The translations under genes were made by a program, and so were the position numbers. DNA of 64,000 bases from a virus. Position 1 is the stretch's first letter. Every line of letters begins with the position of its first letter. Below the pieces are notes generated by a model, which saw only the letters and a list, made by a program, of their open reading frames with translations, was not told where the DNA came from and searched no databases. The DNA is taken from positions 1 through 64,000 of IMG/VR virus record IMGVR_UViG_3300025133_000073; one strand, written 5' to 3'. Shown piece by piece: positions 1 through 64,000 of the stretch.

Positions 1-1
1 G

Positions 2-568
2 TTCCGTGCATTCAAAGAGACTTCATTTGAAACTCTGAAGGTGGTATTCCTCGGGCTTGATCCTTATATCAATAAGGGTCAGGCTCTCGGAAGATCATTC
101 GGAATAGATATGAACAAGACGAATGGTAAAATACCACCGTCATTGAGAGTTATACATAAAGAACTTGAGAGCGATCTTGATTGTCTCAGTATCAATTTTG
201 ATTACACATTGGAAGGGTGGGCAAACCAGGGAGTGCTGATGTTGAATACAGCTCTCACAGTAGAGCATAAAGCAACAGGTTCGCATCTTCATCATTGGGA
301 TCCATTCTTAAAAGGTGTTATCGATGCTGTAAACGCAAAAGATGACAGGGTGATATTCATCCTATTGGGTAAGAAGGCTCAAGGGTACAGACAATTTCTG
401 AATCCTGATGCGACATTCACCATTGAAGCACCTCATCCTGCTGCGGAAGCCTATGCAGGCGGTAAAGCAGGGTTCTACGGTAGTAGAATATTCAGTAAAT
501 GCAACTCCATGTTGTATATGCTGACCAAAGAAGAGATCGATTGGAACATTAAAGATAAAGAATCATGA
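2..568 (+). CDS. ung: Uracil-DNA glycosylase, family 1 (5' end truncated by the window edge)
   Basis: The frame is open from base 2 (FRAFKETSFETLKVVFLGLDPY). Motifs KVVFLGLDPY (cf. GQDPY), IPPSL, WANQGVLMLNTALTV, GSH, FILLGKKAQ and APHP are all UNG family 1 hallmarks. Confidence 0.93.
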   Translation, partial: FRAFKETSFETLKVVFLGLDPYINKGQALGRSFGIDMNKTNGKIPPSLRVIHKELESDLDCLSINFDYTLEGWANQGVLMLNTALTVEHKATGSHLHHWDPFLKGVIDAVNAKDDRVIFILLGKKAQGYRQFLNPDATFTIEAPHPAAEAYAGGKAGFYGSRIFSKCNSMLYMLTKEEIDWNIKDKES

Positions 569-705
569 AAAGAGAATATTTTGAATGGTTCATATACCTG
601 TTCTTCGGTCATAAATATGTAGTTGTATACAGTAGATGGTGGGACGGAAGAATCCGAACCACATCTGATGAATGTAAATATTGTAGTAAAACCAAGAAAC
701 CATGA
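565..705 (+). CDS. 46-aa small protein, not in the ORF track (LFFGHKY...CKYC; DUF1660-like zinc-binding pattern)
   Basis: Manual translation: MKREYFEWFIYLFFGHKYVVVYSRWWDGRIRTTSDECKYCSKTKKP*. ATGA overlaps with both neighbours (565-568, 702-705), and it fills the gap exactly. Confidence 0.7.
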   Translation: MKREYFEWFIYLFFGHKYVVVYSRWWDGRIRTTSDECKYCSKTKKP

Positions 706-1037
706 CAAGAGAACAAGCAGAAGCAAGAGCGTTGGAGTTGTTTCCTGATCCAAAGATTATAGGAAAGGGTTTTACAAATGAACAACGAAGAAAAGCCTAC
801 CTCAAATGTTGGGAGGATATGCAAGAAGTCAACACCTACACGATTGAGGATATTGAAAGATGCGTGGAGAATTGGGGAATATGCAAAGTTGAGAAAGAAT
901 ATATTAAGAAATTCTTAAACAAGAAAGAGGATAAAATGTTGATAATTGATGAAGAAGCCAACCAAGACAAGGACTGGAAACGTGTCGGAGAGTTAGCAAA
1001 TGAGATAACTAAAATTGTAAGAAATGAACCTAACTAA
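702..1037 (+). CDS. Hypothetical phage protein
   Basis: 111-aa ORF translationally coupled to its neighbours, same strand as the operon. Confidence 0.7.
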   Translation: MTREQAEARALELFPDPKIIGKGFTNEQRRKAYLKCWEDMQEVNTYTIEDIERCVENWGICKVEKEYIKKFLNKKEDKMLIIDEEANQDKDWKRVGELANEITKIVRNEPN

Positions 1038-1371
1038 AAAGGCGCAAGCTAAATTTGAGAAGTGGTATGAAAAACACCCAATAAGAATCCAATCAGATAT
1101 GAATGGATTACTTGCTACGGTAGTGACATTTGAACGACTTAACCCAATGTTCCAATGGGGAGTACTTCAACTGTTCGCTGATAGTGAGGGGGTTGAATTA
1201 GAAGTCGATAGATTTTGGGATTTTGTAGATGAACAATACAAAGGGTATTCTCATTACGTTCAATGGTATTCAGTAAAAGACCCTGATGCTGAATATATCT
1301 TAGCAGAAACCCGACCCGAAGCATGGAAAGCAGCAGTTAAAAAGTTGGACGAAATAATAAACGAGCAATGA
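1024..1371 (+). CDS. Hypothetical phage protein
   Basis: 115-aa ORF overlapping the previous gene, with protein-like composition. Confidence 0.75.
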   Translation: MNLTKKAQAKFEKWYEKHPIRIQSDMNGLLATVVTFERLNPMFQWGVLQLFADSEGVELEVDRFWDFVDEQYKGYSHYVQWYSVKDPDAEYILAETRPEAWKAAVKKLDEIINEQ

Positions 1372-1451
1372 CAATACTTGGATATATAGGAATAACAATG
1401 ATGCTATTAGCAGTAGCATCAATGTGTAATAAAACTAAAAAGCGGAAATAG
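1368..1451 (+). CDS. 27-aa single-TM micro-protein, not in the ORF track
   Basis: MTILGYIGITMMLLAVASMCNKTKKRK*. ATGA overlap with the previous stop; hydrophobic helix followed by a basic tail; fills the gap to 1454. Confidence 0.55.
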   Translation: MTILGYIGITMMLLAVASMCNKTKKRK

Positions 1452-1453
1452 AT

Positions 1454-1759
1454 ATGATAATAGCAGCAGTAAGAAATGATGACTCCATAATAGGAGTAAT
1501 AGGAGTTTCCGACCATGGGTCCTTATTAAGAACATTGACCGATGCGATATCTTCTTCGTTTTCATGTGATGAGATTCACTTTAACATGAAAGCAGAGACG
1601 ATGTGGGAAAATTTGAGAGGAACAAGAAGACTTGAACTGAATATAGACATTGTCCATTCGGATGATACTACAGAATCAGTGAACATTCTTGTTACATTGA
1701 CAAAATTCTACTTAGAGCAGGAAACGCTTGATAAGAAGGTAGAAAAAACAGATCAATAA
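1454..1759 (+). CDS. Hypothetical phage protein
   Basis: 101-aa ORF in the tightly packed operon. Confidence 0.7.
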   Translation: MIIAAVRNDDSIIGVIGVSDHGSLLRTLTDAISSSFSCDEIHFNMKAETMWENLRGTRRLELNIDIVHSDDTTESVNILVTLTKFYLEQETLDKKVEKTDQ

Positions 1760-1767
1760 TTGACCAA

Positions 1768-4371
1768 ATGGAAGACGTAATATGTGTAGAGAGAGATGAA
1801 CTGACTTATTTCAAAGGGGATGAGTTAGCCGCATCAGCGTGGAGAGAGAAATACGCAAAAGAGAATGAGAGCAATCCTGACGACATGCACAGACGCATGG
1901 CAGAAGAGTTTGCAAGAATTGAAAAGAAGTATATCAAAGAGGAATATGATAGATTCGGCAACTTTACAAAAGTGATGGATCTTAGTAAATATGGTCGAAC
2001 ACGTAAGGAGTTGAGTTATAAGGCGATCTTTAGATTATTTGAAGGCTTCAGATACATCTGTCCTCAGGGTAGTATAATGTCAATGCTCGGGTCTGAGAAG
2101 ATCGCATCATTGTCAAATTGCCTTGTTGTAGGACAGCCTCACGATAGTTACGGAGGAATACTACAGAAGGATCAGGAATTAGCACAGCTTATGAAGCGTA
2201 GATGCGGTGTAGGAATAGACATTTCAACACTTCGTCCTGAAGGTACGACGGTTACAAATGCTGCAGGGTCTTCAACAGGAGCAGTCAGCTTTATGCATCG
2301 GTTCTCAAATACTACTCGTGAAGTAGCTCAGAACGGAAGAAGAGGGGCATTGATGATAACCATTGATGTACGTCATCCTGATGTGTTTGATTTTGTCAAT
2401 ATTAAGAAGGATCTCACTAAGGTTACAGGTGCTAACATCTCTGTAATGTTGAGAGATGACTTTATGGAAGCTGTCAAGAATGATGAGGATTATATTCTCA
2501 GATTTCCCTGTGATGTACCTATGCATATTGATTCAGGATGTGCTCCTGAAATAATGCCTTATGATCAATTATGCGATGGGGCATTAGGTAAATATAAACG
2601 CATCAAAGCAAAAGAGTTATATGACTCTATTGTAGAGAATGCGCATGAGAATGCAGAGCCTGGACAGATGTTCATTGATAGACATCACAATTACAGTCCT
2701 GATGGAGTATATGAGCAATATCGTGGTGTGACTACGAATCCTTGCGGAGAGATCTTCATGCAGGAGTATGATGCATGTAGACTGATGGCAATTAACCTGC
2801 TTTCCTTTGTTGACAATCCTTATACGAATGAGGCAAGTGTCGATTGGGTAAAGCTATATGAAATGAGCTATGAACAACAGAGACTTGCTGATGATCTGGT
2901 TGATCTTGAATTGGAGCATATTTCGCGGATACTTGCGAAGGTTCATTCAGACGATCAACCTGAAAGTGTTAAAGCGGCTGAGATCGCTCTTTGGGAAAAT
3001 GTGTATGATACTGCTTCTGCGGGTCGTCGCACGGGTTGCGGTATTACTGCTCTGGGTGACATGCTTGCTGCCTTGGATATTAAGTACGATAGTTCAGCAG
3101 CTATTGACTTTGTTGAGAAGATATTCAAAACAAAGATGGAGGGGGAACTCGATTGCTCAATCGATCTATCTATCCTTCGTGGTAGTTTCAAAGGATGGGA
3201 CGCAGAAGTAGAGTTTAACGATTGTACTGATGGTATGTTTACAGGTAAGAATGAGTTCTACGATCTCATAGCTCAAACGTATCCTGAAATAGCACATAGA
3301 ATGTGTGATCACGGACGTAGGAACGTCTCATGGAGCACTTCTGCTCCTACAGGGACACTTAGCTTGCTTTGTCAGACATCTTCAGGTATAGAGCCTGTAT
3401 TCGCTCTTTATTATATGAGGAGAAAGAAGTCAAATGTAGGTGACCGTGTTGATTTCACTGATGAGAACGGAGATGAGTGGACAGAATATCCTGTTCTACA
3501 TCCTCAGTTTAAAGAGTGGATAAACAAACAAGGTTATTTATTATTTGATAATTGGGAAGAACTTCAAATAATCGGTATTAAAGAAGACGATTATAAATTC
3601 TTATTTGAAAATTCACCGTGGTACGGATCATGCGCTCCTGACATTGATTGGAAGAAACGTGTGGAGTTACAGGCTGTAATACAGAAGTACACGTCACATT
3701 CTATTAGTTCAACTATAAATTTACCAGAAAATGTATCAAAAGAAACGGTTGGAGAGATCTACCAATATGCGCACGAGAAGGGACTTAAAGGAGTCACCGT
3801 ATACCGTGAAGGGAGTCGATCGGGAGTCCTTATTAGAGATGCGGAAAAGAAGGGTGATGAGTTTAAACACAATGATGCTCCGAAAAGACCGATATGCCTT
3901 CCGTGTGAAATCCACAATACTGTCTCTAAGAGCGTTAAATGGAATGTGTTTGTTGGATTATACGATGGGCAACCTTATGAGGTCTTTGCTATACCGTATG
4001 AAACTGCTCGCACGGTTGGACAGATCTGTAAACGGAAGCGTGGAGTATATGATGTGCTTGACGAAGACGGAAAGGTTGTACTTGAACATATCTCTTCTAA
4101 GATACATACGGAGACGGAGGCTGTTCTGACACGATTGTTAAGTGCATCTCTAAGACACGGGGCTGATATCACGTTCTTAGTTGAACAGTTGAATAAGACC
4201 CATGGAGATGTTACTTCATTCAGTAAAGCTGTAGCGCGTACGTTGAAGAAGTATATAAATGAGGAAAAAACAGCAGCAAGAGCAACTTGCTCAGAGTGCG
4301 GTAGTGATTCTATCGTATTTGAAGAAGGCTGTATGTCATGTAAAAATTGTGGCAGCAGCAAGTGCGGGTAA
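1768..4371 (+). CDS. nrdJ: Ribonucleoside reductase class II (adenosylcobalamin-dependent)
   Basis: SLSNC, GVGIDISTLRP, GRRGALM, TNPCGEI (thiyl-radical Cys), ACRLMAINL, APTGT, TSSGIEP, SISSTINLP, KGVTVYR, and a C-terminal CxxC...CxxC-KCG tail. No nrdB partner nearby. Confidence 0.95.
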   Translation: MEDVICVERDELTYFKGDELAASAWREKYAKENESNPDDMHRRMAEEFARIEKKYIKEEYDRFGNFTKVMDLSKYGRTRKELSYKAIFRLFEGFRYICPQGSIMSMLGSEKIASLSNCLVVGQPHDSYGGILQKDQELAQLMKRRCGVGIDISTLRPEGTTVTNAAGSSTGAVSFMHRFSNTTREVAQNGRRGALMITIDVRHPDVFDFVNIKKDLTKVTGANISVMLRDDFMEAVKNDEDYILRFPCDVPMHIDSGCAPEIMPYDQLCDGALGKYKRIKAKELYDSIVENAHENAEPGQMFIDRHHNYSPDGVYEQYRGVTTNPCGEIFMQEYDACRLMAINLLSFVDNPYTNEASVDWVKLYEMSYEQQRLADDLVDLELEHISRILAKVHSDDQPESVKAAEIALWENVYDTASAGRRTGCGITALGDMLAALDIKYDSSAAIDFVEKIFKTKMEGELDCSIDLSILRGSFKGWDAEVEFNDCTDGMFTGKNEFYDLIAQTYPEIAHRMCDHGRRNVSWSTSAPTGTLSLLCQTSSGIEPVFALYYMRRKKSNVGDRVDFTDENGDEWTEYPVLHPQFKEWINKQGYLLFDNWEELQIIGIKEDDYKFLFENSPWYGSCAPDIDWKKRVELQAVIQKYTSHSISSTINLPENVSKETVGEIYQYAHEKGLKGVTVYREGSRSGVLIRDAEKKGDEFKHNDAPKRPICLPCEIHNTVSKSVKWNVFVGLYDGQPYEVFAIPYETARTVGQICKRKRGVYDVLDEDGKVVLEHISSKIHTETEAVLTRLLSASLRHGADITFLVEQLNKTHGDVTSFSKAVARTLKKYINEEKTAARATCSECGSDSIVFEEGCMSCKNCGSSKCG

Positions 4372-4377
4372 TACAGT

Positions 4378-4496
4378 CCTGTCTGAAATGCATGCATAAA
4401 ACAGGTGATTGAATAGATACCTAAGGTCAAAGTCTGCCACCAAGTGTTAAATTCGCGGTAACGTTGCAGAGACCGATGAAGCCTTAGACCTATTCA
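4378..4496 (+). ncRNA. Candidate structured intergenic RNA (unassigned)
   Basis: Non-coding gap with nested complementary segments: CCTGT/ACAGG, TGAATAG/CTATTCA, CTAAGG/CCTTAG, TCTGC/GCAGA. No family recognised. Confidence 0.35.
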
Positions 4497-4512
4497 TGAA
4501 AATTAAAACGAA

Positions 4513-4896
4513 ATGAAAGATTATGTAGAATATATAGGAGGGGCTCCTATGACAATAAGGGATCAGATATATCCTAATGTAGGAATATGTATCACGAGAA
4601 TGCCTAATGACGAACCTCTTATTGAGTTTTGGACAAATGTCCGTAAGAAGGGAGAAGATGGAGTGATATACTTATGTAAAGTATACATGAGTCATTGTGC
4701 TCCTTGGTCAACCGAGCTTACAACAAAAGAGATGCTTAGAGTTCAAACGCAGTTTCATGCAGAGGTCTATAATGTCATCATGTTGCTGAAGCCCAGTGAC
4801 AGTATTAAAAGGTATGATGGGAACTCTATATTCAATGCTGATCTTGATCAATTGGATGAGATAGCAAGATTGCGTAAATTAAACGGTACAAAATGA
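4513..4896 (+). CDS. Hypothetical phage protein
   Basis: 127-aa ORF with an A-rich leader; ATGA-coupled to the next gene. Confidence 0.7.
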   Translation: MKDYVEYIGGAPMTIRDQIYPNVGICITRMPNDEPLIEFWTNVRKKGEDGVIYLCKVYMSHCAPWSTELTTKEMLRVQTQFHAEVYNVIMLLKPSDSIKRYDGNSIFNADLDQLDEIARLRKLNGTK

Positions 4897-5303
4897 AAGA
4901 TAGACATTGTCATTGTGGTAATAAGAAACCTATGAAGCAGTTCCTTATTAATAAGATACATCAGTGTACCGAGTGTAAATTCTGGATGAGAGAAGAACAA
5001 TTTCAGGTATGTGATGAGATAGACACTCTACTTCCGAGTGAGGCTGAGAAAGCCATATGGTTCAGTAAGACCAAAGAAGAAGCTCGTGATGAGATAATTG
5101 TCGGAAAAGGGATAAAGCAACAGATGGAGGATAAGAATGCTCCATGGTTCAGCTATGAAGACTATATGTATGAGCAGGCATCTAAGGAAATAGCTCATCG
5201 ATGGAGAGAGATGTCACAGGAAGAACGTGATCAATGGCAAGAGAAGACCATGAAGGATATACTTGAAAATCTTTCAAAGGATCCTTTGCGAGGTTTTCAA
5301 TAG
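4893..5303 (+). CDS. Hypothetical protein with N-terminal zinc-ribbon-like motif
   Basis: CHCG...CTEC at the N-terminus. Last + strand gene before the terminator. Confidence 0.7.
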   Translation: MKDRHCHCGNKKPMKQFLINKIHQCTECKFWMREEQFQVCDEIDTLLPSEAEKAIWFSKTKEEARDEIIVGKGIKQQMEDKNAPWFSYEDYMYEQASKEIAHRWREMSQEERDQWQEKTMKDILENLSKDPLRGFQ

Positions 5304-5312
5304 ACATGAAGT

Positions 5313-5336
5313 AAGGGGGCGTTTTGCCCCTTTTTT
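5313..5336. terminator. Intrinsic terminator at the convergent junction, probably bidirectional
   Basis: AAGGGGGC-GTTTT-GCCCC-TTTTTT hairpin plus T-tract between stops at 5303 (+) and 5343 (-). The U-tract is clear on + and weak on -. Confidence 0.85.
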
Positions 5337-5342
5337 ACATCA

Positions 5343-8300
5343 TTAGTATGCCGATATGAAATACTTCAATCTCATTTCTGGAGTGAAGATGTCGTTAACG
5401 TTGTCAACTACGGGAATAGCCTTTTGAACAGCTACTCCTATCTTATATCTTCCTTTGTTGATACCTGTCTTGTACGTAGGAAATATGTCTTCACCTGTCA
5501 AAGGTCCTGCTACAGGACGGACAGATCCCGCAATTCTCATGATACCGTCTATCTGATTTACAGCAGCAGCAGGTGACTTGATGATCTTCAAGGTCTCACT
5601 TGTACCTAATACAGGAATGAATACTCCAAATTCTGTAGCAAGACGATTGACCTGATAAGCAAGCATGTTAAGAGACCAGTTGTCGTCGTCATCTCCTGCA
5701 AGGGACGCAAGTATTGCTCCTGCTGAGGAAAGTACCAGATAAGAAGAGAACTCTACAAGATTCCTTCTCATATTCGCCTTCTGCATGGAGGAGAGTTTAT
5801 CCCATTGTCCCTGAGTGACACTGGCGAAAGTGTACTGATCACTTCGTAGTTCTTTGTACATCATTGTCATAAAGTGAGCAAAGGTTCTATACATCCCTTC
5901 AAACTCGCTTTCAATGCTGTAATCATAATAATGATCATCAAAACGTCTGTTGAACCATGGTATCATCCACTTACGGAATAATATGACAAGGCGTCCTGCA
6001 GCATACTGTTGCATTGCTGAACGGTCATTCACGTTATAGATACCATGCAGCCTCTGATTAATACCTTTGATACGAAGTCTCATTGCAATAATGTCCTCCT
6101 TAGTGACAGGTCTTCCATCAGGATGCGTAATGCCCTTCGATAGAACAAGTCTATTATCCTTCACTTCAAATGCTTCATAAAAAGGAATTGTATCACCATT
6201 GGCATCTTTCACTTTCATGCGATGCATAAGGGCTATTCCCAATCTTACCTGCATATGATGTTCACCAATATGATTGACAAAGAACAATGTTGAAGTATTG
6301 AACATACGACTGAATCTTGCTCGGTCAGTATTCACTTCTCTCATTCTGTTCTCATGATCCTGAAGAATATCAAAACGTTCAACAAATAACCTGAGCCTAT
6401 TACTGGAAGTAAGGTTTCCTACGTCTCCCAACAGTCCTGATATACCATCCTGATGCGACCCCCAATACTTCTTTTCAGCATATTTGAGATCATCATGATC
6501 CACAAATTCTTTAGCGAATGATTCCTGAAACATCAGAAGGTTACCTAACATGACGTTATTTATACCTGAATAGATATTCAAAGCAAGTGAGTTGAGAGAT
6601 GAGTACCTGTTAATTGCGTCTACCACTTTTGCTTTATCCAAGCTTGTACCTGCTATTTTTCCTTCATCTTTCTTTTGACGTCCGTAAAAGGTCATCTCCA
6701 CATATTTCATATATCGTGCATATGCTTCTCCTCCTTTACCTACCTTCTCATCTCTTCCGAATGTTCCTCCCCCTTTACGACCTGTCCCTATAGTTCGTTC
6801 TCTTAGAACGTCTCCTGATATTTCCACAAGATCCTGTATCTGCGAAAGATTACGGTGCCTATTGGCAGTTTCAGCAAGAAGTATCATTCCTGCACTGAAA
6901 TCCAGGGACATGTCATTGACATCCTCTATAGGTTTGAAGTTGAAGATAGGGATCTTCATGATCTCCTTATCATTCTCATCAAGTGTAACGTTCCCACGGT
7001 CATATTCATCTTCTGTTATAGTGAGCGTATCACTGGCAAACTTACTGAGTACTCTCTTTGGGTCATTTTTTAATCTCTCAATAGAATCCTTTCGGAATTG
7101 AGGAGCTATGGTGGAATTTCTATACTCGTCAGACATATGATGAAGAAGTTTCTTACGTTTTGTCATGACACCTTCGTAATATGCCTTCATTGCAGGGTTC
7201 TCCATTATCCTGTCATACTGCTTATTACCATATAATGCCTCTTTCGGAACTGCAAATTCTCTTCTGAAACTGATACCGTCATGTATTTCCACATAACGCT
7301 CATTGTACCAATCTACCCATGCTATATAAGCAGCACGTTCCCGCCTTGCAAGAGTAGGATTGTTAGCATGGATCTCTCTTATCCATGTCTTAGGATGCTT
7401 CTTTCGCATATGCTCAACAAACTCTATATCCTTGTCGAATGTTATGAATGACTTTCGGATATCCCTAAGTTTCCTCTCTCCTATTTTTGCCCAATCAGGA
7501 TTAGGATCAGTATTCTCCTCGAACCATTCTTTTATCTCAAGATTGTAATCCGCAAACTTGTTAGGGTCAGAAGATGCCATATTACTGAGCTTCTTTTCTC
7601 TGGATGCCCAGACCTTCGGATCGTCTCCTTTTACAGGCAGTCCATATTTCTTATTCAGATCATCGAAAAACTTGTTCTTCGCCTTATCATACTTGTACAT
7701 GTTATACCTTGTAACGAAGTTGCGAGTGTATTGACCATCATGTACCTCATACATGAAGTCTGTATTGGAAATACCTGCTGATAATAACTTTTCATGATGA
7801 TCAATTATATCACGGGAATCATCGTAAGTGTCAAGTTGAGCATCTTCAATGGTCTGCTTCACAAGTCTGTCCATGACCATGAGTACATCATCTTTAGAAT
7901 TTGCCATTGAGTCCATGTGACGATTCTTAGCATTCAGGTCAGAGAACGTTATACTCAATGACTCAAGATATTCTTCCATGTTCTTTTCTACCAACTTATC
8001 CTGATCAGGATGCCCTGTGTGACGTCTTACAAAATAAGGTCTCGCAGAAGCTGCCATAAGATTTTTGGAATAATCCATGTAATCTTCTTCCATAACGTTG
8101 ATGCCGTCATTGATCTCATGAATAGCATGTTTCAAAGTCTCCAGAGCAGGCAGAAGCTTCTTTGCTCCATTGGGATCGATAGGATCATTCTCTACACGAT
8201 TCATGTATGGTATGATATGCTGAGAAAGAGAATTGACAATAGGTTTGAATACGCTAATGTATTGGCTCATTTCACGAACAAGTGTTGCCATATCATTAAG

Positions 8301-9677
8301 ATTATCATCATAGACACCTGTAGAGAATTTCTCTCTTAGCTCAGGAATCCGTGATAACACCTGTTGTGCTTGACTTTCGGCATGTGCCAGGAAGTTCACA
8401 ATTCCCATTGTGGTAGCAGCAGGATGTTCAGCAATACTATCCTCAGTACCGTTAAAATAATGCTTTGCAAGCATTTTACGTACCTTTTCTTCTTTCTCAA
8501 CGAAGCCTGATTTACCTCGTCTGTCATTGTAAAGGTTGATCTTTCTTTTGATCACAGTGATCGCTTCATGAAGTTCTTCTCTGAGGTTATTCAATACCGC
8601 AGAATGCTCGAACATTGAAGGATCGATAGTAAAGAAGTGGTCAGTAGCTACCTTCTTCTGATTGTCAAAGGTCTTTTGAAGCATCCGTGAATCAGATATT
8701 GCAGCTTCCGAGATAGAATCAAGTGTAGCACGTATCTTACGTCCTTTCGCTCTATCAGATGAGCTGAACATTGCAACGAAACGAGCCCAGATACGTCTGA
8801 GTTTGCGTAACCACTTGGGAGAAGTGTCCTGTACAGCATTGATAAGGCTGTCAGACATCATCTTACCTAAGATCTCCAAGCGTACCTTGCTCTCATTGTT
8901 GTCATACTCCTTCATATACTTCTGAAAGTCTCTTTTCCACTCCTCGGTGGTATGTATATTGGCAAGAGCGTCCTTTACAATAGGGTCACCCTGTAAGGCA
9001 AATAGAATGAAGTGAGCTGTCTCCTCAGGAAGAGTATGTAGGTCTGCACTACCTTCTTTTACTGCAATTGATTTCCTGAACATATCAGCTACAGCTACAG
9101 CATTGAGGGTCTTTTTGAATTTAGATTCATAATACGATCTGTATGCCTCAAAATCCTCAAATGCAACACCCATCTGATCAAGGATGTCCTTCATCTTAGC
9201 ATCTACTTTAGGATCAGCAGGTGTATTCACAGGGTCAGAATCTTTTTGAAGGAATTCTCCTGCGTCCTTCTTACGGACATTATCAGCCTCATCATATGAA
9301 GGATATATATCACCTCCGTATTCATACTGTCCCTGTCCTATAGGTCTGACTATGGGAACATCAGGAGAGGGAGCATCATGTAATTTAAGGTACCATATCT
9401 CTCTACCTCCTTGTCCTGAGGTCTTTGCGCGATGCTTGGTAACTGCAGGATATTTCATCTTGGTATTCAACTTTGCGATACCTGTAGAAGCGGCAGCAAA
9501 CCCATGTTTTGTGATATAGTATATTCCCTTATACTTCTTTATACCTACTATCTCACGGACCATGTCTTCAACAGACTTTTCCCGTTTCTGTACTTGACCT
9601 GCAAGTGCTCCATAGTAGTTCACAAGGGATCTCTTATCCTTGAATGTCTGTCCGTTATATTTATATACGCAGCTCAT
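5343..9677 (-). CDS. Large virion cargo/ejection protein (1444 aa) with degenerate zincin-like domain and hydrophobic C-terminal region
   Basis: Last gene of the RNAP-containing cargo cluster. MSCVY start, TLPEETAH...E motif, hydrophobic segment FSSYLVLSSAGAILASLAG near the C-terminus. Confidence 0.75.
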   Translation of the reverse strand: MSCVYKYNGQTFKDKRSLVNYYGALAGQVQKREKSVEDMVREIVGIKKYKGIYYITKHGFAAASTGIAKLNTKMKYPAVTKHRAKTSGQGGREIWYLKLHDAPSPDVPIVRPIGQGQYEYGGDIYPSYDEADNVRKKDAGEFLQKDSDPVNTPADPKVDAKMKDILDQMGVAFEDFEAYRSYYESKFKKTLNAVAVADMFRKSIAVKEGSADLHTLPEETAHFILFALQGDPIVKDALANIHTTEEWKRDFQKYMKEYDNNESKVRLEILGKMMSDSLINAVQDTSPKWLRKLRRIWARFVAMFSSSDRAKGRKIRATLDSISEAAISDSRMLQKTFDNQKKVATDHFFTIDPSMFEHSAVLNNLREELHEAITVIKRKINLYNDRRGKSGFVEKEEKVRKMLAKHYFNGTEDSIAEHPAATTMGIVNFLAHAESQAQQVLSRIPELREKFSTGVYDDNLNDMATLVREMSQYISVFKPIVNSLSQHIIPYMNRVENDPIDPNGAKKLLPALETLKHAIHEINDGINVMEEDYMDYSKNLMAASARPYFVRRHTGHPDQDKLVEKNMEEYLESLSITFSDLNAKNRHMDSMANSKDDVLMVMDRLVKQTIEDAQLDTYDDSRDIIDHHEKLLSAGISNTDFMYEVHDGQYTRNFVTRYNMYKYDKAKNKFFDDLNKKYGLPVKGDDPKVWASREKKLSNMASSDPNKFADYNLEIKEWFEENTDPNPDWAKIGERKLRDIRKSFITFDKDIEFVEHMRKKHPKTWIREIHANNPTLARRERAAYIAWVDWYNERYVEIHDGISFRREFAVPKEALYGNKQYDRIMENPAMKAYYEGVMTKRKKLLHHMSDEYRNSTIAPQFRKDSIERLKNDPKRVLSKFASDTLTITEDEYDRGNVTLDENDKEIMKIPIFNFKPIEDVNDMSLDFSAGMILLAETANRHRNLSQIQDLVEISGDVLRERTIGTGRKGGGTFGRDEKVGKGGEAYARYMKYVEMTFYGRQKKDEGKIAGTSLDKAKVVDAINRYSSLNSLALNIYSGINNVMLGNLLMFQESFAKEFVDHDDLKYAEKKYWGSHQDGISGLLGDVGNLTSSNRLRLFVERFDILQDHENRMREVNTDRARFSRMFNTSTLFFVNHIGEHHMQVRLGIALMHRMKVKDANGDTIPFYEAFEVKDNRLVLSKGITHPDGRPVTKEDIIAMRLRIKGINQRLHGIYNVNDRSAMQQYAAGRLVILFRKWMIPWFNRRFDDHYYDYSIESEFEGMYRTFAHFMTMMYKELRSDQYTFASVTQGQWDKLSSMQKANMRRNLVEFSSYLVLSSAGAILASLAGDDDDNWSLNMLAYQVNRLATEFGVFIPVLGTSETLKIIKSPAAAVNQIDGIMRIAGSVRPVAGPLTGEDIFPTYKTGINKGRYKIGVAVQKAIPVVDNVNDIFTPEMRLKYFISAY

Positions 9678-11746
9678 TAATCGAATTTAATAATATCAAA
9701 ATTAGTAACTGGATTATAAAGAGAGAACTTTTTATTACCTTCCTTAGCTTCCTTTTCATATGCTCCTATCACACCTTCATAGGTCTTGTATTTACGAAGA
9801 CTATTAGGTACATTCCCAGTGTTATGTGAGAATATTGCAAGTTTCCATAATTCATTGTTGGTCAGTTTAACCTCCTTATCGTTCTTTTGGATCTTTGCCA
9901 AACGTGAGTAACTGTCCAAGAGCTTCAATTGTACAGCTTTGACGGCTGTCTTAGCACCAAGATGTCCTATATCTTTAAGATTGGATTTATTGATACCATA
10001 ATAATCTCTCTGCTCCTTTGAAAAGTTAGTTCTCGGTTTCGTACGACTTGGTCCTGCAGAAGCTTCTTCACCTCCGAATGCCTCACGCATATCAGCAACG
10101 GGACCAAGTAGATCACGGACCCATTTATAATACTTCAGTGTACCTCCTCCGCTTTCCTGATTGATTATCAGTACAGAAGCTCTCATGAGTTCCTGCTGAT
10201 TCTTGTATGATAGATCAATTCCCTCAGCATTTGCGAGCTGTGCAGAATAATGCTTGGCATATCCCGTCATTACATTCATGTCGGTGGTCAAAAGAGCTGA
10301 ATCAGAATTCTTTATACCTTCCACATTATTCATCATTGAGGTATATTGAGACATCTTGATCTCTTTAGAGAAGTCGTCATTGTTGGAAGCAGCGTGTATG
10401 ATAAGACCATTCTTGTTCTTACCTGTAATGAGCTGTTCAAGAGGGGTACGTTTAATACCTCCATATTTATGCATTACAAACTTTTTACCTTGCGCATCTT
10501 CGACAATATAACCGAAATGCGAACCAGGCGTCTGATCACGAGTATCATCCCATGCCTCATTGGAAAAAGAACTTCCTGGATTATAGATGTTCACTACAGA
10601 AGTAGGAGAAAGACTCTCAAGGATCTCTCTTCGAGCAGGATCTTTAGGATCAACTGCAGTTTCCATAAGTGTATCTATCACTTTCCCACGTCGTGAACGT
10701 GCTCCCATTTTTACATCGTATGATTCCTGAAGCTTTTTCCGCTCAAACTTTCTAAGCTTTCTTCCTGTATCAGGGTGACGCTCTCCAAGGTCAAGTTCTG
10801 TCTGCACCATGAACTCTGTCTCTTCAAGGGACGTTATAGAAGGCATACGATTGTTCTCATTGAATATGGACCATACCTTTCTATACTGATCAGGCATGTG
10901 TTCCATTCGTTCCCATGCATCTCCTGTAGTAGAAGTAGGTTTGTCTATTTTGATATCATACTTATTTATCAGTTCATCACATACAAACTTGGTACACTGA
11001 GGTCCTACAGCATCTGAAGCATTTTCTGGCTTCTCTGTAAATTGTTTTCTGCCTCCTTTGATCGTACCTACCTTATTGGCACCTATTGAGAACTTAGCAG
11101 GATCAATATCGTCAGACTCTTCAAAACCCTCTACTCCTGTAAGCAGCCTATCAGGTTCAAAGTAATTTATCATGGCCTCACCTGATTCATTTGCGTTGAT
11201 GACAACTTCAGGAAGATTAGTAGTCATGGATAAATATTCTCCGTCTTCGTCAAATGATTCACCTGCGACATTCTTATAATTGTTCCCATCCGCAATAGAA
11301 GTAGGTTTCCCTTGTAAAGTTCGTTTATGCAGTCTTCTCGCTTTTGCTTGGTTGTATACCTCATCCGTAGAAGCAATATCAAAATTACGTGTTTCATCAG
11401 GGGTATTGACCCATTTGTCAAAGTCAAAATCCTTAACATCCTGAATGACACCTTCTGTGGTCTTCTTGGTTTCCTTATATATATCTGAATCTTTGACAGC
11501 ATTTATCATTCTGAAAAACGGATTCTTATTCTCAGGATCAGGTTGATTCTGTATTACAGAGCCATCCTGAGCAATAGAAGCAGCCTTAGGAAGTCTTGAT
11601 ACTTCACCATCAACACATTCATTGCATCCTGACTTTATGAGTGATTTGATATGAGCAACCTTTCCTCTTGGAATGATCACAATATCCCCATGACTGTTAC
11701 GAAGAGCGATCTCTCCTCCCTGTACTTCTACTTTAGTCTGTGCCAT
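9677..11746 (-). CDS. Virion cargo protein with putative NlpC/P60(CHAP)-like and lysozyme/SLT-like peptidoglycan hydrolase domains
   Basis: GPQCTKFV...GDAW...SHFG...VMH (Cys-His papain-like pattern). C-terminal IINQESGGG...SAGPS...AIFSHNTG (lysozyme-like ES...G...Y/HN-G pattern). Confidence 0.6.
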   Translation of the reverse strand: MAQTKVEVQGGEIALRNSHGDIVIIPRGKVAHIKSLIKSGCNECVDGEVSRLPKAASIAQDGSVIQNQPDPENKNPFFRMINAVKDSDIYKETKKTTEGVIQDVKDFDFDKWVNTPDETRNFDIASTDEVYNQAKARRLHKRTLQGKPTSIADGNNYKNVAGESFDEDGEYLSMTTNLPEVVINANESGEAMINYFEPDRLLTGVEGFEESDDIDPAKFSIGANKVGTIKGGRKQFTEKPENASDAVGPQCTKFVCDELINKYDIKIDKPTSTTGDAWERMEHMPDQYRKVWSIFNENNRMPSITSLEETEFMVQTELDLGERHPDTGRKLRKFERKKLQESYDVKMGARSRRGKVIDTLMETAVDPKDPARREILESLSPTSVVNIYNPGSSFSNEAWDDTRDQTPGSHFGYIVEDAQGKKFVMHKYGGIKRTPLEQLITGKNKNGLIIHAASNNDDFSKEIKMSQYTSMMNNVEGIKNSDSALLTTDMNVMTGYAKHYSAQLANAEGIDLSYKNQQELMRASVLIINQESGGGTLKYYKWVRDLLGPVADMREAFGGEEASAGPSRTKPRTNFSKEQRDYYGINKSNLKDIGHLGAKTAVKAVQLKLLDSYSRLAKIQKNDKEVKLTNNELWKLAIFSHNTGNVPNSLRKYKTYEGVIGAYEKEAKEGNKKFSLYNPVTNFDIIKFD

Positions 11747-14700
11747 CTTCTGTTGCTTTCTTTACTAATGTTCCTCCTACTAAGAATGGTGCTACGGCAT
11801 ATACAGACTTTAAAAGTTTCTTCAGGTCTTTAGCACTTCTTCGACTTACTAATTCTGTAATATCATGATGTGCTGTAGAATGCTCAGTACTTGCGGTTTC
11901 TTTTTTCAACTTCTTTATCATACCATCAGTAATCTCATCACCATGATCCCATAGACCTAACTTTTTCAGATGATTCAGCGTTCGTACACCTCTTACTTGT
12001 TGTTCTCTATCGAGATCAAGATATGCTTGAAAATCTTGTTGAGAAGGACTTCCATATGTAGGATCTTTTTTCATTGGAATACCTCTAAAAGCTTCTTCTT
12101 CTCTTAACCATGCTGATGAATGAATCATTTCATGATTTATGTCCTCTTCTAACTTTTTAAGAAGCTCAGGAGTGAGTTCGCCACCGTCATATGATAAATT
12201 AATATCACTACCTAATGAAGTACCTTCCTCCTTTAATCGTGAAGGATCAATACCTTTAGTATCTCTCCATTGCACTTTTGCATTTTTAAGTTCTTCAATC
12301 ATTTCTTTCTGTAACGCCAATGCTTGCTGAGGAGTTTCGTCAGGTACAGCATTCATTCTTCGTGTTAACCATTCGTCAGAACGTAACCATTTAAGATGCG
12401 TCTTTCGTCCTTTTTCTACAATATTTTGTAATTCTACCGATGGAGTTTTTAATACAGGAAAGTCAGCTAACGGTATTTTATAAGCATTTTTCATTGAAGC
12501 ATTGAATTTTTTAGTAACAAAAGCTGGATCGACATTTTTATGCAAGTGCTCCCATGTCATTCGAGGAAGTCTCGTCATTTCATATATCTCATCATCTGGA
12601 AGTTTTAATAGGTCTTCTATGTCTTTTGGAAGAACTATATCATCAAGTTTATCAAATTTACCAACTTTAGGGCGAGATTGATAAATATTAGGATCAGCCA
12701 TATCAAATTCTCCACTATTGCCCTTAGCTGATTTGACAAAGTTACCAGGTCTATTATTTATTATTCTGACATTTCCTATTCCGCTATCGTCAATATCTCG
12801 TAACTTAACATTGTCAATTCCCTCTTCAACCATATATTCGCCTATCTCATCAGTTGACGTACGCCCTTTCCTCCATGTATCTGGTCCAAATCTCTTCTTT
12901 ATATTCTTTGCTACGTCATTATCTAAAGGACGAGGAGCATTTAAAAGACCTTCCATATACTCTATTGCTTCTTCTCCATTAAATATCGAGTCCTCTAATT
13001 CTTTTAATGTCCACCCATTCTTATCTACTTTCTTTCCAGACGCTTTCATTTCTTCAATTGATTTTTTTCTAATATCAATCACTTCCTTTTGCCTCTTTAT
13101 GTTATATATATAGTCCCTGTCTTTATAAGTACTTTTATGATTAACATCCAAATGTGCCCAATTCTGACCTCTAAGGTCAAAATCTGCAGAATTATCAGAG
13201 TTCTTCAGATAAAGCTCATTGACACCGCCCCCTTTATTATCCGCTCCTTTTATTATTTCTTTCTTGCTATGTGGAGCGTAATTACGAGCTAAATCTTTAT
13301 TCTCACTTGAAAAAAGAAGTTGTCCTTTTTCTGGTCGATCAGACTTAGTTCCTCTATAAACAACATCTGCATCATCAGGAAAAGCCTTCTTGAAATTCTT
13401 ACTTCTCTGCTGTACAAATTGTTCAGGACTGCCTCTAAAATCAGAACCGTCAGCATTCTTCATCCAAGTACCGTCAGCTTTTGTAGTAGCTTCTATGGTA
13501 TTGTATTCTTTCATCAGAGCTTTGTTCTTAGGGATCTTCTTATTCCATTTACCCCAATTTATCTCAGATGCAAATTTCTTTGAAGCGTTGGCCTTATGAA
13601 GCAGACCACTTGCCTGAGAGAACTTACCCACCTTCATCAAATGTCTAAATTTAGCAGCAATACCAATACCTGCAAAATTAGTCAGGTCTGTAACCATATC
13701 AGCTATAAAGCCCGCATCGTTCTGTTTACCTTTTAAACCATCCGTAAAATTGTAATTAGTGCCGTCAGCGTTTTTCCAATCAGTAATACCTAATGAATTA
13801 AGTAAACCCTGCGCAGGTTTAGATACTACCCCTCCTGCACCTTCAAGAGCGTCTAATACAGTAGCATTTTCATGTTCTTCTTCTGTATATCGTTTATTCT
13901 TAGGTCCCTTTGGTACTCCTTGTGCATATGTACCTGTTCCCATACCTTCATCTATCTTATCCCAATAGGTCTTAGAGGTCTTATCCCAAGCTATACTACC
14001 TGTAATATATTCCTGTTCTTTATCAGAGAGAGATGCCATATATGCCTCAGCATCGGTATTTCTGTCATAAGGTTTGCTTTTAAGAATCTGTTTACTCACT
14101 TGTTCTTTTACATATGTATCCCGTTCAGTATTATGCATAGCTTCCAATACGTCACCTGTAGCAGGATCGCCGTCTTTAAACCAAACAGAACGTTCAAATT
14201 TTGGATATTTCTTTATAGCCTTCCTTTCTGCTGTGAGCCATTCGGGAGCTACGTCAGAAGCAATAGCCTCAGGCTGCGTCCCTCCTGAATATATAGGATC
14301 AGTATTATCTTCTATTTCATCAGAAGCAAGTACAAGACCTTCTTCTGCAGACATGGTACCCTGCTTATTGGTAAGTGATATGCCACCCTTTTTGCTTACA
14401 GCTATGTCAATACCTCCCTGTGCGTGAGATTTGCCTTTGAACTCTCTTACTACTCTCCAATCTCCTCCTGGAGTAAAACCGAACTGTCCTCCATCTGCCA
14501 TGCATGGATTACCTGTCTGATCATCTACAAGTTGAGCCTTTCCTGTACTTAGAAGTCGTTGTATATTCGCTTCATCTATAGGATTGACAGTTTGTGGAGA
14601 GTCTTTCGATGCTTCCTTCTTACCGAATAGAACGTGTCTCTTTTCCGCATAGGCATATTCAGATAGGTCCATGACATATGCGCTTGCTGAATTTGTAAGT

Positions 14701-17700
14701 CCTCCTACAGAAGGTGCGTATTTGAGTGTCACACCATCTATCTTCTTCATTGCGTTATACAAAGCACCTATTTCATAAGGTTTATTGCGAGTAAACTGCA
14801 ACATGGTACGTGTCCATCTGTCTTTGATGTTCTTCCATGATTTGAATGCCTGTTCAGTATTTGCAGCATTCTTATCCACATAACTTCTCGCTTCTTTTGC
14901 AGCCTGTCCTGATGTAGTAAAACTTTCCACATCTATACTTGGATCATTTTGCAATATCTGCTTCCATGCGTCTAACTTAAGAGGTTCTACAACACGATTG
15001 AGTTCTGCATTGAATATTTTATCATACGCTTTCTTTGACATGATCTCAACACTGCCTGTGCCGTCAAGTCTATTATATTCTCCTGACATCGGATCTATTG
15101 CATACTGCATGTTTCCCACAACAAAATAGTTGTACGGAACTATCAGTTCATCAGGACCTGCATAAATAGCAGCGGTCTGAGTATTACTTTGAAGATGTCT
15201 TGTAGCATCAAATCCTGAAAACAATAAAGGAACATGCTTTCCATTCTCCTTAATATGCTTCTTGATCAGATGATGCACCAAAGGTGTAAAATAGGTCATA
15301 TACTTATCAAGATCAGCTACTTCTTCCTCAAGCATGGTATCAAGATCGATCTTCACATTCTGCTTTTTCGATTCTCCTAACTCCATCACTTCTTCAGGAG
15401 TTGCATTACTTCTATTATTGAATTGAGCATTGACAGCTTCATAAGCTGCTTCACGTGATCTGAAAGTAGAGTAAGGGATCAAAGAAGATTCCCATTGTTC
15501 TGTAGCACCTGCAAAAGGAACCATAGGCATTTTTGATATACTGTTCTTCAGTAATTTTTCTCTTTCTCCTTCAGTTGAAAGTAATTCAGGTCCACGGGTC
15601 TGAAGACCTGCATTGAGGACCTCAAGCATTGAATGAATACTCTTCATCATGGTCTCGAATGTAGAAAAGTCCATCAAGGAAAGATTCTCTTTACTCTCAC
15701 GGGCAGCAAGATTCAAATTAAGTCTGAACATCTCATCCTTTCTTACTTTAAGAAGTCTGTTCAACTTGTGAGTAATTATAGGAGCCTCCATGGATAACGA
15801 TGATGTCAGCGACTTCGCCTTTCGTCGTTTTTTAAAGGATATACCCATGTTCGTATCTCTCTCAGCTGTCACTGCGGTAGGGGTAGAGAATCCATGTAGA
15901 TCAAGATTGTGCTTACCATAATCTCTTCTCATTCGTTTGATCGCCTCTTCTATCATTTCTGTATAGATCTGATCATCGATCTCAGCATGAGGAGTATAAT
16001 CTTCAGGATTTTCACGCCTCGCCAATGCGTCGTATTCATAATTATCAAGTTCATGCTCAGTAAAAAATTCCTTAAAGCCTCCTCTATTTACGATGGTTGC
16101 CATTCGTAATTTAGCATTGAGGATCGCATTGATCTGCCCCTGTTTTGTCTCTCTTTCTTTAATGAGAATCGCATTATCTCCCATTAGATTCATATCCTCT
16201 TTAGCGCGGTCAATAGCTATTGAATAAGAACTATGCATGTCGGTAGCATCTGTTACGATCCCCTTCATATGTTCCAACATATCAGAAAACGCTCTCTCAG
16301 GTCCCAACATATCAGCAGTTATATTCTGAAGTATTGATGACCATGATATAGGAAAGTATTTTTGAGCGACCATATGTAGAATTTCAGATGTAGGTACAGG
16401 GGTGATATCCCGTTTATTACCCTCAGTTCTGATCAGATCTTTTATTACCGCAACCTGTCTGTCAACATCCGCAGTAAATGTGCTTGTCATTCTTTCAACC
16501 TGCGATTTGCTCATGTCAGCACCGTCACGCTCTCTACGTTTCATCAACAGATACTCAATGACATCACTCTGGATCTCATGTAACATCACCTTCTTATTGC
16601 CTACATTATCCTGAAAAGGAGTAAGTGATCCCCATGCGATAGGTCCTGATTTCCAATGCTTTCCTAATAAGTTATCGCTTTGGTATTCAAGTTTTGCATC
16701 ATTGAATCGTATCGAGATCTTAGAATGCCTGGTTTCAGGAGTTATGTTACTGAATGCGTTACTGATCCCATAGGTACTCCACGCAGGATTGATGTCGAGC
16801 TCCGATAAGAACCCTAACTCCCAATTCGCTTGAAGATAATTATGCGCTTCATTCACAAATTCTTCTGCAGTAATGGTCTTCATATTAGGATTCTCATCCT
16901 TGATCAACTTCTGTACTTCAGTAAGGATCTCCTTCTCAGGCTTTTTCATTCCATCAACACTGATAGGTGATGACAGTGAAATAGGATTCTTCGCATACTT
17001 CTGCAATAAAGCAGGAAACACCTTTAATGTAGGTGTGACAGATTCATATTTCCCCTTCGCTTTCTCTTCTTTTGAGAGATCAACTGTCTTAACTATGTTA
17101 TTTGACCCATAAGAAGCAGGATTGAGACTCCTGAGTCTCTCAACATGTTCAGGAATACGATTGGTAGTAAGCTTGAACAACTTATCAAGAGTTCTATTCA
17201 TGAATTTAGACCTCTTCTTAAAGTATGTGGTCATCCATTTTTTATTATGCCTATTTGCTTCTTCTGCTCTTAATACTGCTTCTCTCTGTCTTTCTGTATA
17301 TTGAGGAATGTTCTCAGTGACCCAATTTATCATCTCAGTAGATGTATGGAATACATGAATATCTGATTTACCATTCACCTGTAATTTGTAAGAATTATCA
17401 TTGGTTCCTGATATTTTGGATACCTTAATAAGGTCTTGAATATTATTCAATGCATCAGAAACGTCTATAGACCCTCCCGCCTGCAAGCTGTCCCATAATG
17501 CGTCATTTTCTTCAGGTGATAATAGGTCTGAAGTGTCATTGGCAAGTATCTTGATCGCAGCAACATGCACTGGGTCAGAAGTAAATAATGACTTTGCCAA
17601 TGCGACAAGCTCTCTCAACGTCTTTATGAATTTCTGATAGAAAGAAGAAGGCTTCGCACCATGTACGGTCTCAAGACGTTTTATCTCTTCTGCAATGACC

Positions 17701-19658
17701 TGTCCTATTGCTTCTTCTAATAGGGCATTTAGCGCAGTACTACTATTTATCATAGAGCCCACTTTAGAAAGACCTCCGTTGTAACGAGGATCTCTTTTAA
17801 GCTCCTCATATTTTGCTAAGACCTTCTCATCTATCTTAAGAGCTTTTGCTAAAGGATGTCCTGAATTAGCAATAAGAGAATACCACCAGTGAGCAGCTTC
17901 CTCAGGAAGTTTATTCCATGCTTCGGCTCTATCGCTATCAAGTATATCAACTGTTCTGTCTATGAAATTAGCTGCCGCAATAGCATCTTCCACAAGAGTA
18001 CCGTCAGTGCCTGAAATACCTTCTACGAGTCTTATATCTACTCCTATGGCATCAAGGAAAGAGGTCATATTATCAAGAGTATTCAAATGAAACTCAAGCT
18101 TCTTATCATCTGTAGTATCAATGCCTGCAGGATCCTCAATTATCTGAGCAATGTTTCTATTTGAGTCCAGAAAACGTTGTGATGCTTTTCCTATCATGTC
18201 CTCATTCATACTATGTGTAGGCATTCCCTTTACTATTGCTCTATTGATCATCGTAGGGAAATGCTCCATCAAAGTGCTCATTTTATTCCAAGGACCGTTA
18301 GGACGGGGATAAGATATTTCACGAACGAGAGGCTCATGTCTTTCCATGATAGTGTCTCGATTCTCCAAGATCTTCTTGTGATCCGTACTCGTGATCTCAT
18401 GTAGTGAGATTATACTCGCTATCCTAAGCTGAGTACTCAATATCATTGCGACATCATTATTGGAAAGACCAACATTGAAAGCATGTGCCGTTGTTTCAAG
18501 CTCTGATGCGTATGTGAACTTCCTTGTAAGAATATCCTTGACCCGATTGATATTATCCTTGTCTGAACTATCGTTCGGAACAGGTTTCGTATAATATTGA
18601 TTGGCAATTGATACAAGAGAAGGTTTAGACATTAGAGAAGTCGCACTCAATGCATCTGGATACGCATCATTCTCCCACTGCTCCATTACATCATTGATAT
18701 AAGGTATTGCCTCAGGAACATAATGTCTGAGATTGTCTATCATCATTATCTGAGCAATTGTAGTATGGTCAGATGGAGTATCTGCCAATAGATCATTACT
18801 CCCACTCAATGCGTCAGCTACCGATTCAAGAATGATACTCATTCTATCTCTCACTCTTATGACAGTATCTTCATTTATACCATCTTCCCTCGCTTCTGTC
18901 GTATAACCTCTTCTAAGAACTTTTATATGCTCATTGAACCAGTTATCGACCTGAGGCAGTCCAAGGATGTTTGTAGTGGTCAGAACAGAAAGCGCATCTT
19001 TCAGCGACTCAGGAGCGACCTTTCTGAATTCACTTAAAGGGTTGCGTACGGTACTCTCAACGAGATCAGTAACGATCTCTGTCCCATATGTACTTGCAGC
19101 TGTAGTGCCTAATATGTGCTCACCACTTGGTACAGGAACCACATTAGCAGGATTTTCTATGATCATCCTCTTCAGTTCACTTGAAGAAACCCTACTTAGA
19201 GATAGTTGCAGGTAAGGAAATTCCATTGGACCATCTAAGATCAATGCATCTACATTGGCATCTGTATATCGGGCTTTTATAGTTAACATCTTAAGCTTAT
19301 TGAAACGAAAGCCGTCAATACTTCCTGGTTTCTCTTGGAATGTAGGGTTGCTCTTAGCGAATGGTTCCCTTCTTTTGCTTTCCTTATCAATAATGTAGCT
19401 GCTCTCAACATATTTTCCAGAATTGAACTTTTCAGAAATATAGTCTCTTTCTTCTTTTGAGATCTTAAAACCTGTTGATTGAAAAGTTTCAGCAAAGATC
19501 CTATCATACATTTTGTCAATGTACTTATCAACTATGTGCATAGGCGGAACCTCTTCACCATAGTGAATGAATACCTTATAGGCATTGACATCACCGAGAG
19601 ATGACGATAGTGCTTCCCACTCCTTTGACGTCTTTACGGGGCATGATCTTGCAGGCAT
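11733..19658 (-). CDS. Polyvalent virion cargo protein (2641 aa): degenerate zincin, EIQSD domain, ART-PolyVal-like domain, C-terminal HExxH zincin
   Basis: N-terminal SCP..KEW..L. Motifs LPEEAAH, LHEIQSD, GKSHAQGGI, VVYRGT...LFSS...ARNYA...VKSAKGNSGEFD...PNIY, and NHEMIH...EQQVR. Confidence 0.7.
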   Translation of the reverse strand: MPARSCPVKTSKEWEALSSSLGDVNAYKVFIHYGEEVPPMHIVDKYIDKMYDRIFAETFQSTGFKISKEERDYISEKFNSGKYVESSYIIDKESKRREPFAKSNPTFQEKPGSIDGFRFNKLKMLTIKARYTDANVDALILDGPMEFPYLQLSLSRVSSSELKRMIIENPANVVPVPSGEHILGTTAASTYGTEIVTDLVESTVRNPLSEFRKVAPESLKDALSVLTTTNILGLPQVDNWFNEHIKVLRRGYTTEAREDGINEDTVIRVRDRMSIILESVADALSGSNDLLADTPSDHTTIAQIMMIDNLRHYVPEAIPYINDVMEQWENDAYPDALSATSLMSKPSLVSIANQYYTKPVPNDSSDKDNINRVKDILTRKFTYASELETTAHAFNVGLSNNDVAMILSTQLRIASIISLHEITSTDHKKILENRDTIMERHEPLVREISYPRPNGPWNKMSTLMEHFPTMINRAIVKGMPTHSMNEDMIGKASQRFLDSNRNIAQIIEDPAGIDTTDDKKLEFHLNTLDNMTSFLDAIGVDIRLVEGISGTDGTLVEDAIAAANFIDRTVDILDSDRAEAWNKLPEEAAHWWYSLIANSGHPLAKALKIDEKVLAKYEELKRDPRYNGGLSKVGSMINSSTALNALLEEAIGQVIAEEIKRLETVHGAKPSSFYQKFIKTLRELVALAKSLFTSDPVHVAAIKILANDTSDLLSPEENDALWDSLQAGGSIDVSDALNNIQDLIKVSKISGTNDNSYKLQVNGKSDIHVFHTSTEMINWVTENIPQYTERQREAVLRAEEANRHNKKWMTTYFKKRSKFMNRTLDKLFKLTTNRIPEHVERLRSLNPASYGSNNIVKTVDLSKEEKAKGKYESVTPTLKVFPALLQKYAKNPISLSSPISVDGMKKPEKEILTEVQKLIKDENPNMKTITAEEFVNEAHNYLQANWELGFLSELDINPAWSTYGISNAFSNITPETRHSKISIRFNDAKLEYQSDNLLGKHWKSGPIAWGSLTPFQDNVGNKKVMLHEIQSDVIEYLLMKRRERDGADMSKSQVERMTSTFTADVDRQVAVIKDLIRTEGNKRDITPVPTSEILHMVAQKYFPISWSSILQNITADMLGPERAFSDMLEHMKGIVTDATDMHSSYSIAIDRAKEDMNLMGDNAILIKERETKQGQINAILNAKLRMATIVNRGGFKEFFTEHELDNYEYDALARRENPEDYTPHAEIDDQIYTEMIEEAIKRMRRDYGKHNLDLHGFSTPTAVTAERDTNMGISFKKRRKAKSLTSSLSMEAPIITHKLNRLLKVRKDEMFRLNLNLAARESKENLSLMDFSTFETMMKSIHSMLEVLNAGLQTRGPELLSTEGEREKLLKNSISKMPMVPFAGATEQWESSLIPYSTFRSREAAYEAVNAQFNNRSNATPEEVMELGESKKQNVKIDLDTMLEEEVADLDKYMTYFTPLVHHLIKKHIKENGKHVPLLFSGFDATRHLQSNTQTAAIYAGPDELIVPYNYFVVGNMQYAIDPMSGEYNRLDGTGSVEIMSKKAYDKIFNAELNRVVEPLKLDAWKQILQNDPSIDVESFTTSGQAAKEARSYVDKNAANTEQAFKSWKNIKDRWTRTMLQFTRNKPYEIGALYNAMKKIDGVTLKYAPSVGGLTNSASAYVMDLSEYAYAEKRHVLFGKKEASKDSPQTVNPIDEANIQRLLSTGKAQLVDDQTGNPCMADGGQFGFTPGGDWRVVREFKGKSHAQGGIDIAVSKKGGISLTNKQGTMSAEEGLVLASDEIEDNTDPIYSGGTQPEAIASDVAPEWLTAERKAIKKYPKFERSVWFKDGDPATGDVLEAMHNTERDTYVKEQVSKQILKSKPYDRNTDAEAYMASLSDKEQEYITGSIAWDKTSKTYWDKIDEGMGTGTYAQGVPKGPKNKRYTEEEHENATVLDALEGAGGVVSKPAQGLLNSLGITDWKNADGTNYNFTDGLKGKQNDAGFIADMVTDLTNFAGIGIAAKFRHLMKVGKFSQASGLLHKANASKKFASEINWGKWNKKIPKNKALMKEYNTIEATTKADGTWMKNADGSDFRGSPEQFVQQRSKNFKKAFPDDADVVYRGTKSDRPEKGQLLFSSENKDLARNYAPHSKKEIIKGADNKGGGVNELYLKNSDNSADFDLRGQNWAHLDVNHKSTYKDRDYIYNIKRQKEVIDIRKKSIEEMKASGKKVDKNGWTLKELEDSIFNGEEAIEYMEGLLNAPRPLDNDVAKNIKKRFGPDTWRKGRTSTDEIGEYMVEEGIDNVKLRDIDDSGIGNVRIINNRPGNFVKSAKGNSGEFDMADPNIYQSRPKVGKFDKLDDIVLPKDIEDLLKLPDDEIYEMTRLPRMTWEHLHKNVDPAFVTKKFNASMKNAYKIPLADFPVLKTPSVELQNIVEKGRKTHLKWLRSDEWLTRRMNAVPDETPQQALALQKEMIEELKNAKVQWRDTKGIDPSRLKEEGTSLGSDINLSYDGGELTPELLKKLEEDINHEMIHSSAWLREEEAFRGIPMKKDPTYGSPSQQDFQAYLDLDREQQVRGVRTLNHLKKLGLWDHGDEITDGMIKKLKKETASTEHSTAHHDITELVSRRSAKDLKKLLKSVYAVAPFLVGGTLVKKATEDGTD

Positions 19659-19659
19659 A

Positions 19660-22600
19660 TTATAGGTCTATATTATATTCTCCATCTGAAAGGTTGTCAC
19701 CACCTTCACATCGTTCCTTCCTTTCCTCAGCTTCCTGATCAGGTATGGAACTGATATCATATTCATCTGTCTGAGTTCTGTTATCTTCTGTATTATCGTT
19801 CACAAAGGCCTTGTACTTAGCATTGAACTCCTTAACGTCGTATTCGCTTTCCATATTAAGGATCTTTGCAACCATCTTACGATGAGCATCCACCCTTGCT
19901 ATTACTCGGAATACATCCTTAGGTTTCTTACTACCTCCTGCCTTAGCAGATGATGCTGTCATGATCTCATTCAGTTTTGTCAACATTGCAGGAACATCCT
20001 CAGGAACTGCATTCTCCTCTCTTATTCTTTCGTTTATTTCATTTCGTAACTGCTTACGCTCACTTATGAATAATGACTCAAGAGGCATCTTTCCATCAGC
20101 ATGGATCTTTGAGAGCTCGTAGAACATGTTATGAGCACCAAGGTCTGTCACTTCTACATATGTTGCAGAAGCAGGGGACTCAGGTGTCTTGAAGAAATAG
20201 TTCATGTTCTTCAACATTACTGTAGCAGTGTTGTTACCCCGTCGGACATTAGCCTGTATATAAGTTACAGGTTCATCTTGATACCTGCCTGTTTCTTCAT
20301 TCTTATATTTAGGATCAAACGGATGAGGCTTTCTCATAAGAGGTTTAAGACTCTCTTCTGAATAAGTAAGTAGCATCATTCCATTATTATCAAATTGTTT
20401 ATTTGAAGCTTCTGATATGTCCACATACGGTACAGTATTCAATTTCTTGTGTACATTACGGAGTATCTGCTCAATATAAGCACTGTACTCATTATAAGAG
20501 TAAGAAGAATTGAAGTTGTCATGCAGGTGCTCAGTAAGTGTCTTTCCATCATCTGTTACAAGTTCACTAAGATACGAAGGAGGGATCAGATTTGAAAATG
20601 TATTGAATCTGAAGTTATAACCTGAAGCAAAGAAAGCATATTCAGCAAGTCCGAATGCGATCTCTCTATCTGCTCTGTTTCTGGAGCTCATCATCTGCTT
20701 CCATTGTCGTTTGATCATTTCACGACCCATATCATCTAACCCTTCAATATCGAATTGTATCATTTTGAAAGGAACAGTAAGGTCGGTTTCATCAATTGCA
20801 TCTACTCTAAAGTTATTAATGAACAGGGAATACGGACCTTCTTTCTGTAGGGTCTGATAATCCTGAAGAGTATCTGGGAAATTTCTCAAACGATCTTCCA
20901 TGTTTGCGGGGGCGTACTCTGTAAAATCCGTAGCAAGTAAGGTCATCATCATTCTCCATAGAGTATTGATCTCAGGAGCCTGCAGTCTCTTACTTGATGA
21001 GTTCCATCTCATTATTGTGATGATGTCATCAAATGCACTGTTCGGTCCTGCATAAGGGATCTTAGCTACTTCTCCTATTATATCACTGGCTGCTTTTACT
21101 CCATATTTATAGAACACTTTCACATGGGGAAGCATTGTAGGATCACTAAGATATTCTTCAAGTCCTATCATCTTCTTACCTACGTTTTCCATTCTGACCA
21201 TGTCCTCCATGAGAATCTTAGTATCAGCAACACTCGGTCCTGCTGCACGTTTGATAGAGTCGAATCTCATACCTGCCTGCACATCAGACAATATTTTAGC
21301 AGATTCCATTGCTCTACTATAGAAGGTCAATACTTTATAGCGCATATACAGATCGTTAACGGTCATGTCCTTCATAGGAGTCTTTCCTAACTTGATCTGA
21401 TCAAAGAGTGTCCCTGTTATCTTAGTGTTCACAGGATCGGTCTTATATGCCAACAGGTCTTCTTTCGTAGCATTGAACGTAAGATCTGAAAGTCTCTTGT
21501 TCTTTATCTGATCATAAAGGTCGTCCATTGCTGAATTTCCAAAGTTGTCCATGATAGCATCTCTGGTCTCAGCAATAGAGGACTTCAAAAGCTCCTTGAG
21601 AATATGCTCTCCCTTCTTTTGAGAAGCATTGTATTTTTTGAATACGTCCTTGATAACAGGTTGAATGAATACAGCCATGGATGCTATCGGATCATGAAGA
21701 GTACGTATCATCGTATCAAGTATGTTAGCATTGGTCACATTCAGATTAAGTGTTCCTGCCAAAGGAAACTTAGCGTTATCAACAGACTGCGCAAGGTTCT
21801 CAGATATACCTGATAGAGCTCTTATTGTCTTACCGTTACTATCAACACGTTCTGCTTTATTCAAGGAAGCCCCTGTATGTCCATTGAATACGATAGGGGT
21901 ATCAAATTCAAAATCTGTGAACAGTGTAAGTGTATGATTGGAGTTATGACTCGCATGAATACCTACAAGGTCAAGACCTGTCATATTTCTATCAAATACC
22001 TCGCGGGAAGTTGAAAGAAGCATTGGATTAAGAGAATATACCTCATCAGATGATGTAGTATCCGTAAAGTCTGCCATCGCTTTCAACGTATTGAAGTTAC
22101 CTGGAGACAATTGCTTTGCTGCAGTTGATCTGTGAGACAATATCGCCCACATGATATCGATCAGATAGTTGTCACGTGACTTCTTGGTATCAAATGATGA
22201 AGGCACCTTGACAAGCTCTGAATGAAGTCGCCATTCGTCACGTTTTTCATCCCATACGTAATTACGTCTATTGGCAAAGTTAGCTCTTGCAAGACCGTCA
22301 TCGTAGTCTTCAAAGTCTTTGAACATCACTTTTTTACCCTTACGAGTGGTCTGTTCAGTACTGATAAATGTCTGAAACTCTGCTTCAGCACCTGATACTA
22401 CTTCTCCATGTTGATTGGTGATATTGTATAGCATCCCATAGACCTTATCGATGTCAAAGTCAAGTCCTGCTATGGTAGTAACCTCATCAGGCATGATTAT
22501 CTGACCTGCTACCCATGACGGTAAGTACTCTATGACCTTAACATGGAACATTGAATAGTAATCCTCAGTAGGTATACGGGCGAATATTCCCATTGTAGCT

Positions 22601-25600
22601 GCTTCACGAGCACTTTCAGGAAGATATTCAGGCTTTATGATGCCATCCTTATCTGCATACTTCTGCATCCATCGTGCTGAAGCAGGCATAATGACCTCAA
22701 AATACTTTATGCTTCTATAAGAAGGTGAGTTGGGATCATTATCAAACTTAATTCTTGGTTTACGCTTACCTGACCATCCATAGGAAGGAGCGTTATAAAG
22801 AGCTGCACCATTGATCTTCTGTCCAGTAACGTTGTTCTTGAAGAAGGAGTTCATGATCTGCTCAACACGTGATACTATGACGGGATGCCAAAGAGGAAGT
22901 ACCGTATCAGTACGATTCTCATCTGCCCAATCAAGAGCTTCCATCATGCTGTCACCGAGTTTACGGTCAAGTACTTCTGAACGCAATGTATTCAACGTTT
23001 TGGTGAGATCAGGATTTCCGTTCTCATCTCTGAACATCTTAACGAGCTCATCATAGGATTCTTCGACATTCTTTGTGATGAGGGTATTATATATCTCAAA
23101 TATCTCAGCACCTGTCATTTCTGTGCCGTCCACATCATATTTGGTATCAACATCATTGACATCGATATTCTCCATCATCAGTTTTCGTACCTGAACTCCG
23201 AAACGTACCTCTGCATCAAGGTGTTTAGCAGGGGTCGGCTGCTGAATACCGTAATCAGCATTTCGGTACTGAATAGCGTTGTCCCCAGTGATCTCATCAA
23301 GATTCCTAACAGGATCTATCTGACCGAGCTTAACTGCAGATGTGAACATTATGACATCTGTCATACGATTCTTTCTGTCGAATGAATGACCTCCATCGCT
23401 CTTGAATGTCCACCCCATCTTTTCCAGTGCTTTCTGAATGATAGGATTACCTTTCGCCATGTCAGGAGAGACCATGAACTCAGCGTTCTTGTTCTGTACA
23501 GGATATACACGCCCTTCCTTACTGAACATGTGCTCATAGAAGAAAGGTTTCAATGGACGGAATGTGACAGCAGCATTTGAAGGAAGTTTTTCTCCCCTTA
23601 TCTGCTTCTCATATATCTCATCATGAGCATCTGTCCATAGTGCTGTGCCTACATATATATCACGTAGTCTTGCTACATCTATCCATGTGGCACCATCAGT
23701 AGGATCAAGCTTACGGAATTCATTCACTACGGCATTGTCTCCGCCGTTCTCTGGAAAGATATCTTTGATCGCACCTATATGTTCACTTTCTATATCATTG
23801 GTCTCAGAAGGATCGTACATATACGACACGTTGTAAAACTCAGGCACATGCACTTTTGTTCCATCAGGCTTCTCATAATAAGCGTTGTCATCAACTGCAA
23901 TGAGATCCCTTGGTGACCATAACTGTTTTATACGTTTATAAGTATCAGTAAATTCAGTAGTTCCTTGTTTTACTTTTTTTACTACCTCACTATCAGACTT
24001 AAGAGGTTTGACAGATTGGTAATATGCTGCATCAAGACCGAATGTCCAGAATAACTGAAGATTCATATACATCTGATTATAGATGTAATTGACAATGTTC
24101 GCATCGAAATGATCCATGAACCTTGTGTCAATAGTACCACTGTTATCAACAGTGATCTTTTCAACCTCTCCTGTCTCTTCGTTGGTAAATTCTGCAGAAC
24201 TGAAAAGCCCTTCTTCTGCCATTCTACTATACTCACTACGAGCTGTCTTCTCAAGTTCTGCAAGTACGAATAACTTAGAAGCTCCATGTACCTTGAATGT
24301 CTTATCATTCATGAATGTGAACACCTGATATCTATGTCCCTTCTTAAGCATTTCAAGAGGAATGTCCTCAAGTCCTGCAGGAACAGGTTGTTTCATGCTG
24401 TCCTCATCGGTCAACCACTCAGAAAGAGCAGCCTGATGAGGTGCTACACGCTCGTTGAACCACTCGATACGGGCTTTCTCCTGCATTACACTTCGATACA
24501 ATAGAGCCTTTGCCTGTTCATTTGTGAACTTCTCAAACTTCATGAATGCAGCTGATGGTGAATCAGCAAATACAGGCATCATGTAATGAGCATATTTGGA
24601 CTTTTCATTTTCACTTGGCTGAGTATTATACCATACATTGATCTTGAATGCCTCAAGTTCAGTACGGGTCATCTCAGAATACTGTTTGTCACTATTGGCA
24701 TCACCTTGTTTTGTGAATCCGTCCATTACTTTAAGATCCATGTTCTCAACTGCGGATGCTTCTTTCAATCTATTGAGAAATGGAGACTCTGCGAAGAACG
24801 GATCCTTCTGATAACGCTCAATGAATGCCATTCTATCCTTCTCAGGTTGTTTTACCAACTTTCTGAAGAACCTTGACATGAACCGTGATTGTAGGAGTCC
24901 ATATGTAGAAGTGTTCTTTACTGAAAGAAATGATGGTTCAAATATTTCAGGTATTGCCTCAAGAACGAGACCTGCCATATTATTGAGAGCTTTCTTAGTT
25001 CCCAGGTCGTTAGCATTTGAGAAGAACGGATCCTTACCTACTGCTATAGCACCAAGAATGTCTCCGAGTCCTTTGGAAGATGCAGTACCTAAGAACTGCT
25101 GCATTCTATAAGCACCTTTGGGACCGATGAATATTTCCTTCACTTCGCCATAGAGAATGTCAATTCCTACGTTTTCAAGCATTGTATATACCTGATCCAT
25201 GATCTCCTCACTTACAGCAGCGTTCTCATTGGAAGAAGTATCTGTCATGAGTTTAGAGGTTAATTTATCAATCGTTTCCAGATCAACATTAATATCGCCT
25301 CCGTACACTATCTCAGCTTTAGAGACATCATATCGGTCAGAATTTCTTACTGACTGAGCCCATCCTTTGACAAGATTCTTAACTCCTTTTGTTCTATTGG
25401 AATCAAATATGGATACATGACCATTTCTTTTCATATTTACACCCAAGAACAGTGTATTCTCACGCTGTCCGAAGTTCTTCCAGAATTCACTTACAAGGTC
25501 TCCATTCTTAGTGAGAGTATTGTAGATGTCATTATATCGTAGATTGACAGCAATGAGAGAATCAAGTTTTCCCATCATATCATCTACACCACGGGAACCT

Positions 25601-28600
25601 GCTAATCCTCTTGCAAGCTTGTTGTATATTATAGCAGGATCTTCAAATATTGGGAATCCTGCGGGGTCTTCACGGGTACTGCGTATCTTGGCAAATAATG
25701 CCTTAGCCTTGTTTCCGAATTTCTCTTTGGCACTATCGAATTTATCCTTTACCTGCCAGTTCTCAAAGTCAAGATCATCATCTTCATGTTCATCGGTCTC
25801 ACGTTCCGTAATAGATTCTGAGATATGATTGAAGTCGATCCCCTGTAACCATAATCTATTGACAGCACGGTTGAACATCACAGTAAGAGTGAATGTACCG
25901 TCCTTCTTATCTATGGTAGCAAAGGTCTGAAGTAGTCGAGTAAGGTAGCTCAACTGATCCTTATCAAGGTCTTTGGAGTCTTTTGCGTATTTGTACAGAG
26001 ATAGGAATACCCGTCCATACAGACCCTTCATCGTATATTTCTGATTCCCCGTCTTTCTTCCTTCACGAAGCATCTTTATGACAACATCTGAATCAGATGC
26101 ATTACTTGGCATTCCCAGTTCTTTACGTACTTTAGGAATACCGAGTAGAACAACGTGAGAGTTGATAGTACCGATACCGAGTTCATATTCTCTCGGATCG
26201 AGCTTACTGTCAGCATTACTCAGTCGTGAACGGAATCGTGTGACATTACGCTTGACATATTCAGAAGGCGTCTTGAACTTAGCATACAGCCCCTTATCGA
26301 TACGATAGAAGTACTGATCAACAGAGCTTGGTCCGTTAATAACACCTCTACGTTCCAATACGATCTGCATAAGATTCAGGATACGTTTGAAAAAATCAAG
26401 GATCTTAGCAGGGAGAGTATTAGCAGTGATAACTCCGAAACGATAGTCCATGAACTTATCTGCCCAATACTCTTCAATATTGATAGCACCGTCAGCAAAC
26501 TCGCTTCCCATGCTGAGAATATGAGCTCGTTCCTTTGGAGTAAGCATTGTATTGAATACAGCGTGGAAAGCCTCATGATAGAGAGTTCCCTTCTGTGCTG
26601 ATCGAGCTACATAGATGATACCTCGTTGAAACAGTCCCCATGCTTCAGGTCCTGTCTTACCATATATCTCACGGAGATCTTCAAGTACAGAAAGAGGCAT
26701 GTCAGGATAATTCTGTTCAAGCCATGCTTTCTCCTCTTCTTCGTTCCATTGTTCTGTGACCTCTCCTGTTACAACACGCTTACGAGTCTGATCATCTTTG
26801 AGTGTACCAATATCATCGTCAGCAGTGAGATCGAGAGAGAACCATTCATCATCTTTCGATGTTACAGGAGGAGCCTCAGGATCAGGTACATCAGTAAGTT
26901 CCTGTTTTACCGCATCCTGCGTGGTCTCTTCATCATATACAACCTCTACATCAGGTAATGCCTCTGGAGCATTAAGCTCTATATTACCACCTACGAAAGG
27001 TCGTTCAGCAACCATCTGTATCTTAACGATACCTGCCTTGGAGATCTTCTCATTATATTTACCTGTATTTATTTTTTTAGCATCTACTCTGATGATAGCT
27101 CTTTGTAATAGCACTTTGATCTCATCGAGCGAATAAAGTTCGTCTCCGTATTCAAATTTCGCATTTACGATCTTATTACTTTCATCTAATTTTGCAGCCC
27201 CCTGTTTCCCAAGTTTGAACTTACCTGATTCTTTATCAAGTTTCAATGACCTCCATGTGAGAGTTCGGAGTTTTACATTGGCTTTTCTGACATATCCGAA
27301 TGATGTAGATAGGTCAGGAGAACTTTCTATTTCCGTATTGAGCGTATCAAGTAGAGCATTGATCTTTTCCTGTACAGCAGCTACTTCTTCTACTGCAGCA
27401 GTGTACATAGTGATAGGGATGAATACTCCATCAGGTCGTCTACGCATGAATACTACTGATCCTTTCTTACCAAGAAGACCTGAACGTGCTCGTACGCGCA
27501 TTCCTGTAGTAGGATCTACACCAAAGGTCTTATCTCCCTCGTTGAGTATAATATTGACTCTACTATCCTCTTCAGTGACTACGCCGAAGAATAAAGGATC
27601 ATTAGGTGCAAGAGTAAGATGCGGCGCCTGAGGAGTAACTCCTTCCATATTGAGTTGACCAGAGGTCTTTCTCTTTACAGTAGTGCTCAACTCTGTCGTA
27701 TATGTCGCAGCTCCCTTATTGTTGTTATGCCATTCGATATGGATCCTCCGTCTAAGAGCATTCATAGCACGTTGGTCATTATCTGTCTGAGTACCTGATG
27801 TACTTCGGAGCATTCCCAATCTTACTGTACCTTCGGTTCCTCCGATGTCCACATCAGTAACTGCTATGATGAGCATGTTGGAGAAATCAACCTTTACCTT
27901 CCTACCTGTCTTGGTAGTAGCTGTTCTTCCTGGCATCCAAGCAGCATTCGCTATCACTTGAAATCTTACTGTAGCTCCTCTGAGATCCACATCAGGATCA
28001 TTGAGTAAGCGGAATTCCTCAGATGTCATGAAAGGAGTAGGTGCGCTTCCATCAGCATAAGGTATGACGTTGTTCTCATTAGGAATGAGTAGGCCATCCT
28101 TAGTATATAGAAAACGACTGCCCGTACCTTCTTTGAGTTCTTGATACTTTTCAAGCTTTCTTGCTTCATCAAGAGACATCTTGACATCTCCTTCAGTTCC
28201 CTTGAATGTTACAATACCGTTCTTCAGAGAATACATCGCATACTCATTGGTCTGAACAACCATTGAGTTATTATCATGTCCTGTGGTACGTCCATCTGCG
28301 TCTCCGTCTTCAGGATCTGTAGTATTATTCTCAGGTTCTCCTTCTCCTGGAAAAACAACATCTTCTGGGGTAGTAGGTGCTTCCTGTGCTTTTGTATCAG
28401 CTTTTTCTGCCTCAGCGATCTCATCTTTGAAGAGCTCGTCTACAGCTTTCTTGAACTTAGGGTCACTACCGTAACGCTTCAAGAAGTCTTCACTATTGGT
28501 AATATTTTTTGTATCTGTCCCTACATCCTTGAGATCTTTGAGATCCTTCCATAATAATGGAGTACTCTCATGTCGTTTCTTCATGGCATCCTGATCAGTA

Positions 28601-30702
28601 GGAGCAGGAGCATATGCTCTACCTTCTTCAGCAAGTTTTTCAAGCTTACTGAGCATGTCCTTACCGTATTCAGGGTGTGCAATGAAATTGTCAACATCTT
28701 CAAGCTTCATATCGTGAGATATAGCCATTAATGCCATCTCCTTACGTCTGCGTATAGAGTCCTTTTTAAGTTCTTCTAAACCTTCTTTGGTCTCAGTGTA
28801 CTTAAGCACTTCATCAGAGTGAGATATGTTCATAAGCGTTTGCTCATGATCGGCAACTGCTCTTTCAAACCCTCTGTCGTAAGATGTGATGGTATGACGA
28901 TCCTCTCCCTTCTCATCAAGTTGCTTGTCTATATCTGCGATCTCCTTCTCAAGTTCTGCTTTTCTCGCATTAAAAACACCGAGAACCTCCTTTATACCTG
29001 GATTGTTCTTTACCTTATCTGGAGATAATGCCTTGATCTCCCTCTTTACAACCTTAAGACGATAATTGAGTTCTTTTCTCTTGGTCTGAGTAGCAGACGC
29101 TCCGTCTTTACTCACATTTGCTGCCTCAGCCTTTACGGTTCTATCAAATCCTACTAAGCTTCTATTAGCAGTACGTTTGTCCCATAATGCAGATAAACGG
29201 ACACGTAATGTATCCTCATCTATAGAACTGTCAGAAGCCATTGCGTTGAACTCAGCTTCAATGAAATCCATGTCTTCCATCATCTCTGTGAACTTGGCAC
29301 GTATTTCAGTAGCTTCCTCTGGAGACTTACCTTCTTTTGCAAACTCTGCGTCGTCTTTATTGTAAAGGTCTTCATAATGATCCTTAAGATCCTGAAGTTT
29401 CCCTGCTGCAGCATGTGCCCACATTGTATCCCACAGAGTTGCATCCTGTATCTTACTTGCTGTCGATAGATCTCCTGCAAGGATGGATCTCTGATTAGCA
29501 AGAGTAGCATCTGCAAGGTCTTTGACCTTATAATTCACTGCTTTACCGAAGGCATGGAATACACCTCCACCTACGCCTCCTAAGAACATGGAAGCATGCA
29601 TTTCAGGACTTCTAAGGTAGTCTGCCATACGTACGGTCACTCCTTTGAGTTCCATGAAAGGTTTATCCTTTGTAGCAGCCCGTATTGATTCTTGAGATGC
29701 TACATACTGAAAACCTTCTTCAAAGGATTCAGATGCGATATTACCGACCATCTGCTTACCGAACTTAAGAGCTCCTTCTTTATATCTACCTGCTTTAAGA
29801 CTTGCTGCTCCTATACCTTTTGTAAGGGTCATGTACTGAGCAACATCAATGGCATATAACCACCAGTTCTGTTTCCATACTTCGGATGCTGCCTTTCCTG
29901 CTTTCTTCTTAGCTTCCTCTACAGGAGTACCTTTAGCTCTCAATTCTTGATAAGCCTGCTCATATGTCTCATGAGCTTCCATGGTATTCTCAATGTATCG
30001 TGATGCCCCTGCAGAAACTCCTGCTTCTACTGCGGCTCCTGCTTTTTTACCATAAAGAAGCTTGTTGCCTATTTTTACTGCTTGATTCGCCTGCCTTGTC
30101 TTATTTGCAAGTCGTGTTCCTTTCCCTAAATAACGTAGTCCTTTACCTACTGCACCTGCTGCTCTACCTACTGCCATTGAAGGGAACATGATAGCAAGGG
30201 TAGAACCTATTGATTCTGCATTTGATGCCCACCATGTACCGTCAGAAGGAGCGAATCCTTCACGTGATTCCAATGTCTGTCTTACAGGAGCTGCAGCATG
30301 AATACTTTCTTTACCTGCGTTCATAAGCTCTGCAAACCAGTTCGAGAACTCTTTCTCTTCTCCTCCTTTGATCTCTACCATCTGTTCAATATCGAACAGA
30401 TAACTTGCAGCTTCTGCTGATCCTAAAGTAGCTTCTGTAGCAAAATTGAGTGCAAATTTTCCAAACAGATTCCATCCTGATTGCTGTTTTGCAACGACGT
30501 CTTCTTGATCCTGCCCTACTACAAATTGAGTTTGTCTTTCGTCAGGAAACTGAGAAGGAACCTTTGGAGAACCTAAGACACGATTGGATATTCGTTCTTT
30601 ACGAAGTCCTCCGCCTAATGTCGTAGGTCTGAGGTCCTGCTCTTCTATAGGGAGGTTATTTCTATCGAGACCTCCTCCCAATGTTGTGGGTCTATTTCCC
30701 AT
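19660..30702 (-). CDS. Virion-packaged DNA-dependent RNA polymerase (crAss-type, single 3680-aa polypeptide)
   Basis: ARIPTE...IAGLDFDIDK catalytic loop (DFDID at about 22447-22461), diagnostic of crAss-like vRNAPs such as phi14:2 gp66. Also TDGATW, VDNAK, zincin YHEAFH (about 26563-26577) and N-terminal hydrophobic segments. Confidence 0.92.
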   Translation of the reverse strand: MGNRPTTLGGGLDRNNLPIEEQDLRPTTLGGGLRKERISNRVLGSPKVPSQFPDERQTQFVVGQDQEDVVAKQQSGWNLFGKFALNFATEATLGSAEAASYLFDIEQMVEIKGGEEKEFSNWFAELMNAGKESIHAAAPVRQTLESREGFAPSDGTWWASNAESIGSTLAIMFPSMAVGRAAGAVGKGLRYLGKGTRLANKTRQANQAVKIGNKLLYGKKAGAAVEAGVSAGASRYIENTMEAHETYEQAYQELRAKGTPVEEAKKKAGKAASEVWKQNWWLYAIDVAQYMTLTKGIGAASLKAGRYKEGALKFGKQMVGNIASESFEEGFQYVASQESIRAATKDKPFMELKGVTVRMADYLRSPEMHASMFLGGVGGGVFHAFGKAVNYKVKDLADATLANQRSILAGDLSTASKIQDATLWDTMWAHAAAGKLQDLKDHYEDLYNKDDAEFAKEGKSPEEATEIRAKFTEMMEDMDFIEAEFNAMASDSSIDEDTLRVRLSALWDKRTANRSLVGFDRTVKAEAANVSKDGASATQTKRKELNYRLKVVKREIKALSPDKVKNNPGIKEVLGVFNARKAELEKEIADIDKQLDEKGEDRHTITSYDRGFERAVADHEQTLMNISHSDEVLKYTETKEGLEELKKDSIRRRKEMALMAISHDMKLEDVDNFIAHPEYGKDMLSKLEKLAEEGRAYAPAPTDQDAMKKRHESTPLLWKDLKDLKDVGTDTKNITNSEDFLKRYGSDPKFKKAVDELFKDEIAEAEKADTKAQEAPTTPEDVVFPGEGEPENNTTDPEDGDADGRTTGHDNNSMVVQTNEYAMYSLKNGIVTFKGTEGDVKMSLDEARKLEKYQELKEGTGSRFLYTKDGLLIPNENNVIPYADGSAPTPFMTSEEFRLLNDPDVDLRGATVRFQVIANAAWMPGRTATTKTGRKVKVDFSNMLIIAVTDVDIGGTEGTVRLGMLRSTSGTQTDNDQRAMNALRRRIHIEWHNNNKGAATYTTELSTTVKRKTSGQLNMEGVTPQAPHLTLAPNDPLFFGVVTEEDSRVNIILNEGDKTFGVDPTTGMRVRARSGLLGKKGSVVFMRRRPDGVFIPITMYTAAVEEVAAVQEKINALLDTLNTEIESSPDLSTSFGYVRKANVKLRTLTWRSLKLDKESGKFKLGKQGAAKLDESNKIVNAKFEYGDELYSLDEIKVLLQRAIIRVDAKKINTGKYNEKISKAGIVKIQMVAERPFVGGNIELNAPEALPDVEVVYDEETTQDAVKQELTDVPDPEAPPVTSKDDEWFSLDLTADDDIGTLKDDQTRKRVVTGEVTEQWNEEEEKAWLEQNYPDMPLSVLEDLREIYGKTGPEAWGLFQRGIIYVARSAQKGTLYHEAFHAVFNTMLTPKERAHILSMGSEFADGAINIEEYWADKFMDYRFGVITANTLPAKILDFFKRILNLMQIVLERRGVINGPSSVDQYFYRIDKGLYAKFKTPSEYVKRNVTRFRSRLSNADSKLDPREYELGIGTINSHVVLLGIPKVRKELGMPSNASDSDVVIKMLREGRKTGNQKYTMKGLYGRVFLSLYKYAKDSKDLDKDQLSYLTRLLQTFATIDKKDGTFTLTVMFNRAVNRLWLQGIDFNHISESITERETDEHEDDDLDFENWQVKDKFDSAKEKFGNKAKALFAKIRSTREDPAGFPIFEDPAIIYNKLARGLAGSRGVDDMMGKLDSLIAVNLRYNDIYNTLTKNGDLVSEFWKNFGQRENTLFLGVNMKRNGHVSIFDSNRTKGVKNLVKGWAQSVRNSDRYDVSKAEIVYGGDINVDLETIDKLTSKLMTDTSSNENAAVSEEIMDQVYTMLENVGIDILYGEVKEIFIGPKGAYRMQQFLGTASSKGLGDILGAIAVGKDPFFSNANDLGTKKALNNMAGLVLEAIPEIFEPSFLSVKNTSTYGLLQSRFMSRFFRKLVKQPEKDRMAFIERYQKDPFFAESPFLNRLKEASAVENMDLKVMDGFTKQGDANSDKQYSEMTRTELEAFKINVWYNTQPSENEKSKYAHYMMPVFADSPSAAFMKFEKFTNEQAKALLYRSVMQEKARIEWFNERVAPHQAALSEWLTDEDSMKQPVPAGLEDIPLEMLKKGHRYQVFTFMNDKTFKVHGASKLFVLAELEKTARSEYSRMAEEGLFSSAEFTNEETGEVEKITVDNSGTIDTRFMDHFDANIVNYIYNQMYMNLQLFWTFGLDAAYYQSVKPLKSDSEVVKKVKQGTTEFTDTYKRIKQLWSPRDLIAVDDNAYYEKPDGTKVHVPEFYNVSYMYDPSETNDIESEHIGAIKDIFPENGGDNAVVNEFRKLDPTDGATWIDVARLRDIYVGTALWTDAHDEIYEKQIRGEKLPSNAAVTFRPLKPFFYEHMFSKEGRVYPVQNKNAEFMVSPDMAKGNPIIQKALEKMGWTFKSDGGHSFDRKNRMTDVIMFTSAVKLGQIDPVRNLDEITGDNAIQYRNADYGIQQPTPAKHLDAEVRFGVQVRKLMMENIDVNDVDTKYDVDGTEMTGAEIFEIYNTLITKNVEESYDELVKMFRDENGNPDLTKTLNTLRSEVLDRKLGDSMMEALDWADENRTDTVLPLWHPVIVSRVEQIMNSFFKNNVTGQKINGAALYNAPSYGWSGKRKPRIKFDNDPNSPSYRSIKYFEVIMPASARWMQKYADKDGIIKPEYLPESAREAATMGIFARIPTEDYYSMFHVKVIEYLPSWVAGQIIMPDEVTTIAGLDFDIDKVYGMLYNITNQHGEVVSGAEAEFQTFISTEQTTRKGKKVMFKDFEDYDDGLARANFANRRNYVWDEKRDEWRLHSELVKVPSSFDTKKSRDNYLIDIMWAILSHRSTAAKQLSPGNFNTLKAMADFTDTTSSDEVYSLNPMLLSTSREVFDRNMTGLDLVGIHASHNSNHTLTLFTDFEFDTPIVFNGHTGASLNKAERVDSNGKTIRALSGISENLAQSVDNAKFPLAGTLNLNVTNANILDTMIRTLHDPIASMAVFIQPVIKDVFKKYNASQKKGEHILKELLKSSIAETRDAIMDNFGNSAMDDLYDQIKNKRLSDLTFNATKEDLLAYKTDPVNTKITGTLFDQIKLGKTPMKDMTVNDLYMRYKVLTFYSRAMESAKILSDVQAGMRFDSIKRAAGPSVADTKILMEDMVRMENVGKKMIGLEEYLSDPTMLPHVKVFYKYGVKAASDIIGEVAKIPYAGPNSAFDDIITIMRWNSSSKRLQAPEINTLWRMMMTLLATDFTEYAPANMEDRLRNFPDTLQDYQTLQKEGPYSLFINNFRVDAIDETDLTVPFKMIQFDIEGLDDMGREMIKRQWKQMMSSRNRADREIAFGLAEYAFFASGYNFRFNTFSNLIPPSYLSELVTDDGKTLTEHLHDNFNSSYSYNEYSAYIEQILRNVHKKLNTVPYVDISEASNKQFDNNGMMLLTYSEESLKPLMRKPHPFDPKYKNEETGRYQDEPVTYIQANVRRGNNTATVMLKNMNYFFKTPESPASATYVEVTDLGAHNMFYELSKIHADGKMPLESLFISERKQLRNEINERIREENAVPEDVPAMLTKLNEIMTASSAKAGGSKKPKDVFRVIARVDAHRKMVAKILNMESEYDVKEFNAKYKAFVNDNTEDNRTQTDEYDISSIPDQEAEERKERCEGGDNLSDGEYNIDL

Positions 30703-33700
30703 TAACCATCGAATCTATGATCCATTTCATCAGTAAAGTCAGAAGATGATGTACCGAAGCCATCTGTGAAACCCCCTACATTCACTTGCCAGTTTCCGTC
30801 TTTATCTTGCCAAACGGTCACTCCTTCGTCCTTTCCTCCTGCGGTACGACTCGCTCCTGCATTATGTGCATACGCAAGGACCATCATCTGCTGCTTTGTC
30901 GAAAGTTCGCTAAAATTGTCCATATCATTCTTAAGTTTTCTGTAATTCTTAGCAGAGTACGCATAGAACAATTCTGCTTGAAGATCGTGGTCATCTTCTA
31001 ATTCATCAATTGTAGGAATAGGCTTCCCAATATCCCTTGCTGCATCTCTGATAGCATCGTTTCCTAATTGAAAATGACCTTTGTACTGCCCTTTGTAACC
31101 GCCATACATCTCATTGTCCGTACCATCTGAAGATTCTTTAGCCATGATACCTGCTGTATATTCTGCGATCATTTCATCACTGACGTCGTCATTAATGAAT
31201 CCTTCTCGGAAATTTCCAAATGAAGATAATTTTGTAAATCGTGTTCTCCAATCTGTAGGAATGTCGTCTCCTTTCCTACTACGACGTTCTCCTGTAGCAG
31301 CTTCTGTTCTACGTGCCATCTCATCAGGATCTCCTGATCGGGAATAAGTAACATCCATTATATGACTCATCAACTGTCCTCTTGAAAGTCTGTCAGGATT
31401 CTCAGGAGGTCTGTTTATACCATACTTATCAGGATCTCTCAATATGTCAGATATCTCAGCAACTTTGCCATTGGGAGTATTTGTCTTCCCCCGATGGATC
31501 GCCCACGTGTTATCCATATTCTTTTTGATCACAAGATCATCCATCGCTTCAAGAACATTATCAGGCTCAAACAATGGTACAGATGTTATCATTCCTTTTC
31601 CAATGGTCTCCATTGAAGTTTGAATAGCATCCATGATATGAAGGGCTCTTACCTGATCATAGCTCATTGTACTGAATGCGGTCTCTGTAACGTCTATTTC
31701 GTATAGGTTACTCTCAACATAGAACGGATTGTCTGCAGATTCAGGTTTAGTTTTATCAAAACTTTGATTTTTCTTTTTGTATTTTCCGCTGACAAACACC
31801 TTATTATGATCTTGATCATAACGATATTCTTCTGCATGATATTGATGACCTATGAAGTAATCCGTGCCTCCATCCTGTGTAAACAATTTATGTCGGGTCA
31901 TGCCGTCCTCTCCTTCTTCATTAGGAGCATTCAGTCTGACATTATTGTAATATATGCCTCCTGAACCATTTTCAGCAATATCCTTAGCGGCAGTTATCAA
32001 AGCTCTGTGAGAAGCCAACTGATCCTTTGATACCGTCTCAGTGTCCTCAGTAGAAAAGAGTGGATACATCAATGGCGCAAATTCGCTTGCTCCGAATTTA
32101 GTAGCAAGTTGCTGATCATATATGTCCATGAATTTATCATGTGCTCGTAGACCAAGAATATCTCCTGTACCTTGCCAAATACTTCTGACCTTTTTTACAA
32201 CACTTGCATTAAAGTCAGCTACACTACTGAAAGACATTGTCTTCATTGCTATCTTCACCGCTCTCGGAAGATCAGACCTATCAATACGGTTATTAACCTC
32301 ATCCATTGTTTCTTTATCAGCAGATGTATTAGCAACAATGGTGTTCAGATCTTTTTCAACTTCTCCCCATCTACCTGTTCCCTGATTTTTGAATTTACCA
32401 TTCTCATCAAGGACAGGAACTGTTATACCTGCTTCAACAGCTTCAATGGAAGCATCGCGATAAGCAGCGGCTACCTTCTTCTGCCGAGCAAAGTGAGCTT
32501 CTCCTCGTTTACGGGCTTCCTGATTGACCTGATCAATTGTCATTGTATATGCTGTGCCGCCAGGAACAGGGATCTCAGATCGACTGTTCATCAACTCAGT
32601 AGTAAAAGATTCTATTGTCTTCTCCAGAACATCCTGTTGTTCAGCTGCTGAGAAAGCAAATATGTTGGAATGATTGACCCCATTGCGAGTAGTTTCAGGA
32701 AGTCCTGTCTTCTTGTTTATGGGTGTATCAGGTTCATCATATGGATTCATTCCTGTAAGGTCTGCTGCTGCAATTGATGGAGATGATGATCCTCCTATTT
32801 CTGAATCTGTTACTGCAGAAGGCATGATAGGTCCAGTTCTTGCTCCTCCTCCGAATAGCCCTCCGTCTCCGCCTACTCCTCCTCCTCCGCTCTTTGGAGT
32901 CTTAGGAGATGTAGATGTTTCACTGGTGTTGAGTTTTATCATCTTGGAAGCTTCAGCCATCAGTTCCTTTTTAAGATCACTATAAGTGAACTCTCTTCCC
33001 TGTATACGTTCCTGATATTGTCGCATTGCAATATGCTTCTGCAGTTCTCCGTCAGCTCCTCCTGCTTGATCAAGTCTTCCGTGTCCATATGGATCACTCG
33101 ATAATTGTTCAAGGGCGGGCTTCACCTTTCTACCTATCTGTGTCAGATCAAGACTTGAATCTTTAGTTGTGACCGTTGCTATCAATTGACCTGTATCAGG
33201 ATCTTCAACATATCCATGATTGGTTATAGCATCCGCTTTGATCGGATCAAGAAAGGTCTTATATGCAATAGGAGCTCCTTTTGTTGACAGCCTATTGTAC
33301 ATGTCACCTGTTACCATACCCCCTGCTTTTATAATAGCTTCTTTATCGGGTATTGTCCACGTGTGAGCATCAGGATTGTGAATCCCATACGCATCAGTGG
33401 TCCCGTAACCTTCTTTGAGCGTCTCAGCAAGGATAGCGTTCTTCATATTGAAATCAGACTTTACAAACTTTGCACGATTGTCATTTTCCCATCCTTGTCG
33501 CATTTTCCATATGGCATCAGTTACTCCTGAATAATCCAGTTCGCCACTACGATATCTTGATGTAATATCAGCAACCGCAGCGTCCCTATCAGCATTGACC
33601 ATGCGAGCATCATCTGGAGTAGCAAGCCCTGGTTCGACATGCATCTCTGATCTTACCTTATCAAGAACACCTGTGACATTATCATCTCTATTCCTCTGAT

Positions 33701-33794
33701 ACTGCGCCATAGCGAACATCTTCTCGAAAGGAAAAGGTTCATAGGTCTGTTGCATAGCAGCAGGGTTGAACTGTGTAAATCTATTGACTCCCAT
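30702..33794 (-). CDS. Virion cargo protein (1030 aa) with C-terminal lysozyme/transglycosylase-like domain
   Basis: Conserved-type N-terminus NRF...YEPFPF, a Gly-rich linker, and C-terminal IMAKESSDG...YKGHFQLG...LAYAHNAG. Confidence 0.7.
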   Translation of the reverse strand: MGVNRFTQFNPAAMQQTYEPFPFEKMFAMAQYQRNRDDNVTGVLDKVRSEMHVEPGLATPDDARMVNADRDAAVADITSRYRSGELDYSGVTDAIWKMRQGWENDNRAKFVKSDFNMKNAILAETLKEGYGTTDAYGIHNPDAHTWTIPDKEAIIKAGGMVTGDMYNRLSTKGAPIAYKTFLDPIKADAITNHGYVEDPDTGQLIATVTTKDSSLDLTQIGRKVKPALEQLSSDPYGHGRLDQAGGADGELQKHIAMRQYQERIQGREFTYSDLKKELMAEASKMIKLNTSETSTSPKTPKSGGGGVGGDGGLFGGGARTGPIMPSAVTDSEIGGSSSPSIAAADLTGMNPYDEPDTPINKKTGLPETTRNGVNHSNIFAFSAAEQQDVLEKTIESFTTELMNSRSEIPVPGGTAYTMTIDQVNQEARKRGEAHFARQKKVAAAYRDASIEAVEAGITVPVLDENGKFKNQGTGRWGEVEKDLNTIVANTSADKETMDEVNNRIDRSDLPRAVKIAMKTMSFSSVADFNASVVKKVRSIWQGTGDILGLRAHDKFMDIYDQQLATKFGASEFAPLMYPLFSTEDTETVSKDQLASHRALITAAKDIAENGSGGIYYNNVRLNAPNEEGEDGMTRHKLFTQDGGTDYFIGHQYHAEEYRYDQDHNKVFVSGKYKKKNQSFDKTKPESADNPFYVESNLYEIDVTETAFSTMSYDQVRALHIMDAIQTSMETIGKGMITSVPLFEPDNVLEAMDDLVIKKNMDNTWAIHRGKTNTPNGKVAEISDILRDPDKYGINRPPENPDRLSRGQLMSHIMDVTYSRSGDPDEMARRTEAATGERRSRKGDDIPTDWRTRFTKLSSFGNFREGFINDDVSDEMIAEYTAGIMAKESSDGTDNEMYGGYKGQYKGHFQLGNDAIRDAARDIGKPIPTIDELEDDHDLQAELFYAYSAKNYRKLKNDMDNFSELSTKQQMMVLAYAHNAGASRTAGGKDEGVTVWQDKDGNWQVNVGGFTDGFGTSSSDFTDEMDHRFDG

Positions 33795-33796
33795 GA

Positions 33797-35905
33797 TTAT
33801 TTCGTTTTACCGAATATTTTAGCGAACATCATTTTGACCATTGTGTCATTGTCGATCTTCTGACCTTCATTGAGAACAGATGATACTCCTTGTCCTATGC
33901 CTTGCATGGCAGCAAATTTATTGGTCTGATATTGTCCTTTGTTGGCAGCAGTTGCCTGCTGTGCCTGAATCTCATTACCTATGTTGTATTGAGATGCCTG
34001 ATTGTCTATGCCTACATTGGCATTCTGTATCTGCTCTCTTATTCCTGATCGGGACCCTGCTTCCTGCGTAGCAAGTGCTGATAGAGCTCCAAGATCTAAA
34101 CGACCCTGCTGTCTCATAGCTTCTCTTGCTGATGCATAAGAATCCCGTGCTTCACGAAGAGGTACAAGTCCACTCATGTGCTTAGGAGAATATTTAGGAT
34201 AGCTCACTCTGTCGTAATCCTTACCCTCTCCGAAGAGGTAAGCAAGATTAGGTGCTATCTGTGCAAGTGCTCCTATACCTGATTGAATATATTTACCTGT
34301 GTTATCGGTCTTAGCCTTCTTAGGATCTTTAGGATCTTTAGGATCTTTAGGATCTTTAGGATCTTTAGGATCTTTAGGTCTTTTATCAGGATTGTCATAA
34401 TTACCACTTACGTTCTGTTCAAAGTACAGTTGGTCTGAATCCTTTTCAGAGATCACATATGGATCATCTTCAATTGATACAGGATCTTCCTTATCCAATA
34501 TTTCCATAAAAGGCCATGCGTAATCAACCTTAGGTTGAGATGGAGAACCTCCTTTTTCTGCACCTACTCCGCCAGGTCGTTCTGCATTGACCGCTTGTAA
34601 ATACTCCTGTAATGCTTCTTGATCCCACTCTAACGCCTGAGGGTTGATAGGAGCAGTGTTGAAATCTGTACTCCATGGATCGTTCGGATCAGTAGGATCA
34701 GTATAGTTAACACCTCCTGGTGCAAAACTACGTGCTCCTCCGTTAGCCATATGTCTTACTCCTCCTGTACCTACACTACGTGGTACGTTTATCTTAGGTG
34801 CTACTCTGTTCTGTATACCTTTTGGTGTATTATATGAAGTTCCTGCTGCAGCACGTTCTCTACCTAATGTTGCGATCATTTCTTTATTGGCACCTCGTTC
34901 TACAAAAGCTCTTCTTTTCTTTTCTAAAGCTGCGTCTCCTACTCCGCCTATTCCTCCAAATGCTATTAAATTTAGGAAGTTTGCCCCGATCGCATCACCT
35001 GTAGATATTGCACCACTCTTATGATCAGCAGCAATATCAAAAGTTGACCCCATAGGATCAGCCATGCCTCCGAAATATGCAGCAACTTCAGCCCCCTCTT
35101 TATTATCGTCTGCACGAGCAGCATCTCTACCTGCTTCAAAACCGCTTGATATCCCTTTTCCTGCCCCGTAGAACTGACCTACGAATGGAATTGCAGAAGC
35201 AACGGCATCAACTGATGCTTCACCTGCCTGCATTCCTGCATCTTTTTGTCCCACTCCTTCTGCTGCATAAGGATCGTTTGGAGCAAGTCCACTTAATCCT
35301 TGCCCTAAAGCGCCTGCAGCCTTTGCATAACCTGCAACAGAGCTTACTGAACCTGGGTGTCCTTGAGGACTGTTATCTCCTATGCCAGTACTTGCACTAC
35401 GTTCAGAGCCTGCAGGTATAGCAGGTGCTCCTGATAGGTCTTCTGTAGGAAGTTGTGTAAGATCTGCAGTAGGCATGCCTGTATAAGAAACTCGTTCGGC
35501 AGTAGGGTCTTCCATTATGTCTGGGATAGAATACCGACCGTTATATCCTCCCTGTGCATACTTTCTTCGAGCTCCTCCCTGAGCAAATGTCTCCTGTCCT
35601 CCTGCAAGCGGGTCGATACCCTCTGCAAGTAGATCTGACATTTCACTTTGGACGACCTCTTCAGCCTGCATGTAGAAACTTCTGTCTGAAACAGGATCAC
35701 CTACTCTCTTTTCACGGAGTTTGTCAAGTTTCTCAAGGCGTACCTTATTAAGGGATTCCTTCCTCACAATGAACTCTGCATCGGGGGAAGACGGGAATGT
35801 GATCCCTATCTCTCCACCCTCTACATAGTCACCGTTGTATTCGATACCATTTTCAATGGCATGGGGATAACCCTCGAACTTCTTCAATCTTGAGTTTTCA
35901 GACAT
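33797..35905 (-). CDS. Virion cargo protein (702 aa), first gene of the cargo cluster
   Basis: Directly downstream of the muzzle gene as in crAss synteny. Gly/Ala-rich hydrophobic segments, AxGG motifs, PKD repeat, N/Q-rich C-terminal coil. Confidence 0.7.
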   Translation of the reverse strand: MSENSRLKKFEGYPHAIENGIEYNGDYVEGGEIGITFPSSPDAEFIVRKESLNKVRLEKLDKLREKRVGDPVSDRSFYMQAEEVVQSEMSDLLAEGIDPLAGGQETFAQGGARRKYAQGGYNGRYSIPDIMEDPTAERVSYTGMPTADLTQLPTEDLSGAPAIPAGSERSASTGIGDNSPQGHPGSVSSVAGYAKAAGALGQGLSGLAPNDPYAAEGVGQKDAGMQAGEASVDAVASAIPFVGQFYGAGKGISSGFEAGRDAARADDNKEGAEVAAYFGGMADPMGSTFDIAADHKSGAISTGDAIGANFLNLIAFGGIGGVGDAALEKKRRAFVERGANKEMIATLGRERAAAGTSYNTPKGIQNRVAPKINVPRSVGTGGVRHMANGGARSFAPGGVNYTDPTDPNDPWSTDFNTAPINPQALEWDQEALQEYLQAVNAERPGGVGAEKGGSPSQPKVDYAWPFMEILDKEDPVSIEDDPYVISEKDSDQLYFEQNVSGNYDNPDKRPKDPKDPKDPKDPKDPKDPKKAKTDNTGKYIQSGIGALAQIAPNLAYLFGEGKDYDRVSYPKYSPKHMSGLVPLREARDSYASAREAMRQQGRLDLGALSALATQEAGSRSGIREQIQNANVGIDNQASQYNIGNEIQAQQATAANKGQYQTNKFAAMQGIGQGVSSVLNEGQKIDNDTMVKMMFAKIFGKTK
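34321..34378. repeat. Perfect 9-bp tandem repeat (TAGGATCTT) x6 plus a partial copy, encoding (PKD)6
   Basis: Seen directly; protein DKRPKDPKDPKDPKDPKDPKDPKK. Confidence 0.97.
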
Positions 35906-35910
35906 CGCTA

Positions 35911-35942
35911 CAAATATAGTTTAGATTCATTCATGTATCAAG
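35911..35942 (-). promoter_or_regulatory. Bacteroidota primary-sigma type promoter (TTG-N20-TATATTTG) for the cargo operon
   Basis: The minus strand reads CTTGATACATGAATGAATCTAAAC-TATATTTG-TAGCG-ATG, matching the -33/-7 consensus TTTG-N19-21-TAnnTTTG. Confidence 0.7.
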
Positions 35943-35957
35943 TATGATTTTCTAATT

Positions 35958-38900
35958 TTACTTTAGGAATACCCTAATGGAATTAATTAGATAATGTAAC
36001 TTAAACTCTTTATCATCATTGTTTGTAAATTCAAACTTCTGTTTGCAGTAGTGACTGCGTATTCTATTCTTCGTTCCCTGTTCATATACGATATTATGTC
36101 TCCACTCACGTAATCTACGAATGAACTCTGTACGCTCCCCTGTCGTTTGATAAGGATTCCATACTGTCAATTTTGAGAAGGTCTCATCAGTGAGCTCTAC
36201 TCCGTTGGCATCAAAGACCTCAGTGAGCCATCTCATATAATCAAATACCTTAGGGTATGACGCATGCTTATTTACCACAATGGTAACATGTGAAGTAGAG
36301 GGGTCGTTTCCGTAGAATACCCCTCTATCTCCTTTATCATGTAAGTACCCGTCTTCTCCGTTATCAGGGTCAGGTGATATTAAATGTTTATTATTATTGA
36401 TATACATGGTAGGCTTGTATGATCTGAATGATGTGAACCGTTGATGTTTATCGTCATATGCGATAGTGAATGCATTAGCTTCATACTCAGGTCTTACTTC
36501 ACCTGCTACATCATAATCTGTAATATCATTCGCATCATGGAATGTGATAAGGAATTCTTTATTCCTGTTATCATATGTTGCTGTGATACCTGCTCTGTAC
36601 GCTCCTATAGGAAGAATACCATCATGTTGAAGTATCTGCCCTCTTGTATTCTCATATAACCATCCTTTGATCCTATCCTGAGTAAGATCTACAATTCCCT
36701 GTTGTGAATACATGTAGATGCCTCCATCCTTCTTATCAAAGAAAGTGAAAGCTTCAGCAGACTGAGCAAAGCTGAATTGATGCCAAGCACCCATTACTGT
36801 GGACAGGTAATCATATCTCGGAAGTACTCCTGATTTACCTATGACTATTCCTTTACCTTCGCTATCGTTGAGAACAGATCGATCATTTACTGATGCTACT
36901 CCTATGCCTCTTTCTTGAAAAGCAATGAGTGTATCGCTCTGATTGATCAATTGTCTGATCTCTCCAAGATCTCCACGGATATCAATATACGTCTCTCCAT
37001 CAAATAATCTCCACGCATCTGTCAGTTCACCATATACTTTCGTTGCTGATGCCCAGATACGTACAGGATGTACATTCTCGTAATCAGCATTGACAGGTAT
37101 AGGAAATGAACGTTGAGTATCCATCATCTGAGAATAGACATAATTATAAGCAAACCATTCTCCTTTTTGCTCCATAACAAATAGATCAGGCTCAGACGGT
37201 AAAGGATCGTTTCCCCACCAGTAACCTGACGGATTCTGTTTACCATTGAGATGATAACCTTCTCTAAGATCTGTATTGACCGAAGATTCTACAGGAAAAT
37301 ATACTCCTGCCATAGAACGTCTATGTCCTGTATAATTAGGTCCTCCTGATCCTACATCATCATTATCGTCTTCTACCAGATTTTTTACCATCTTAAGAGT
37401 ATCAAAGATGTTCACAAACGTATCTCCTCCATAAGAATCGACCGTATAAGATGAGGCATCAGTAATCTTAATGATAGTACCTGTATTGATATATTGATTG
37501 GTAGTACGTGCAGCATGCGTCTGACCACCATATGCTCCATCGTTATCACGTACGATATTTACCATATATTTATCGGGTCGAGCAGTTCCAGTAGTTACTT
37601 GCATACCCAGAGGATCAAAGGAGAGACCTGAACCTCGTGCATTGGGCTGATATTTAACGCTAAAGCCTTCGTCAAGAGCAAGAACTGTAGTGTCAGATCC
37701 ACGTGAATAACGTCCTCCCTCTACGTTATTCACACCTTTTAACGGGTGCGAAAGAGTTCCCTCAATCCACAGACTTCTATTTTCAAACTTACTACCATCT
37801 ATTGTAAAATCGTCATCCCATCCGCAGCTTTGTCCTGCCCTAATTTCACGATATGGACCAAACAACGGGACTTCAAGAGGAACTCCTTGATATAATTTCC
37901 AGAATGCTCCATTTTGTACTTGCTTATTGTTTTGATCATCACTTTTGAATTTGACATTGTCATATTCAATTATGCCCTGTACAATCTTTATACGATCCCC
38001 TGGACGATGATCATAGGTTTTACCGAATAAGAAATCGGGTGACTGCAACGTAACTATTCTTTGAGTACCATTTCTTACCTGTACCTCATTAGCTTCTTGA
38101 TCATACCCCACTCCGTAATCTTTCCAAGGAGTGTAAGTAGATAATTGTTGACCAAGAGAACTTGTCTCATATGCATAGTTTAACGTATGGTTCACATGAT
38201 AATAACTACCATTAGTATGATCATTGCCTAAAGGAAGCATGTACGAATTATTACGAGTATCAAGCATGGTATAATGAATCATCCCCTGTGCTATAACGGA
38301 CTTATCCTTATCTTCTATTTTAACACGTTTGATCCTGAACTCATCTACTTGTTCACGAATATCTGCAGGTACGTTTACTGTAAATTCAATACCGAGCGCA
38401 TTGACATGCCATGTTTTAGTTCCCGTTTTAGTAGCAAGAGGAAATATCTTACCTTCATTCTCAGGAGCATCAAGCGGATGCGCCTCTTGATAATCCTCAA
38501 AGATGTCAGGCATGCGTATGTCACCTACCCATTTTGCATATCCCTCTCTACCGTCCTTTACAGGTACAAGTGAGTAACGATATGTCTCACCTCTTCTGTG
38601 ACTACGGTAGATGTGATCAATATAAGGCGACTTGAAGTCAGGCCAAGAATCTCCTGTTTCATAATTTGATCCTCCTACATTTACAGATCCTGGTGTATGA
38701 TGGTATATCCATCTCCACGGATAGGCATATGCGTTTGTTTCTCTATAATCAGCGGCAAGGGGCTTATCAACAAATTTATAACTTACGTTGGGACCTTCTC
38801 CTCCGAGTGTTTCACCATCTGATTGATATCTGTATATCTCCTGATCCTGATTAATAGCATCAGCATCTTCCTCGTATTCAAAAGGAAAACTCGGTAGAAG

Positions 38901-40370
38901 TAAAGTTGTAGTAGATACGGGATCAGGAGTATTATTGGACAGTACTAATCCGTGAGATTGCGCCACAGGAGCCAGTATAAGTGTTGGAGGAGTTGTCGAA
39001 TGGTCATAAGAATCTTGAGGAGTACGTGATGCAAACCTATATGCTCTCGCATCAAAATCGATATCGAATTGATCACCGCTTGTATTTGCTGCAAATAGGA
39101 TATTATCCTTTTGTGCTATGGTATAACATTTTCTGAACAGATTACTGAGTTTTGTGAACGCCACTTCAGTGATCGTAGATGCCTCCTCTGTTCCTGTGTG
39201 CTTGTAATAGATGGTTGAACTTGATGCAGGTATCTCAGCAACCTTGTCAATAAAGGTCACACCGTTCTCATCTTCCTTTCTTAGGATGATAATGTCAATA
39301 TACTCGAATGAGGTATCAACATTATCGATCTTGATGATGAATGCGTTATTTGAAACTGTCTGACTTTCTGCGCCGTTATAGGTCTGATAAGAATTATTAA
39401 TACTATCGTCAGTGATGAATATACTGTTCGATGTATGTGCGTAAGGAGTTACACCTCCTGCAAGAGTACGTAACGCATATGACACCTGATAATGACCTAC
39501 AAGTAATGATCCTCCATCGACAACTTCCTCCAATGTAGGTTTGTCCAATTGTATGTCGAGAGATATCCCAATGGTACTCGGACTTACTGCCATCAGGTTC
39601 TCATCTGCAAAATTGATCGATTTGAGGTCGTTCAGTCTATCTGTCCAATATGAACGTGCAATACTTGGAGTTTCATGTACTGTCTCTATGCCTCCAGGAT
39701 TAGCAATAGGAAACTGCTGTGTAACATTCAAAAGGTCTGAATACAGAAGTGAGATGGTAGAAGTAAGAGTGACATCATCTATTTCTAATTTATACCACGA
39801 ACCTACTCCGCCTGTAGATGTATTATCATTTGTAACAAGTAGATATATGGTATTATCAGCATTGTCCCATCCTATGATCTTCTGATCGAGCTGCGCTACC
39901 TGTAGAGTATATTCGGTATAAGATGATGCTGCGCTGAACGATATGATCTCCGTAGTATATGACCACACACGCAGTCTATTACCTATACGTGCCACATTGA
40001 GATTCAACGTAGGAAAGTCATTATTCAATGAATCCTCTATCTGATCTACAAAATCATCAACATCAGTATTCGTTCCTGTAATTAATGAACCTGTTGCAAT
40101 TCCTGATGATGTGACAAGTTGCGTAGATGTAGTAAATAAGGATGTAAGTGCGCTTTCAACTACCTCTATTGTAATAATGTTAGGCGTGTCAGGAACAGTG
40201 AATAGAAATTCATTCCCTTTCACGTTGGTCACTATATAGTCTGAAGCTCCCGCATTAGAATTGAGTCTAATATCGAGAGCATCTTCGTAAGTGGTATTCT
40301 CTTTAGCGGTATCTGCAATATCCTTTACAAGACCTTTGGCAAACCCGTTTGCGATCTCTTCTGCTTTCAT
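35958..40370 (-). CDS. Tail stabilisation / muzzle protein (P22 gp10-like, beta-propeller)
   Basis: N-terminal F..GL..D...TYEDALDIR, YWTD..N, RSHRRGETYRY, YVKWVGDIRMP-type motif, YGGDTFV, and RIRSHY at the C-terminus. Position between the ring protein and cargo genes. Confidence 0.85.
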   Translation of the reverse strand: MKAEEIANGFAKGLVKDIADTAKENTTYEDALDIRLNSNAGASDYIVTNVKGNEFLFTVPDTPNIITIEVVESALTSLFTTSTQLVTSSGIATGSLITGTNTDVDDFVDQIEDSLNNDFPTLNLNVARIGNRLRVWSYTTEIISFSAASSYTEYTLQVAQLDQKIIGWDNADNTIYLLVTNDNTSTGGVGSWYKLEIDDVTLTSTISLLYSDLLNVTQQFPIANPGGIETVHETPSIARSYWTDRLNDLKSINFADENLMAVSPSTIGISLDIQLDKPTLEEVVDGGSLLVGHYQVSYALRTLAGGVTPYAHTSNSIFITDDSINNSYQTYNGAESQTVSNNAFIIKIDNVDTSFEYIDIIILRKEDENGVTFIDKVAEIPASSSTIYYKHTGTEEASTITEVAFTKLSNLFRKCYTIAQKDNILFAANTSGDQFDIDFDARAYRFASRTPQDSYDHSTTPPTLILAPVAQSHGLVLSNNTPDPVSTTTLLLPSFPFEYEEDADAINQDQEIYRYQSDGETLGGEGPNVSYKFVDKPLAADYRETNAYAYPWRWIYHHTPGSVNVGGSNYETGDSWPDFKSPYIDHIYRSHRRGETYRYSLVPVKDGREGYAKWVGDIRMPDIFEDYQEAHPLDAPENEGKIFPLATKTGTKTWHVNALGIEFTVNVPADIREQVDEFRIKRVKIEDKDKSVIAQGMIHYTMLDTRNNSYMLPLGNDHTNGSYYHVNHTLNYAYETSSLGQQLSTYTPWKDYGVGYDQEANEVQVRNGTQRIVTLQSPDFLFGKTYDHRPGDRIKIVQGIIEYDNVKFKSDDQNNKQVQNGAFWKLYQGVPLEVPLFGPYREIRAGQSCGWDDDFTIDGSKFENRSLWIEGTLSHPLKGVNNVEGGRYSRGSDTTVLALDEGFSVKYQPNARGSGLSFDPLGMQVTTGTARPDKYMVNIVRDNDGAYGGQTHAARTTNQYINTGTIIKITDASSYTVDSYGGDTFVNIFDTLKMVKNLVEDDNDDVGSGGPNYTGHRRSMAGVYFPVESSVNTDLREGYHLNGKQNPSGYWWGNDPLPSEPDLFVMEQKGEWFAYNYVYSQMMDTQRSFPIPVNADYENVHPVRIWASATKVYGELTDAWRLFDGETYIDIRGDLGEIRQLINQSDTLIAFQERGIGVASVNDRSVLNDSEGKGIVIGKSGVLPRYDYLSTVMGAWHQFSFAQSAEAFTFFDKKDGGIYMYSQQGIVDLTQDRIKGWLYENTRGQILQHDGILPIGAYRAGITATYDNRNKEFLITFHDANDITDYDVAGEVRPEYEANAFTIAYDDKHQRFTSFRSYKPTMYINNNKHLISPDPDNGEDGYLHDKGDRGVFYGNDPSTSHVTIVVNKHASYPKVFDYMRWLTEVFDANGVELTDETFSKLTVWNPYQTTGERTEFIRRLREWRHNIVYEQGTKNRIRSHYCKQKFEFTNNDDKEFKLHYLINSIRVFLK

Positions 40371-41104
40371 GATCTATATCCTGTGTGATTCCGCATGACC
40401 TGTTGTTTACCAAGGTCTCTGAACCCACTATTTGATTCGTTTCTGAATGTTACAAGTCTTCTGAACTGACCTCCGATACTCTCCATCTTATCTCTGTTCG
40501 GAACAAGAGGCTTCGTCTGTGCTTTACCCATGTACCATGCGCGTTCCTGCTGAAGCAGTCTATACTTGTCTCCTCTGAGCTTATCTCTGAGAAACAGCTT
40601 ATAACCTATGCGTTCTGCCACATATGCTACGACCATCTGCTTGAAGACCTCATCGTCAGGTATAAGAGGGAATCCTCTATCATCTACGGGGAATGCATGA
40701 TATGCCATCTCGATCTCACCTGTATCAAAATTGGTGAAGATGTAATTATCATTCACCTTATAGGTCAGATCTGATCTACACTGAAGATCCACACAATCAG
40801 CAGCATGTCTGCTGAAATGAAAGGAATCAGTAGAATATCTCAATGGAGCTCCGTCACACATGCGTGTCTGAATGATATCTCTCAGATCACATGGGAGTTC
40901 TCCCCTGCCGTCCACTATTGTAATGAATGGATGATCAACACCGTCAGTAATGCGTTCCTTATACTGCATAGGAGTATTAGCAAGATCGATAGCGTCACCT
41001 ATCCATTCTGCAATATTCACCCAATCAGTATCTACAGTGAATCCCGTATCACGGTAAACACGTTCTACTATTGTCTCTAAGCCAACATATTTTCCGTTCA
41101 ACAT
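40367..41104 (-). CDS. Tail tubular / ring protein (P22 gp4-like)
   Basis: IAEWIGDA...GRGELPCDL...YIFTNFDTGEIEMAY...DDRGFPLIPD pattern; immediately upstream of the muzzle gene. Confidence 0.8.
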   Translation of the reverse strand: MLNGKYVGLETIVERVYRDTGFTVDTDWVNIAEWIGDAIDLANTPMQYKERITDGVDHPFITIVDGRGELPCDLRDIIQTRMCDGAPLRYSTDSFHFSRHAADCVDLQCRSDLTYKVNDNYIFTNFDTGEIEMAYHAFPVDDRGFPLIPDDEVFKQMVVAYVAERIGYKLFLRDKLRGDKYRLLQQERAWYMGKAQTKPLVPNRDKMESIGGQFRRLVTFRNESNSGFRDLGKQQVMRNHTGYRS

Positions 41105-41106
41105 GG

Positions 41107-41352
41107 TTATAGATTATCTATTGCAGCATATACAGCTTCCCTTGTTGCAAATGGTTGTTCTGAGGGAGTGTCAGATTTCTTATCAAGAGGATTGGTAGAT
41201 GAGATGTATAACTTACTCTCATCAAAATACTTACCGTCCTTTTCACCGTACTTGTTGATGCGGATAACGAAACCGTTCTCAGCTTTATCAACACATACCT
41301 CTTTGGTGACACCGTTTGAGGTCTCACTCATTTTTGTTAGATCACTTTTCAT
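41107..41352 (-). CDS. Hypothetical 81-aa protein
   Basis: Fills the gap between the IHF-like and ring genes; VDKAENGFVI beta-strand motif. Confidence 0.65.
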   Translation of the reverse strand: MKSDLTKMSETSNGVTKEVCVDKAENGFVIRINKYGEKDGKYFDESKLYISSTNPLDKKSDTPSEQPFATREAVYAAIDNL

Positions 41353-41845
41353 AAAAATCTACTTTTCTCAATGGGTCCTTCATAGCTCTTCCGAGCTCTC
41401 GTTTCACACCTTTTACAGCATGAAAGCCGTATCCGAATATGTTCTTCACATCTGCACCTGTCTTCTTCCACTTGAAAGATGCCACGTAGCCTCCTGAATG
41501 AAGATTACGGTGATATATATACTTCACCTTTCTTGTTTCAGGTTGCTCCTTCCAAAGTTGTTGAGTAGCATGCATATCGATAGGGAGATTCAATCTTCCA
41601 TTCGGCATCATCCTTACTTTGGGTTTATTTTTCAATATGATGATCGTACCTAATTTATAAGGCATCTTGAATATGAAATTATGATCGATCATCCTCTGTA
41701 CTATTTTACGATTCACTTCATGCACAGCTTTATTGATCACCATACGTGGTAGATCATATCCTGTGTCCTTCTCGATAGAGTCAAGCCCTTTTCGATAAGA
41801 TTGGTATAACTCCTTAGATCCTATGTCGGTCTTATTTCTGTACAT
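41342..41845 (-). CDS. IHF/HU-like DNA-binding virion protein (crAss type)
   Basis: FKMPYKLGTIII.K...IDM.AT..LW...IYHRN.HSGGY...F.W.K pattern; basic. Probable start is MYRNK at 41845 (the track gives 41872). Confidence 0.75.
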   Translation of the reverse strand: MYRNKTDIGSKELYQSYRKGLDSIEKDTGYDLPRMVINKAVHEVNRKIVQRMIDHNFIFKMPYKLGTIIILKNKPKVRMMPNGRLNLPIDMHATQQLWKEQPETRKVKYIYHRNLHSGGYVASFKWKKTGADVKNIFGYGFHAVKGVKRELGRAMKDPLRKVDFYEK

Positions 41846-42527
41846 TCTGAGTAGGAGGTGTATGTGTTCCATCGTTTACCGCATCATTCGGTATCATCAT
41901 TTTACGCAATATCTGTTGAGTAATAGGTTCTTTCATGTATTGCCACATCCAATCTGTAAGCGGATACTCATTATCATCTGAATAACAAGGAGATCCACTG
42001 CATGTATTGAATACTGCCGCATCCGTAGGGTCAGCAGCTACCATGCGTACAGATATCTTCTGTAGAAGCATTACGGTAGGACTCTTCGATACAAGGAACA
42101 GATAGCCGTTTCTGCGGTAAGCAGTTATCATTTCACTGTTGAATTTACTATTACCGAAGAAGAGCGCCTCATTGTATCCCTTGACAGAGAAAGGCTTCTC
42201 ATTCGATAAGGCAGGTCCTACACGTTCTATCGCCTCTCTATGATGCAGAGCAATAGGAGTAGGTAACTTGAGTGCCGTACGCATGATCTTACATCCTGAT
42301 GTGAAATCACAGCATTCTGATACATCTGCCTGTTGTATGTCAACGCACCCAAGATCCTGTATGAGTTCCTCAGGTATAGCACGGTTCTTATTCAATTCGT
42401 TACGTACCCATACTGCACGTTGATTATGTATGAGGTCTTTGATGTAACGTCTGTCAAGAACGTCATCATCATGGATCTCAGGGCGCACTGCCTCTATTAC
42501 CTGATCTGTATATTCATTAAGTGTCAT
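41832..42527 (-). CDS. Tail ring protein (crAss-like)
   Basis: MTLNE...I...RAVWVR...QDLGCV..Q.AD..ECC...CYSDDNEYPL...D..ND pattern of crAss ring proteins; synteny. Confidence 0.7.
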   Translation of the reverse strand: MTLNEYTDQVIEAVRPEIHDDDVLDRRYIKDLIHNQRAVWVRNELNKNRAIPEELIQDLGCVDIQQADVSECCDFTSGCKIMRTALKLPTPIALHHREAIERVGPALSNEKPFSVKGYNEALFFGNSKFNSEMITAYRRNGYLFLVSKSPTVMLLQKISVRMVAADPTDAAVFNTCSGSPCYSDDNEYPLTDWMWQYMKEPITQQILRKMMIPNDAVNDGTHTPPTQNVQK

Positions 42528-43686
42528 GTCCGAATGTTATTCTTGATTCATAAATTCTCTCACTGTTCATATCAGTGATCTCATAATCAACTCCTGCGTT
42601 ACCGCTTCCAAAGTTGTTGTGTATCCAACCAGACGCACCATACATGCTCATGTTGTTCTTATAGCGGAACCTTTTAGCATAATTGATAGCAGATTGATGT
42701 AGATCTCCTTTGACCACATGTATAAAAGGACTTCGTATCTTCTTACGGTCAATATAGTCATTGATGTATCCTTCCGTCTTATCATTCAAGTTAAGAGGCA
42801 TGCCTGACCTTAGATCTCTTTCGTCCTTACCGTGTCCATAGATGTATGCGTGTTCACCGAATATGATATGATCTAAGAGCTGAGATGATACGATCACCTC
42901 GCAGTTCGCATGTCGCAATTCAAGATAGTATTTGATAGCAAGCAGTGCTCCGTAACCGAATGAACCTGTATGGTTATCATTGGAAACAAGAACGAGCTTA
43001 TAGTTGTTTGCAGTATCGTTGGTGATAACTGTCTCCATTGTTTTGATCGTTACCTCAACAAAGCAATCAACCTGCTCTCTATCGTCCATGTTCTGAGGCA
43101 GTATATGACCACCACGTGTAGTTTGACCGTTCTGACCGTCTAACGGATCACCCAGGTCATACATCACGAATGTATCAAACTTACCGAACACTTCTCTTTC
43201 CTGCATTATCCTATCAACTAAAAGACCGTGGCGTTCAAAAACTGCATCACGGTCATATTTGTTCTCATACATACTATTTGTAGCTGTTCGCGCTCCAATA
43301 TGCTTATCCGATGTGAACACCGACAGCATAAGATCACTCTCAGCTCTATCATGCTTCTCCTGATAAGGTTCAACCCTATCTTTAAGAAGACGCTCAAGTA
43401 CAGCTTCAATGTCCTCAAACGCAATTTGATCCTCATCCCGTTCATACGAGAATCCGACCTTTCCTTCAGGTGTGATCCACTTTCTGCGGATCTTCATCCT
43501 GATCTCATCATGTTGCTCGAAGTTACCCTCTTTAATGATCTTTCGAGCTTCCTGCTGCACCGACCCTGTTTCAATAAGTGAAACGTTGATGCCAATGTTT
43601 TTCAATCGTTCTCTAAGTTGAGTAGCGGGCTTCTTAACCCAACTGTTCTTCTTTAGAACGAAATCCAACGCTTGTTGTCTATCCAT
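42517..43686 (-). CDS. Calcineurin-like metallophosphoesterase
   Basis: All five motifs are present: SDKHIG, DLGDPLDG, NDNH, GHG, GDLHQ. Confidence 0.85.
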   Translation of the reverse strand: MDRQQALDFVLKKNSWVKKPATQLRERLKNIGINVSLIETGSVQQEARKIIKEGNFEQHDEIRMKIRRKWITPEGKVGFSYERDEDQIAFEDIEAVLERLLKDRVEPYQEKHDRAESDLMLSVFTSDKHIGARTATNSMYENKYDRDAVFERHGLLVDRIMQEREVFGKFDTFVMYDLGDPLDGQNGQTTRGGHILPQNMDDREQVDCFVEVTIKTMETVITNDTANNYKLVLVSNDNHTGSFGYGALLAIKYYLELRHANCEVIVSSQLLDHIIFGEHAYIYGHGKDERDLRSGMPLNLNDKTEGYINDYIDRKKIRSPFIHVVKGDLHQSAINYAKRFRYKNNMSMYGASGWIHNNFGSGNAGVDYEITDMNSERIYESRITFGHDT

Positions 43687-43699
43687 TGATCAGTTATTA

Positions 43700-43707
43700 C
43701 AAATTTA
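43700..43707 (-). promoter_or_regulatory. TAnnTTTG (-7) promoter element upstream of the phosphoesterase
   Basis: Minus strand TAAATTTG lies 13 nt before the ATG, in a 25-bp gap. The upstream TTTG is at a non-optimal 16-nt spacing. Confidence 0.5.
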
Positions 43708-43711
43708 AGCA

Positions 43712-44227
43712 TTATTTAAGAAGCAAATAAAACATAGCAGCTAATGACGCCCCTATTACAATAGGACCCCCTATCACTATGACCTTTGCAGGTAATAATT
43801 TCTTCTTAAGACCTTTTATCTCAAGGTCCTTATTATCAGTAATCTTCTGTTCTGCTGTGTACTGTTTCCTTACTTCATTGTTCTTAAGTTCCAGATCGAT
43901 TATATTCAATGTCATCAACTCCTGCTGACGCTCACAATTGAATAGATCGAATATTAGTTCTGAATTGATAGCCTCTAAACTATCATTTATTGATTCAGTT
44001 CTGATACGTGAAGCATGTATCTCCCTGATGATGTCCATGCCGACAGCAGTAGTACGGAACATGATGCCGAGTTTAGGGTCATCAACAATGTCGTTGGTAT
44101 ATTCCCTTCCGTCTGCGGTAGTATCAGTTATTGATATCGTGTCCTTTGAAGATGTCTCCGATTGCCCAAAAGTCAGCAATGGCATCATCAGAAGCAATGA
44201 TAGCAATATCTCTTTCAAATTTCTCAT
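43712..44227 (-). CDS. Exported coiled-coil protein with C-terminal TM; possible spanin-like partner
   Basis: Signal peptide MRNLKEILLSLLLMMPLLTFG|Q, coiled coil, C-terminal hydrophobic VIVIGGPIVIGASLAAMFYLLLK. Overlaps the previous gene by 104 bp. Confidence 0.6.
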   Translation of the reverse strand: MRNLKEILLSLLLMMPLLTFGQSETSSKDTISITDTTADGREYTNDIVDDPKLGIMFRTTAVGMDIIREIHASRIRTESINDSLEAINSELIFDLFNCERQQELMTLNIIDLELKNNEVRKQYTAEQKITDNKDLEIKGLKKKLLPAKVIVIGGPIVIGASLAAMFYLLLK

Positions 44228-44504
44228 CTATCTTAGGTAAATTACCTTCTATCCGTTTTCTCCTTTTCCTGCTTTCTTCACGTTCACCATCTATATCAGC
44301 GATCTGAACATCACGTGCTTCAATGATCTTATTCAATGAATCAATACGTGCATCAGATAATTTCTGTGCTGTACGAAGATCCTTATTCTCCTTATGTAAA
44401 GCAAGAAGATAAGGTTCTCCTTTAAATAGAGCAACTGCTCCTGCGATAAGCATTACTATGAATATTACTATGAATATCCACTCAAGTGATGTTCTTTTCT
44501 CCAT
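44124..44504 (-). CDS. i-spanin-like protein (N-terminal TM plus coiled coil)
   Basis: Probable start MEKRTSLEWIFIVIFIVMLIAGAVALF, followed by a heptad coil; directly after the endolysin. Confidence 0.6.
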   Translation of the reverse strand: MEKRTSLEWIFIVIFIVMLIAGAVALFKGEPYLLALHKENKDLRTAQKLSDARIDSLNKIIEARDVQIADIDGEREESRKRRKRIEGNLPKIDEKFERDIAIIASDDAIADFWAIGDIFKGHDINN

Positions 44505-44955
44505 TGTAAAACCCGTTACCGCATATTTCCAATTCGATCTCTGCATCATCATCTTCAATTAGATCCATTATCTTATAGAACGTCTGCTTTTTAGATGCTG
44601 CTATCTCATCATTACCGTCTCCGTCAAAATCAGCATAATGCTGACCTACAAGGACACAGCCTCTGATATCAGGTTGTCCTGATTTAGGATTCTTACTTGC
44701 TGCATAATTCCCCCAATGGACGAGAATATAACCTCTATCAGGTACTCCCGTAATATGCAGATGTCGTTTGTACTTATTGGAATAACGCACTACAACCTTA
44801 TACTTTCCTTCAGGTATACAACTGATGTTCGACTGATTGTCCAACCAAGGAAGCTCAAGTGTCTTACACATGAATTTCTTTGTATCAGTTGTCAGTAACC
44901 AATCTCCTTTGGTCTGCTCTTCTTCGTAATGTCTATCTATATGTATGTTTATCAT
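44482..44955 (-). CDS. DUF5675-family protein, putative endolysin (His/Cys peptidase-like)
   Basis: TLELPW.DN..NISCIPEGKY...VPDRGYILVHWGN...DIRGCVLVG signature. Confidence 0.85.
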   Translation of the reverse strand: MINIHIDRHYEEEQTKGDWLLTTDTKKFMCKTLELPWLDNQSNISCIPEGKYKVVVRYSNKYKRHLHITGVPDRGYILVHWGNYAASKNPKSGQPDIRGCVLVGQHYADFDGDGNDEIAASKKQTFYKIMDLIEDDDAEIELEICGNGFYNGEKNIT

Positions 44956-45371
44956 TTCCCTTCAATTTCCATAGATACTTCAGCATCTTCTCCTAATATC
45001 CAATTATGAGGATTCTTAGGGCTATCGGTAATATGTTCCTGTACCCACGCTTCACCTGCGGCTATAAAAAGAATATCAGGGTCCATGTTATCTTCTGACA
45101 TGTAATCCTCAAAATGATTCTTATTACTGTTATAGAACGCATGTGAGGGTTGAGGAATATCTGATGATCCTATATTCAACCATAGTTCGTTTATGAAAGC
45201 ACATCTGTCCTCCCATCCTTCTTTTATAGGGATAAATGTGTTCAGGCTCCCCTGTCCTGTAGTAAACATCTGACCTACTTTTACTATTGAAATATGTAAT
45301 ATAGGACCACTTGAGTGACTTATCACATAGCGATCCTCTGTACCGTTTCTATTATCAAATTCTTGTGCCAT
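44952..45371 (-). CDS. Hypothetical protein (possible fibre chaperone)
   Basis: 139-aa ORF following the DUF285 protein; coupled to the endolysin by an ATGA overlap. Confidence 0.6.
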   Translation of the reverse strand: MAQEFDNRNGTEDRYVISHSSGPILHISIVKVGQMFTTGQGSLNTFIPIKEGWEDRCAFINELWLNIGSSDIPQPSHAFYNSNKNHFEDYMSEDNMDPDILFIAAGEAWVQEHITDSPKNPHNWILGEDAEVSMEIEGK

Positions 45372-45381
45372 GTTCTATATT

Positions 45382-46410
45382 TTAAACTGAACCTCCATCT
45401 ACGATCGTCCATCCGTAAGTGCTGATCAATGAAGCTCTTGCTGCCTTTCCTGCACCCGCTCCTGTATATGTACTATTTCCGAAGTTTATACTTACTGCGT
45501 TCGTAGGAGCCTGTGCTTCCCACGCAATGAGAATAGCATCGTATACTGCTGTTGAGAATGTATTTGCCGCAAACAGATTCACTGCTGCTGTTATACCTCC
45601 TATTGTCCAAGTAACTACACCTCCTCCTAAATAATTTGTATTCTGGTTGAATACTCCTGACATACTTCCACTCGGAACCCATCCTGAGATAGTTCCGTTC
45701 TGTGTGGTCATTCCTCTAAAGGCGTCTGTCCATGTTGATATACCGCTTACATCCCATGAACTAAGATCACTTCTTGTATAAGAACTATTATTCAACATCA
45801 TCTGTTGAATATTTGTAACACCTGCGTGTATCAGATTCGATATATCACCGTTGAATGAAGTATTCAGATAAAGGAATTGAATGAACGATGTAACACCTGT
45901 TGTACCCCATCCGCTAAAATCACCATCTACTAATGATCCGCATCCTCTGAACGTATAATCCAGATTCGTTGCTGACACAGTAGGTGAGTCAATAACTGAT
46001 ATTGCCGTCATATTATCACATCCGAAGAATCCTCTATTAGTACTAAAGTCAAAATCTCCCCAACTTGTAATACTTAATAGTTTAAGTTTATCCAATCCAT
46101 TATTGAATTTCCATTGATCGATAACACCTGTAATAGTAATAGTATACGTTCCTGATGCAGCATACGTATGCGTCACCTCTGCTTGATTATAAGCAGTTAT
46201 AGTGTCACTATTGGAGTCACCCCAATCAACATCAAAAGGAAATGTTCCTCCTGATATAAGAGGAAGTTTAAATTGCGTACTCGTTGAAGATCCTGCACTT
46301 GTCTTAGTGGTATCGACTTCAAATACGAATCCTGCAACTCCTCCCCCTCCTATTATAGAGTGATAAGAGGTCTTTGACCTACATTTGATATTAGGACGGA
46401 AGTTATTCAT
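45382..46410 (-). CDS. PKD-like domain plus DUF285/BspA-type repeat protein (putative receptor-binding or surface protein)
   Basis: VDWGD...THTYAASGTYTITITG (PKD-like), ITSWG, repeats FNGDISN / DLSSWDVSG / ISGWVP, and C-terminal YDAILIAW...ARASLISTYGWTIVDGG. Confidence 0.8.
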   Translation of the reverse strand: MNNFRPNIKCRSKTSYHSIIGGGGVAGFVFEVDTTKTSAGSSTSTQFKLPLISGGTFPFDVDWGDSNSDTITAYNQAEVTHTYAASGTYTITITGVIDQWKFNNGLDKLKLLSITSWGDFDFSTNRGFFGCDNMTAISVIDSPTVSATNLDYTFRGCGSLVDGDFSGWGTTGVTSFIQFLYLNTSFNGDISNLIHAGVTNIQQMMLNNSSYTRSDLSSWDVSGISTWTDAFRGMTTQNGTISGWVPSGSMSGVFNQNTNYLGGGVVTWTIGGITAAVNLFAANTFSTAVYDAILIAWEAQAPTNAVSINFGNSTYTGAGAGKAARASLISTYGWTIVDGGSV

Positions 46411-46412
46411 TA

Positions 46413-46724
46413 CTACAATGTAGAGTTATAACCCACAACTACTTGATCAATTGTTAGTTTAGTGATCTTACTTCCTTGTGGCGCAGGTAGATATGCACCT
46501 GCGGGAGCAGAAGCAGCCGCTAATCCTCTTGCTGTTCGCTTGTCTGCATCATCCTCTTCATATACGGTAATAGAACATGCAGTATCACCTATGATGATAC
46601 TATCAAATTCTTTATCTGTATGAGCACCTGCAGCAAGTACTTCATAACTTTTTGATCCAACTTCTCTTTCTAACGGTTGCAGCATTTTACGTAAAAGTTG
46701 TACTATTATATTTCCTTCTTTCAT
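46413..46724 (-). CDS. Hypothetical small beta-rich virion protein
   Basis: 103-aa ORF in the tail/lysis cluster. Confidence 0.65.
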   Translation of the reverse strand: MKEGNIIVQLLRKMLQPLEREVGSKSYEVLAAGAHTDKEFDSIIIGDTACSITVYEEDDADKRTARGLAAASAPAGAYLPAPQGSKITKLTIDQVVVGYNSTL

Positions 46725-46725
46725 C

Positions 46726-46974
46726 TTATTCTGGTTTACGAGCTTCTCTCATTATATCCTGAAGCTCAAGGTTTGCTTTATTTTCTTTCTCTGGATCCAA
46801 TTTTGAATTCTCAAAGATCTCATCCTGTATAGGAACTTCCTTTACTATACTATCTGCTTCCCAATACTCAACATTCTGTGTAGCTACGTTATAGCTTCTA
46901 TTTTGAGCCTTTACAGGCATCATACTGAGCTTGCAGAAGCATATTAGCACTAAGCAATACGTTATCCTTTTCAT
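46726..46974 (-). CDS. Small exported protein overlapping the upstream TM gene
   Basis: Probable start MKRITYCLVLICFCKLSMMPVKA|Q (signal peptide); overlaps 46898-47107 in another frame. Confidence 0.5.
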   Translation of the reverse strand: MKRITYCLVLICFCKLSMMPVKAQNRSYNVATQNVEYWEADSIVKEVPIQDEIFENSKLDPEKENKANLELQDIMREARKPE

Positions 46975-47107
46975 ATTGTTCAATTTTTGCCTTATTATAA
47001 CCTCGTTCCTCATAAAGGACAGTAGCTTCTATTGCTAAAGGTATCAATACCAATGTGAGCATCAGTTGCCAATTCTTTTTGAAGAAGTCTTTTGTTTGTT
47101 CGGACAT
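46898..47107 (-). CDS. 69-aa membrane protein (TM plus short coil)
   Basis: WQLMLTLVLIPLAIEATVLY TM segment; downstream of the holin. Confidence 0.6.
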   Translation of the reverse strand: MSEQTKDFFKKNWQLMLTLVLIPLAIEATVLYEERGYNKAKIEQYEKDNVLLSANMLLQAQYDACKGSK

Positions 47108-47193
47108 TTTACTTCATCATTGCATGTACATTCTTTAGGCGCGTACGGACACCATTTATTTGCTTTCTTTTTCTTCTTCGTCCTTATTTTCAT
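47062..47193 (-). CDS. Possible 43-aa Cys-rich basic micro-protein overlapping both neighbours (not in the track)
   Basis: MKIRTKKKKKANKWCPYAPKECTCNDEVKCPNKQKTSSKRIGN*. Spans the 48-bp gap between the holin and the 69-aa gene. Confidence 0.4.
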   Translation of the reverse strand: MKIRTKKKKKANKWCPYAPKECTCNDEVKCPNKQKTSSKRIGN

Positions 47194-47596
47194 TCCTTGG
47201 TTTAAAGGCATCTATCTTATCTTTCAGATATGTCCAGATGTCAGTATCTGTAATATAACCAATATTTTCCATATTTGATCTGAATTCCACAAGAGCTATG
47301 TATCCTGCGGTAAGACTCGTGATAGGCATCCAAGCCATGAATATCACTTCAAGTAAATGAGCAAGTATGATAGCTATGGCATACATTATCATCTTAGTGA
47401 TGGTACGTGCCATTGCTCTCGAATGTATCTTCTCACCTCGTTTCTTTGCTGCACATATACCTGTGAATGTATCCATTATTGCAAATAGCCCTACGGCGAT
47501 TATCATTGTTGTTATGGGAGCAAAGAATGCCATTAAGAATGGTAATCCTATTGTCATAAGGCTTTTCCAAGTGAATGCTGTATACGATATTGTCAT
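47156..47596 (-). CDS. Phage holin (Phage_holin_4_1-like)
   Basis: AFFAPI...MDTFTGICAAKKRGEKIHSRAMARTITK...IALVEFRSNMENI with about 3 TM segments and a charged C-tail. Confidence 0.88.
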   Translation of the reverse strand: MTISYTAFTWKSLMTIGLPFLMAFFAPITTMIIAVGLFAIMDTFTGICAAKKRGEKIHSRAMARTITKMIMYAIAIILAHLLEVIFMAWMPITSLTAGYIALVEFRSNMENIGYITDTDIWTYLKDKIDAFKPRNENKDEEEKESK

Positions 47597-48288
47597 ACTA
47601 AAGGTGATGTTACTTCCTGAGGTTCATACCCTCCAGTACATTTTTGGCAGTATTTATCAAGCCATGTTTTCATTTCACACAGCTCTTCATTTGTCATACA
47701 GCTTCCAGAGATGTTATCTGTCTCTGTAATAGAGGACGAAATACTGGTACTGTTAAAATCTATCATAACAAGTCCTAATGCAGTTGCTGACCAAGGGTCA
47801 GTTGCTGTTCCCCATTCTTCAGAGAATTTCAAAGTGTATGTCCCTATACCTGTCAAAGGATCAATAACTACCGATGAAGTGAAATCCTGAGCACTATTGA
47901 ACGCTTGATTGATCACTGTGTGTAATTGTGTATTCAGATCAATAAGATCTGTACATACATAATCACCCATCATAGGGATCTCTATGGTCATTGCACCGTC
48001 ATAACTTGTTACGATCGGATTTGCAGTTACAGTAACCGTTGTAGGAAATACTGGAACACCTGGCACCACATGGAAAAACTCATGAGTTACTGTTGCTGTC
48101 CACCATGTAGCATCGCTACCTGAAGGATTACACGCAAGCATCTCTAAGAAGACATTTGCTATGAAATCATTGTTGATGCAGCACATTGCATTCTCTACAG
48201 AATGCTTTAAAAGTTCATGTGTAGCATGAGTACTTGTTGATACACAACAAAGTTTGTTATTCACATATTTCTGTACTGCGTTTGCCAT
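47593..48288 (-). CDS. Cys-rich tail/fibre-hub-like structural protein
   Basis: Cys-rich helical N- and C-termini (LCCV, MCCI, SCMT..LCE..YCQKC) flanking a beta-rich insert; tail cluster. Confidence 0.55.
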   Translation of the reverse strand: MANAVQKYVNNKLCCVSTSTHATHELLKHSVENAMCCINNDFIANVFLEMLACNPSGSDATWWTATVTHEFFHVVPGVPVFPTTVTVTANPIVTSYDGAMTIEIPMMGDYVCTDLIDLNTQLHTVINQAFNSAQDFTSSVVIDPLTGIGTYTLKFSEEWGTATDPWSATALGLVMIDFNSTSISSSITETDNISGSCMTNEELCEMKTWLDKYCQKCTGGYEPQEVTSPLV

Positions 48289-48647
48289 TATGTAAAATTA
48301 ACACTTGTTTTATAATCGATCAATATCTCACTTCCTTCTGCTATTGCTTTGGTTGCCGTGAATCTGAACAGGTTGTTCTCCTCATCTGTTTCCCAATCTG
48401 CATTAGGTTCAGTAGAGTGATTGTACGTACTTCCGAATCCCAATACTATGCAATTTGTCTTTGAATAAATAGGGAATGTATAAACGTAGTTCTTCAGGTC
48501 GTCAAGATAACCGTAATCTGCATCTGTCAGGAATATGAAGTGACATTCTTCAAGAATCTCACCTTCAGCTATATCAGCAGAAGCGAATACTCCTCTTCCC
48601 TCTACTTCAGAGTCCTTTATATATAATTTTGTCGCTGCCTGTAACAT
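48288..48647 (-). CDS. SET-domain protein-lysine methyltransferase (minimal, vSET-like)
   Basis: GRGVFA...I.EGEILEEC, LGFGSTYNHSTEPNA, A.KAIAEGSEILIDY (GxG, NHS and ELxxDY SET motifs). Probable start MLQAA at 48647, 1 nt after the upstream stop (119 aa). Confidence 0.93.
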   Translation of the reverse strand: MLQAATKLYIKDSEVEGRGVFASADIAEGEILEECHFIFLTDADYGYLDDLKNYVYTFPIYSKTNCIVLGFGSTYNHSTEPNADWETDEENNLFRFTATKAIAEGSEILIDYKTSVNFT

Positions 48648-48648
48648 C

Positions 48649-50091
48649 TTATCGTATTTCTTCCCATCTGATGCCTGCAAGTACGGCTGCGTCCGATGCG
48701 TCAGACCTTATTGCGGCTACTGTGAGTATTCCTGTACCCGAACCTTGTTTATCCCACAGAACCGTTTTTCCAAGAACACTTGCTGTATTTCCTGCTGCCA
48801 CTATTGACCCTTTACCTCCGCCTCCTGATGCATATACATACTCACTGTCTATCTCATGTCCGTTCGATACTGCTGTAGCAGCTATGTCGAACTCCATACA
48901 ACTTTCAGATGTGTCAACATCATTCCATGCAGCATTAGTAAGAACAGCGTCATGAAGTATCACATATCTGATACTCTCGTCTGTTTGAACGAATACGCTC
49001 TTTGGAAGAGAGAGTATCATATTGTCAAATGTCTGAAAAGTGCTTTTAGGTCTAATACTTATCAACGGTACCAAAGTTGTACTAACAGTATATGTAGATA
49101 TTCCTCTGTCTGCAACTCTTGGGAGCCCAGGTATATCAACAAGATCTGCACCTCCTTCACTCTTGACAGTACAGCAAATAGCCTTCATTGTAGCAGAAGC
49201 ATTTGCTGCTATCTTGTATCGATACCCTATTGCATTAGCATCGTTTCCGTATCCGCATTCCATATAAGTAATGCCTCCTGTGGTATACACTTTGAAATAT
49301 GCAGGAAGATTTGCCATCTGCCAGTAACCTGAATTTCTCAGATTATCATTATGAATACTTCCAAGATACGTTGGAGCACCGTTTGCTACTTTGAAGAATC
49401 TGATCGTACCGACCTTGAGAGATTGAAAATCCATACCTAAGATATGAGATTTTGACCAATCCATAGATGTAGTATCTATCGCCCAATCATCTTCATGTAC
49501 AACATCAAGATCTGCAGCAGACCCTGATATAGAGCTTCTAAGAAAGAACTCAGCGTTTCCTCCTCCTATATTTGCAAGGTCGAGAACAGTAGTTTCTTCT
49601 ATTAACTGAGAGTTACCTGGAGTGTATACGATCGGGTGAGAACGCATTTCCGCATATGACCCGTTATTCGCATCACTCAATGAGAGTGTAAGGTCTCTGG
49701 TATTACCGTTATGTGTGACCGTCCCATTATTGATTATCTCATCGAAGTAGTCAGGTTGCTTATCGTAAAGGAACTCAACATCAGCTCGTTGTCCTGTACC
49801 TGATACTCTGTCTCTACTGAAGGCATCCTTTGATAGATCTGATGTACCACTTGCTCCTGTACCACCGAGATACCCATCAATGATCTCAATAAGTTCAAGT
49901 TCTGTTGTAGATACAGGTAGGATAAATTCCTTATATGCATCATTTACCACAATTACACCATCAGATGTAATTATGATATTACCATTGTCACCACTTACAG
50001 TAGTAACAGACTTGAAGTAATAATTGATCTTACTGATCGTATCATTATAAACAAGGATTCTATCTGGTCGATCTTCTACGTGCCATGCCAT
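48649..50091 (-). CDS. Tail fibre / structural protein (DAFxRxRVS family)
   Basis: DAFSRDRVS motif followed by a lectin-like beta-rich domain, TLVPLISIRPK and a WEEIR terminus, as in aquatic-phage structural proteins. Confidence 0.6.
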   Translation of the reverse strand: MAWHVEDRPDRILVYNDTISKINYYFKSVTTVSGDNGNIIITSDGVIVVNDAYKEFILPVSTTELELIEIIDGYLGGTGASGTSDLSKDAFSRDRVSGTGQRADVEFLYDKQPDYFDEIINNGTVTHNGNTRDLTLSLSDANNGSYAEMRSHPIVYTPGNSQLIEETTVLDLANIGGGNAEFFLRSSISGSAADLDVVHEDDWAIDTTSMDWSKSHILGMDFQSLKVGTIRFFKVANGAPTYLGSIHNDNLRNSGYWQMANLPAYFKVYTTGGITYMECGYGNDANAIGYRYKIAANASATMKAICCTVKSEGGADLVDIPGLPRVADRGISTYTVSTTLVPLISIRPKSTFQTFDNMILSLPKSVFVQTDESIRYVILHDAVLTNAAWNDVDTSESCMEFDIAATAVSNGHEIDSEYVYASGGGGKGSIVAAGNTASVLGKTVLWDKQGSGTGILTVAAIRSDASDAAVLAGIRWEEIR

Positions 50092-51086
50092 TATCGTACG
50101 AGTGTTAATGTTGCCGCATTAAGTGTTATTTCATTTGCTACAGCACCTACTCCATTCTGTCCTGTGACAAGTACTGCTGCTCCTGATACATCAAAGTCTG
50201 TTACCGCACTTGATTTTACAACCGTCACTTCAGGTGCTATCCCGTTGAAGGCATAAGTACCGTAAGTACGTGCTGAAGTATTACCGACCCTCTGTATTGT
50301 AAGATCTATGATAAGATCTGTACCATTAGGTGCTGTAGTTACAGTATTTGAAGTTATTTGTATACCATCTACATAGACCCGTATTGTTTTAGCATTTACG
50401 GTTCCTCCTATTGCTACATACGCTTTCAACTGAGCAGCGTCACCATCTGTGAGTTCTGCTGCAGGAATAGTACCTGTAAATAATGTAGCTTCTACTGTAT
50501 CCATTGCAGTAGCAAGTGATGTAACAGAAGAAGTAAGGAGTGTTATCTCACTGAGTAATTCATTCCCTAATGATGCATCTGCTATACGTGCTGCTGCGAG
50601 TGTGCCTGAAAGCTTTGCAGCATCCATGTCACTCATCTCAGTATCGGTAATTGTACCTGCTTGTATCTTAGACCCATCAAGATCTATGATCTTATCGTCA
50701 GCAATTGTAGCAAGTTCTATCATTGAACCGTCTATCACTCCGTCCTCGTGAAAGGATACGAGATCGTAGACATCCCAAGATGACCCGTTATAGTTTGCAA
50801 ATAAGATGCAGTTCTTAGCTACTATTTCCTCAGGAAGTACTGTCCCTAAGAAGTTCACCAAGTTAGGTGAAGTAGATGATATGGTAGCACTCCAATACAC
50901 AAGTAGTGAAGTGTCTGTAGCAGGTGTTCCCACTGCTGCGAATGTCAATACTCCTGCAAGAGTATGTGTCCCTGTTACTCGGAATGTTCCGTATAATGGC
51001 TCAGTTCCTGCTGACGCCTTATCAACATTGATATTGATCGTTGCAGGAGATGCAGATATTGCCAGTTCTTTTACTATGCTGTCCAT
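50091..51086 (-). CDS. Tail fibre protein
   Basis: Ala/Thr-rich, with ~10-aa I.D..I...KI repeats in the middle and a C-terminal beta domain paralogous to that of the next gene. Confidence 0.65.
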   Translation of the reverse strand: MDSIVKELAISASPATININVDKASAGTEPLYGTFRVTGTHTLAGVLTFAAVGTPATDTSLLVYWSATISSTSPNLVNFLGTVLPEEIVAKNCILFANYNGSSWDVYDLVSFHEDGVIDGSMIELATIADDKIIDLDGSKIQAGTITDTEMSDMDAAKLSGTLAAARIADASLGNELLSEITLLTSSVTSLATAMDTVEATLFTGTIPAAELTDGDAAQLKAYVAIGGTVNAKTIRVYVDGIQITSNTVTTAPNGTDLIIDLTIQRVGNTSARTYGTYAFNGIAPEVTVVKSSAVTDFDVSGAAVLVTGQNGVGAVANEITLNAATLTLVR

Positions 51087-52138
51087 TACGATGTATAATT
51101 TAAGAAGATTAGATCTGATTTTATCACTTTGATAGGAGATGATCCTACTACCGAATTCGTTTTAATGAATGTTTCTACAGTATATGCTGTGGAATCCAAC
51201 GTAAGACCTCCTATTGTCTGTCCTGATCTGATATATGTATCGGACGGTGCGATTATAGCTCCTGCATTAGGAGCATACAGGAAGTCCTGAGTATAATCTC
51301 CGTGATAGAACACTTCAACAGCAGCTTCTATACGTACTGTAGTGTTATTCACTCTTGTGATGTCAACTACAACTCGATATCCTTGTGTTCTTCCCTCATT
51401 TATGTCGGTTGAACCCGCCACACCTATTTCAAGTGCTGTTCCCGCGCCTGCAGGTCCGAATTTGATCTGTAGACCATGTGTATGATGATTACTTGCTGTA
51501 GTACCTATCACTGCACACTCATATCTGAGTGTATCCTGATTGTCAGCAAGTGTGTCAGCGTCTACTGTTATTGCACCTGTTCCTAATACGAATGAATTGC
51601 TCGATGTAGGGGTTGCTGCAGCAAGAATGTGTGATAACAATCCTATACCTGCGGCACCTGTTCCTCCTGTTCCACCAGTAGGTCCTGTGTCTCCATCAGG
51701 CATCAGACATACTACTACATCATCCTCATCAGTGAAAGCTCCGTTACTGACAACATGTGTCACAGTAAGATCGTACTCGGCAGGGACAGCAGCCGCATCA
51801 GCAGCAGTTATCTCACCTAACCAGTATATTGAACTATCATCTTCCTTGAATATCTTGATACGACCGAATGGAGTAGTGCCTACTGACGCAAGAAAAGAAC
51901 TTACATCAACACCTTCCGATGCCGTGTCATTTATAAATATATGGGTAACGCTTGCGAGAGTAGCATTATTGAAACGTACTTCACCGCTACCTGTAGTATT
52001 AGCAGTACCGCTATCATACTCCCACTTTAATGCCCAACCGCCGTAAAGACCGTCTGTTCCATCTGTACCTGTAGGTCCTTGCGATAATTGAACTCCGCCG
52101 TCAAAGCAGTCATCATTACATCCTGCACATCCACTCAT
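51086..52138 (-). CDS. Tail fibre protein with Cys-rich N-terminus and short collagen-like repeats
   Basis: MSGCAGCNDDC; GPTGTDGTDG and GDTGPTGGTGGTGAAG Gly-x-y runs; GEVRFNN domain. Confidence 0.7.
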   Translation of the reverse strand: MSGCAGCNDDCFDGGVQLSQGPTGTDGTDGLYGGWALKWEYDSGTANTTGSGEVRFNNATLASVTHIFINDTASEGVDVSSFLASVGTTPFGRIKIFKEDDSSIYWLGEITAADAAAVPAEYDLTVTHVVSNGAFTDEDDVVVCLMPDGDTGPTGGTGGTGAAGIGLLSHILAAATPTSSNSFVLGTGAITVDADTLADNQDTLRYECAVIGTTASNHHTHGLQIKFGPAGAGTALEIGVAGSTDINEGRTQGYRVVVDITRVNNTTVRIEAAVEVFYHGDYTQDFLYAPNAGAIIAPSDTYIRSGQTIGGLTLDSTAYTVETFIKTNSVVGSSPIKVIKSDLIFLNYTS

Positions 52139-52150
52139 TGTCTTTCATTT

Positions 52151-52702
52151 TTAAGAGCATCCACAATCTGTCTCTACTCCACATAACGTCTGTAATGTAG
52201 CAAGAGTTGCTGTAGCTTCGTTCGCGTTGCATCCGTTCGCTTCAATAAGCAGTGTCTTATAAAGTGACCATAGATGCATATAAGTAAGAATTCGACTACC
52301 ATCTTTACATGGGTCGATATCCTTAAGTTCTATCATTTTTTGTTCTACACAGCATTTAATGCTGCATGTTGAGAAGAATTTAACAGTATTTGTTACAGTT
52401 CCTTCTCCAGTTGAAGTAACGGAATATAATATAGTATGCCATCCATCAGCAAGCTCAGAAGAAATATCATCATATGTGAAATCTCCTGTTACCGAAGAAG
52501 GTACCTGCGAAGTTACTACTTCAGGAGTTCCTCCGTCTATTGTAATAGTAACAGCAAAACCTGCGTCCCCAAAAGGCTTATGATTAGGTGTTCCCCATCC
52601 CGTAGGATTATCAGTTACGTGATATACGCCTGTAACGTCTTTGATCGAGACCTTTGTGCATCCTTCTATACTACATATTTGTATCAGTGGTTTAAGCGCC
52701 AT
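52151..52702 (-). CDS. Tail hub-like protein (crAss type, Cys-rich C-terminus)
   Basis: DVTGVY...NPTGWG...LADG...CC...LCG..DCGCS; follows the auxiliary capsid gene. Confidence 0.65.
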   Translation of the reverse strand: MALKPLIQICSIEGCTKVSIKDVTGVYHVTDNPTGWGTPNHKPFGDAGFAVTITIDGGTPEVVTSQVPSSVTGDFTYDDISSELADGWHTILYSVTSTGEGTVTNTVKFFSTCSIKCCVEQKMIELKDIDPCKDGSRILTYMHLWSLYKTLLIEANGCNANEATATLATLQTLCGVETDCGCS

Positions 52703-52709
52703 GATCGTT

Positions 52710-52717
52710 CAAAGATA
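52710..52717 (-). promoter_or_regulatory. TAnnTTTG (-7) promoter element restarting transcription after the terminator
   Basis: Minus strand TATCTTTG lies 7 nt before the ATG at 52702. Confidence 0.55.
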
Positions 52718-52729
52718 AGAAAAAGAGTT

Positions 52730-52780
52730 AAAAAAAGGGGAAGCGCGAACACCTTTAATAAGGTGCTCACGGTATCCCCT
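52730..52780 (-). terminator. Long-stem intrinsic terminator after the capsid operon
   Basis: Minus strand AGGGGA..GTGAGCACCTT-ATTA-AAGGTGTTCGC..TCCCC followed by TTTTTTT. Confidence 0.8.
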
Positions 52781-52790
52781 GATCAATTAA

Positions 52791-54095
52791 TTATCCCATG
52801 CTCAACTCATTGTTTGTGAAGCCCACCATGTCTTCCAAAATATCGGTGATGTCATCTGCTGCTGCACTCAACGCGAAGTTAGGCGTTGTTGTAGGTACAG
52901 CGAGTACGATCTCTTTCTTAGACACCTCATTTTGAAACTGTGTAATGGTATCAGAGTGAGAGAAACTAAGTAACCAGTATCCTCCACCTGTTACTGCTGC
53001 ACTCGCAAGAACATTATCAGTACTGTCAAACAAGAACGGCTGTCCCATTCTGTATTGCTCTCCTGAGTATCCGTTAAGGAAGTTCTCCAATTGAGCAACT
53101 TGCTCAACAGTTCCTGATCCTGCATCAACTGCAGTAACTACAGATACTGGAGCAGTTCCCATAGAAGGGTTAGGTAAAGCAACGAAACGTACTTTAGTGT
53201 AACGACTCTTACCAAGAGTGAAATCCAATACTTGTCCGTCAATTCGTACTCCTGCAGCGGCAGCTAATAAAGCAGCGTTTGTCAATGAGTCAGCGGCAGC
53301 AATTGCTATAACAGCAGATGCTTCATTGATGGGTCGATCCAGAGTAACAGTAGTGGTACCTGCTCCTGAAACAACTACATAACAATTATCAGAAGTAGTA
53401 TTACCTAATCTAATAACGTCTCCATTTGCAGCCACATCACCCGCAACACTCAGCCCTACTTGTGTAGATCCTTGTGAAATAGTGACAGTACCTGCCGTAG
53501 CTACAGTAGCAGCAGCAGAAAGTAATTCGGCAACAATAGGAGGATTTCCTGCAGCATTCTTAACTTCTCTCTTGAAGTTGTCATTTATAGACTTAACAAG
53601 TCCGTTAGCGATGTCGATCTCATCATCAGTCAATAGAGATTGGTAATAACCTGCTTTCAACTTCTCTGCGTCAGTACCTGACCAGAACTGCTGTAAGTTA
53701 ATGTTGATCGCCATCAGCTCTCCTAAGTGATTGGCAACGGCGTCAGAAAGATCTCCTGTAGTTCCGTTGTATCCTATTCCTGTAGATTGTTCAGCTGCAG
53801 CTGCGAAAGCCTGTACTAAAACATTTGTCATAGATGATTTTACAATCACATCAGATACGATAGGAGGCAATGCTGCTCCTCGACTTACTGCAATGACAAA
53901 TCTGTCAGAATCAGCAAGAACTGCAGTTGCCTGCGTTACTCGTACTCCACTTTGAGTAAATATCCCGATCTCACCTACATTCGTAGCCGCCTGAAAGGCT
54001 GCTGAATTAAGATCTGTCGTAGTGATCGTGTTCGTAGCAGGAGTTGCTCCTATGATGATCCCTTTTGCGTTATTAATTGCACTTGGTGCGCTCAT
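52791..54095 (-). CDS. Auxiliary capsid / decoration protein (crAss type)
   Basis: 434 aa, Ala/Val/Thr-rich; SDVI, GSGTVEQVAQLENF..GYSG and Y..LSFSH motifs. Lies after the MCP and its two downstream genes, followed by a strong terminator. Confidence 0.65.
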   Translation of the reverse strand: MSAPSAINNAKGIIIGATPATNTITTTDLNSAAFQAATNVGEIGIFTQSGVRVTQATAVLADSDRFVIAVSRGAALPPIVSDVIVKSSMTNVLVQAFAAAAEQSTGIGYNGTTGDLSDAVANHLGELMAININLQQFWSGTDAEKLKAGYYQSLLTDDEIDIANGLVKSINDNFKREVKNAAGNPPIVAELLSAAATVATAGTVTISQGSTQVGLSVAGDVAANGDVIRLGNTTSDNCYVVVSGAGTTTVTLDRPINEASAVIAIAAADSLTNAALLAAAAGVRIDGQVLDFTLGKSRYTKVRFVALPNPSMGTAPVSVVTAVDAGSGTVEQVAQLENFLNGYSGEQYRMGQPFLFDSTDNVLASAAVTGGGYWLLSFSHSDTITQFQNEVSKKEIVLAVPTTTPNFALSAAADDITDILEDMVGFTNNELSMG

Positions 54096-54198
54096 TATTT
54101 CTTGTTTTAAAAGATTAAAGGTATACGATCCGCATCGACCTGCTTCATTGCAGGATTTTCGTCATATCAATTACAAACCTGTAGTTATTACGTTTTTC

Positions 54199-54930
54199 TT
54201 ATTCTATTATTCTGGCATTCTCTGCCATTTTACTCTGTAGTTCTGCTCGTCCTGTGGACTGCATCATCAATTCAACTGCAATATCGGCAATTTTTTCGTG
54301 TTGCATCTCATGAAACTCACAAAAATCATTTATGTTCGTCAGATCTACATCTTTCGGAACCCTGTAATAAGAGACATGATATACGTCAAGGGTTGCCCCA
54401 TCGAACGCAATAAGTTCATGTCGCTTTCTATTAGAAGCGGAGACAGCATCACCTATAGCGAGCCGTTCCCGATCTAATCTCCAAAGAAGTTCTGCATACG
54501 GTTTCTTGTACGCAGATCTCTTGTTGACACTGTAGTAATCCTCTTTGATGGGTTTTACATTCACCCTATCGGTCTGTTCATCACCACATGCGTCATCATA
54601 TGTAATAGTAGCTTCCTCACCTAAGGTCAACCAGAAATTCACTGGAAGATCTACAAAGTAAGAGTCACTACCGTGGTCTCCTGCAGAAAAGGAAACAGGG
54701 AAGACATCCTCGAAACCCTTGAGCTCTGAAAGATCTTTCGATCGTTTCTCTGTCATCTCAGCTCCCGTACGAGTAGGATTTGCTTTATCGTTCTCGTATC
54801 GTTTGCTAAAATGCTTCTGAGCTACATTATAAAAGACACTGAAGTCATCGTCATCGTATCCAGGAGCACCTCCTGATGATACGACATCGAGTCGGATCTT
54901 CATATAATCAAGTATTTCGTCAGTTGTCAT
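54199..54930 (-). CDS. Conserved crAss virion ring/neck protein (crAssphage 'gene 74'-like)
   Basis: MT..E...D.VSSGGAPGY...FYNVAQ...E.TEKR..DL..L...YYRVPK...CEFHEMQHEKIADIAV; synteny. Confidence 0.75.
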   Translation of the reverse strand: MTTDEILDYMKIRLDVVSSGGAPGYDDDDFSVFYNVAQKHFSKRYENDKANPTRTGAEMTEKRSKDLSELKGFEDVFPVSFSAGDHGSDSYFVDLPVNFWLTLGEEATITYDDACGDEQTDRVNVKPIKEDYYSVNKRSAYKKPYAELLWRLDRERLAIGDAVSASNRKRHELIAFDGATLDVYHVSYYRVPKDVDLTNINDFCEFHEMQHEKIADIAVELMMQSTGRAELQSKMAENARIIE

Positions 54931-55835
54931 CAGTCTCTACCTTCTGCTCGGTTAACCATAGTTTCAATCAAAATTCTATGATCATTGTTGGAATCATTCT
55001 TCAAGAACGCCATTGTTGATGCAAGGTCTGATCCCATAAGGTCTCCTCCCATTGTACGGTAAATAGTACCGTCCTTCTGCATCGCACTATATGTCAGCGC
55101 CTTGGTTATCAGAATACGTGTCTGAAGATTCACATCATTGATCACATCAAGGAATCTCTTAGGATTCTTTGCAACTTCTTCACCTGCTTGACCCTGAAGC
55201 CATTCAAGTTTAGCATCTGCAGGAACTCTATGATTCTGTAAAAGGAACAGGATATCTGCAAGAGATGTCTTGTCCTCACGTATCTTAGTGTATGCTGAAT
55301 AAGCATCTGCGACAAGATTGGCTGCAGAAGATTTCTTTCCGTCAGCATAGTCAACATCTACTATCATATACTTATAAGATGCTTTTTTGCGGGCTTCCGC
55401 TGCACCATCTGCGATAAAGTTCCTGTTGGTCAACAACACACTACGTGTAATATAATCCATAGGATCGGACAGATCCAGAGTGATCTCGGTCTTACCCAAT
55501 ACTACGGGCTTGAAGATCATTTTCCAGAAATTGTTATCGGTCTTATGAATTGACAGATCACCTGGTTTCAACGACATTCCTGGATGATTCTCCAAAAACT
55601 CTGCTTCTTCAGGGGTCAAAGGATTCACGTATGCTCCGCCTACACTCTTACGCGCAATGCCTATCCTATGGGTAGCATGCTTGTAGAGGAAGGAAGCTTC
55701 ATGCTTCTCAGGTAACCAACCTTTCCTTTTCACAGGTATCACTTTCACTTTCTTATTCGGTAGACTGAATTTTGCAGGAGCATCCATTACGGTTGCCCCT
55801 GCATCATTCGTCTTATTAGCTTTTTCTTTTGCCAT
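54930..55835 (-). CDS. Conserved crAss protein downstream of the MCP ('gene 75'-like)
   Basis: NNFWK...LDLSDPMDYI...KASYKYMIVD pattern; synteny. Confidence 0.75.
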   Translation of the reverse strand: MAKEKANKTNDAGATVMDAPAKFSLPNKKVKVIPVKRKGWLPEKHEASFLYKHATHRIGIARKSVGGAYVNPLTPEEAEFLENHPGMSLKPGDLSIHKTDNNFWKMIFKPVVLGKTEITLDLSDPMDYITRSVLLTNRNFIADGAAEARKKASYKYMIVDVDYADGKKSSAANLVADAYSAYTKIREDKTSLADILFLLQNHRVPADAKLEWLQGQAGEEVAKNPKRFLDVINDVNLQTRILITKALTYSAMQKDGTIYRTMGGDLMGSDLASTMAFLKNDSNNDHRILIETMVNRAEGRD

Positions 55836-55861
55836 TTTAACTTCTCCTTAAAACTCAGTTA

Positions 55862-57367
55862 TTACCAAAGGATGTTCGGTATCAGACTCTTCGTACGTGA
55901 AGGATCATATACTATCGCACCACATTGTGACGCACGGTGAATGGTGTAACCATCAGTTGCGTGTGCCATTATACTCATCTTACCTTCTGGTGAGAAAGGA
56001 TCTCTCAATCCTGGCTCGTATCCCCAGATGTTCTCAGATCCTTTCACATAGACCTTCTGAATGTTCGGCTCACCATTGGTGGTTCCGATATCCATGATGT
56101 CATATCTGTAAGATTCTGCAACTCCACCGTCGGGATGAAGGATCTTATTACGTGTACGGTTGTCGTACATGCTGTCAACCATGATGGAGAAACGGATACC
56201 GTTAGGTCCCATGTAATCCAAGAATTGACCGCCGTATCCGAGTGCCAACTTAACCCCTTTCATTCCACCATTCTGAGATGTCTTGAACATCCTGTCCTGA
56301 TTGAACAATGGTGTAAACAATTGAGAATGATTCTCAAGAGCAGTGTGGAACTGTACAGCTCCCCTTTCACCTGTTCGGGCTACGAAGTGACGCTGATCAG
56401 TAGGCAATTTACCTTCTGACAGACTCATCAATACGTCAAGCAACCAATCGATAGTAAAATCAGCATAGAACTCAGTACCTGAAGATTCCATCTGCTGACG
56501 GATACCTGCACCTTGCTTCTTGATGTGACCTGACTTACCGAAGTTGTAATACTCACCGTTCACTCCCCTGTTGCTTCGCGCAAACATAAGTAACTTGTTC
56601 TTTTCCTCACGGAACTCACGATCGAAGATATAATCCTCGTAGTTTGTCCATGTAAGGAAGGTCTTCAACGAACCGTCGCCGTCTTTGACCTTGAAGCCCG
56701 TACCGAAAGGTCGGTTCTTCATGTTACCAGGAACCGTGTGCTCCATACGGATCATAGAGAAAGAATTTCTCATTCCGAAAGGAGACTCGAAGCTGATTCC
56801 ACCACCTTTCTTAGAAAGAGTGTCCTCAACGAGTGACCAATCACGTGACCATCGTGTACCTGATGCCAATTCTTCAACTGGAACAAACAGATCAGGATCG
56901 CCTGTGATAAGCTTTACTGGATAAACATAGTTACTACCGTCTGCCCACGGGTCACGTTGGACCTGCAAAGGGTATAATTCATTTTGATGACCGACAAGGA
57001 TGTGTTCATCCGTGAAGATCTTTTCCTCGAAAACCAAATAGAACTCAGTAACTACTGCTCCTGGTTCATCGCCTACTGCAACTGCGGCACCGTCGGCAGT
57101 AAGTCGAGCCTCCACAAGTGGTAGGTTCTTCGTACTGTCTCCGATCAGTTCCCAAGTGTAATCATCATCGGTATCAAGGTACTTGACCTTATACTTAGAT
57201 AATTGGGAATCGAGATCCATACCAAAATTAGTGGTAAAGATCCTACGCATGATGTCAGTGGCCTTTTGAGGTCTTCCTTGGTATACGCTGTACAGGTGGT
57301 TTGCAGTAGTTATACCGCTCCAGTGCTGTGCATCGTACATCTGAAACTCTGAAAATGGAAGTGCCAT
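55862..57367 (-). CDS. Major capsid protein (crAss family, HK97 fold)
   Basis: 501 aa; WSGITTANHL, DYTWEL, RNSFSMIR, GAGIRQQ, TGERGA..FH, GLRDPF. Located after the portal and scaffold genes. Confidence 0.9.
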   Translation of the reverse strand: MALPFSEFQMYDAQHWSGITTANHLYSVYQGRPQKATDIMRRIFTTNFGMDLDSQLSKYKVKYLDTDDDYTWELIGDSTKNLPLVEARLTADGAAVAVGDEPGAVVTEFYLVFEEKIFTDEHILVGHQNELYPLQVQRDPWADGSNYVYPVKLITGDPDLFVPVEELASGTRWSRDWSLVEDTLSKKGGGISFESPFGMRNSFSMIRMEHTVPGNMKNRPFGTGFKVKDGDGSLKTFLTWTNYEDYIFDREFREEKNKLLMFARSNRGVNGEYYNFGKSGHIKKQGAGIRQQMESSGTEFYADFTIDWLLDVLMSLSEGKLPTDQRHFVARTGERGAVQFHTALENHSQLFTPLFNQDRMFKTSQNGGMKGVKLALGYGGQFLDYMGPNGIRFSIMVDSMYDNRTRNKILHPDGGVAESYRYDIMDIGTTNGEPNIQKVYVKGSENIWGYEPGLRDPFSPEGKMSIMAHATDGYTIHRASQCGAIVYDPSRTKSLIPNILW

Positions 57368-57391
57368 TGATCATTGTATTTTTATATCAGA

Positions 57392-58624
57392 TTAAATTTG
57401 GGCACGGTCCACCAGTGCAATGACATTGTCACGCGCCTTTGTTGAACCAATGCTATCAAGTGAGACCCCTTGGCCTCCGTCATACAACCCTTCGGTCGTA
57501 ATATTTTTCTCAAGCTCCTCTATGGCGCTTGTCATTCCTCTACTTGTGAATATGCTAAGATCAGGCTTCTCATTGAAGACACCCATATGTATAAGATAAT
57601 TCAATCTCATATCAAATGCGTTAGGATCTGCGTCTCTCGTGTCAGTGACAAGTGAGCGAAGTTTCCCATTCTCTTTACGTCCTGTAGGAACAGTTACTGA
57701 GTCAGCGACATTCTGTCGTACCTTCTCTGATACTGGGATCCCAGGAAATATGTTCTCTGTCTTCAAAATATCATCCTTCGTCTTTTCAAGACGTTTGGAT
57801 GCATCCTCCCGTTGCGTCTTAGCTCCTTCATATTGTTCAGCTTCGACCTTTGCCTGCATTGCTCTGAGATTCTTGATGGAGATCTTTGCGTCCTCCTCAT
57901 CATCTGCAGCTGCGAATGAAGCATCGGTCTTACGTAATGCATCCTTAGGTTCATAACCTCTGGCTACAAAATCATTATAGATAAGACTCTTTCTGATCTC
58001 TGCCTTATTTTCAGAAGCAGCGGTATCATCAGCATCATTCTCTATGAATGCATCTTCGGTGTAAGTATCAAGAGTGAGCTTCATATTATGATTCTCAGCT
58101 ATTGCCTCTACAGGTACTCCATTACGGATAGCCTCCAGAACTCTCTTACCTTCTTCCCCAAGACCGTCAAACTCATTCTGTTTGATCGTATCCTTGATCG
58201 CATCAGCAAGACCTTTTACCGAAAGATCCTTCAATGCATCTTCGGAGTCTATGCCTGTAAGTATACCGTCCCTATAAAGTGCCGAAGCAAAATCCGTTAC
58301 AAGTAACGAAGGAGAAGAGGGAGCACTATCAGGGGACGGCGTATTTTCTGAAGCACCTTTTCCCTCTTCGGTCGTAGTAGGTGCGCCTGTCTTAAGGGTT
58401 ACATCGAACCCTTCATTAGTATCATCTTCTGTCCCTGGGGACGTGTCTGCTGATGTGTTTTCCGCCTGTGTTTCAACAACAGGTAACGGACTAAGGGCTT
58501 CATCAGAGGCCGATAAAGGAGCATCTTGTTTGAGTTCTACCTCAAATACTTCTTCATTGGCACCCTCTATGCCATCTACATCAAAATCGAAATTGGGTAT
58601 TATACCCTCTGTGTTATCAGCCAT
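57392..58624 (-). CDS. Putative scaffolding / capsid assembly protein ('gene 77'-like)
   Basis: Highly acidic, disordered N-terminus plus coiled coil; located between the portal and the MCP. Confidence 0.7.
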   Translation of the reverse strand: MADNTEGIIPNFDFDVDGIEGANEEVFEVELKQDAPLSASDEALSPLPVVETQAENTSADTSPGTEDDTNEGFDVTLKTGAPTTTEEGKGASENTPSPDSAPSSPSLLVTDFASALYRDGILTGIDSEDALKDLSVKGLADAIKDTIKQNEFDGLGEEGKRVLEAIRNGVPVEAIAENHNMKLTLDTYTEDAFIENDADDTAASENKAEIRKSLIYNDFVARGYEPKDALRKTDASFAAADDEEDAKISIKNLRAMQAKVEAEQYEGAKTQREDASKRLEKTKDDILKTENIFPGIPVSEKVRQNVADSVTVPTGRKENGKLRSLVTDTRDADPNAFDMRLNYLIHMGVFNEKPDLSIFTSRGMTSAIEELEKNITTEGLYDGGQGVSLDSIGSTKARDNVIALVDRAQI

Positions 58625-58634
58625 TTCTAATTTT

Positions 58635-58666
58635 CAAAATTAAACGCATTAATGCGTAATATCAAG
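58635..58666 (-). promoter_or_regulatory. Bacteroidota-type promoter (TTG-N20-TAATTTTG) with a 14-bp palindrome in the spacer
   Basis: Minus strand CTTGATATT-ACGCATTAATGCGT-T-TAATTTTG-AAAATTAGAA-ATG. Confidence 0.7.
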
Positions 58667-58693
58667 ATATCCATCATTTAAACACGATATTGC

Positions 58694-61078
58694 TTATGCA
58701 CTTTTTGGTGCTTTGTTGATTTTCTGTTTTGCAATGCGTTCAGCTGACTCTCTATCAAGACGGTTCTCCCTCGACTCGTGAGCATGGGTATCATCTACCT
58801 TATTAAGCTCTGAATCGATCTTCTCAACAACATCGGCTGATGTTGCTGTCTTCAATGCGTGCTCTATCACGCCTTTCACCTTGGCAAGGTTGATACTTCC
58901 TTCTTCTCTCACCTTCTCAAGTCTCTCATTCATGGCAGCTCTGAACTCTTCAAGTTCCTGTGCTTTCGCCATCTTCATTTCTTCTACCTGCTGTACAGCC
59001 TGTTGCTGTTGCTTGGCTGCCTCAGCTTCCTGCTGACCCTTCTGTACCTCAGCATTCTCTATCTTCCTTCTCTTAGAACTGATGGAAGGATCCATAAGGA
59101 TATCCATTATCTGTCCAAGATTGACCTTATCTCTCTGCAATCCTGCCTGTGCGATCTGAGTAAGACTCTGCTTCATGTTCTCATAATCAGGAGTATTGGT
59201 AAGAGTAAGACCATAATGTATCTCAGCAAAATCATCTCCGTGCATCATCTGATTGAACATCGTCTGCTCATCTGTCACGTACATCACATGGATATTACGT
59301 CCCTTATATGCAAACTTCGCAAGTTCAAGTGTAGCACGCAGTACTGCAAGTTTGATCCTGTCATGCAATGCAAAGTATATCTCCGTAATATGAGAGGACT
59401 GCATCACAGCTCGTTCAGTATTACCTACAAGTTCATGATTACTGATAGCACCCTCACGTTGTCTGGTAACTCCTGATATGGTTGATATCTCCTCCTTCAG
59501 AAAGTTGAGCATCAACATGTTCTGTTCAATATAGTTTCCCATATCGAAGTTCATAGGAACCCTATTATTGTTCATATTACCTGCAAGAGCTCCTGTTGCT
59601 GCACCTTTCTTTGCTTCCTTGAAGCTGTCAATTGGAAACCATCCCATCTTCTCAGCAAAGTATATTGCATCGTGCTCATCCCATCCTTCAGGTATCATAG
59701 CAAGGTCAAGATATCCTACGGTACCCTTATGCTTGGTCATTGTCTCCCACTGCTTATGCATCAGAAAGTCATAATAGTAAGCGTAAGGCTTCATACGTGC
59801 CATAAGAGAAGTAGTAGGTTCTCCCTCTACTGTATAATCTCCTCCTACGTAAGGACAGAGAGTACCTGTAGGATTGAGAATATCATGTGACTTTACAGGG
59901 AAAGGCTGCATCTTAACATAGATATCCTCACCTATGCGTGTACCTTCCCACCAATCTGTCACCCAGATATACTTCTCGATCCTTTCTCCCTTATTAAGAC
60001 GGGGCTCATAGAACTCATCAACAAAGGTCTTCTCTTCAACTCCTGTTCTCTCATCATAATACACAAGCTTACCTATCTTACGATATGCTCTCCATACCAC
60101 ACGTGTGACAAGTACCGATCCGTCCTCACCGAAAGGCGCAAGGAACTTAGTGGTCATACCTGCAGCATCAGAAGGTACAAGATTTCCATCTGCATCCTCT
60201 ATCATAGAGAAGGTCCCTGCCATAAGATCAGGATAAGCACCTGTTGCTACTGACTCATCAGTACCTGAAGATGCTCCACTTGTTATACCACTGTTCTCGA
60301 TATGTGTTACTTGTTTAGGTGATAGGAAGTCATTGAAATCATCTATGACATTTCCTCGGGAGTGATATCCCCATTCTACAATGATGTCGGCATCTGCCAC
60401 ATCGGGGGAATTACCCTTCCTGATGACCTTCACCTGTGATGGATTACATTTCCTTACCCGTGGATCACCATTGACAACATCAAGAGCATATATCTCTCTT
60501 CCTTCAATAAGACCGTCCATGAATCCCAAGGTCCATTTATAAGGAATTTCCTCTTTTGCCATCACGTGACGCAACAGGTGTGTCCCTCTTCGCTCTCGGA
60601 TGTCCTGGTATTCATACTTGAGAAAGTTATCAAAGTTTCTCATCTCAACCATCATCTCCTGCTTGGACTGATTACTTGAAGCAAGCTCTGTCAACTTCTG
60701 CACAGTGAGATCCTTCATGTTCCTCTCCTTCTCAGAGATGGCATCAGGATTTATCACAGCAAGTTTCCAATCAAACCTTCTCTTCTCTTCTTCACCTGCG
60801 AGTAGATTGATCTTACCATTGGCAATAGGATAATGCTGAGGAGCAAAAGGGAAGTCCTTTGATTGTACATTCATCGGATCACACATGCTCATCATATCAT
60901 CAGAATCAAGAACACTGTTGTACAGATCCCTGTTGATACGCATCTCTCTATATTCTCCCATGTAGGTGCTCGTATAGATCCCCATGTCGCATCCTGCCTT
61001 GGTACATTTCTCAGCCCAATTCTTTGTCTTTTCCTTTTCGTTCTTCTTCTGAGGAGGAAAATCTGTTCTGTCTTTCAT
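58694..61078 (-). CDS. Portal protein
   Basis: 794 aa; FPPQK...K...W, HYPIANGKINLLAGEE.KR, WWEGTRIG, ISGVTRQREG, VGNTERAV.QSSHITE; follows TerL. Confidence 0.9.
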   Translation of the reverse strand: MKDRTDFPPQKKNEKEKTKNWAEKCTKAGCDMGIYTSTYMGEYREMRINRDLYNSVLDSDDMMSMCDPMNVQSKDFPFAPQHYPIANGKINLLAGEEEKRRFDWKLAVINPDAISEKERNMKDLTVQKLTELASSNQSKQEMMVEMRNFDNFLKYEYQDIRERRGTHLLRHVMAKEEIPYKWTLGFMDGLIEGREIYALDVVNGDPRVRKCNPSQVKVIRKGNSPDVADADIIVEWGYHSRGNVIDDFNDFLSPKQVTHIENSGITSGASSGTDESVATGAYPDLMAGTFSMIEDADGNLVPSDAAGMTTKFLAPFGEDGSVLVTRVVWRAYRKIGKLVYYDERTGVEEKTFVDEFYEPRLNKGERIEKYIWVTDWWEGTRIGEDIYVKMQPFPVKSHDILNPTGTLCPYVGGDYTVEGEPTTSLMARMKPYAYYYDFLMHKQWETMTKHKGTVGYLDLAMIPEGWDEHDAIYFAEKMGWFPIDSFKEAKKGAATGALAGNMNNNRVPMNFDMGNYIEQNMLMLNFLKEEISTISGVTRQREGAISNHELVGNTERAVMQSSHITEIYFALHDRIKLAVLRATLELAKFAYKGRNIHVMYVTDEQTMFNQMMHGDDFAEIHYGLTLTNTPDYENMKQSLTQIAQAGLQRDKVNLGQIMDILMDPSISSKRRKIENAEVQKGQQEAEAAKQQQQAVQQVEEMKMAKAQELEEFRAAMNERLEKVREEGSINLAKVKGVIEHALKTATSADVVEKIDSELNKVDDTHAHESRENRLDRESAERIAKQKINKAPKSA

Positions 61079-63519
61079 CGTGTCTTTCTTTTACTCATGA
61101 ATCTATCTATGGCACTGACATGTTCCTTATCGTGACCACGTGCTACGAACCTCTCTCCCATCTGAGGGCGAGCATTAAGGATGAACCGACTTATAGGCAC
61201 CTTATCAGTAGTAGTGTGATCGTCAGAAATGAGATTCCGTTTTTCCAGGTCTGCTCTGAATATCAGTAACATTCCCAACGCTGAGATCCTATCGTAGTTG
61301 CCCACTTCAGGATCATACGCTATCAGTTCCTGCAACAACGCAGGAGAAACTATCGTTTGATAATTCCTTGTTCCGTCCTCTCTCCCGTACGCCTGTTCAA
61401 GCAGATATGAACGTATCAGAGAATTTCTCCATCCGTTCACTCCTTTTGTAGTATTGGTACCTTTTGCAGCATTGCCCCTTGCCGCTATCTTTGTCATCTG
61501 CATATCACGCAATATCTTAGGTGTATCACACAACATATATGTCGAATTGATCCTATCAAAATACTGGAACATACCTTTCTTGTTGTTCTCGTAATTGCAG
61601 TACGCATTATAATGTTTCATCAGCCTATAGCATATCTCATAGAATTCTTCAGCAGTTGAAGGACGTCCCGTATACTCGGCAACTATCCTCGATGTGAAAT
61701 AATTCATGATAAAGATACTACCTAAAGATGGACCTGACGACACATCATCATCATAAGGGTCACATCCTGCTATATATGTATGCGGAGAAATGTGTCCATT
61801 GATAGGAGGCTCGAATAATTCTACACATCCTTTGATGTTACGTGTCTCAATGATAGGGAATATTCTGATAGGCATCGATTCAGGACTGTTACACACAACC
61901 TTCCCATCACTCATGGTAAGTCGTGTCTTCCATGATGCATCAGTATACTTCTTAGGATTGGTCTCAACCTCTCCGAGATGTATCTTCATATCCTCCACAT
62001 TGAAGATGTGCCCCTCGCGTCTCATACATGCCTCATTGGGAGTAATACTCCTATCAGCCTTCTCCTGTACGAGCGCATTGGGGTCATCTGTTGAGCGTGC
62101 TATCACGCGTCTCATTGAGAATATCTCCAAAAGTGCCTGTATCACATTGGAGTTTCCATTCTCATCCATACATCCTTCACGATTGAGATACTCACCGTGA
62201 TAGAAACCACATCTTGCATTGAGAGGAGCATTACGGTCGAACACATTCTGAATACCGTACATGTTCCATGCATCAGGTTTGAAGAACACCTCCTTGATAC
62301 CCTCGAAGTCAGCTCCCTCTGTACCACCTGTACCCCATGCTACGATCATTCCGAACACATTCCTTCCCTGCTCTACCGAAGGACGGGCGATCGACAGCGT
62401 CTTTTTGAAATGTGGGAACTTTCCAGACTCCTCGAACAGTACTGTCCTACCTCTCTTACCTCTTGCGCGTTCAGGTTGACCTTTTGTAGATACCCCAATG
62501 ATCTCGGTCTTGATACCTTTCTCAGTCTTTGTTCTAACATCCTTATAGGATGCCTTCTTATGCATCTGTCTATCAGCATAATCTCTTGATTTTTTCCATG
62601 GCGTGTGATTATCAATGAAGTTCATCACATCCCATGCCTTGTTAAGTATACCGTCACCTACCAGATAATCTCCTTCAGATGCAATAGCATATGATTTGGA
62701 GTTCTTATAATGATAATAGTTATTGGTGAGTTCTCCTCCACCCTTGAATGAATACCCTCTACCCCTTGTCTTTATGTTCGATCCATGTTTACCGATACCC
62801 CTTGCCTGTCCGAGATAATGATACCATAGGTAATCACCGTCCCAACATCTTGGAAAATCCTCTACACGTTCAGCAGCTACAGTATCCATACCGAAGGCCT
62901 CAACATTCAAACCTTCATAGACCATGTTCTCAGGATCATCAGATTCAGCAAAAGCATCTGCTCCCGCATTGAGAGCATCTATTGCTTCATCATCAAGTTC
63001 CTCAATATCCTCGGTCAATAGGATGGGACAGTAGTTCATGTACCAATAATGCGTACCTGTTACCCATTCTCCATCCTTCTTTCTAACATACCCTTCTCTA
63101 CATCGTCTCTGCTCTTCTTTCCAGAATCGCATGTACCGTGAGTTCTTCTGTCTATTGGGAATGAGATCACAATACCTATCATTCTCCTTAAAGAATATAG
63201 CACGTTCTCTGAAGAAGTCCATATCCTCAAGAATATGAGGATCTACAACATCCACCCATATACGACCGTTGGGATCCTCCTTTCTCTTACGTGGAGAATT
63301 AGGTCTATCATACCTCTTCAGATCTGATGCCTTCTTCCGTGTCTTCTTAGTAAGATTGTATAGAAAAGGGATCTCCTTTATCGCCAGGACAATATCTGCC
63401 CTGATCTCATCGTCAGTAATACTGTTGATCGCTACACTTGTCTCAAATGTAAGATCATCAAGGAACATGCGCTCCTGCGATATGTCAGTCTGGATTATCA
63501 CTTGCGTCTTCAAATTCAC
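61075..63519 (-). CDS. terL: Terminase large subunit
   Basis: Walker A-like KTRGRGYS, Walker B VLFEESG, WGTGG coupling motif, RNase H-like YIAGCDPYD, YENN, NYDRISAL. Confidence 0.93.
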   Translation of the reverse strand: MNLKTQVIIQTDISQERMFLDDLTFETSVAINSITDDEIRADIVLAIKEIPFLYNLTKKTRKKASDLKRYDRPNSPRKRKEDPNGRIWVDVVDPHILEDMDFFRERAIFFKENDRYCDLIPNRQKNSRYMRFWKEEQRRCREGYVRKKDGEWVTGTHYWYMNYCPILLTEDIEELDDEAIDALNAGADAFAESDDPENMVYEGLNVEAFGMDTVAAERVEDFPRCWDGDYLWYHYLGQARGIGKHGSNIKTRGRGYSFKGGGELTNNYYHYKNSKSYAIASEGDYLVGDGILNKAWDVMNFIDNHTPWKKSRDYADRQMHKKASYKDVRTKTEKGIKTEIIGVSTKGQPERARGKRGRTVLFEESGKFPHFKKTLSIARPSVEQGRNVFGMIVAWGTGGTEGADFEGIKEVFFKPDAWNMYGIQNVFDRNAPLNARCGFYHGEYLNREGCMDENGNSNVIQALLEIFSMRRVIARSTDDPNALVQEKADRSITPNEACMRREGHIFNVEDMKIHLGEVETNPKKYTDASWKTRLTMSDGKVVCNSPESMPIRIFPIIETRNIKGCVELFEPPINGHISPHTYIAGCDPYDDDVSSGPSLGSIFIMNYFTSRIVAEYTGRPSTAEEFYEICYRLMKHYNAYCNYENNKKGMFQYFDRINSTYMLCDTPKILRDMQMTKIAARGNAAKGTNTTKGVNGWRNSLIRSYLLEQAYGREDGTRNYQTIVSPALLQELIAYDPEVGNYDRISALGMLLIFRADLEKRNLISDDHTTTDKVPISRFILNARPQMGERFVARGHDKEHVSAIDRFMSKRKTR

Positions 63520-64000
63520 CTTTCACCCTACCTCCTCTGAGCATAAGATCATCTGCGATCTCACTCTCAACAAGTCTCTGCATATCAATGAGAGCCTTTA
63601 TCACCTGAGGAGTACCCTTCTGTATATCCTGCAATTGTTTAGGACTCCATATCAGTTTACCTGACTTATCACGTTCATCAAAGTCTGCATCTGCAAGCAT
63701 CTTCTCCTGCTTACGCTGATTTGCCCACGCTATCTCAAGACTGTCCATTGAACGTGTACGCGAGAGTTCCTTATACTTATCACATGCAGCAAATACTCCT
63801 TCATCAGGTTCCCATCCTTCATAGATATCCTCTGCGATATATTTCCATCGTTCCTCCTTATCTTTGATCATGTAAGGAGATCTCATATCAGCATACAGAT
63901 AGACCGCACCAAGCTCGGCAAGAGCAAGGTCACGGTCTTCTGTTCTCTCATATAAATGTTTGAACTCCTTTATCATAAGAGCTACTGGCTCAACGTCCAG
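63485..64000 (-). CDS. Conserved gene upstream of TerL (putative small terminase subunit; 5' end truncated)
   Basis: The frame stays open to the window edge (LDVEPVAL-MIKEF...). ELGAVYLYADMRSPY motif; overlaps the terL start. Confidence 0.6.
   Translation of the reverse strand: MDVEPVALMIKEFKHLYERTEDRDLALAELGAVYLYADMRSPYMIKDKEERWKYIAEDIYEGWEPDEGVFAACDKYKELSRTRSMDSLEIAWANQRKQEKMLADADFDERDKSGKLIWSPKQLQDIQKGTPQVIKALIDMQRLVESEIADDLMLRGGRVKGEFEDASDNPD

Follow-up and report, generated by a model that had tools for sequence, protein, structure and literature searches.

A probable polyvalent virion cargo protein with ART-like and zincin-like modules in a marine crAss-like phage

Introduction

Understanding the large cargo proteins of phages requires comparison with polyvalent proteins, which are giant multidomain polypeptides encoded with virion genes and composed of unrelated, shuffled enzymatic domains (PMC5512222). 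In this class, ADP-ribosyltransferase-like (ART) domains are the commonest protein-modifying domains and zincin-like metallopeptidases the commonest hub domains (PMC5512222). Delivery together with the DNA and processing by the zincin have been predicted (PMC5512222; Iyer, Burroughs, Anand, de Souza, Aravind 2017), with the metallopeptidase proposed to act as a polyprotein processor in injected proteins that also carry ART (PMC5512222). A stand-alone example of an injected ART is T4 Alt, a capsid-carried enzyme of the R-S-E type that modifies proteins of the host as infection begins (PMC5512222, PMC9503650). RES-domain toxins are R-x-N ARTs that are active and phosphorolyse NAD+ (cited in PMC9503650). 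For crAss-like phages, Gp49 of crAss001 was seen in virions by mass spectrometry (PMC10172136) and leaves through the tail partly unfolded in the model of Bayfield et al. (2023, PMC10172136).

Here we analyse a 2641-aa protein encoded in a 64,000-nt stretch of viral DNA (the window; positions 1 to 64,000 of IMG/VR record IMGVR_UViG_3300025133_000073). The original prediction read its C-terminal third as a swappable, colicin-like payload on a cargo protein, combining a translocation segment, an ART-PolyVal-like domain and a host-directed zincin. We find that its last third is made up of mobile modules in an AT-rich, lineage-specific patchwork.

Results

The source is a distant, marine crAss-like phage, in which TerL, portal and MCP were found, the last ~42% identical to that of crAss-like phages. 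The gene (Table 1) lies in the late/virion operon between a gene for a vRNAP-bearing 3680-aa protein, which has a vRNAP-type GLDFDIDK motif and which it directly follows, and g689/g1444. The order g3680-like, core, g1444-like is kept in eight related viral loci (L019-L026). The core profile (A4) matches a 1714-aa giant protein of cr108_1 (E 7e-6), the same region of which matches crAss001 Gp49 (E 3e-8); searched directly against crAss001 the profile gave no match, and a tblastn search of 50,697 phage records with the core as query was equally negative. From this two-step homology chain we infer that the core is Gp49-like and, transitively, that the protein is cargo; together with synteny, the chain suggests that the 2641-aa protein is packaged in the virion and injected. 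Like the crAss001 cargo proteins Gp47, Gp49 and Gp50 it occupies the same operon position, and its core appears transitively related to Gp49; unlike Gp49 (1349 aa by annotated coordinates), where a counterpart is missing, it carries a long C-terminal add-on.

Table 1. Features of the 2641-aa protein and the adjoining g689
Feature	Position (nt)	Strand	Remark
Whole ORF (P0001)	11733..19658	(-)	2641 aa, open throughout
Last conserved core block, aa 1658-1685	14604..14687	(-)	'..GGYLVDLSNYNYNTPVLYGL' in relatives; total divergence of relatives beyond
xGG joint (MADGG) and [ST]HxxGG mini-domain, aa 1717-1780	14319..14510	(-)	recurs in homologues
Orphan linker, aa 1781-2019	13602..14318	(-)	includes YSGG joint; P0015 alignment weak
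Moderately hydrophobic G/A-rich segment ending the linker, aa 1984-2004	13647-13709	(-)	hydropathy 1.24
ART module, N-terminal adaptor, aa 2025-2094	13377..13586	(-)	SEINWGKWNK...GTWMKN...PEQFVQ...FKKAFP
R-type ART-like core, aa 2095-2306	12741..13376	(-)	subtype alignment
R2102	13353-13355	(-)	R-type core residue
F2116-S2118	13305-13313	(-)	R-type core residues
Y2127 and helical insert, ~aa 2150-2280 (~130 aa)	within 12741..13376	(-)	R-type core
D2291	12786-12788	(-)	invariant; R-type core
N2296	12771-12773	(-)	column of the catalytic acid
ART module, C-terminal tail, aa 2307-2327	12678..12740	(-)	KS..GN.G.FD...PNIY
HExxH...E zincin-like module, aa 2345-2614	11817..12626	(-)	HEMIH at 12120-12134
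E2552	12003-12005	(-)	invariant downstream Glu of zincin-like module
Terminal hydrophobic G/A-rich segment, aa 2615-2633	11760..11816	(-)	recurrent at ends of homologous zincin modules
g689 N-terminus, aa 5-87	11486..11734	(-)	matches P0015, E 4e-12, 37% over 83 aa

Comparison of homologues bore out the idea that the payload is swappable while the scaffold is conserved. Residues ~500-1220 and 1443-1700 are common to 15 core homologues and the eight viral loci, and after the core end ('...LYGL') these have different sequence or none. Beyond the last conserved block, near aa 1685, relatives have nothing, a different zincin, a kinase with a canonical ART, or a direct g1444-like fusion; payloads on core homologues are LysM, Zeta toxin/AAA_33, an HEVGH zincin and an H-type ART. 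The junction after the core is truly hypervariable, a hotspot of module gain and loss. The core/add-on join is not an assembly artefact, since contigs from a second run span it (13905-15496, 0 differences), as does one contig of a 2023 study (14400-14611, 4 differences). The counterpart of the g689 N-terminus in core homologue P0015 comes immediately after its THKSGG motif. Two stretches that adjoin in that homologue are thus separated here by the add-on (~aa 1780-2641 plus stop/start), and g689 resembles displaced scaffold or a further module.

No part of aa 1700-2641 has a sequence match in Pfam, NCBIfam, PHROG or PDB, and a 942-aa C-terminal query found nothing in the 50,697 phage records. 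The ART-like and zincin-like modules each occur alone in many unrelated giant phage proteins. They are almost confined to viral contigs: a search of 185,579 species genomes gave only four weak loci, each on a contig of a metagenome-assembled genome.

The add-on also differs in composition. Every motif named in the original prediction lies where it was placed in the reading frame: MADGG at aa 1720 (nt 14501), GKSHAQGGI at 1742, SAEEG at 1770, YSGGTQPEAIAS at 1790, LEGAGGVV at 1938, MVTDLTNFAGIGIAAKF at 1988, VVYRGT at 2099, LFSS at 2115, ARNYA at 2124, ELYL at 2148, GIDNV at 2280, IGNVRII at 2294, VKSAKGNSGEFD at 2308 and PNIY at 2323, with HEMIH as in Table 1. The AT-richness of 11750-13560, suggested earlier without computation, is real, with a GC content of 0.356 that is the lowest among all 1811-nt windows of the 64 kb (mean 0.409, sd 0.018). 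Codon usage shows the same compositional break: GC3 over aa 2020-2641 is 0.243 versus 0.344 +/- 0.042 in 622-codon windows of large ORFs, and its fall from ~aa 1716 agrees with the change of character described at MADGG (~aa 1720). The putative hydrophobic hairpin and terminal helix do rank third and first among the most hydrophobic 19-aa windows, but with Kyte-Doolittle scores of 1.24 and 1.34 (the protein maximum) they stay below the usual membrane-helix threshold of 1.6 for windows of that length.

The xGG/[ST]HxxGG mini-domain at the start of the add-on recurs in three core homologues (P0015, P0019, P0022) and elsewhere among giant phage proteins; its sole Pfam match, to Cbm74, is sub-threshold (E 0.013), and the ESM Atlas returned nothing informative for it. 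The linker that follows (aa 1781-2019) has no homologue apart from the weak P0015 alignment.

Identical flanking adaptor segments place the ART-like module (aa 2025-2335) in a phage family that counts at least 119 modules, spread over 118 proteins; by type there are 50 H-type and 70 R-type modules, the present one among the latter. About half of the family are true Pfam ART-PolyVal domains (H-Y-E). Five of the ten members of A2 match PF18760 (Tox-ART-HYD2-related; best E 7.4e-14), and homologues P0010 and P0011 pass its gathering score of 31.2 bits. The model matched nothing in the whole protein, in a 346-aa piece (E up to 10) or in the six-frame genome. The N-terminal adaptor is nevertheless common to canonical ART-PolyVal modules at 50-79% identity, as is a KS..GN.G.FD..PNIYK tail. 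When R-type and H-type cores were compared with the flanks removed (hhalign E 2.3e-5, Prob 76%), the N-terminal half aligned over the beta1/beta2/helix region, with R on H (YRG on YHG), F-T/S on Y-T and A..Y on A..Y; the C-terminal half of the R-type core gave no alignment with the canonical type (E 0.41), and the R-type carries the helical insert. PF18760 clusters account for 24 of 30 ESM-Atlas neighbours. At the level of sequence family, these comparisons show a divergent R-type relative of ART-PolyVal whose N-terminal half is homologous. The proposed ART-PolyVal match thus holds for the family, through flanks, hhalign and ESM-Atlas neighbours, and is indirect, since PF18760 itself does not match.

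The active site of ART-PolyVal, H-Y-D/E, is replaced: His by R2102, Tyr by F2116 (then S2117 and S2118), and the acid by N2296, in line with the earlier caution that a catalytic Glu is not obvious. Enzymes of the R-S-E clade (Alt/VIP2, C3 and cholera-toxin type) have R in strand 1, S-T-S in strand 2 and [QE]-x-E in strand 5. R2102 and the F-S-S motif partly resemble this arrangement, but the strand-5 region reads D-D-S-G-I-G-N-V, with no [QE]xE, and neither PF03496 nor PF01129 matched. Across the 70 R-type modules, R2102, G2103, F2116, S/T2118, A2124, Y2127 and D2291 are conserved at 94-100% (R in all 70, F in 67, the aspartate equivalent to D2291 in 69), while the catalytic-acid column holds D/T/N/E in 32/15/14/3. 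D2291 lies five residues upstream of N2296, a difference from PF18760, and because its column is invariant in the subtype (69/70), inactivity of the module is not a given. For the putative ART fold, an AF2 model from a 10-sequence alignment was poor, with a mean pLDDT of 52.6, 70-83 over the adaptor and <50 over segments of the ART-like core. Although hydrophobic G/A segments follow 97 of 109 ART-type modules, the tail is here joined straight to the zincin-like module, and the usual hydrophobic stretch and xGG joint are missing.

Conservation shows that the HEMIH...E signature of the last module (aa 2345-2641) did not arise by chance: all 13 aligned homologues keep H2509, E2510, H2513 and E2552, as do 17 of 17 aligned sequences including P0002. 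The predicted model puts HEMIH on a helix at 153-170 and E208 on another at 206-222 (model numbering), preceded by a helix and beta strands. Sequence and model thus show the gluzincin pattern of an HExxH helix followed by a Glu, the predicted third zinc ligand, on the next long helix. The model shows disorder over the terminal segment (aa 2615-2633), whose hydropathy falls short of that of a membrane helix. Fold matches are weak but zincin-rich (Z <=5.5, a range that can reflect a common arrangement), the best being oligopeptidase or processing-type zincins. Foldseek of the model against PDB gave no match, the family profile found nothing relevant among PDB sequences, and no zincin family in Pfam or NCBIfam was matched by the query or by 13 family members. 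As judged from sequence and model, this is a rare new family of ~20 representatives that is gluzincin-like. Because no other zincin-module protein was found with an adjoining ART module, co-occurrence does not support a functional coupling of the two.

Discussion

We consider it probable that this is a polyvalent virion cargo protein in the sense of Iyer et al. (2017), with a conserved Gp49-like core and mobile modules, ART-like and zincin-like among them, acquired at the junction. The term covers a single large phage or conjugative-element polypeptide that bears at least two unrelated effector-type domains, shuffled among homologues. Here ART-like and zincin-like modules sit on a conserved core, each is found in other architectures, and payloads differ among homologues. 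Modular architecture, module mobility, a hypervariable junction, a compositional break and conserved metal-site residues characterize the add-on. As in the described polyvalent proteins (PMC5512222), unrelated, shuffled enzymatic domains are combined in one giant polypeptide whose gene lies among virion genes; unlike them, neither module is found by the Pfam models derived there, the ART-like residues are R / F-S / D(N) in place of H-Y-D/E, and the zincin-like module forms a rare family of its own. As scaffold the protein has what appears to be a Crassvirales Gp49-like core, a context absent from PMC5512222 (0 occurrences of 'crAss').

Other ARTs offer analogies. T4 Alt, likewise with an Arg in strand 1, may be regarded as a functional analogue, but there is no detectable sequence relationship, and Alt is stand-alone, belongs to the Alt/VIP2 clade and has a catalytic Glu. 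RES-domain toxins are a precedent: with an Arg in strand 1 and an Asn where the catalytic Glu would be, they remain active; the likeness is one of residue configuration and would be a lead, not evidence of membership.

Could the add-on instead be structural or mechanical? The ART-like module would then be a pseudo-enzyme or binding module, and the region, with its G/A segments and xGG joints, part of an ejectosome or trans-envelope conduit, or packaging ballast. N2296 in the acid column (D/T/N in the subtype), the unalignable C-terminal half, the frequent hydrophobic segments after ART-type modules and the proposal that crAss001 cargo proteins Gp45 and Gp46 form channels would all be compatible with such a role. 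We think it unlikely: the strong conservation from R2102 to D2291 fits a maintained ligand site over a spacer, the hydrophobic segments fall short of membrane-helix hydropathy, and the zincin metal site is invariant. Somewhat less likely still is a payload that acts on the envelope during penetration, in which the zincin-like module would cut peptidoglycan or lipoproteins and not serve as a polyprotein processor or cytoplasmic effector. Proteins with ART-type modules often carry LysM, YkuD, SLT, glucosaminidase, VanY or PG_binding_1 (Pfam), an NlpC/P60-like (YiiX) domain is weakly matched by the adjoining g689 (E 0.018), and the C-terminus of g1030 is endolysin-like. The module itself, however, has no similarity to the M15 and M23 cell-wall metallopeptidases, its top fold matches are of oligopeptidase or processing type, and no known wall-binding domain falls within the aligned region of any of the 20 zincin homologues.

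The colicin-like label and the translocation segment of the original prediction found no support. A cassette in which a translocation or pore hairpin and cytotoxic enzymes cross a membrane unaided is suggested only by the order of a hydrophobic segment followed by enzymes and by two weak peaks of hydrophobicity (aa 1984 and 2615). Searches, Pfam included, detected no colicin or pyocin domain, and no 19-aa window exceeds 1.34 in hydropathy; the modules keep almost wholly to viral contigs, and downstream there is no candidate immunity gene, g689 resembling the scaffold of P0015. A colicin-type toxin is disfavoured, and we regard it as highly improbable. The zincin-like module, predicted earlier to be a host-directed effector, is more likely a processing protease under the published polyvalent model (PMC5512222).

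Read as a polyvalent cargo protein, the gene product exemplifies an already described strategy and not a new kind of system. We propose that several modules, each mobile on its own, were gained in this lineage at the junction beyond the Gp49-like core (aa ~500-1700), with another phage of lower GC as their probable source. In order, they are the xGG/[ST]HxxGG mini-domain, the orphan linker, the R-type ART-like module and the HExxH...E gluzincin-like module with its hydrophobic tail. The 2641-aa protein would be packed in the capsid together with vRNAP-associated proteins and extruded into the cell before the DNA, where the zincin may cleave the polyprotein at its stereotyped joints. The ART-like enzyme so freed could then modify a host target in an NAD+-dependent manner, or consume NAD+, early in infection.

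A variable junction behind a conserved core

The 2641-residue protein joins a conserved core to a C-terminal third whose counterpart differs from one relative to the next. Segments corresponding to aa ~500-1220 and 1443-1700 are common to 15 other proteins of 1528-3565 aa, which bear other domains, for example LysM and Zeta toxin/AAA_33. Eight related viral loci were retrieved with an alignment-based profile of the core, a single core piece as query having returned none, and in all eight the final conserved block is '...GGYLVDLSNYNYNTPVLYGL', equivalent to aa 1658-1685 here, beyond which the relatives diverge (Table). The original prediction had described a swappable payload, and the relatives bear this out: past the core they carry nothing, another zincin, a kinase-like stretch together with an ADP-ribosyltransferase (ART) module, or a fusion to sequence resembling g1444, the 1444-aa gene of the window. 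Because the sequence after the core differs in this way, the junction is a hotspot at which modules are gained and lost, and the variable region of this phage is aa ~1716-2641. Neither the 942-aa C-terminus nor the core found a match by tblastn in 50,697 phage records.

The variable region possibly includes g689, the gene of 689 codons that follows. Its residues 5-87 match the tail of P0015, a core-sharing homologue, right behind a THKSGG motif, and the two pieces that are contiguous in P0015 are separated in this phage by ~860 residues and a stop/start overlap. From this arrangement g689 looks like either a scaffold continuation that has been displaced or a further inserted module. A weak YiiX/NlpC-P60-like match (E 0.018) lies at its aa 407-477.

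The compositional break anticipated for the C-terminal third is present, both as the lowest GC content of the 64 kb and as a fall in GC3 from aa 1716 (Table). Five of the six lowest-GC3 windows among large ORFs fall in the add-on region; as these windows overlap, this is a statement of extremity and carries no formal probability. An assembly chimera at the break can be ruled out, since contigs from a second sequencing run and from a separate study bridge it. No direct DNA repeats flanking the add-on were found, and there is thus no sign of its recent site-specific insertion.

Coordinates and properties of the features discussed (plain ranges, window nucleotides; aa, residues of the named protein)
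Feature	Position	Observation
ORF under study	11733-19658 (-)	2641 codons, uninterrupted
Low-GC segment	11750-13560	GC 0.356, minimum of all equal-length windows in 64 kb (mean 0.409, sd 0.018)
First 1443 codons		GC3 0.35-0.36
Last core segment	aa 1443-1715	GC3 0.31
Add-on	aa 1716 onward	GC3 0.25-0.27
ART-like core		GC3 0.235
Zincin module	aa 2345-2641	GC3 0.215
Contig, second run	13905-15496	0 differences
Contig, separate study (2023)	14400-14611	four differences
Terminase	61075-63519	start of operon
g702	33797-35905 (-)	tandem pairs FAQGG/YAQGG and MANGG/FAPGG; (PKD)n repeat near aa 510-530
3680-aa neighbour	19660-30702 (-)	GLDFDIDK at aa 1376; HEAFH at aa 2748
g689	9677-11746 (-)	
L019, L021-L023 after core		ORF ends 38 aa on; g1444 homologue is next gene
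L024, L025 after core		Pro/Ala/Ser linker, then g1444-like sequence within same ORF
L020, L026 after core	L020:3-7187; L026:2-7762	HEVGH zincin inserted ahead of fused g1444-like part
P0024 after core		P-loop kinase-like stretch and canonical YHGT ART module
P0015 after core		xGG/[ST]HxxGG mini-domain, then directly sequence 37% identical to g689 N-terminus (E 4e-12)

In L020 and L026 the zincin is a different one (TVLHEVGHGF), situated at the junction after 'LYGL', and core and g1444-like protein form one ORF of about 2400-2600 aa.

The phage and the possible cargo status of the protein

All of the sequence motifs on which the original prediction drew were found at their positions. The gene belongs to a single long minus-strand operon that starts with terminase, passes through the genes for portal and major head protein and those of the tail, and continues into a series of giant genes (1470, 702, 1030, 3680, 2641, 689 and 1444 aa). 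BLAST detected no paralogy among the window's own giant proteins. The major head protein is ~42% identical to counterparts in crAss-like phages (cr85_1, cr108_1, IAS virus, and Bacteroides, Flavobacterium and Cellulophaga phages). The source record is a linear viral contig of 75.4 kb, ~75% complete. DNA of window positions 9000-20000 occurs in marine metagenome runs of several studies (2017-2023), and a 24.4-kb contig of one 2017 run spans that whole interval at a word depth of ~67; its presence in these samples indicates a marine crAss-like virus, not a gut one. The sequencing runs listed for this DNA included no RNA run.

The 3680-aa neighbour presumably bears a virion RNA polymerase of the crAss type, an assignment that we base on its GLDFDIDK motif in the light of the work on phi14:2 gp66. 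Its HEAFH zincin motif has a counterpart, HESFH, at aa 1525 of the 2967-aa giant of cr108_1, and the phage would accordingly possess a second zincin, fused to the polymerase protein. Zincins joined to the polymerase protein have been described for N4-like vRNAPs. The N-terminus of g702 carries a GGE-I motif resembling that of g689.

Bearing indirectly on a putative cargo status are the position of the gene in the virion operon and a chain of similarity to Gp49, a crAss001 cargo protein. The core profile matches the last giant ORF of cr108_1 (aa 169-305, E 7e-6), and the matching part of that ORF also matches Gp49 (E 3e-8); applied to crAss001 directly, the profile gave no match. Gp49 has been detected in crAss001 virions by mass spectrometry, and in the authors' model it is ejected partly unfolded (PMC10172136).

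A rare zincin-like module

The zincin assignment proved right in substance. Of 1.84 billion representatives searched exhaustively with phmmer, 21 proteins matched, one of them our own; in nearly all the others, which measure 361-2327 aa, the match ends ~10 residues or less from the C-terminus. The family retains, in order, invariant W, S, D-E-W, R-R, H2509, E2510, H2513, G, E2552 and R. An AF2 model of usable quality (pLDDT 80.1, pTM 0.72) places a helix, strands, the HExxH helix and a Glu-bearing helix in the same order as the zincin core given in PMC5512222. Pfam and PDB sequence models match no member of the family, and Foldseek of the model against the PDB gave nothing at E<=0.001. Against BFVD it returned four crAss-like 'structural/morphogenesis' proteins (E 3-5e-3), which we attribute to helical similarity only; the profile tied to this module finds nothing in cr108_1, where, among the inspected ORFs from the muzzle to the last giant, HExxH occurs only in the 2967-aa giant.

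No other carrier of this family has an ART module upstream. Among the proteins found, the order ART-like then zincin-like recurs in P0002 only, a 3306-aa homologue. Of the two ART-type modules in P0002, the His-type one (PLVHHS) occupies aa 838-1055 and the R-type one aa 1093-1439, with a zincin-module-like region beyond them; LysM and YkuD domains are present as well.

A probable divergent relative of ART-PolyVal

Searches of aa 1700-2641 against Pfam, PHROGs, NCBIfam and PDB sequences gave nothing significant; apart from unrelated noise, the one sub-threshold result was Cbm74 (aa 1715-1754, E 0.013). Curated models have no match to the ART-like module (aa 2025-2335). A first search identified this segment in 12 giant proteins, at differing positions; a profile search then gave 151 proteins at E<=1e-5, in 118 of which 119 modules could be delimited. 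All are flanked by an N-terminal adaptor of ~70 aa (SEIDWGKWNK..GTWMKN..PEQFVQ..FKKAF) and a C-terminal tail (KS..GN.G.FD..PNIYK). Fifty are H-type, with YHGS, G.YT, A..Y and an E/Q-V-x-P strand, and by these motifs represent the published H-Y-D/E ART-PolyVal. Within a 10-member alignment of the module, five pass PF18760, the ART-PolyVal model (best E 7.4e-14), three also match DUF3990 and two match PARP.

The remaining type, R-type, comprises 70 modules including our own, and conserves R (70/70), G (70/70), F (67/70), S/T (66/70), A (67/70) and Y (69/70). With flanks removed, hhalign joins the 70 R-type and 50 H-type sequences over the first ~70 columns (Prob 76%, E 2.3e-5), setting YRG over YHG, F-T over Y-T and the A..Y helix over its counterpart; no alignment is obtained for the final 75 residues (E 0.41), and the first small alignments gave insignificant values (Prob 0.1-2.7%). 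The shared flanks and this alignment support the proposed relationship to ART-PolyVal, and we read the module as a genuine but divergent sister type, with Arg and Phe-Ser/Thr in place of His and Tyr. In the ESM-Atlas 24 of 30 matches are PF18760 clusters (scores 0.90-0.91), a result that the shared flanks may drive. The AF2 model is poor (pLDDT 52.6), confident only in the adaptor and a long helical insert; this insert accounts for the coiled-coil noise (PI3K p85 inter-SH2) that was all the 10-member profile retrieved from PDB sequences.

As had been suspected, the usual catalytic Glu is absent: the column aligned with the canonical acid holds D in 32, T in 15, N in 14 and E in 3 R-type modules, and our protein has N2296. 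That the module is inactive does not follow, because all residues invariant in the subtype are kept, and D2291, whose position is Asp in 69 of 70 R-type modules, is the best candidate for the catalytic acid. A link to the R-S-E ARTs through a PF03496 match in the homologue P0121 was rejected, as the match falls outside that protein's R-type module. RES toxins, an R...N ART that degrades NAD+ (PMC9503650), resemble our module in their R...N configuration, which we take as a lead only. The ART-like module is present in 18 IMG/VR loci; 185,579 species genomes contained only four weak loci, all on contigs of metagenome-assembled genomes, and the module is almost restricted to viral sequence.

Joints between modules

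Across the giant phage proteins (118 homologues, P0002-P0164) the modules are joined in a recurrent way: PNIYK is followed by a G/A-rich hydrophobic stretch of 15-20 aa and K/Q-x-GG, and then often by 'GG[IV]IKDD.GQW.HPGE[IV]T' or [ST]HxxGG mini-domains. Among the 109 modules with enough sequence beyond NIYK, 97 have the hydrophobic stretch, 98 have xxGG within 60 aa and 93 have both. Eight further proteins of this set have the [ST]HxxGG mini-domain behind xGG, and in the ESM Atlas the mini-domain returned nothing informative (top score 0.83). MADGG and YSGG of our protein are joints of the xGG kind; a G/A-rich stretch (aa 1984-2004) sits ahead of the adaptor, likewise in two related loci, L001 and L016. 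Unusually, the ART tail here abuts the zincin module directly, and the hydrophobic stretch comes only at the extreme end of the protein. We consider the joint a candidate cleavage site, recombination seam, or both. The hydrophobic segments reach 19-aa Kyte-Doolittle peaks of 1.24 and 1.34, too low to be called membrane helices, and the original prediction overreached in naming a translocation segment and in calling the cassette colicin-like.

Implications

The system fits the published description of polyvalent proteins, whose two commonest enzymatic domains are ART and zincin; the latter has been proposed to process the polyprotein (PMC5512222). New here are the Crassvirales Gp49-like context, a defined hotspot, an R-type ART-like subfamily missed by PF18760, and a rare zincin family. 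We assign a low likelihood to a wider scheme of polymorphic-effector exchange in the ejected cargo proteins of Crassvirales and related Bacteroidota-type phages. Under it, the joints (adaptor ... PNIYK, hydrophobic G/A, xGG/[ST]HxxGG) would bound the modules and serve both as recombination seams, at which payloads are swapped at a fixed hotspot behind the Gp49-like core, and as cleavage sites of the resident zincin. The R-type module, for its part, would form an ART clade of its own with an R / S-T / D triad, or else be an enzyme that degrades NAD+ in the manner of RES toxins, and its delivery at time zero would disarm host defence that depends on NAD+.

As the general principle dates from a 2017 publication, this case is of value for its new members and as an example open to testing; the concept itself is not new. 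Crassvirales rank among the most abundant phages known. In the locus described here, the cargo block holds a junction at which lineages exchange enzyme modules. The locus also exposes two families overlooked by current models: one, of the Arg type and related to ART-PolyVal, has at least 70 members, and the other is a rare module with HExxH...E. The two provide clonable candidates for early host takeover or anti-defence, and for the self-processing proposed for polyvalent proteins.
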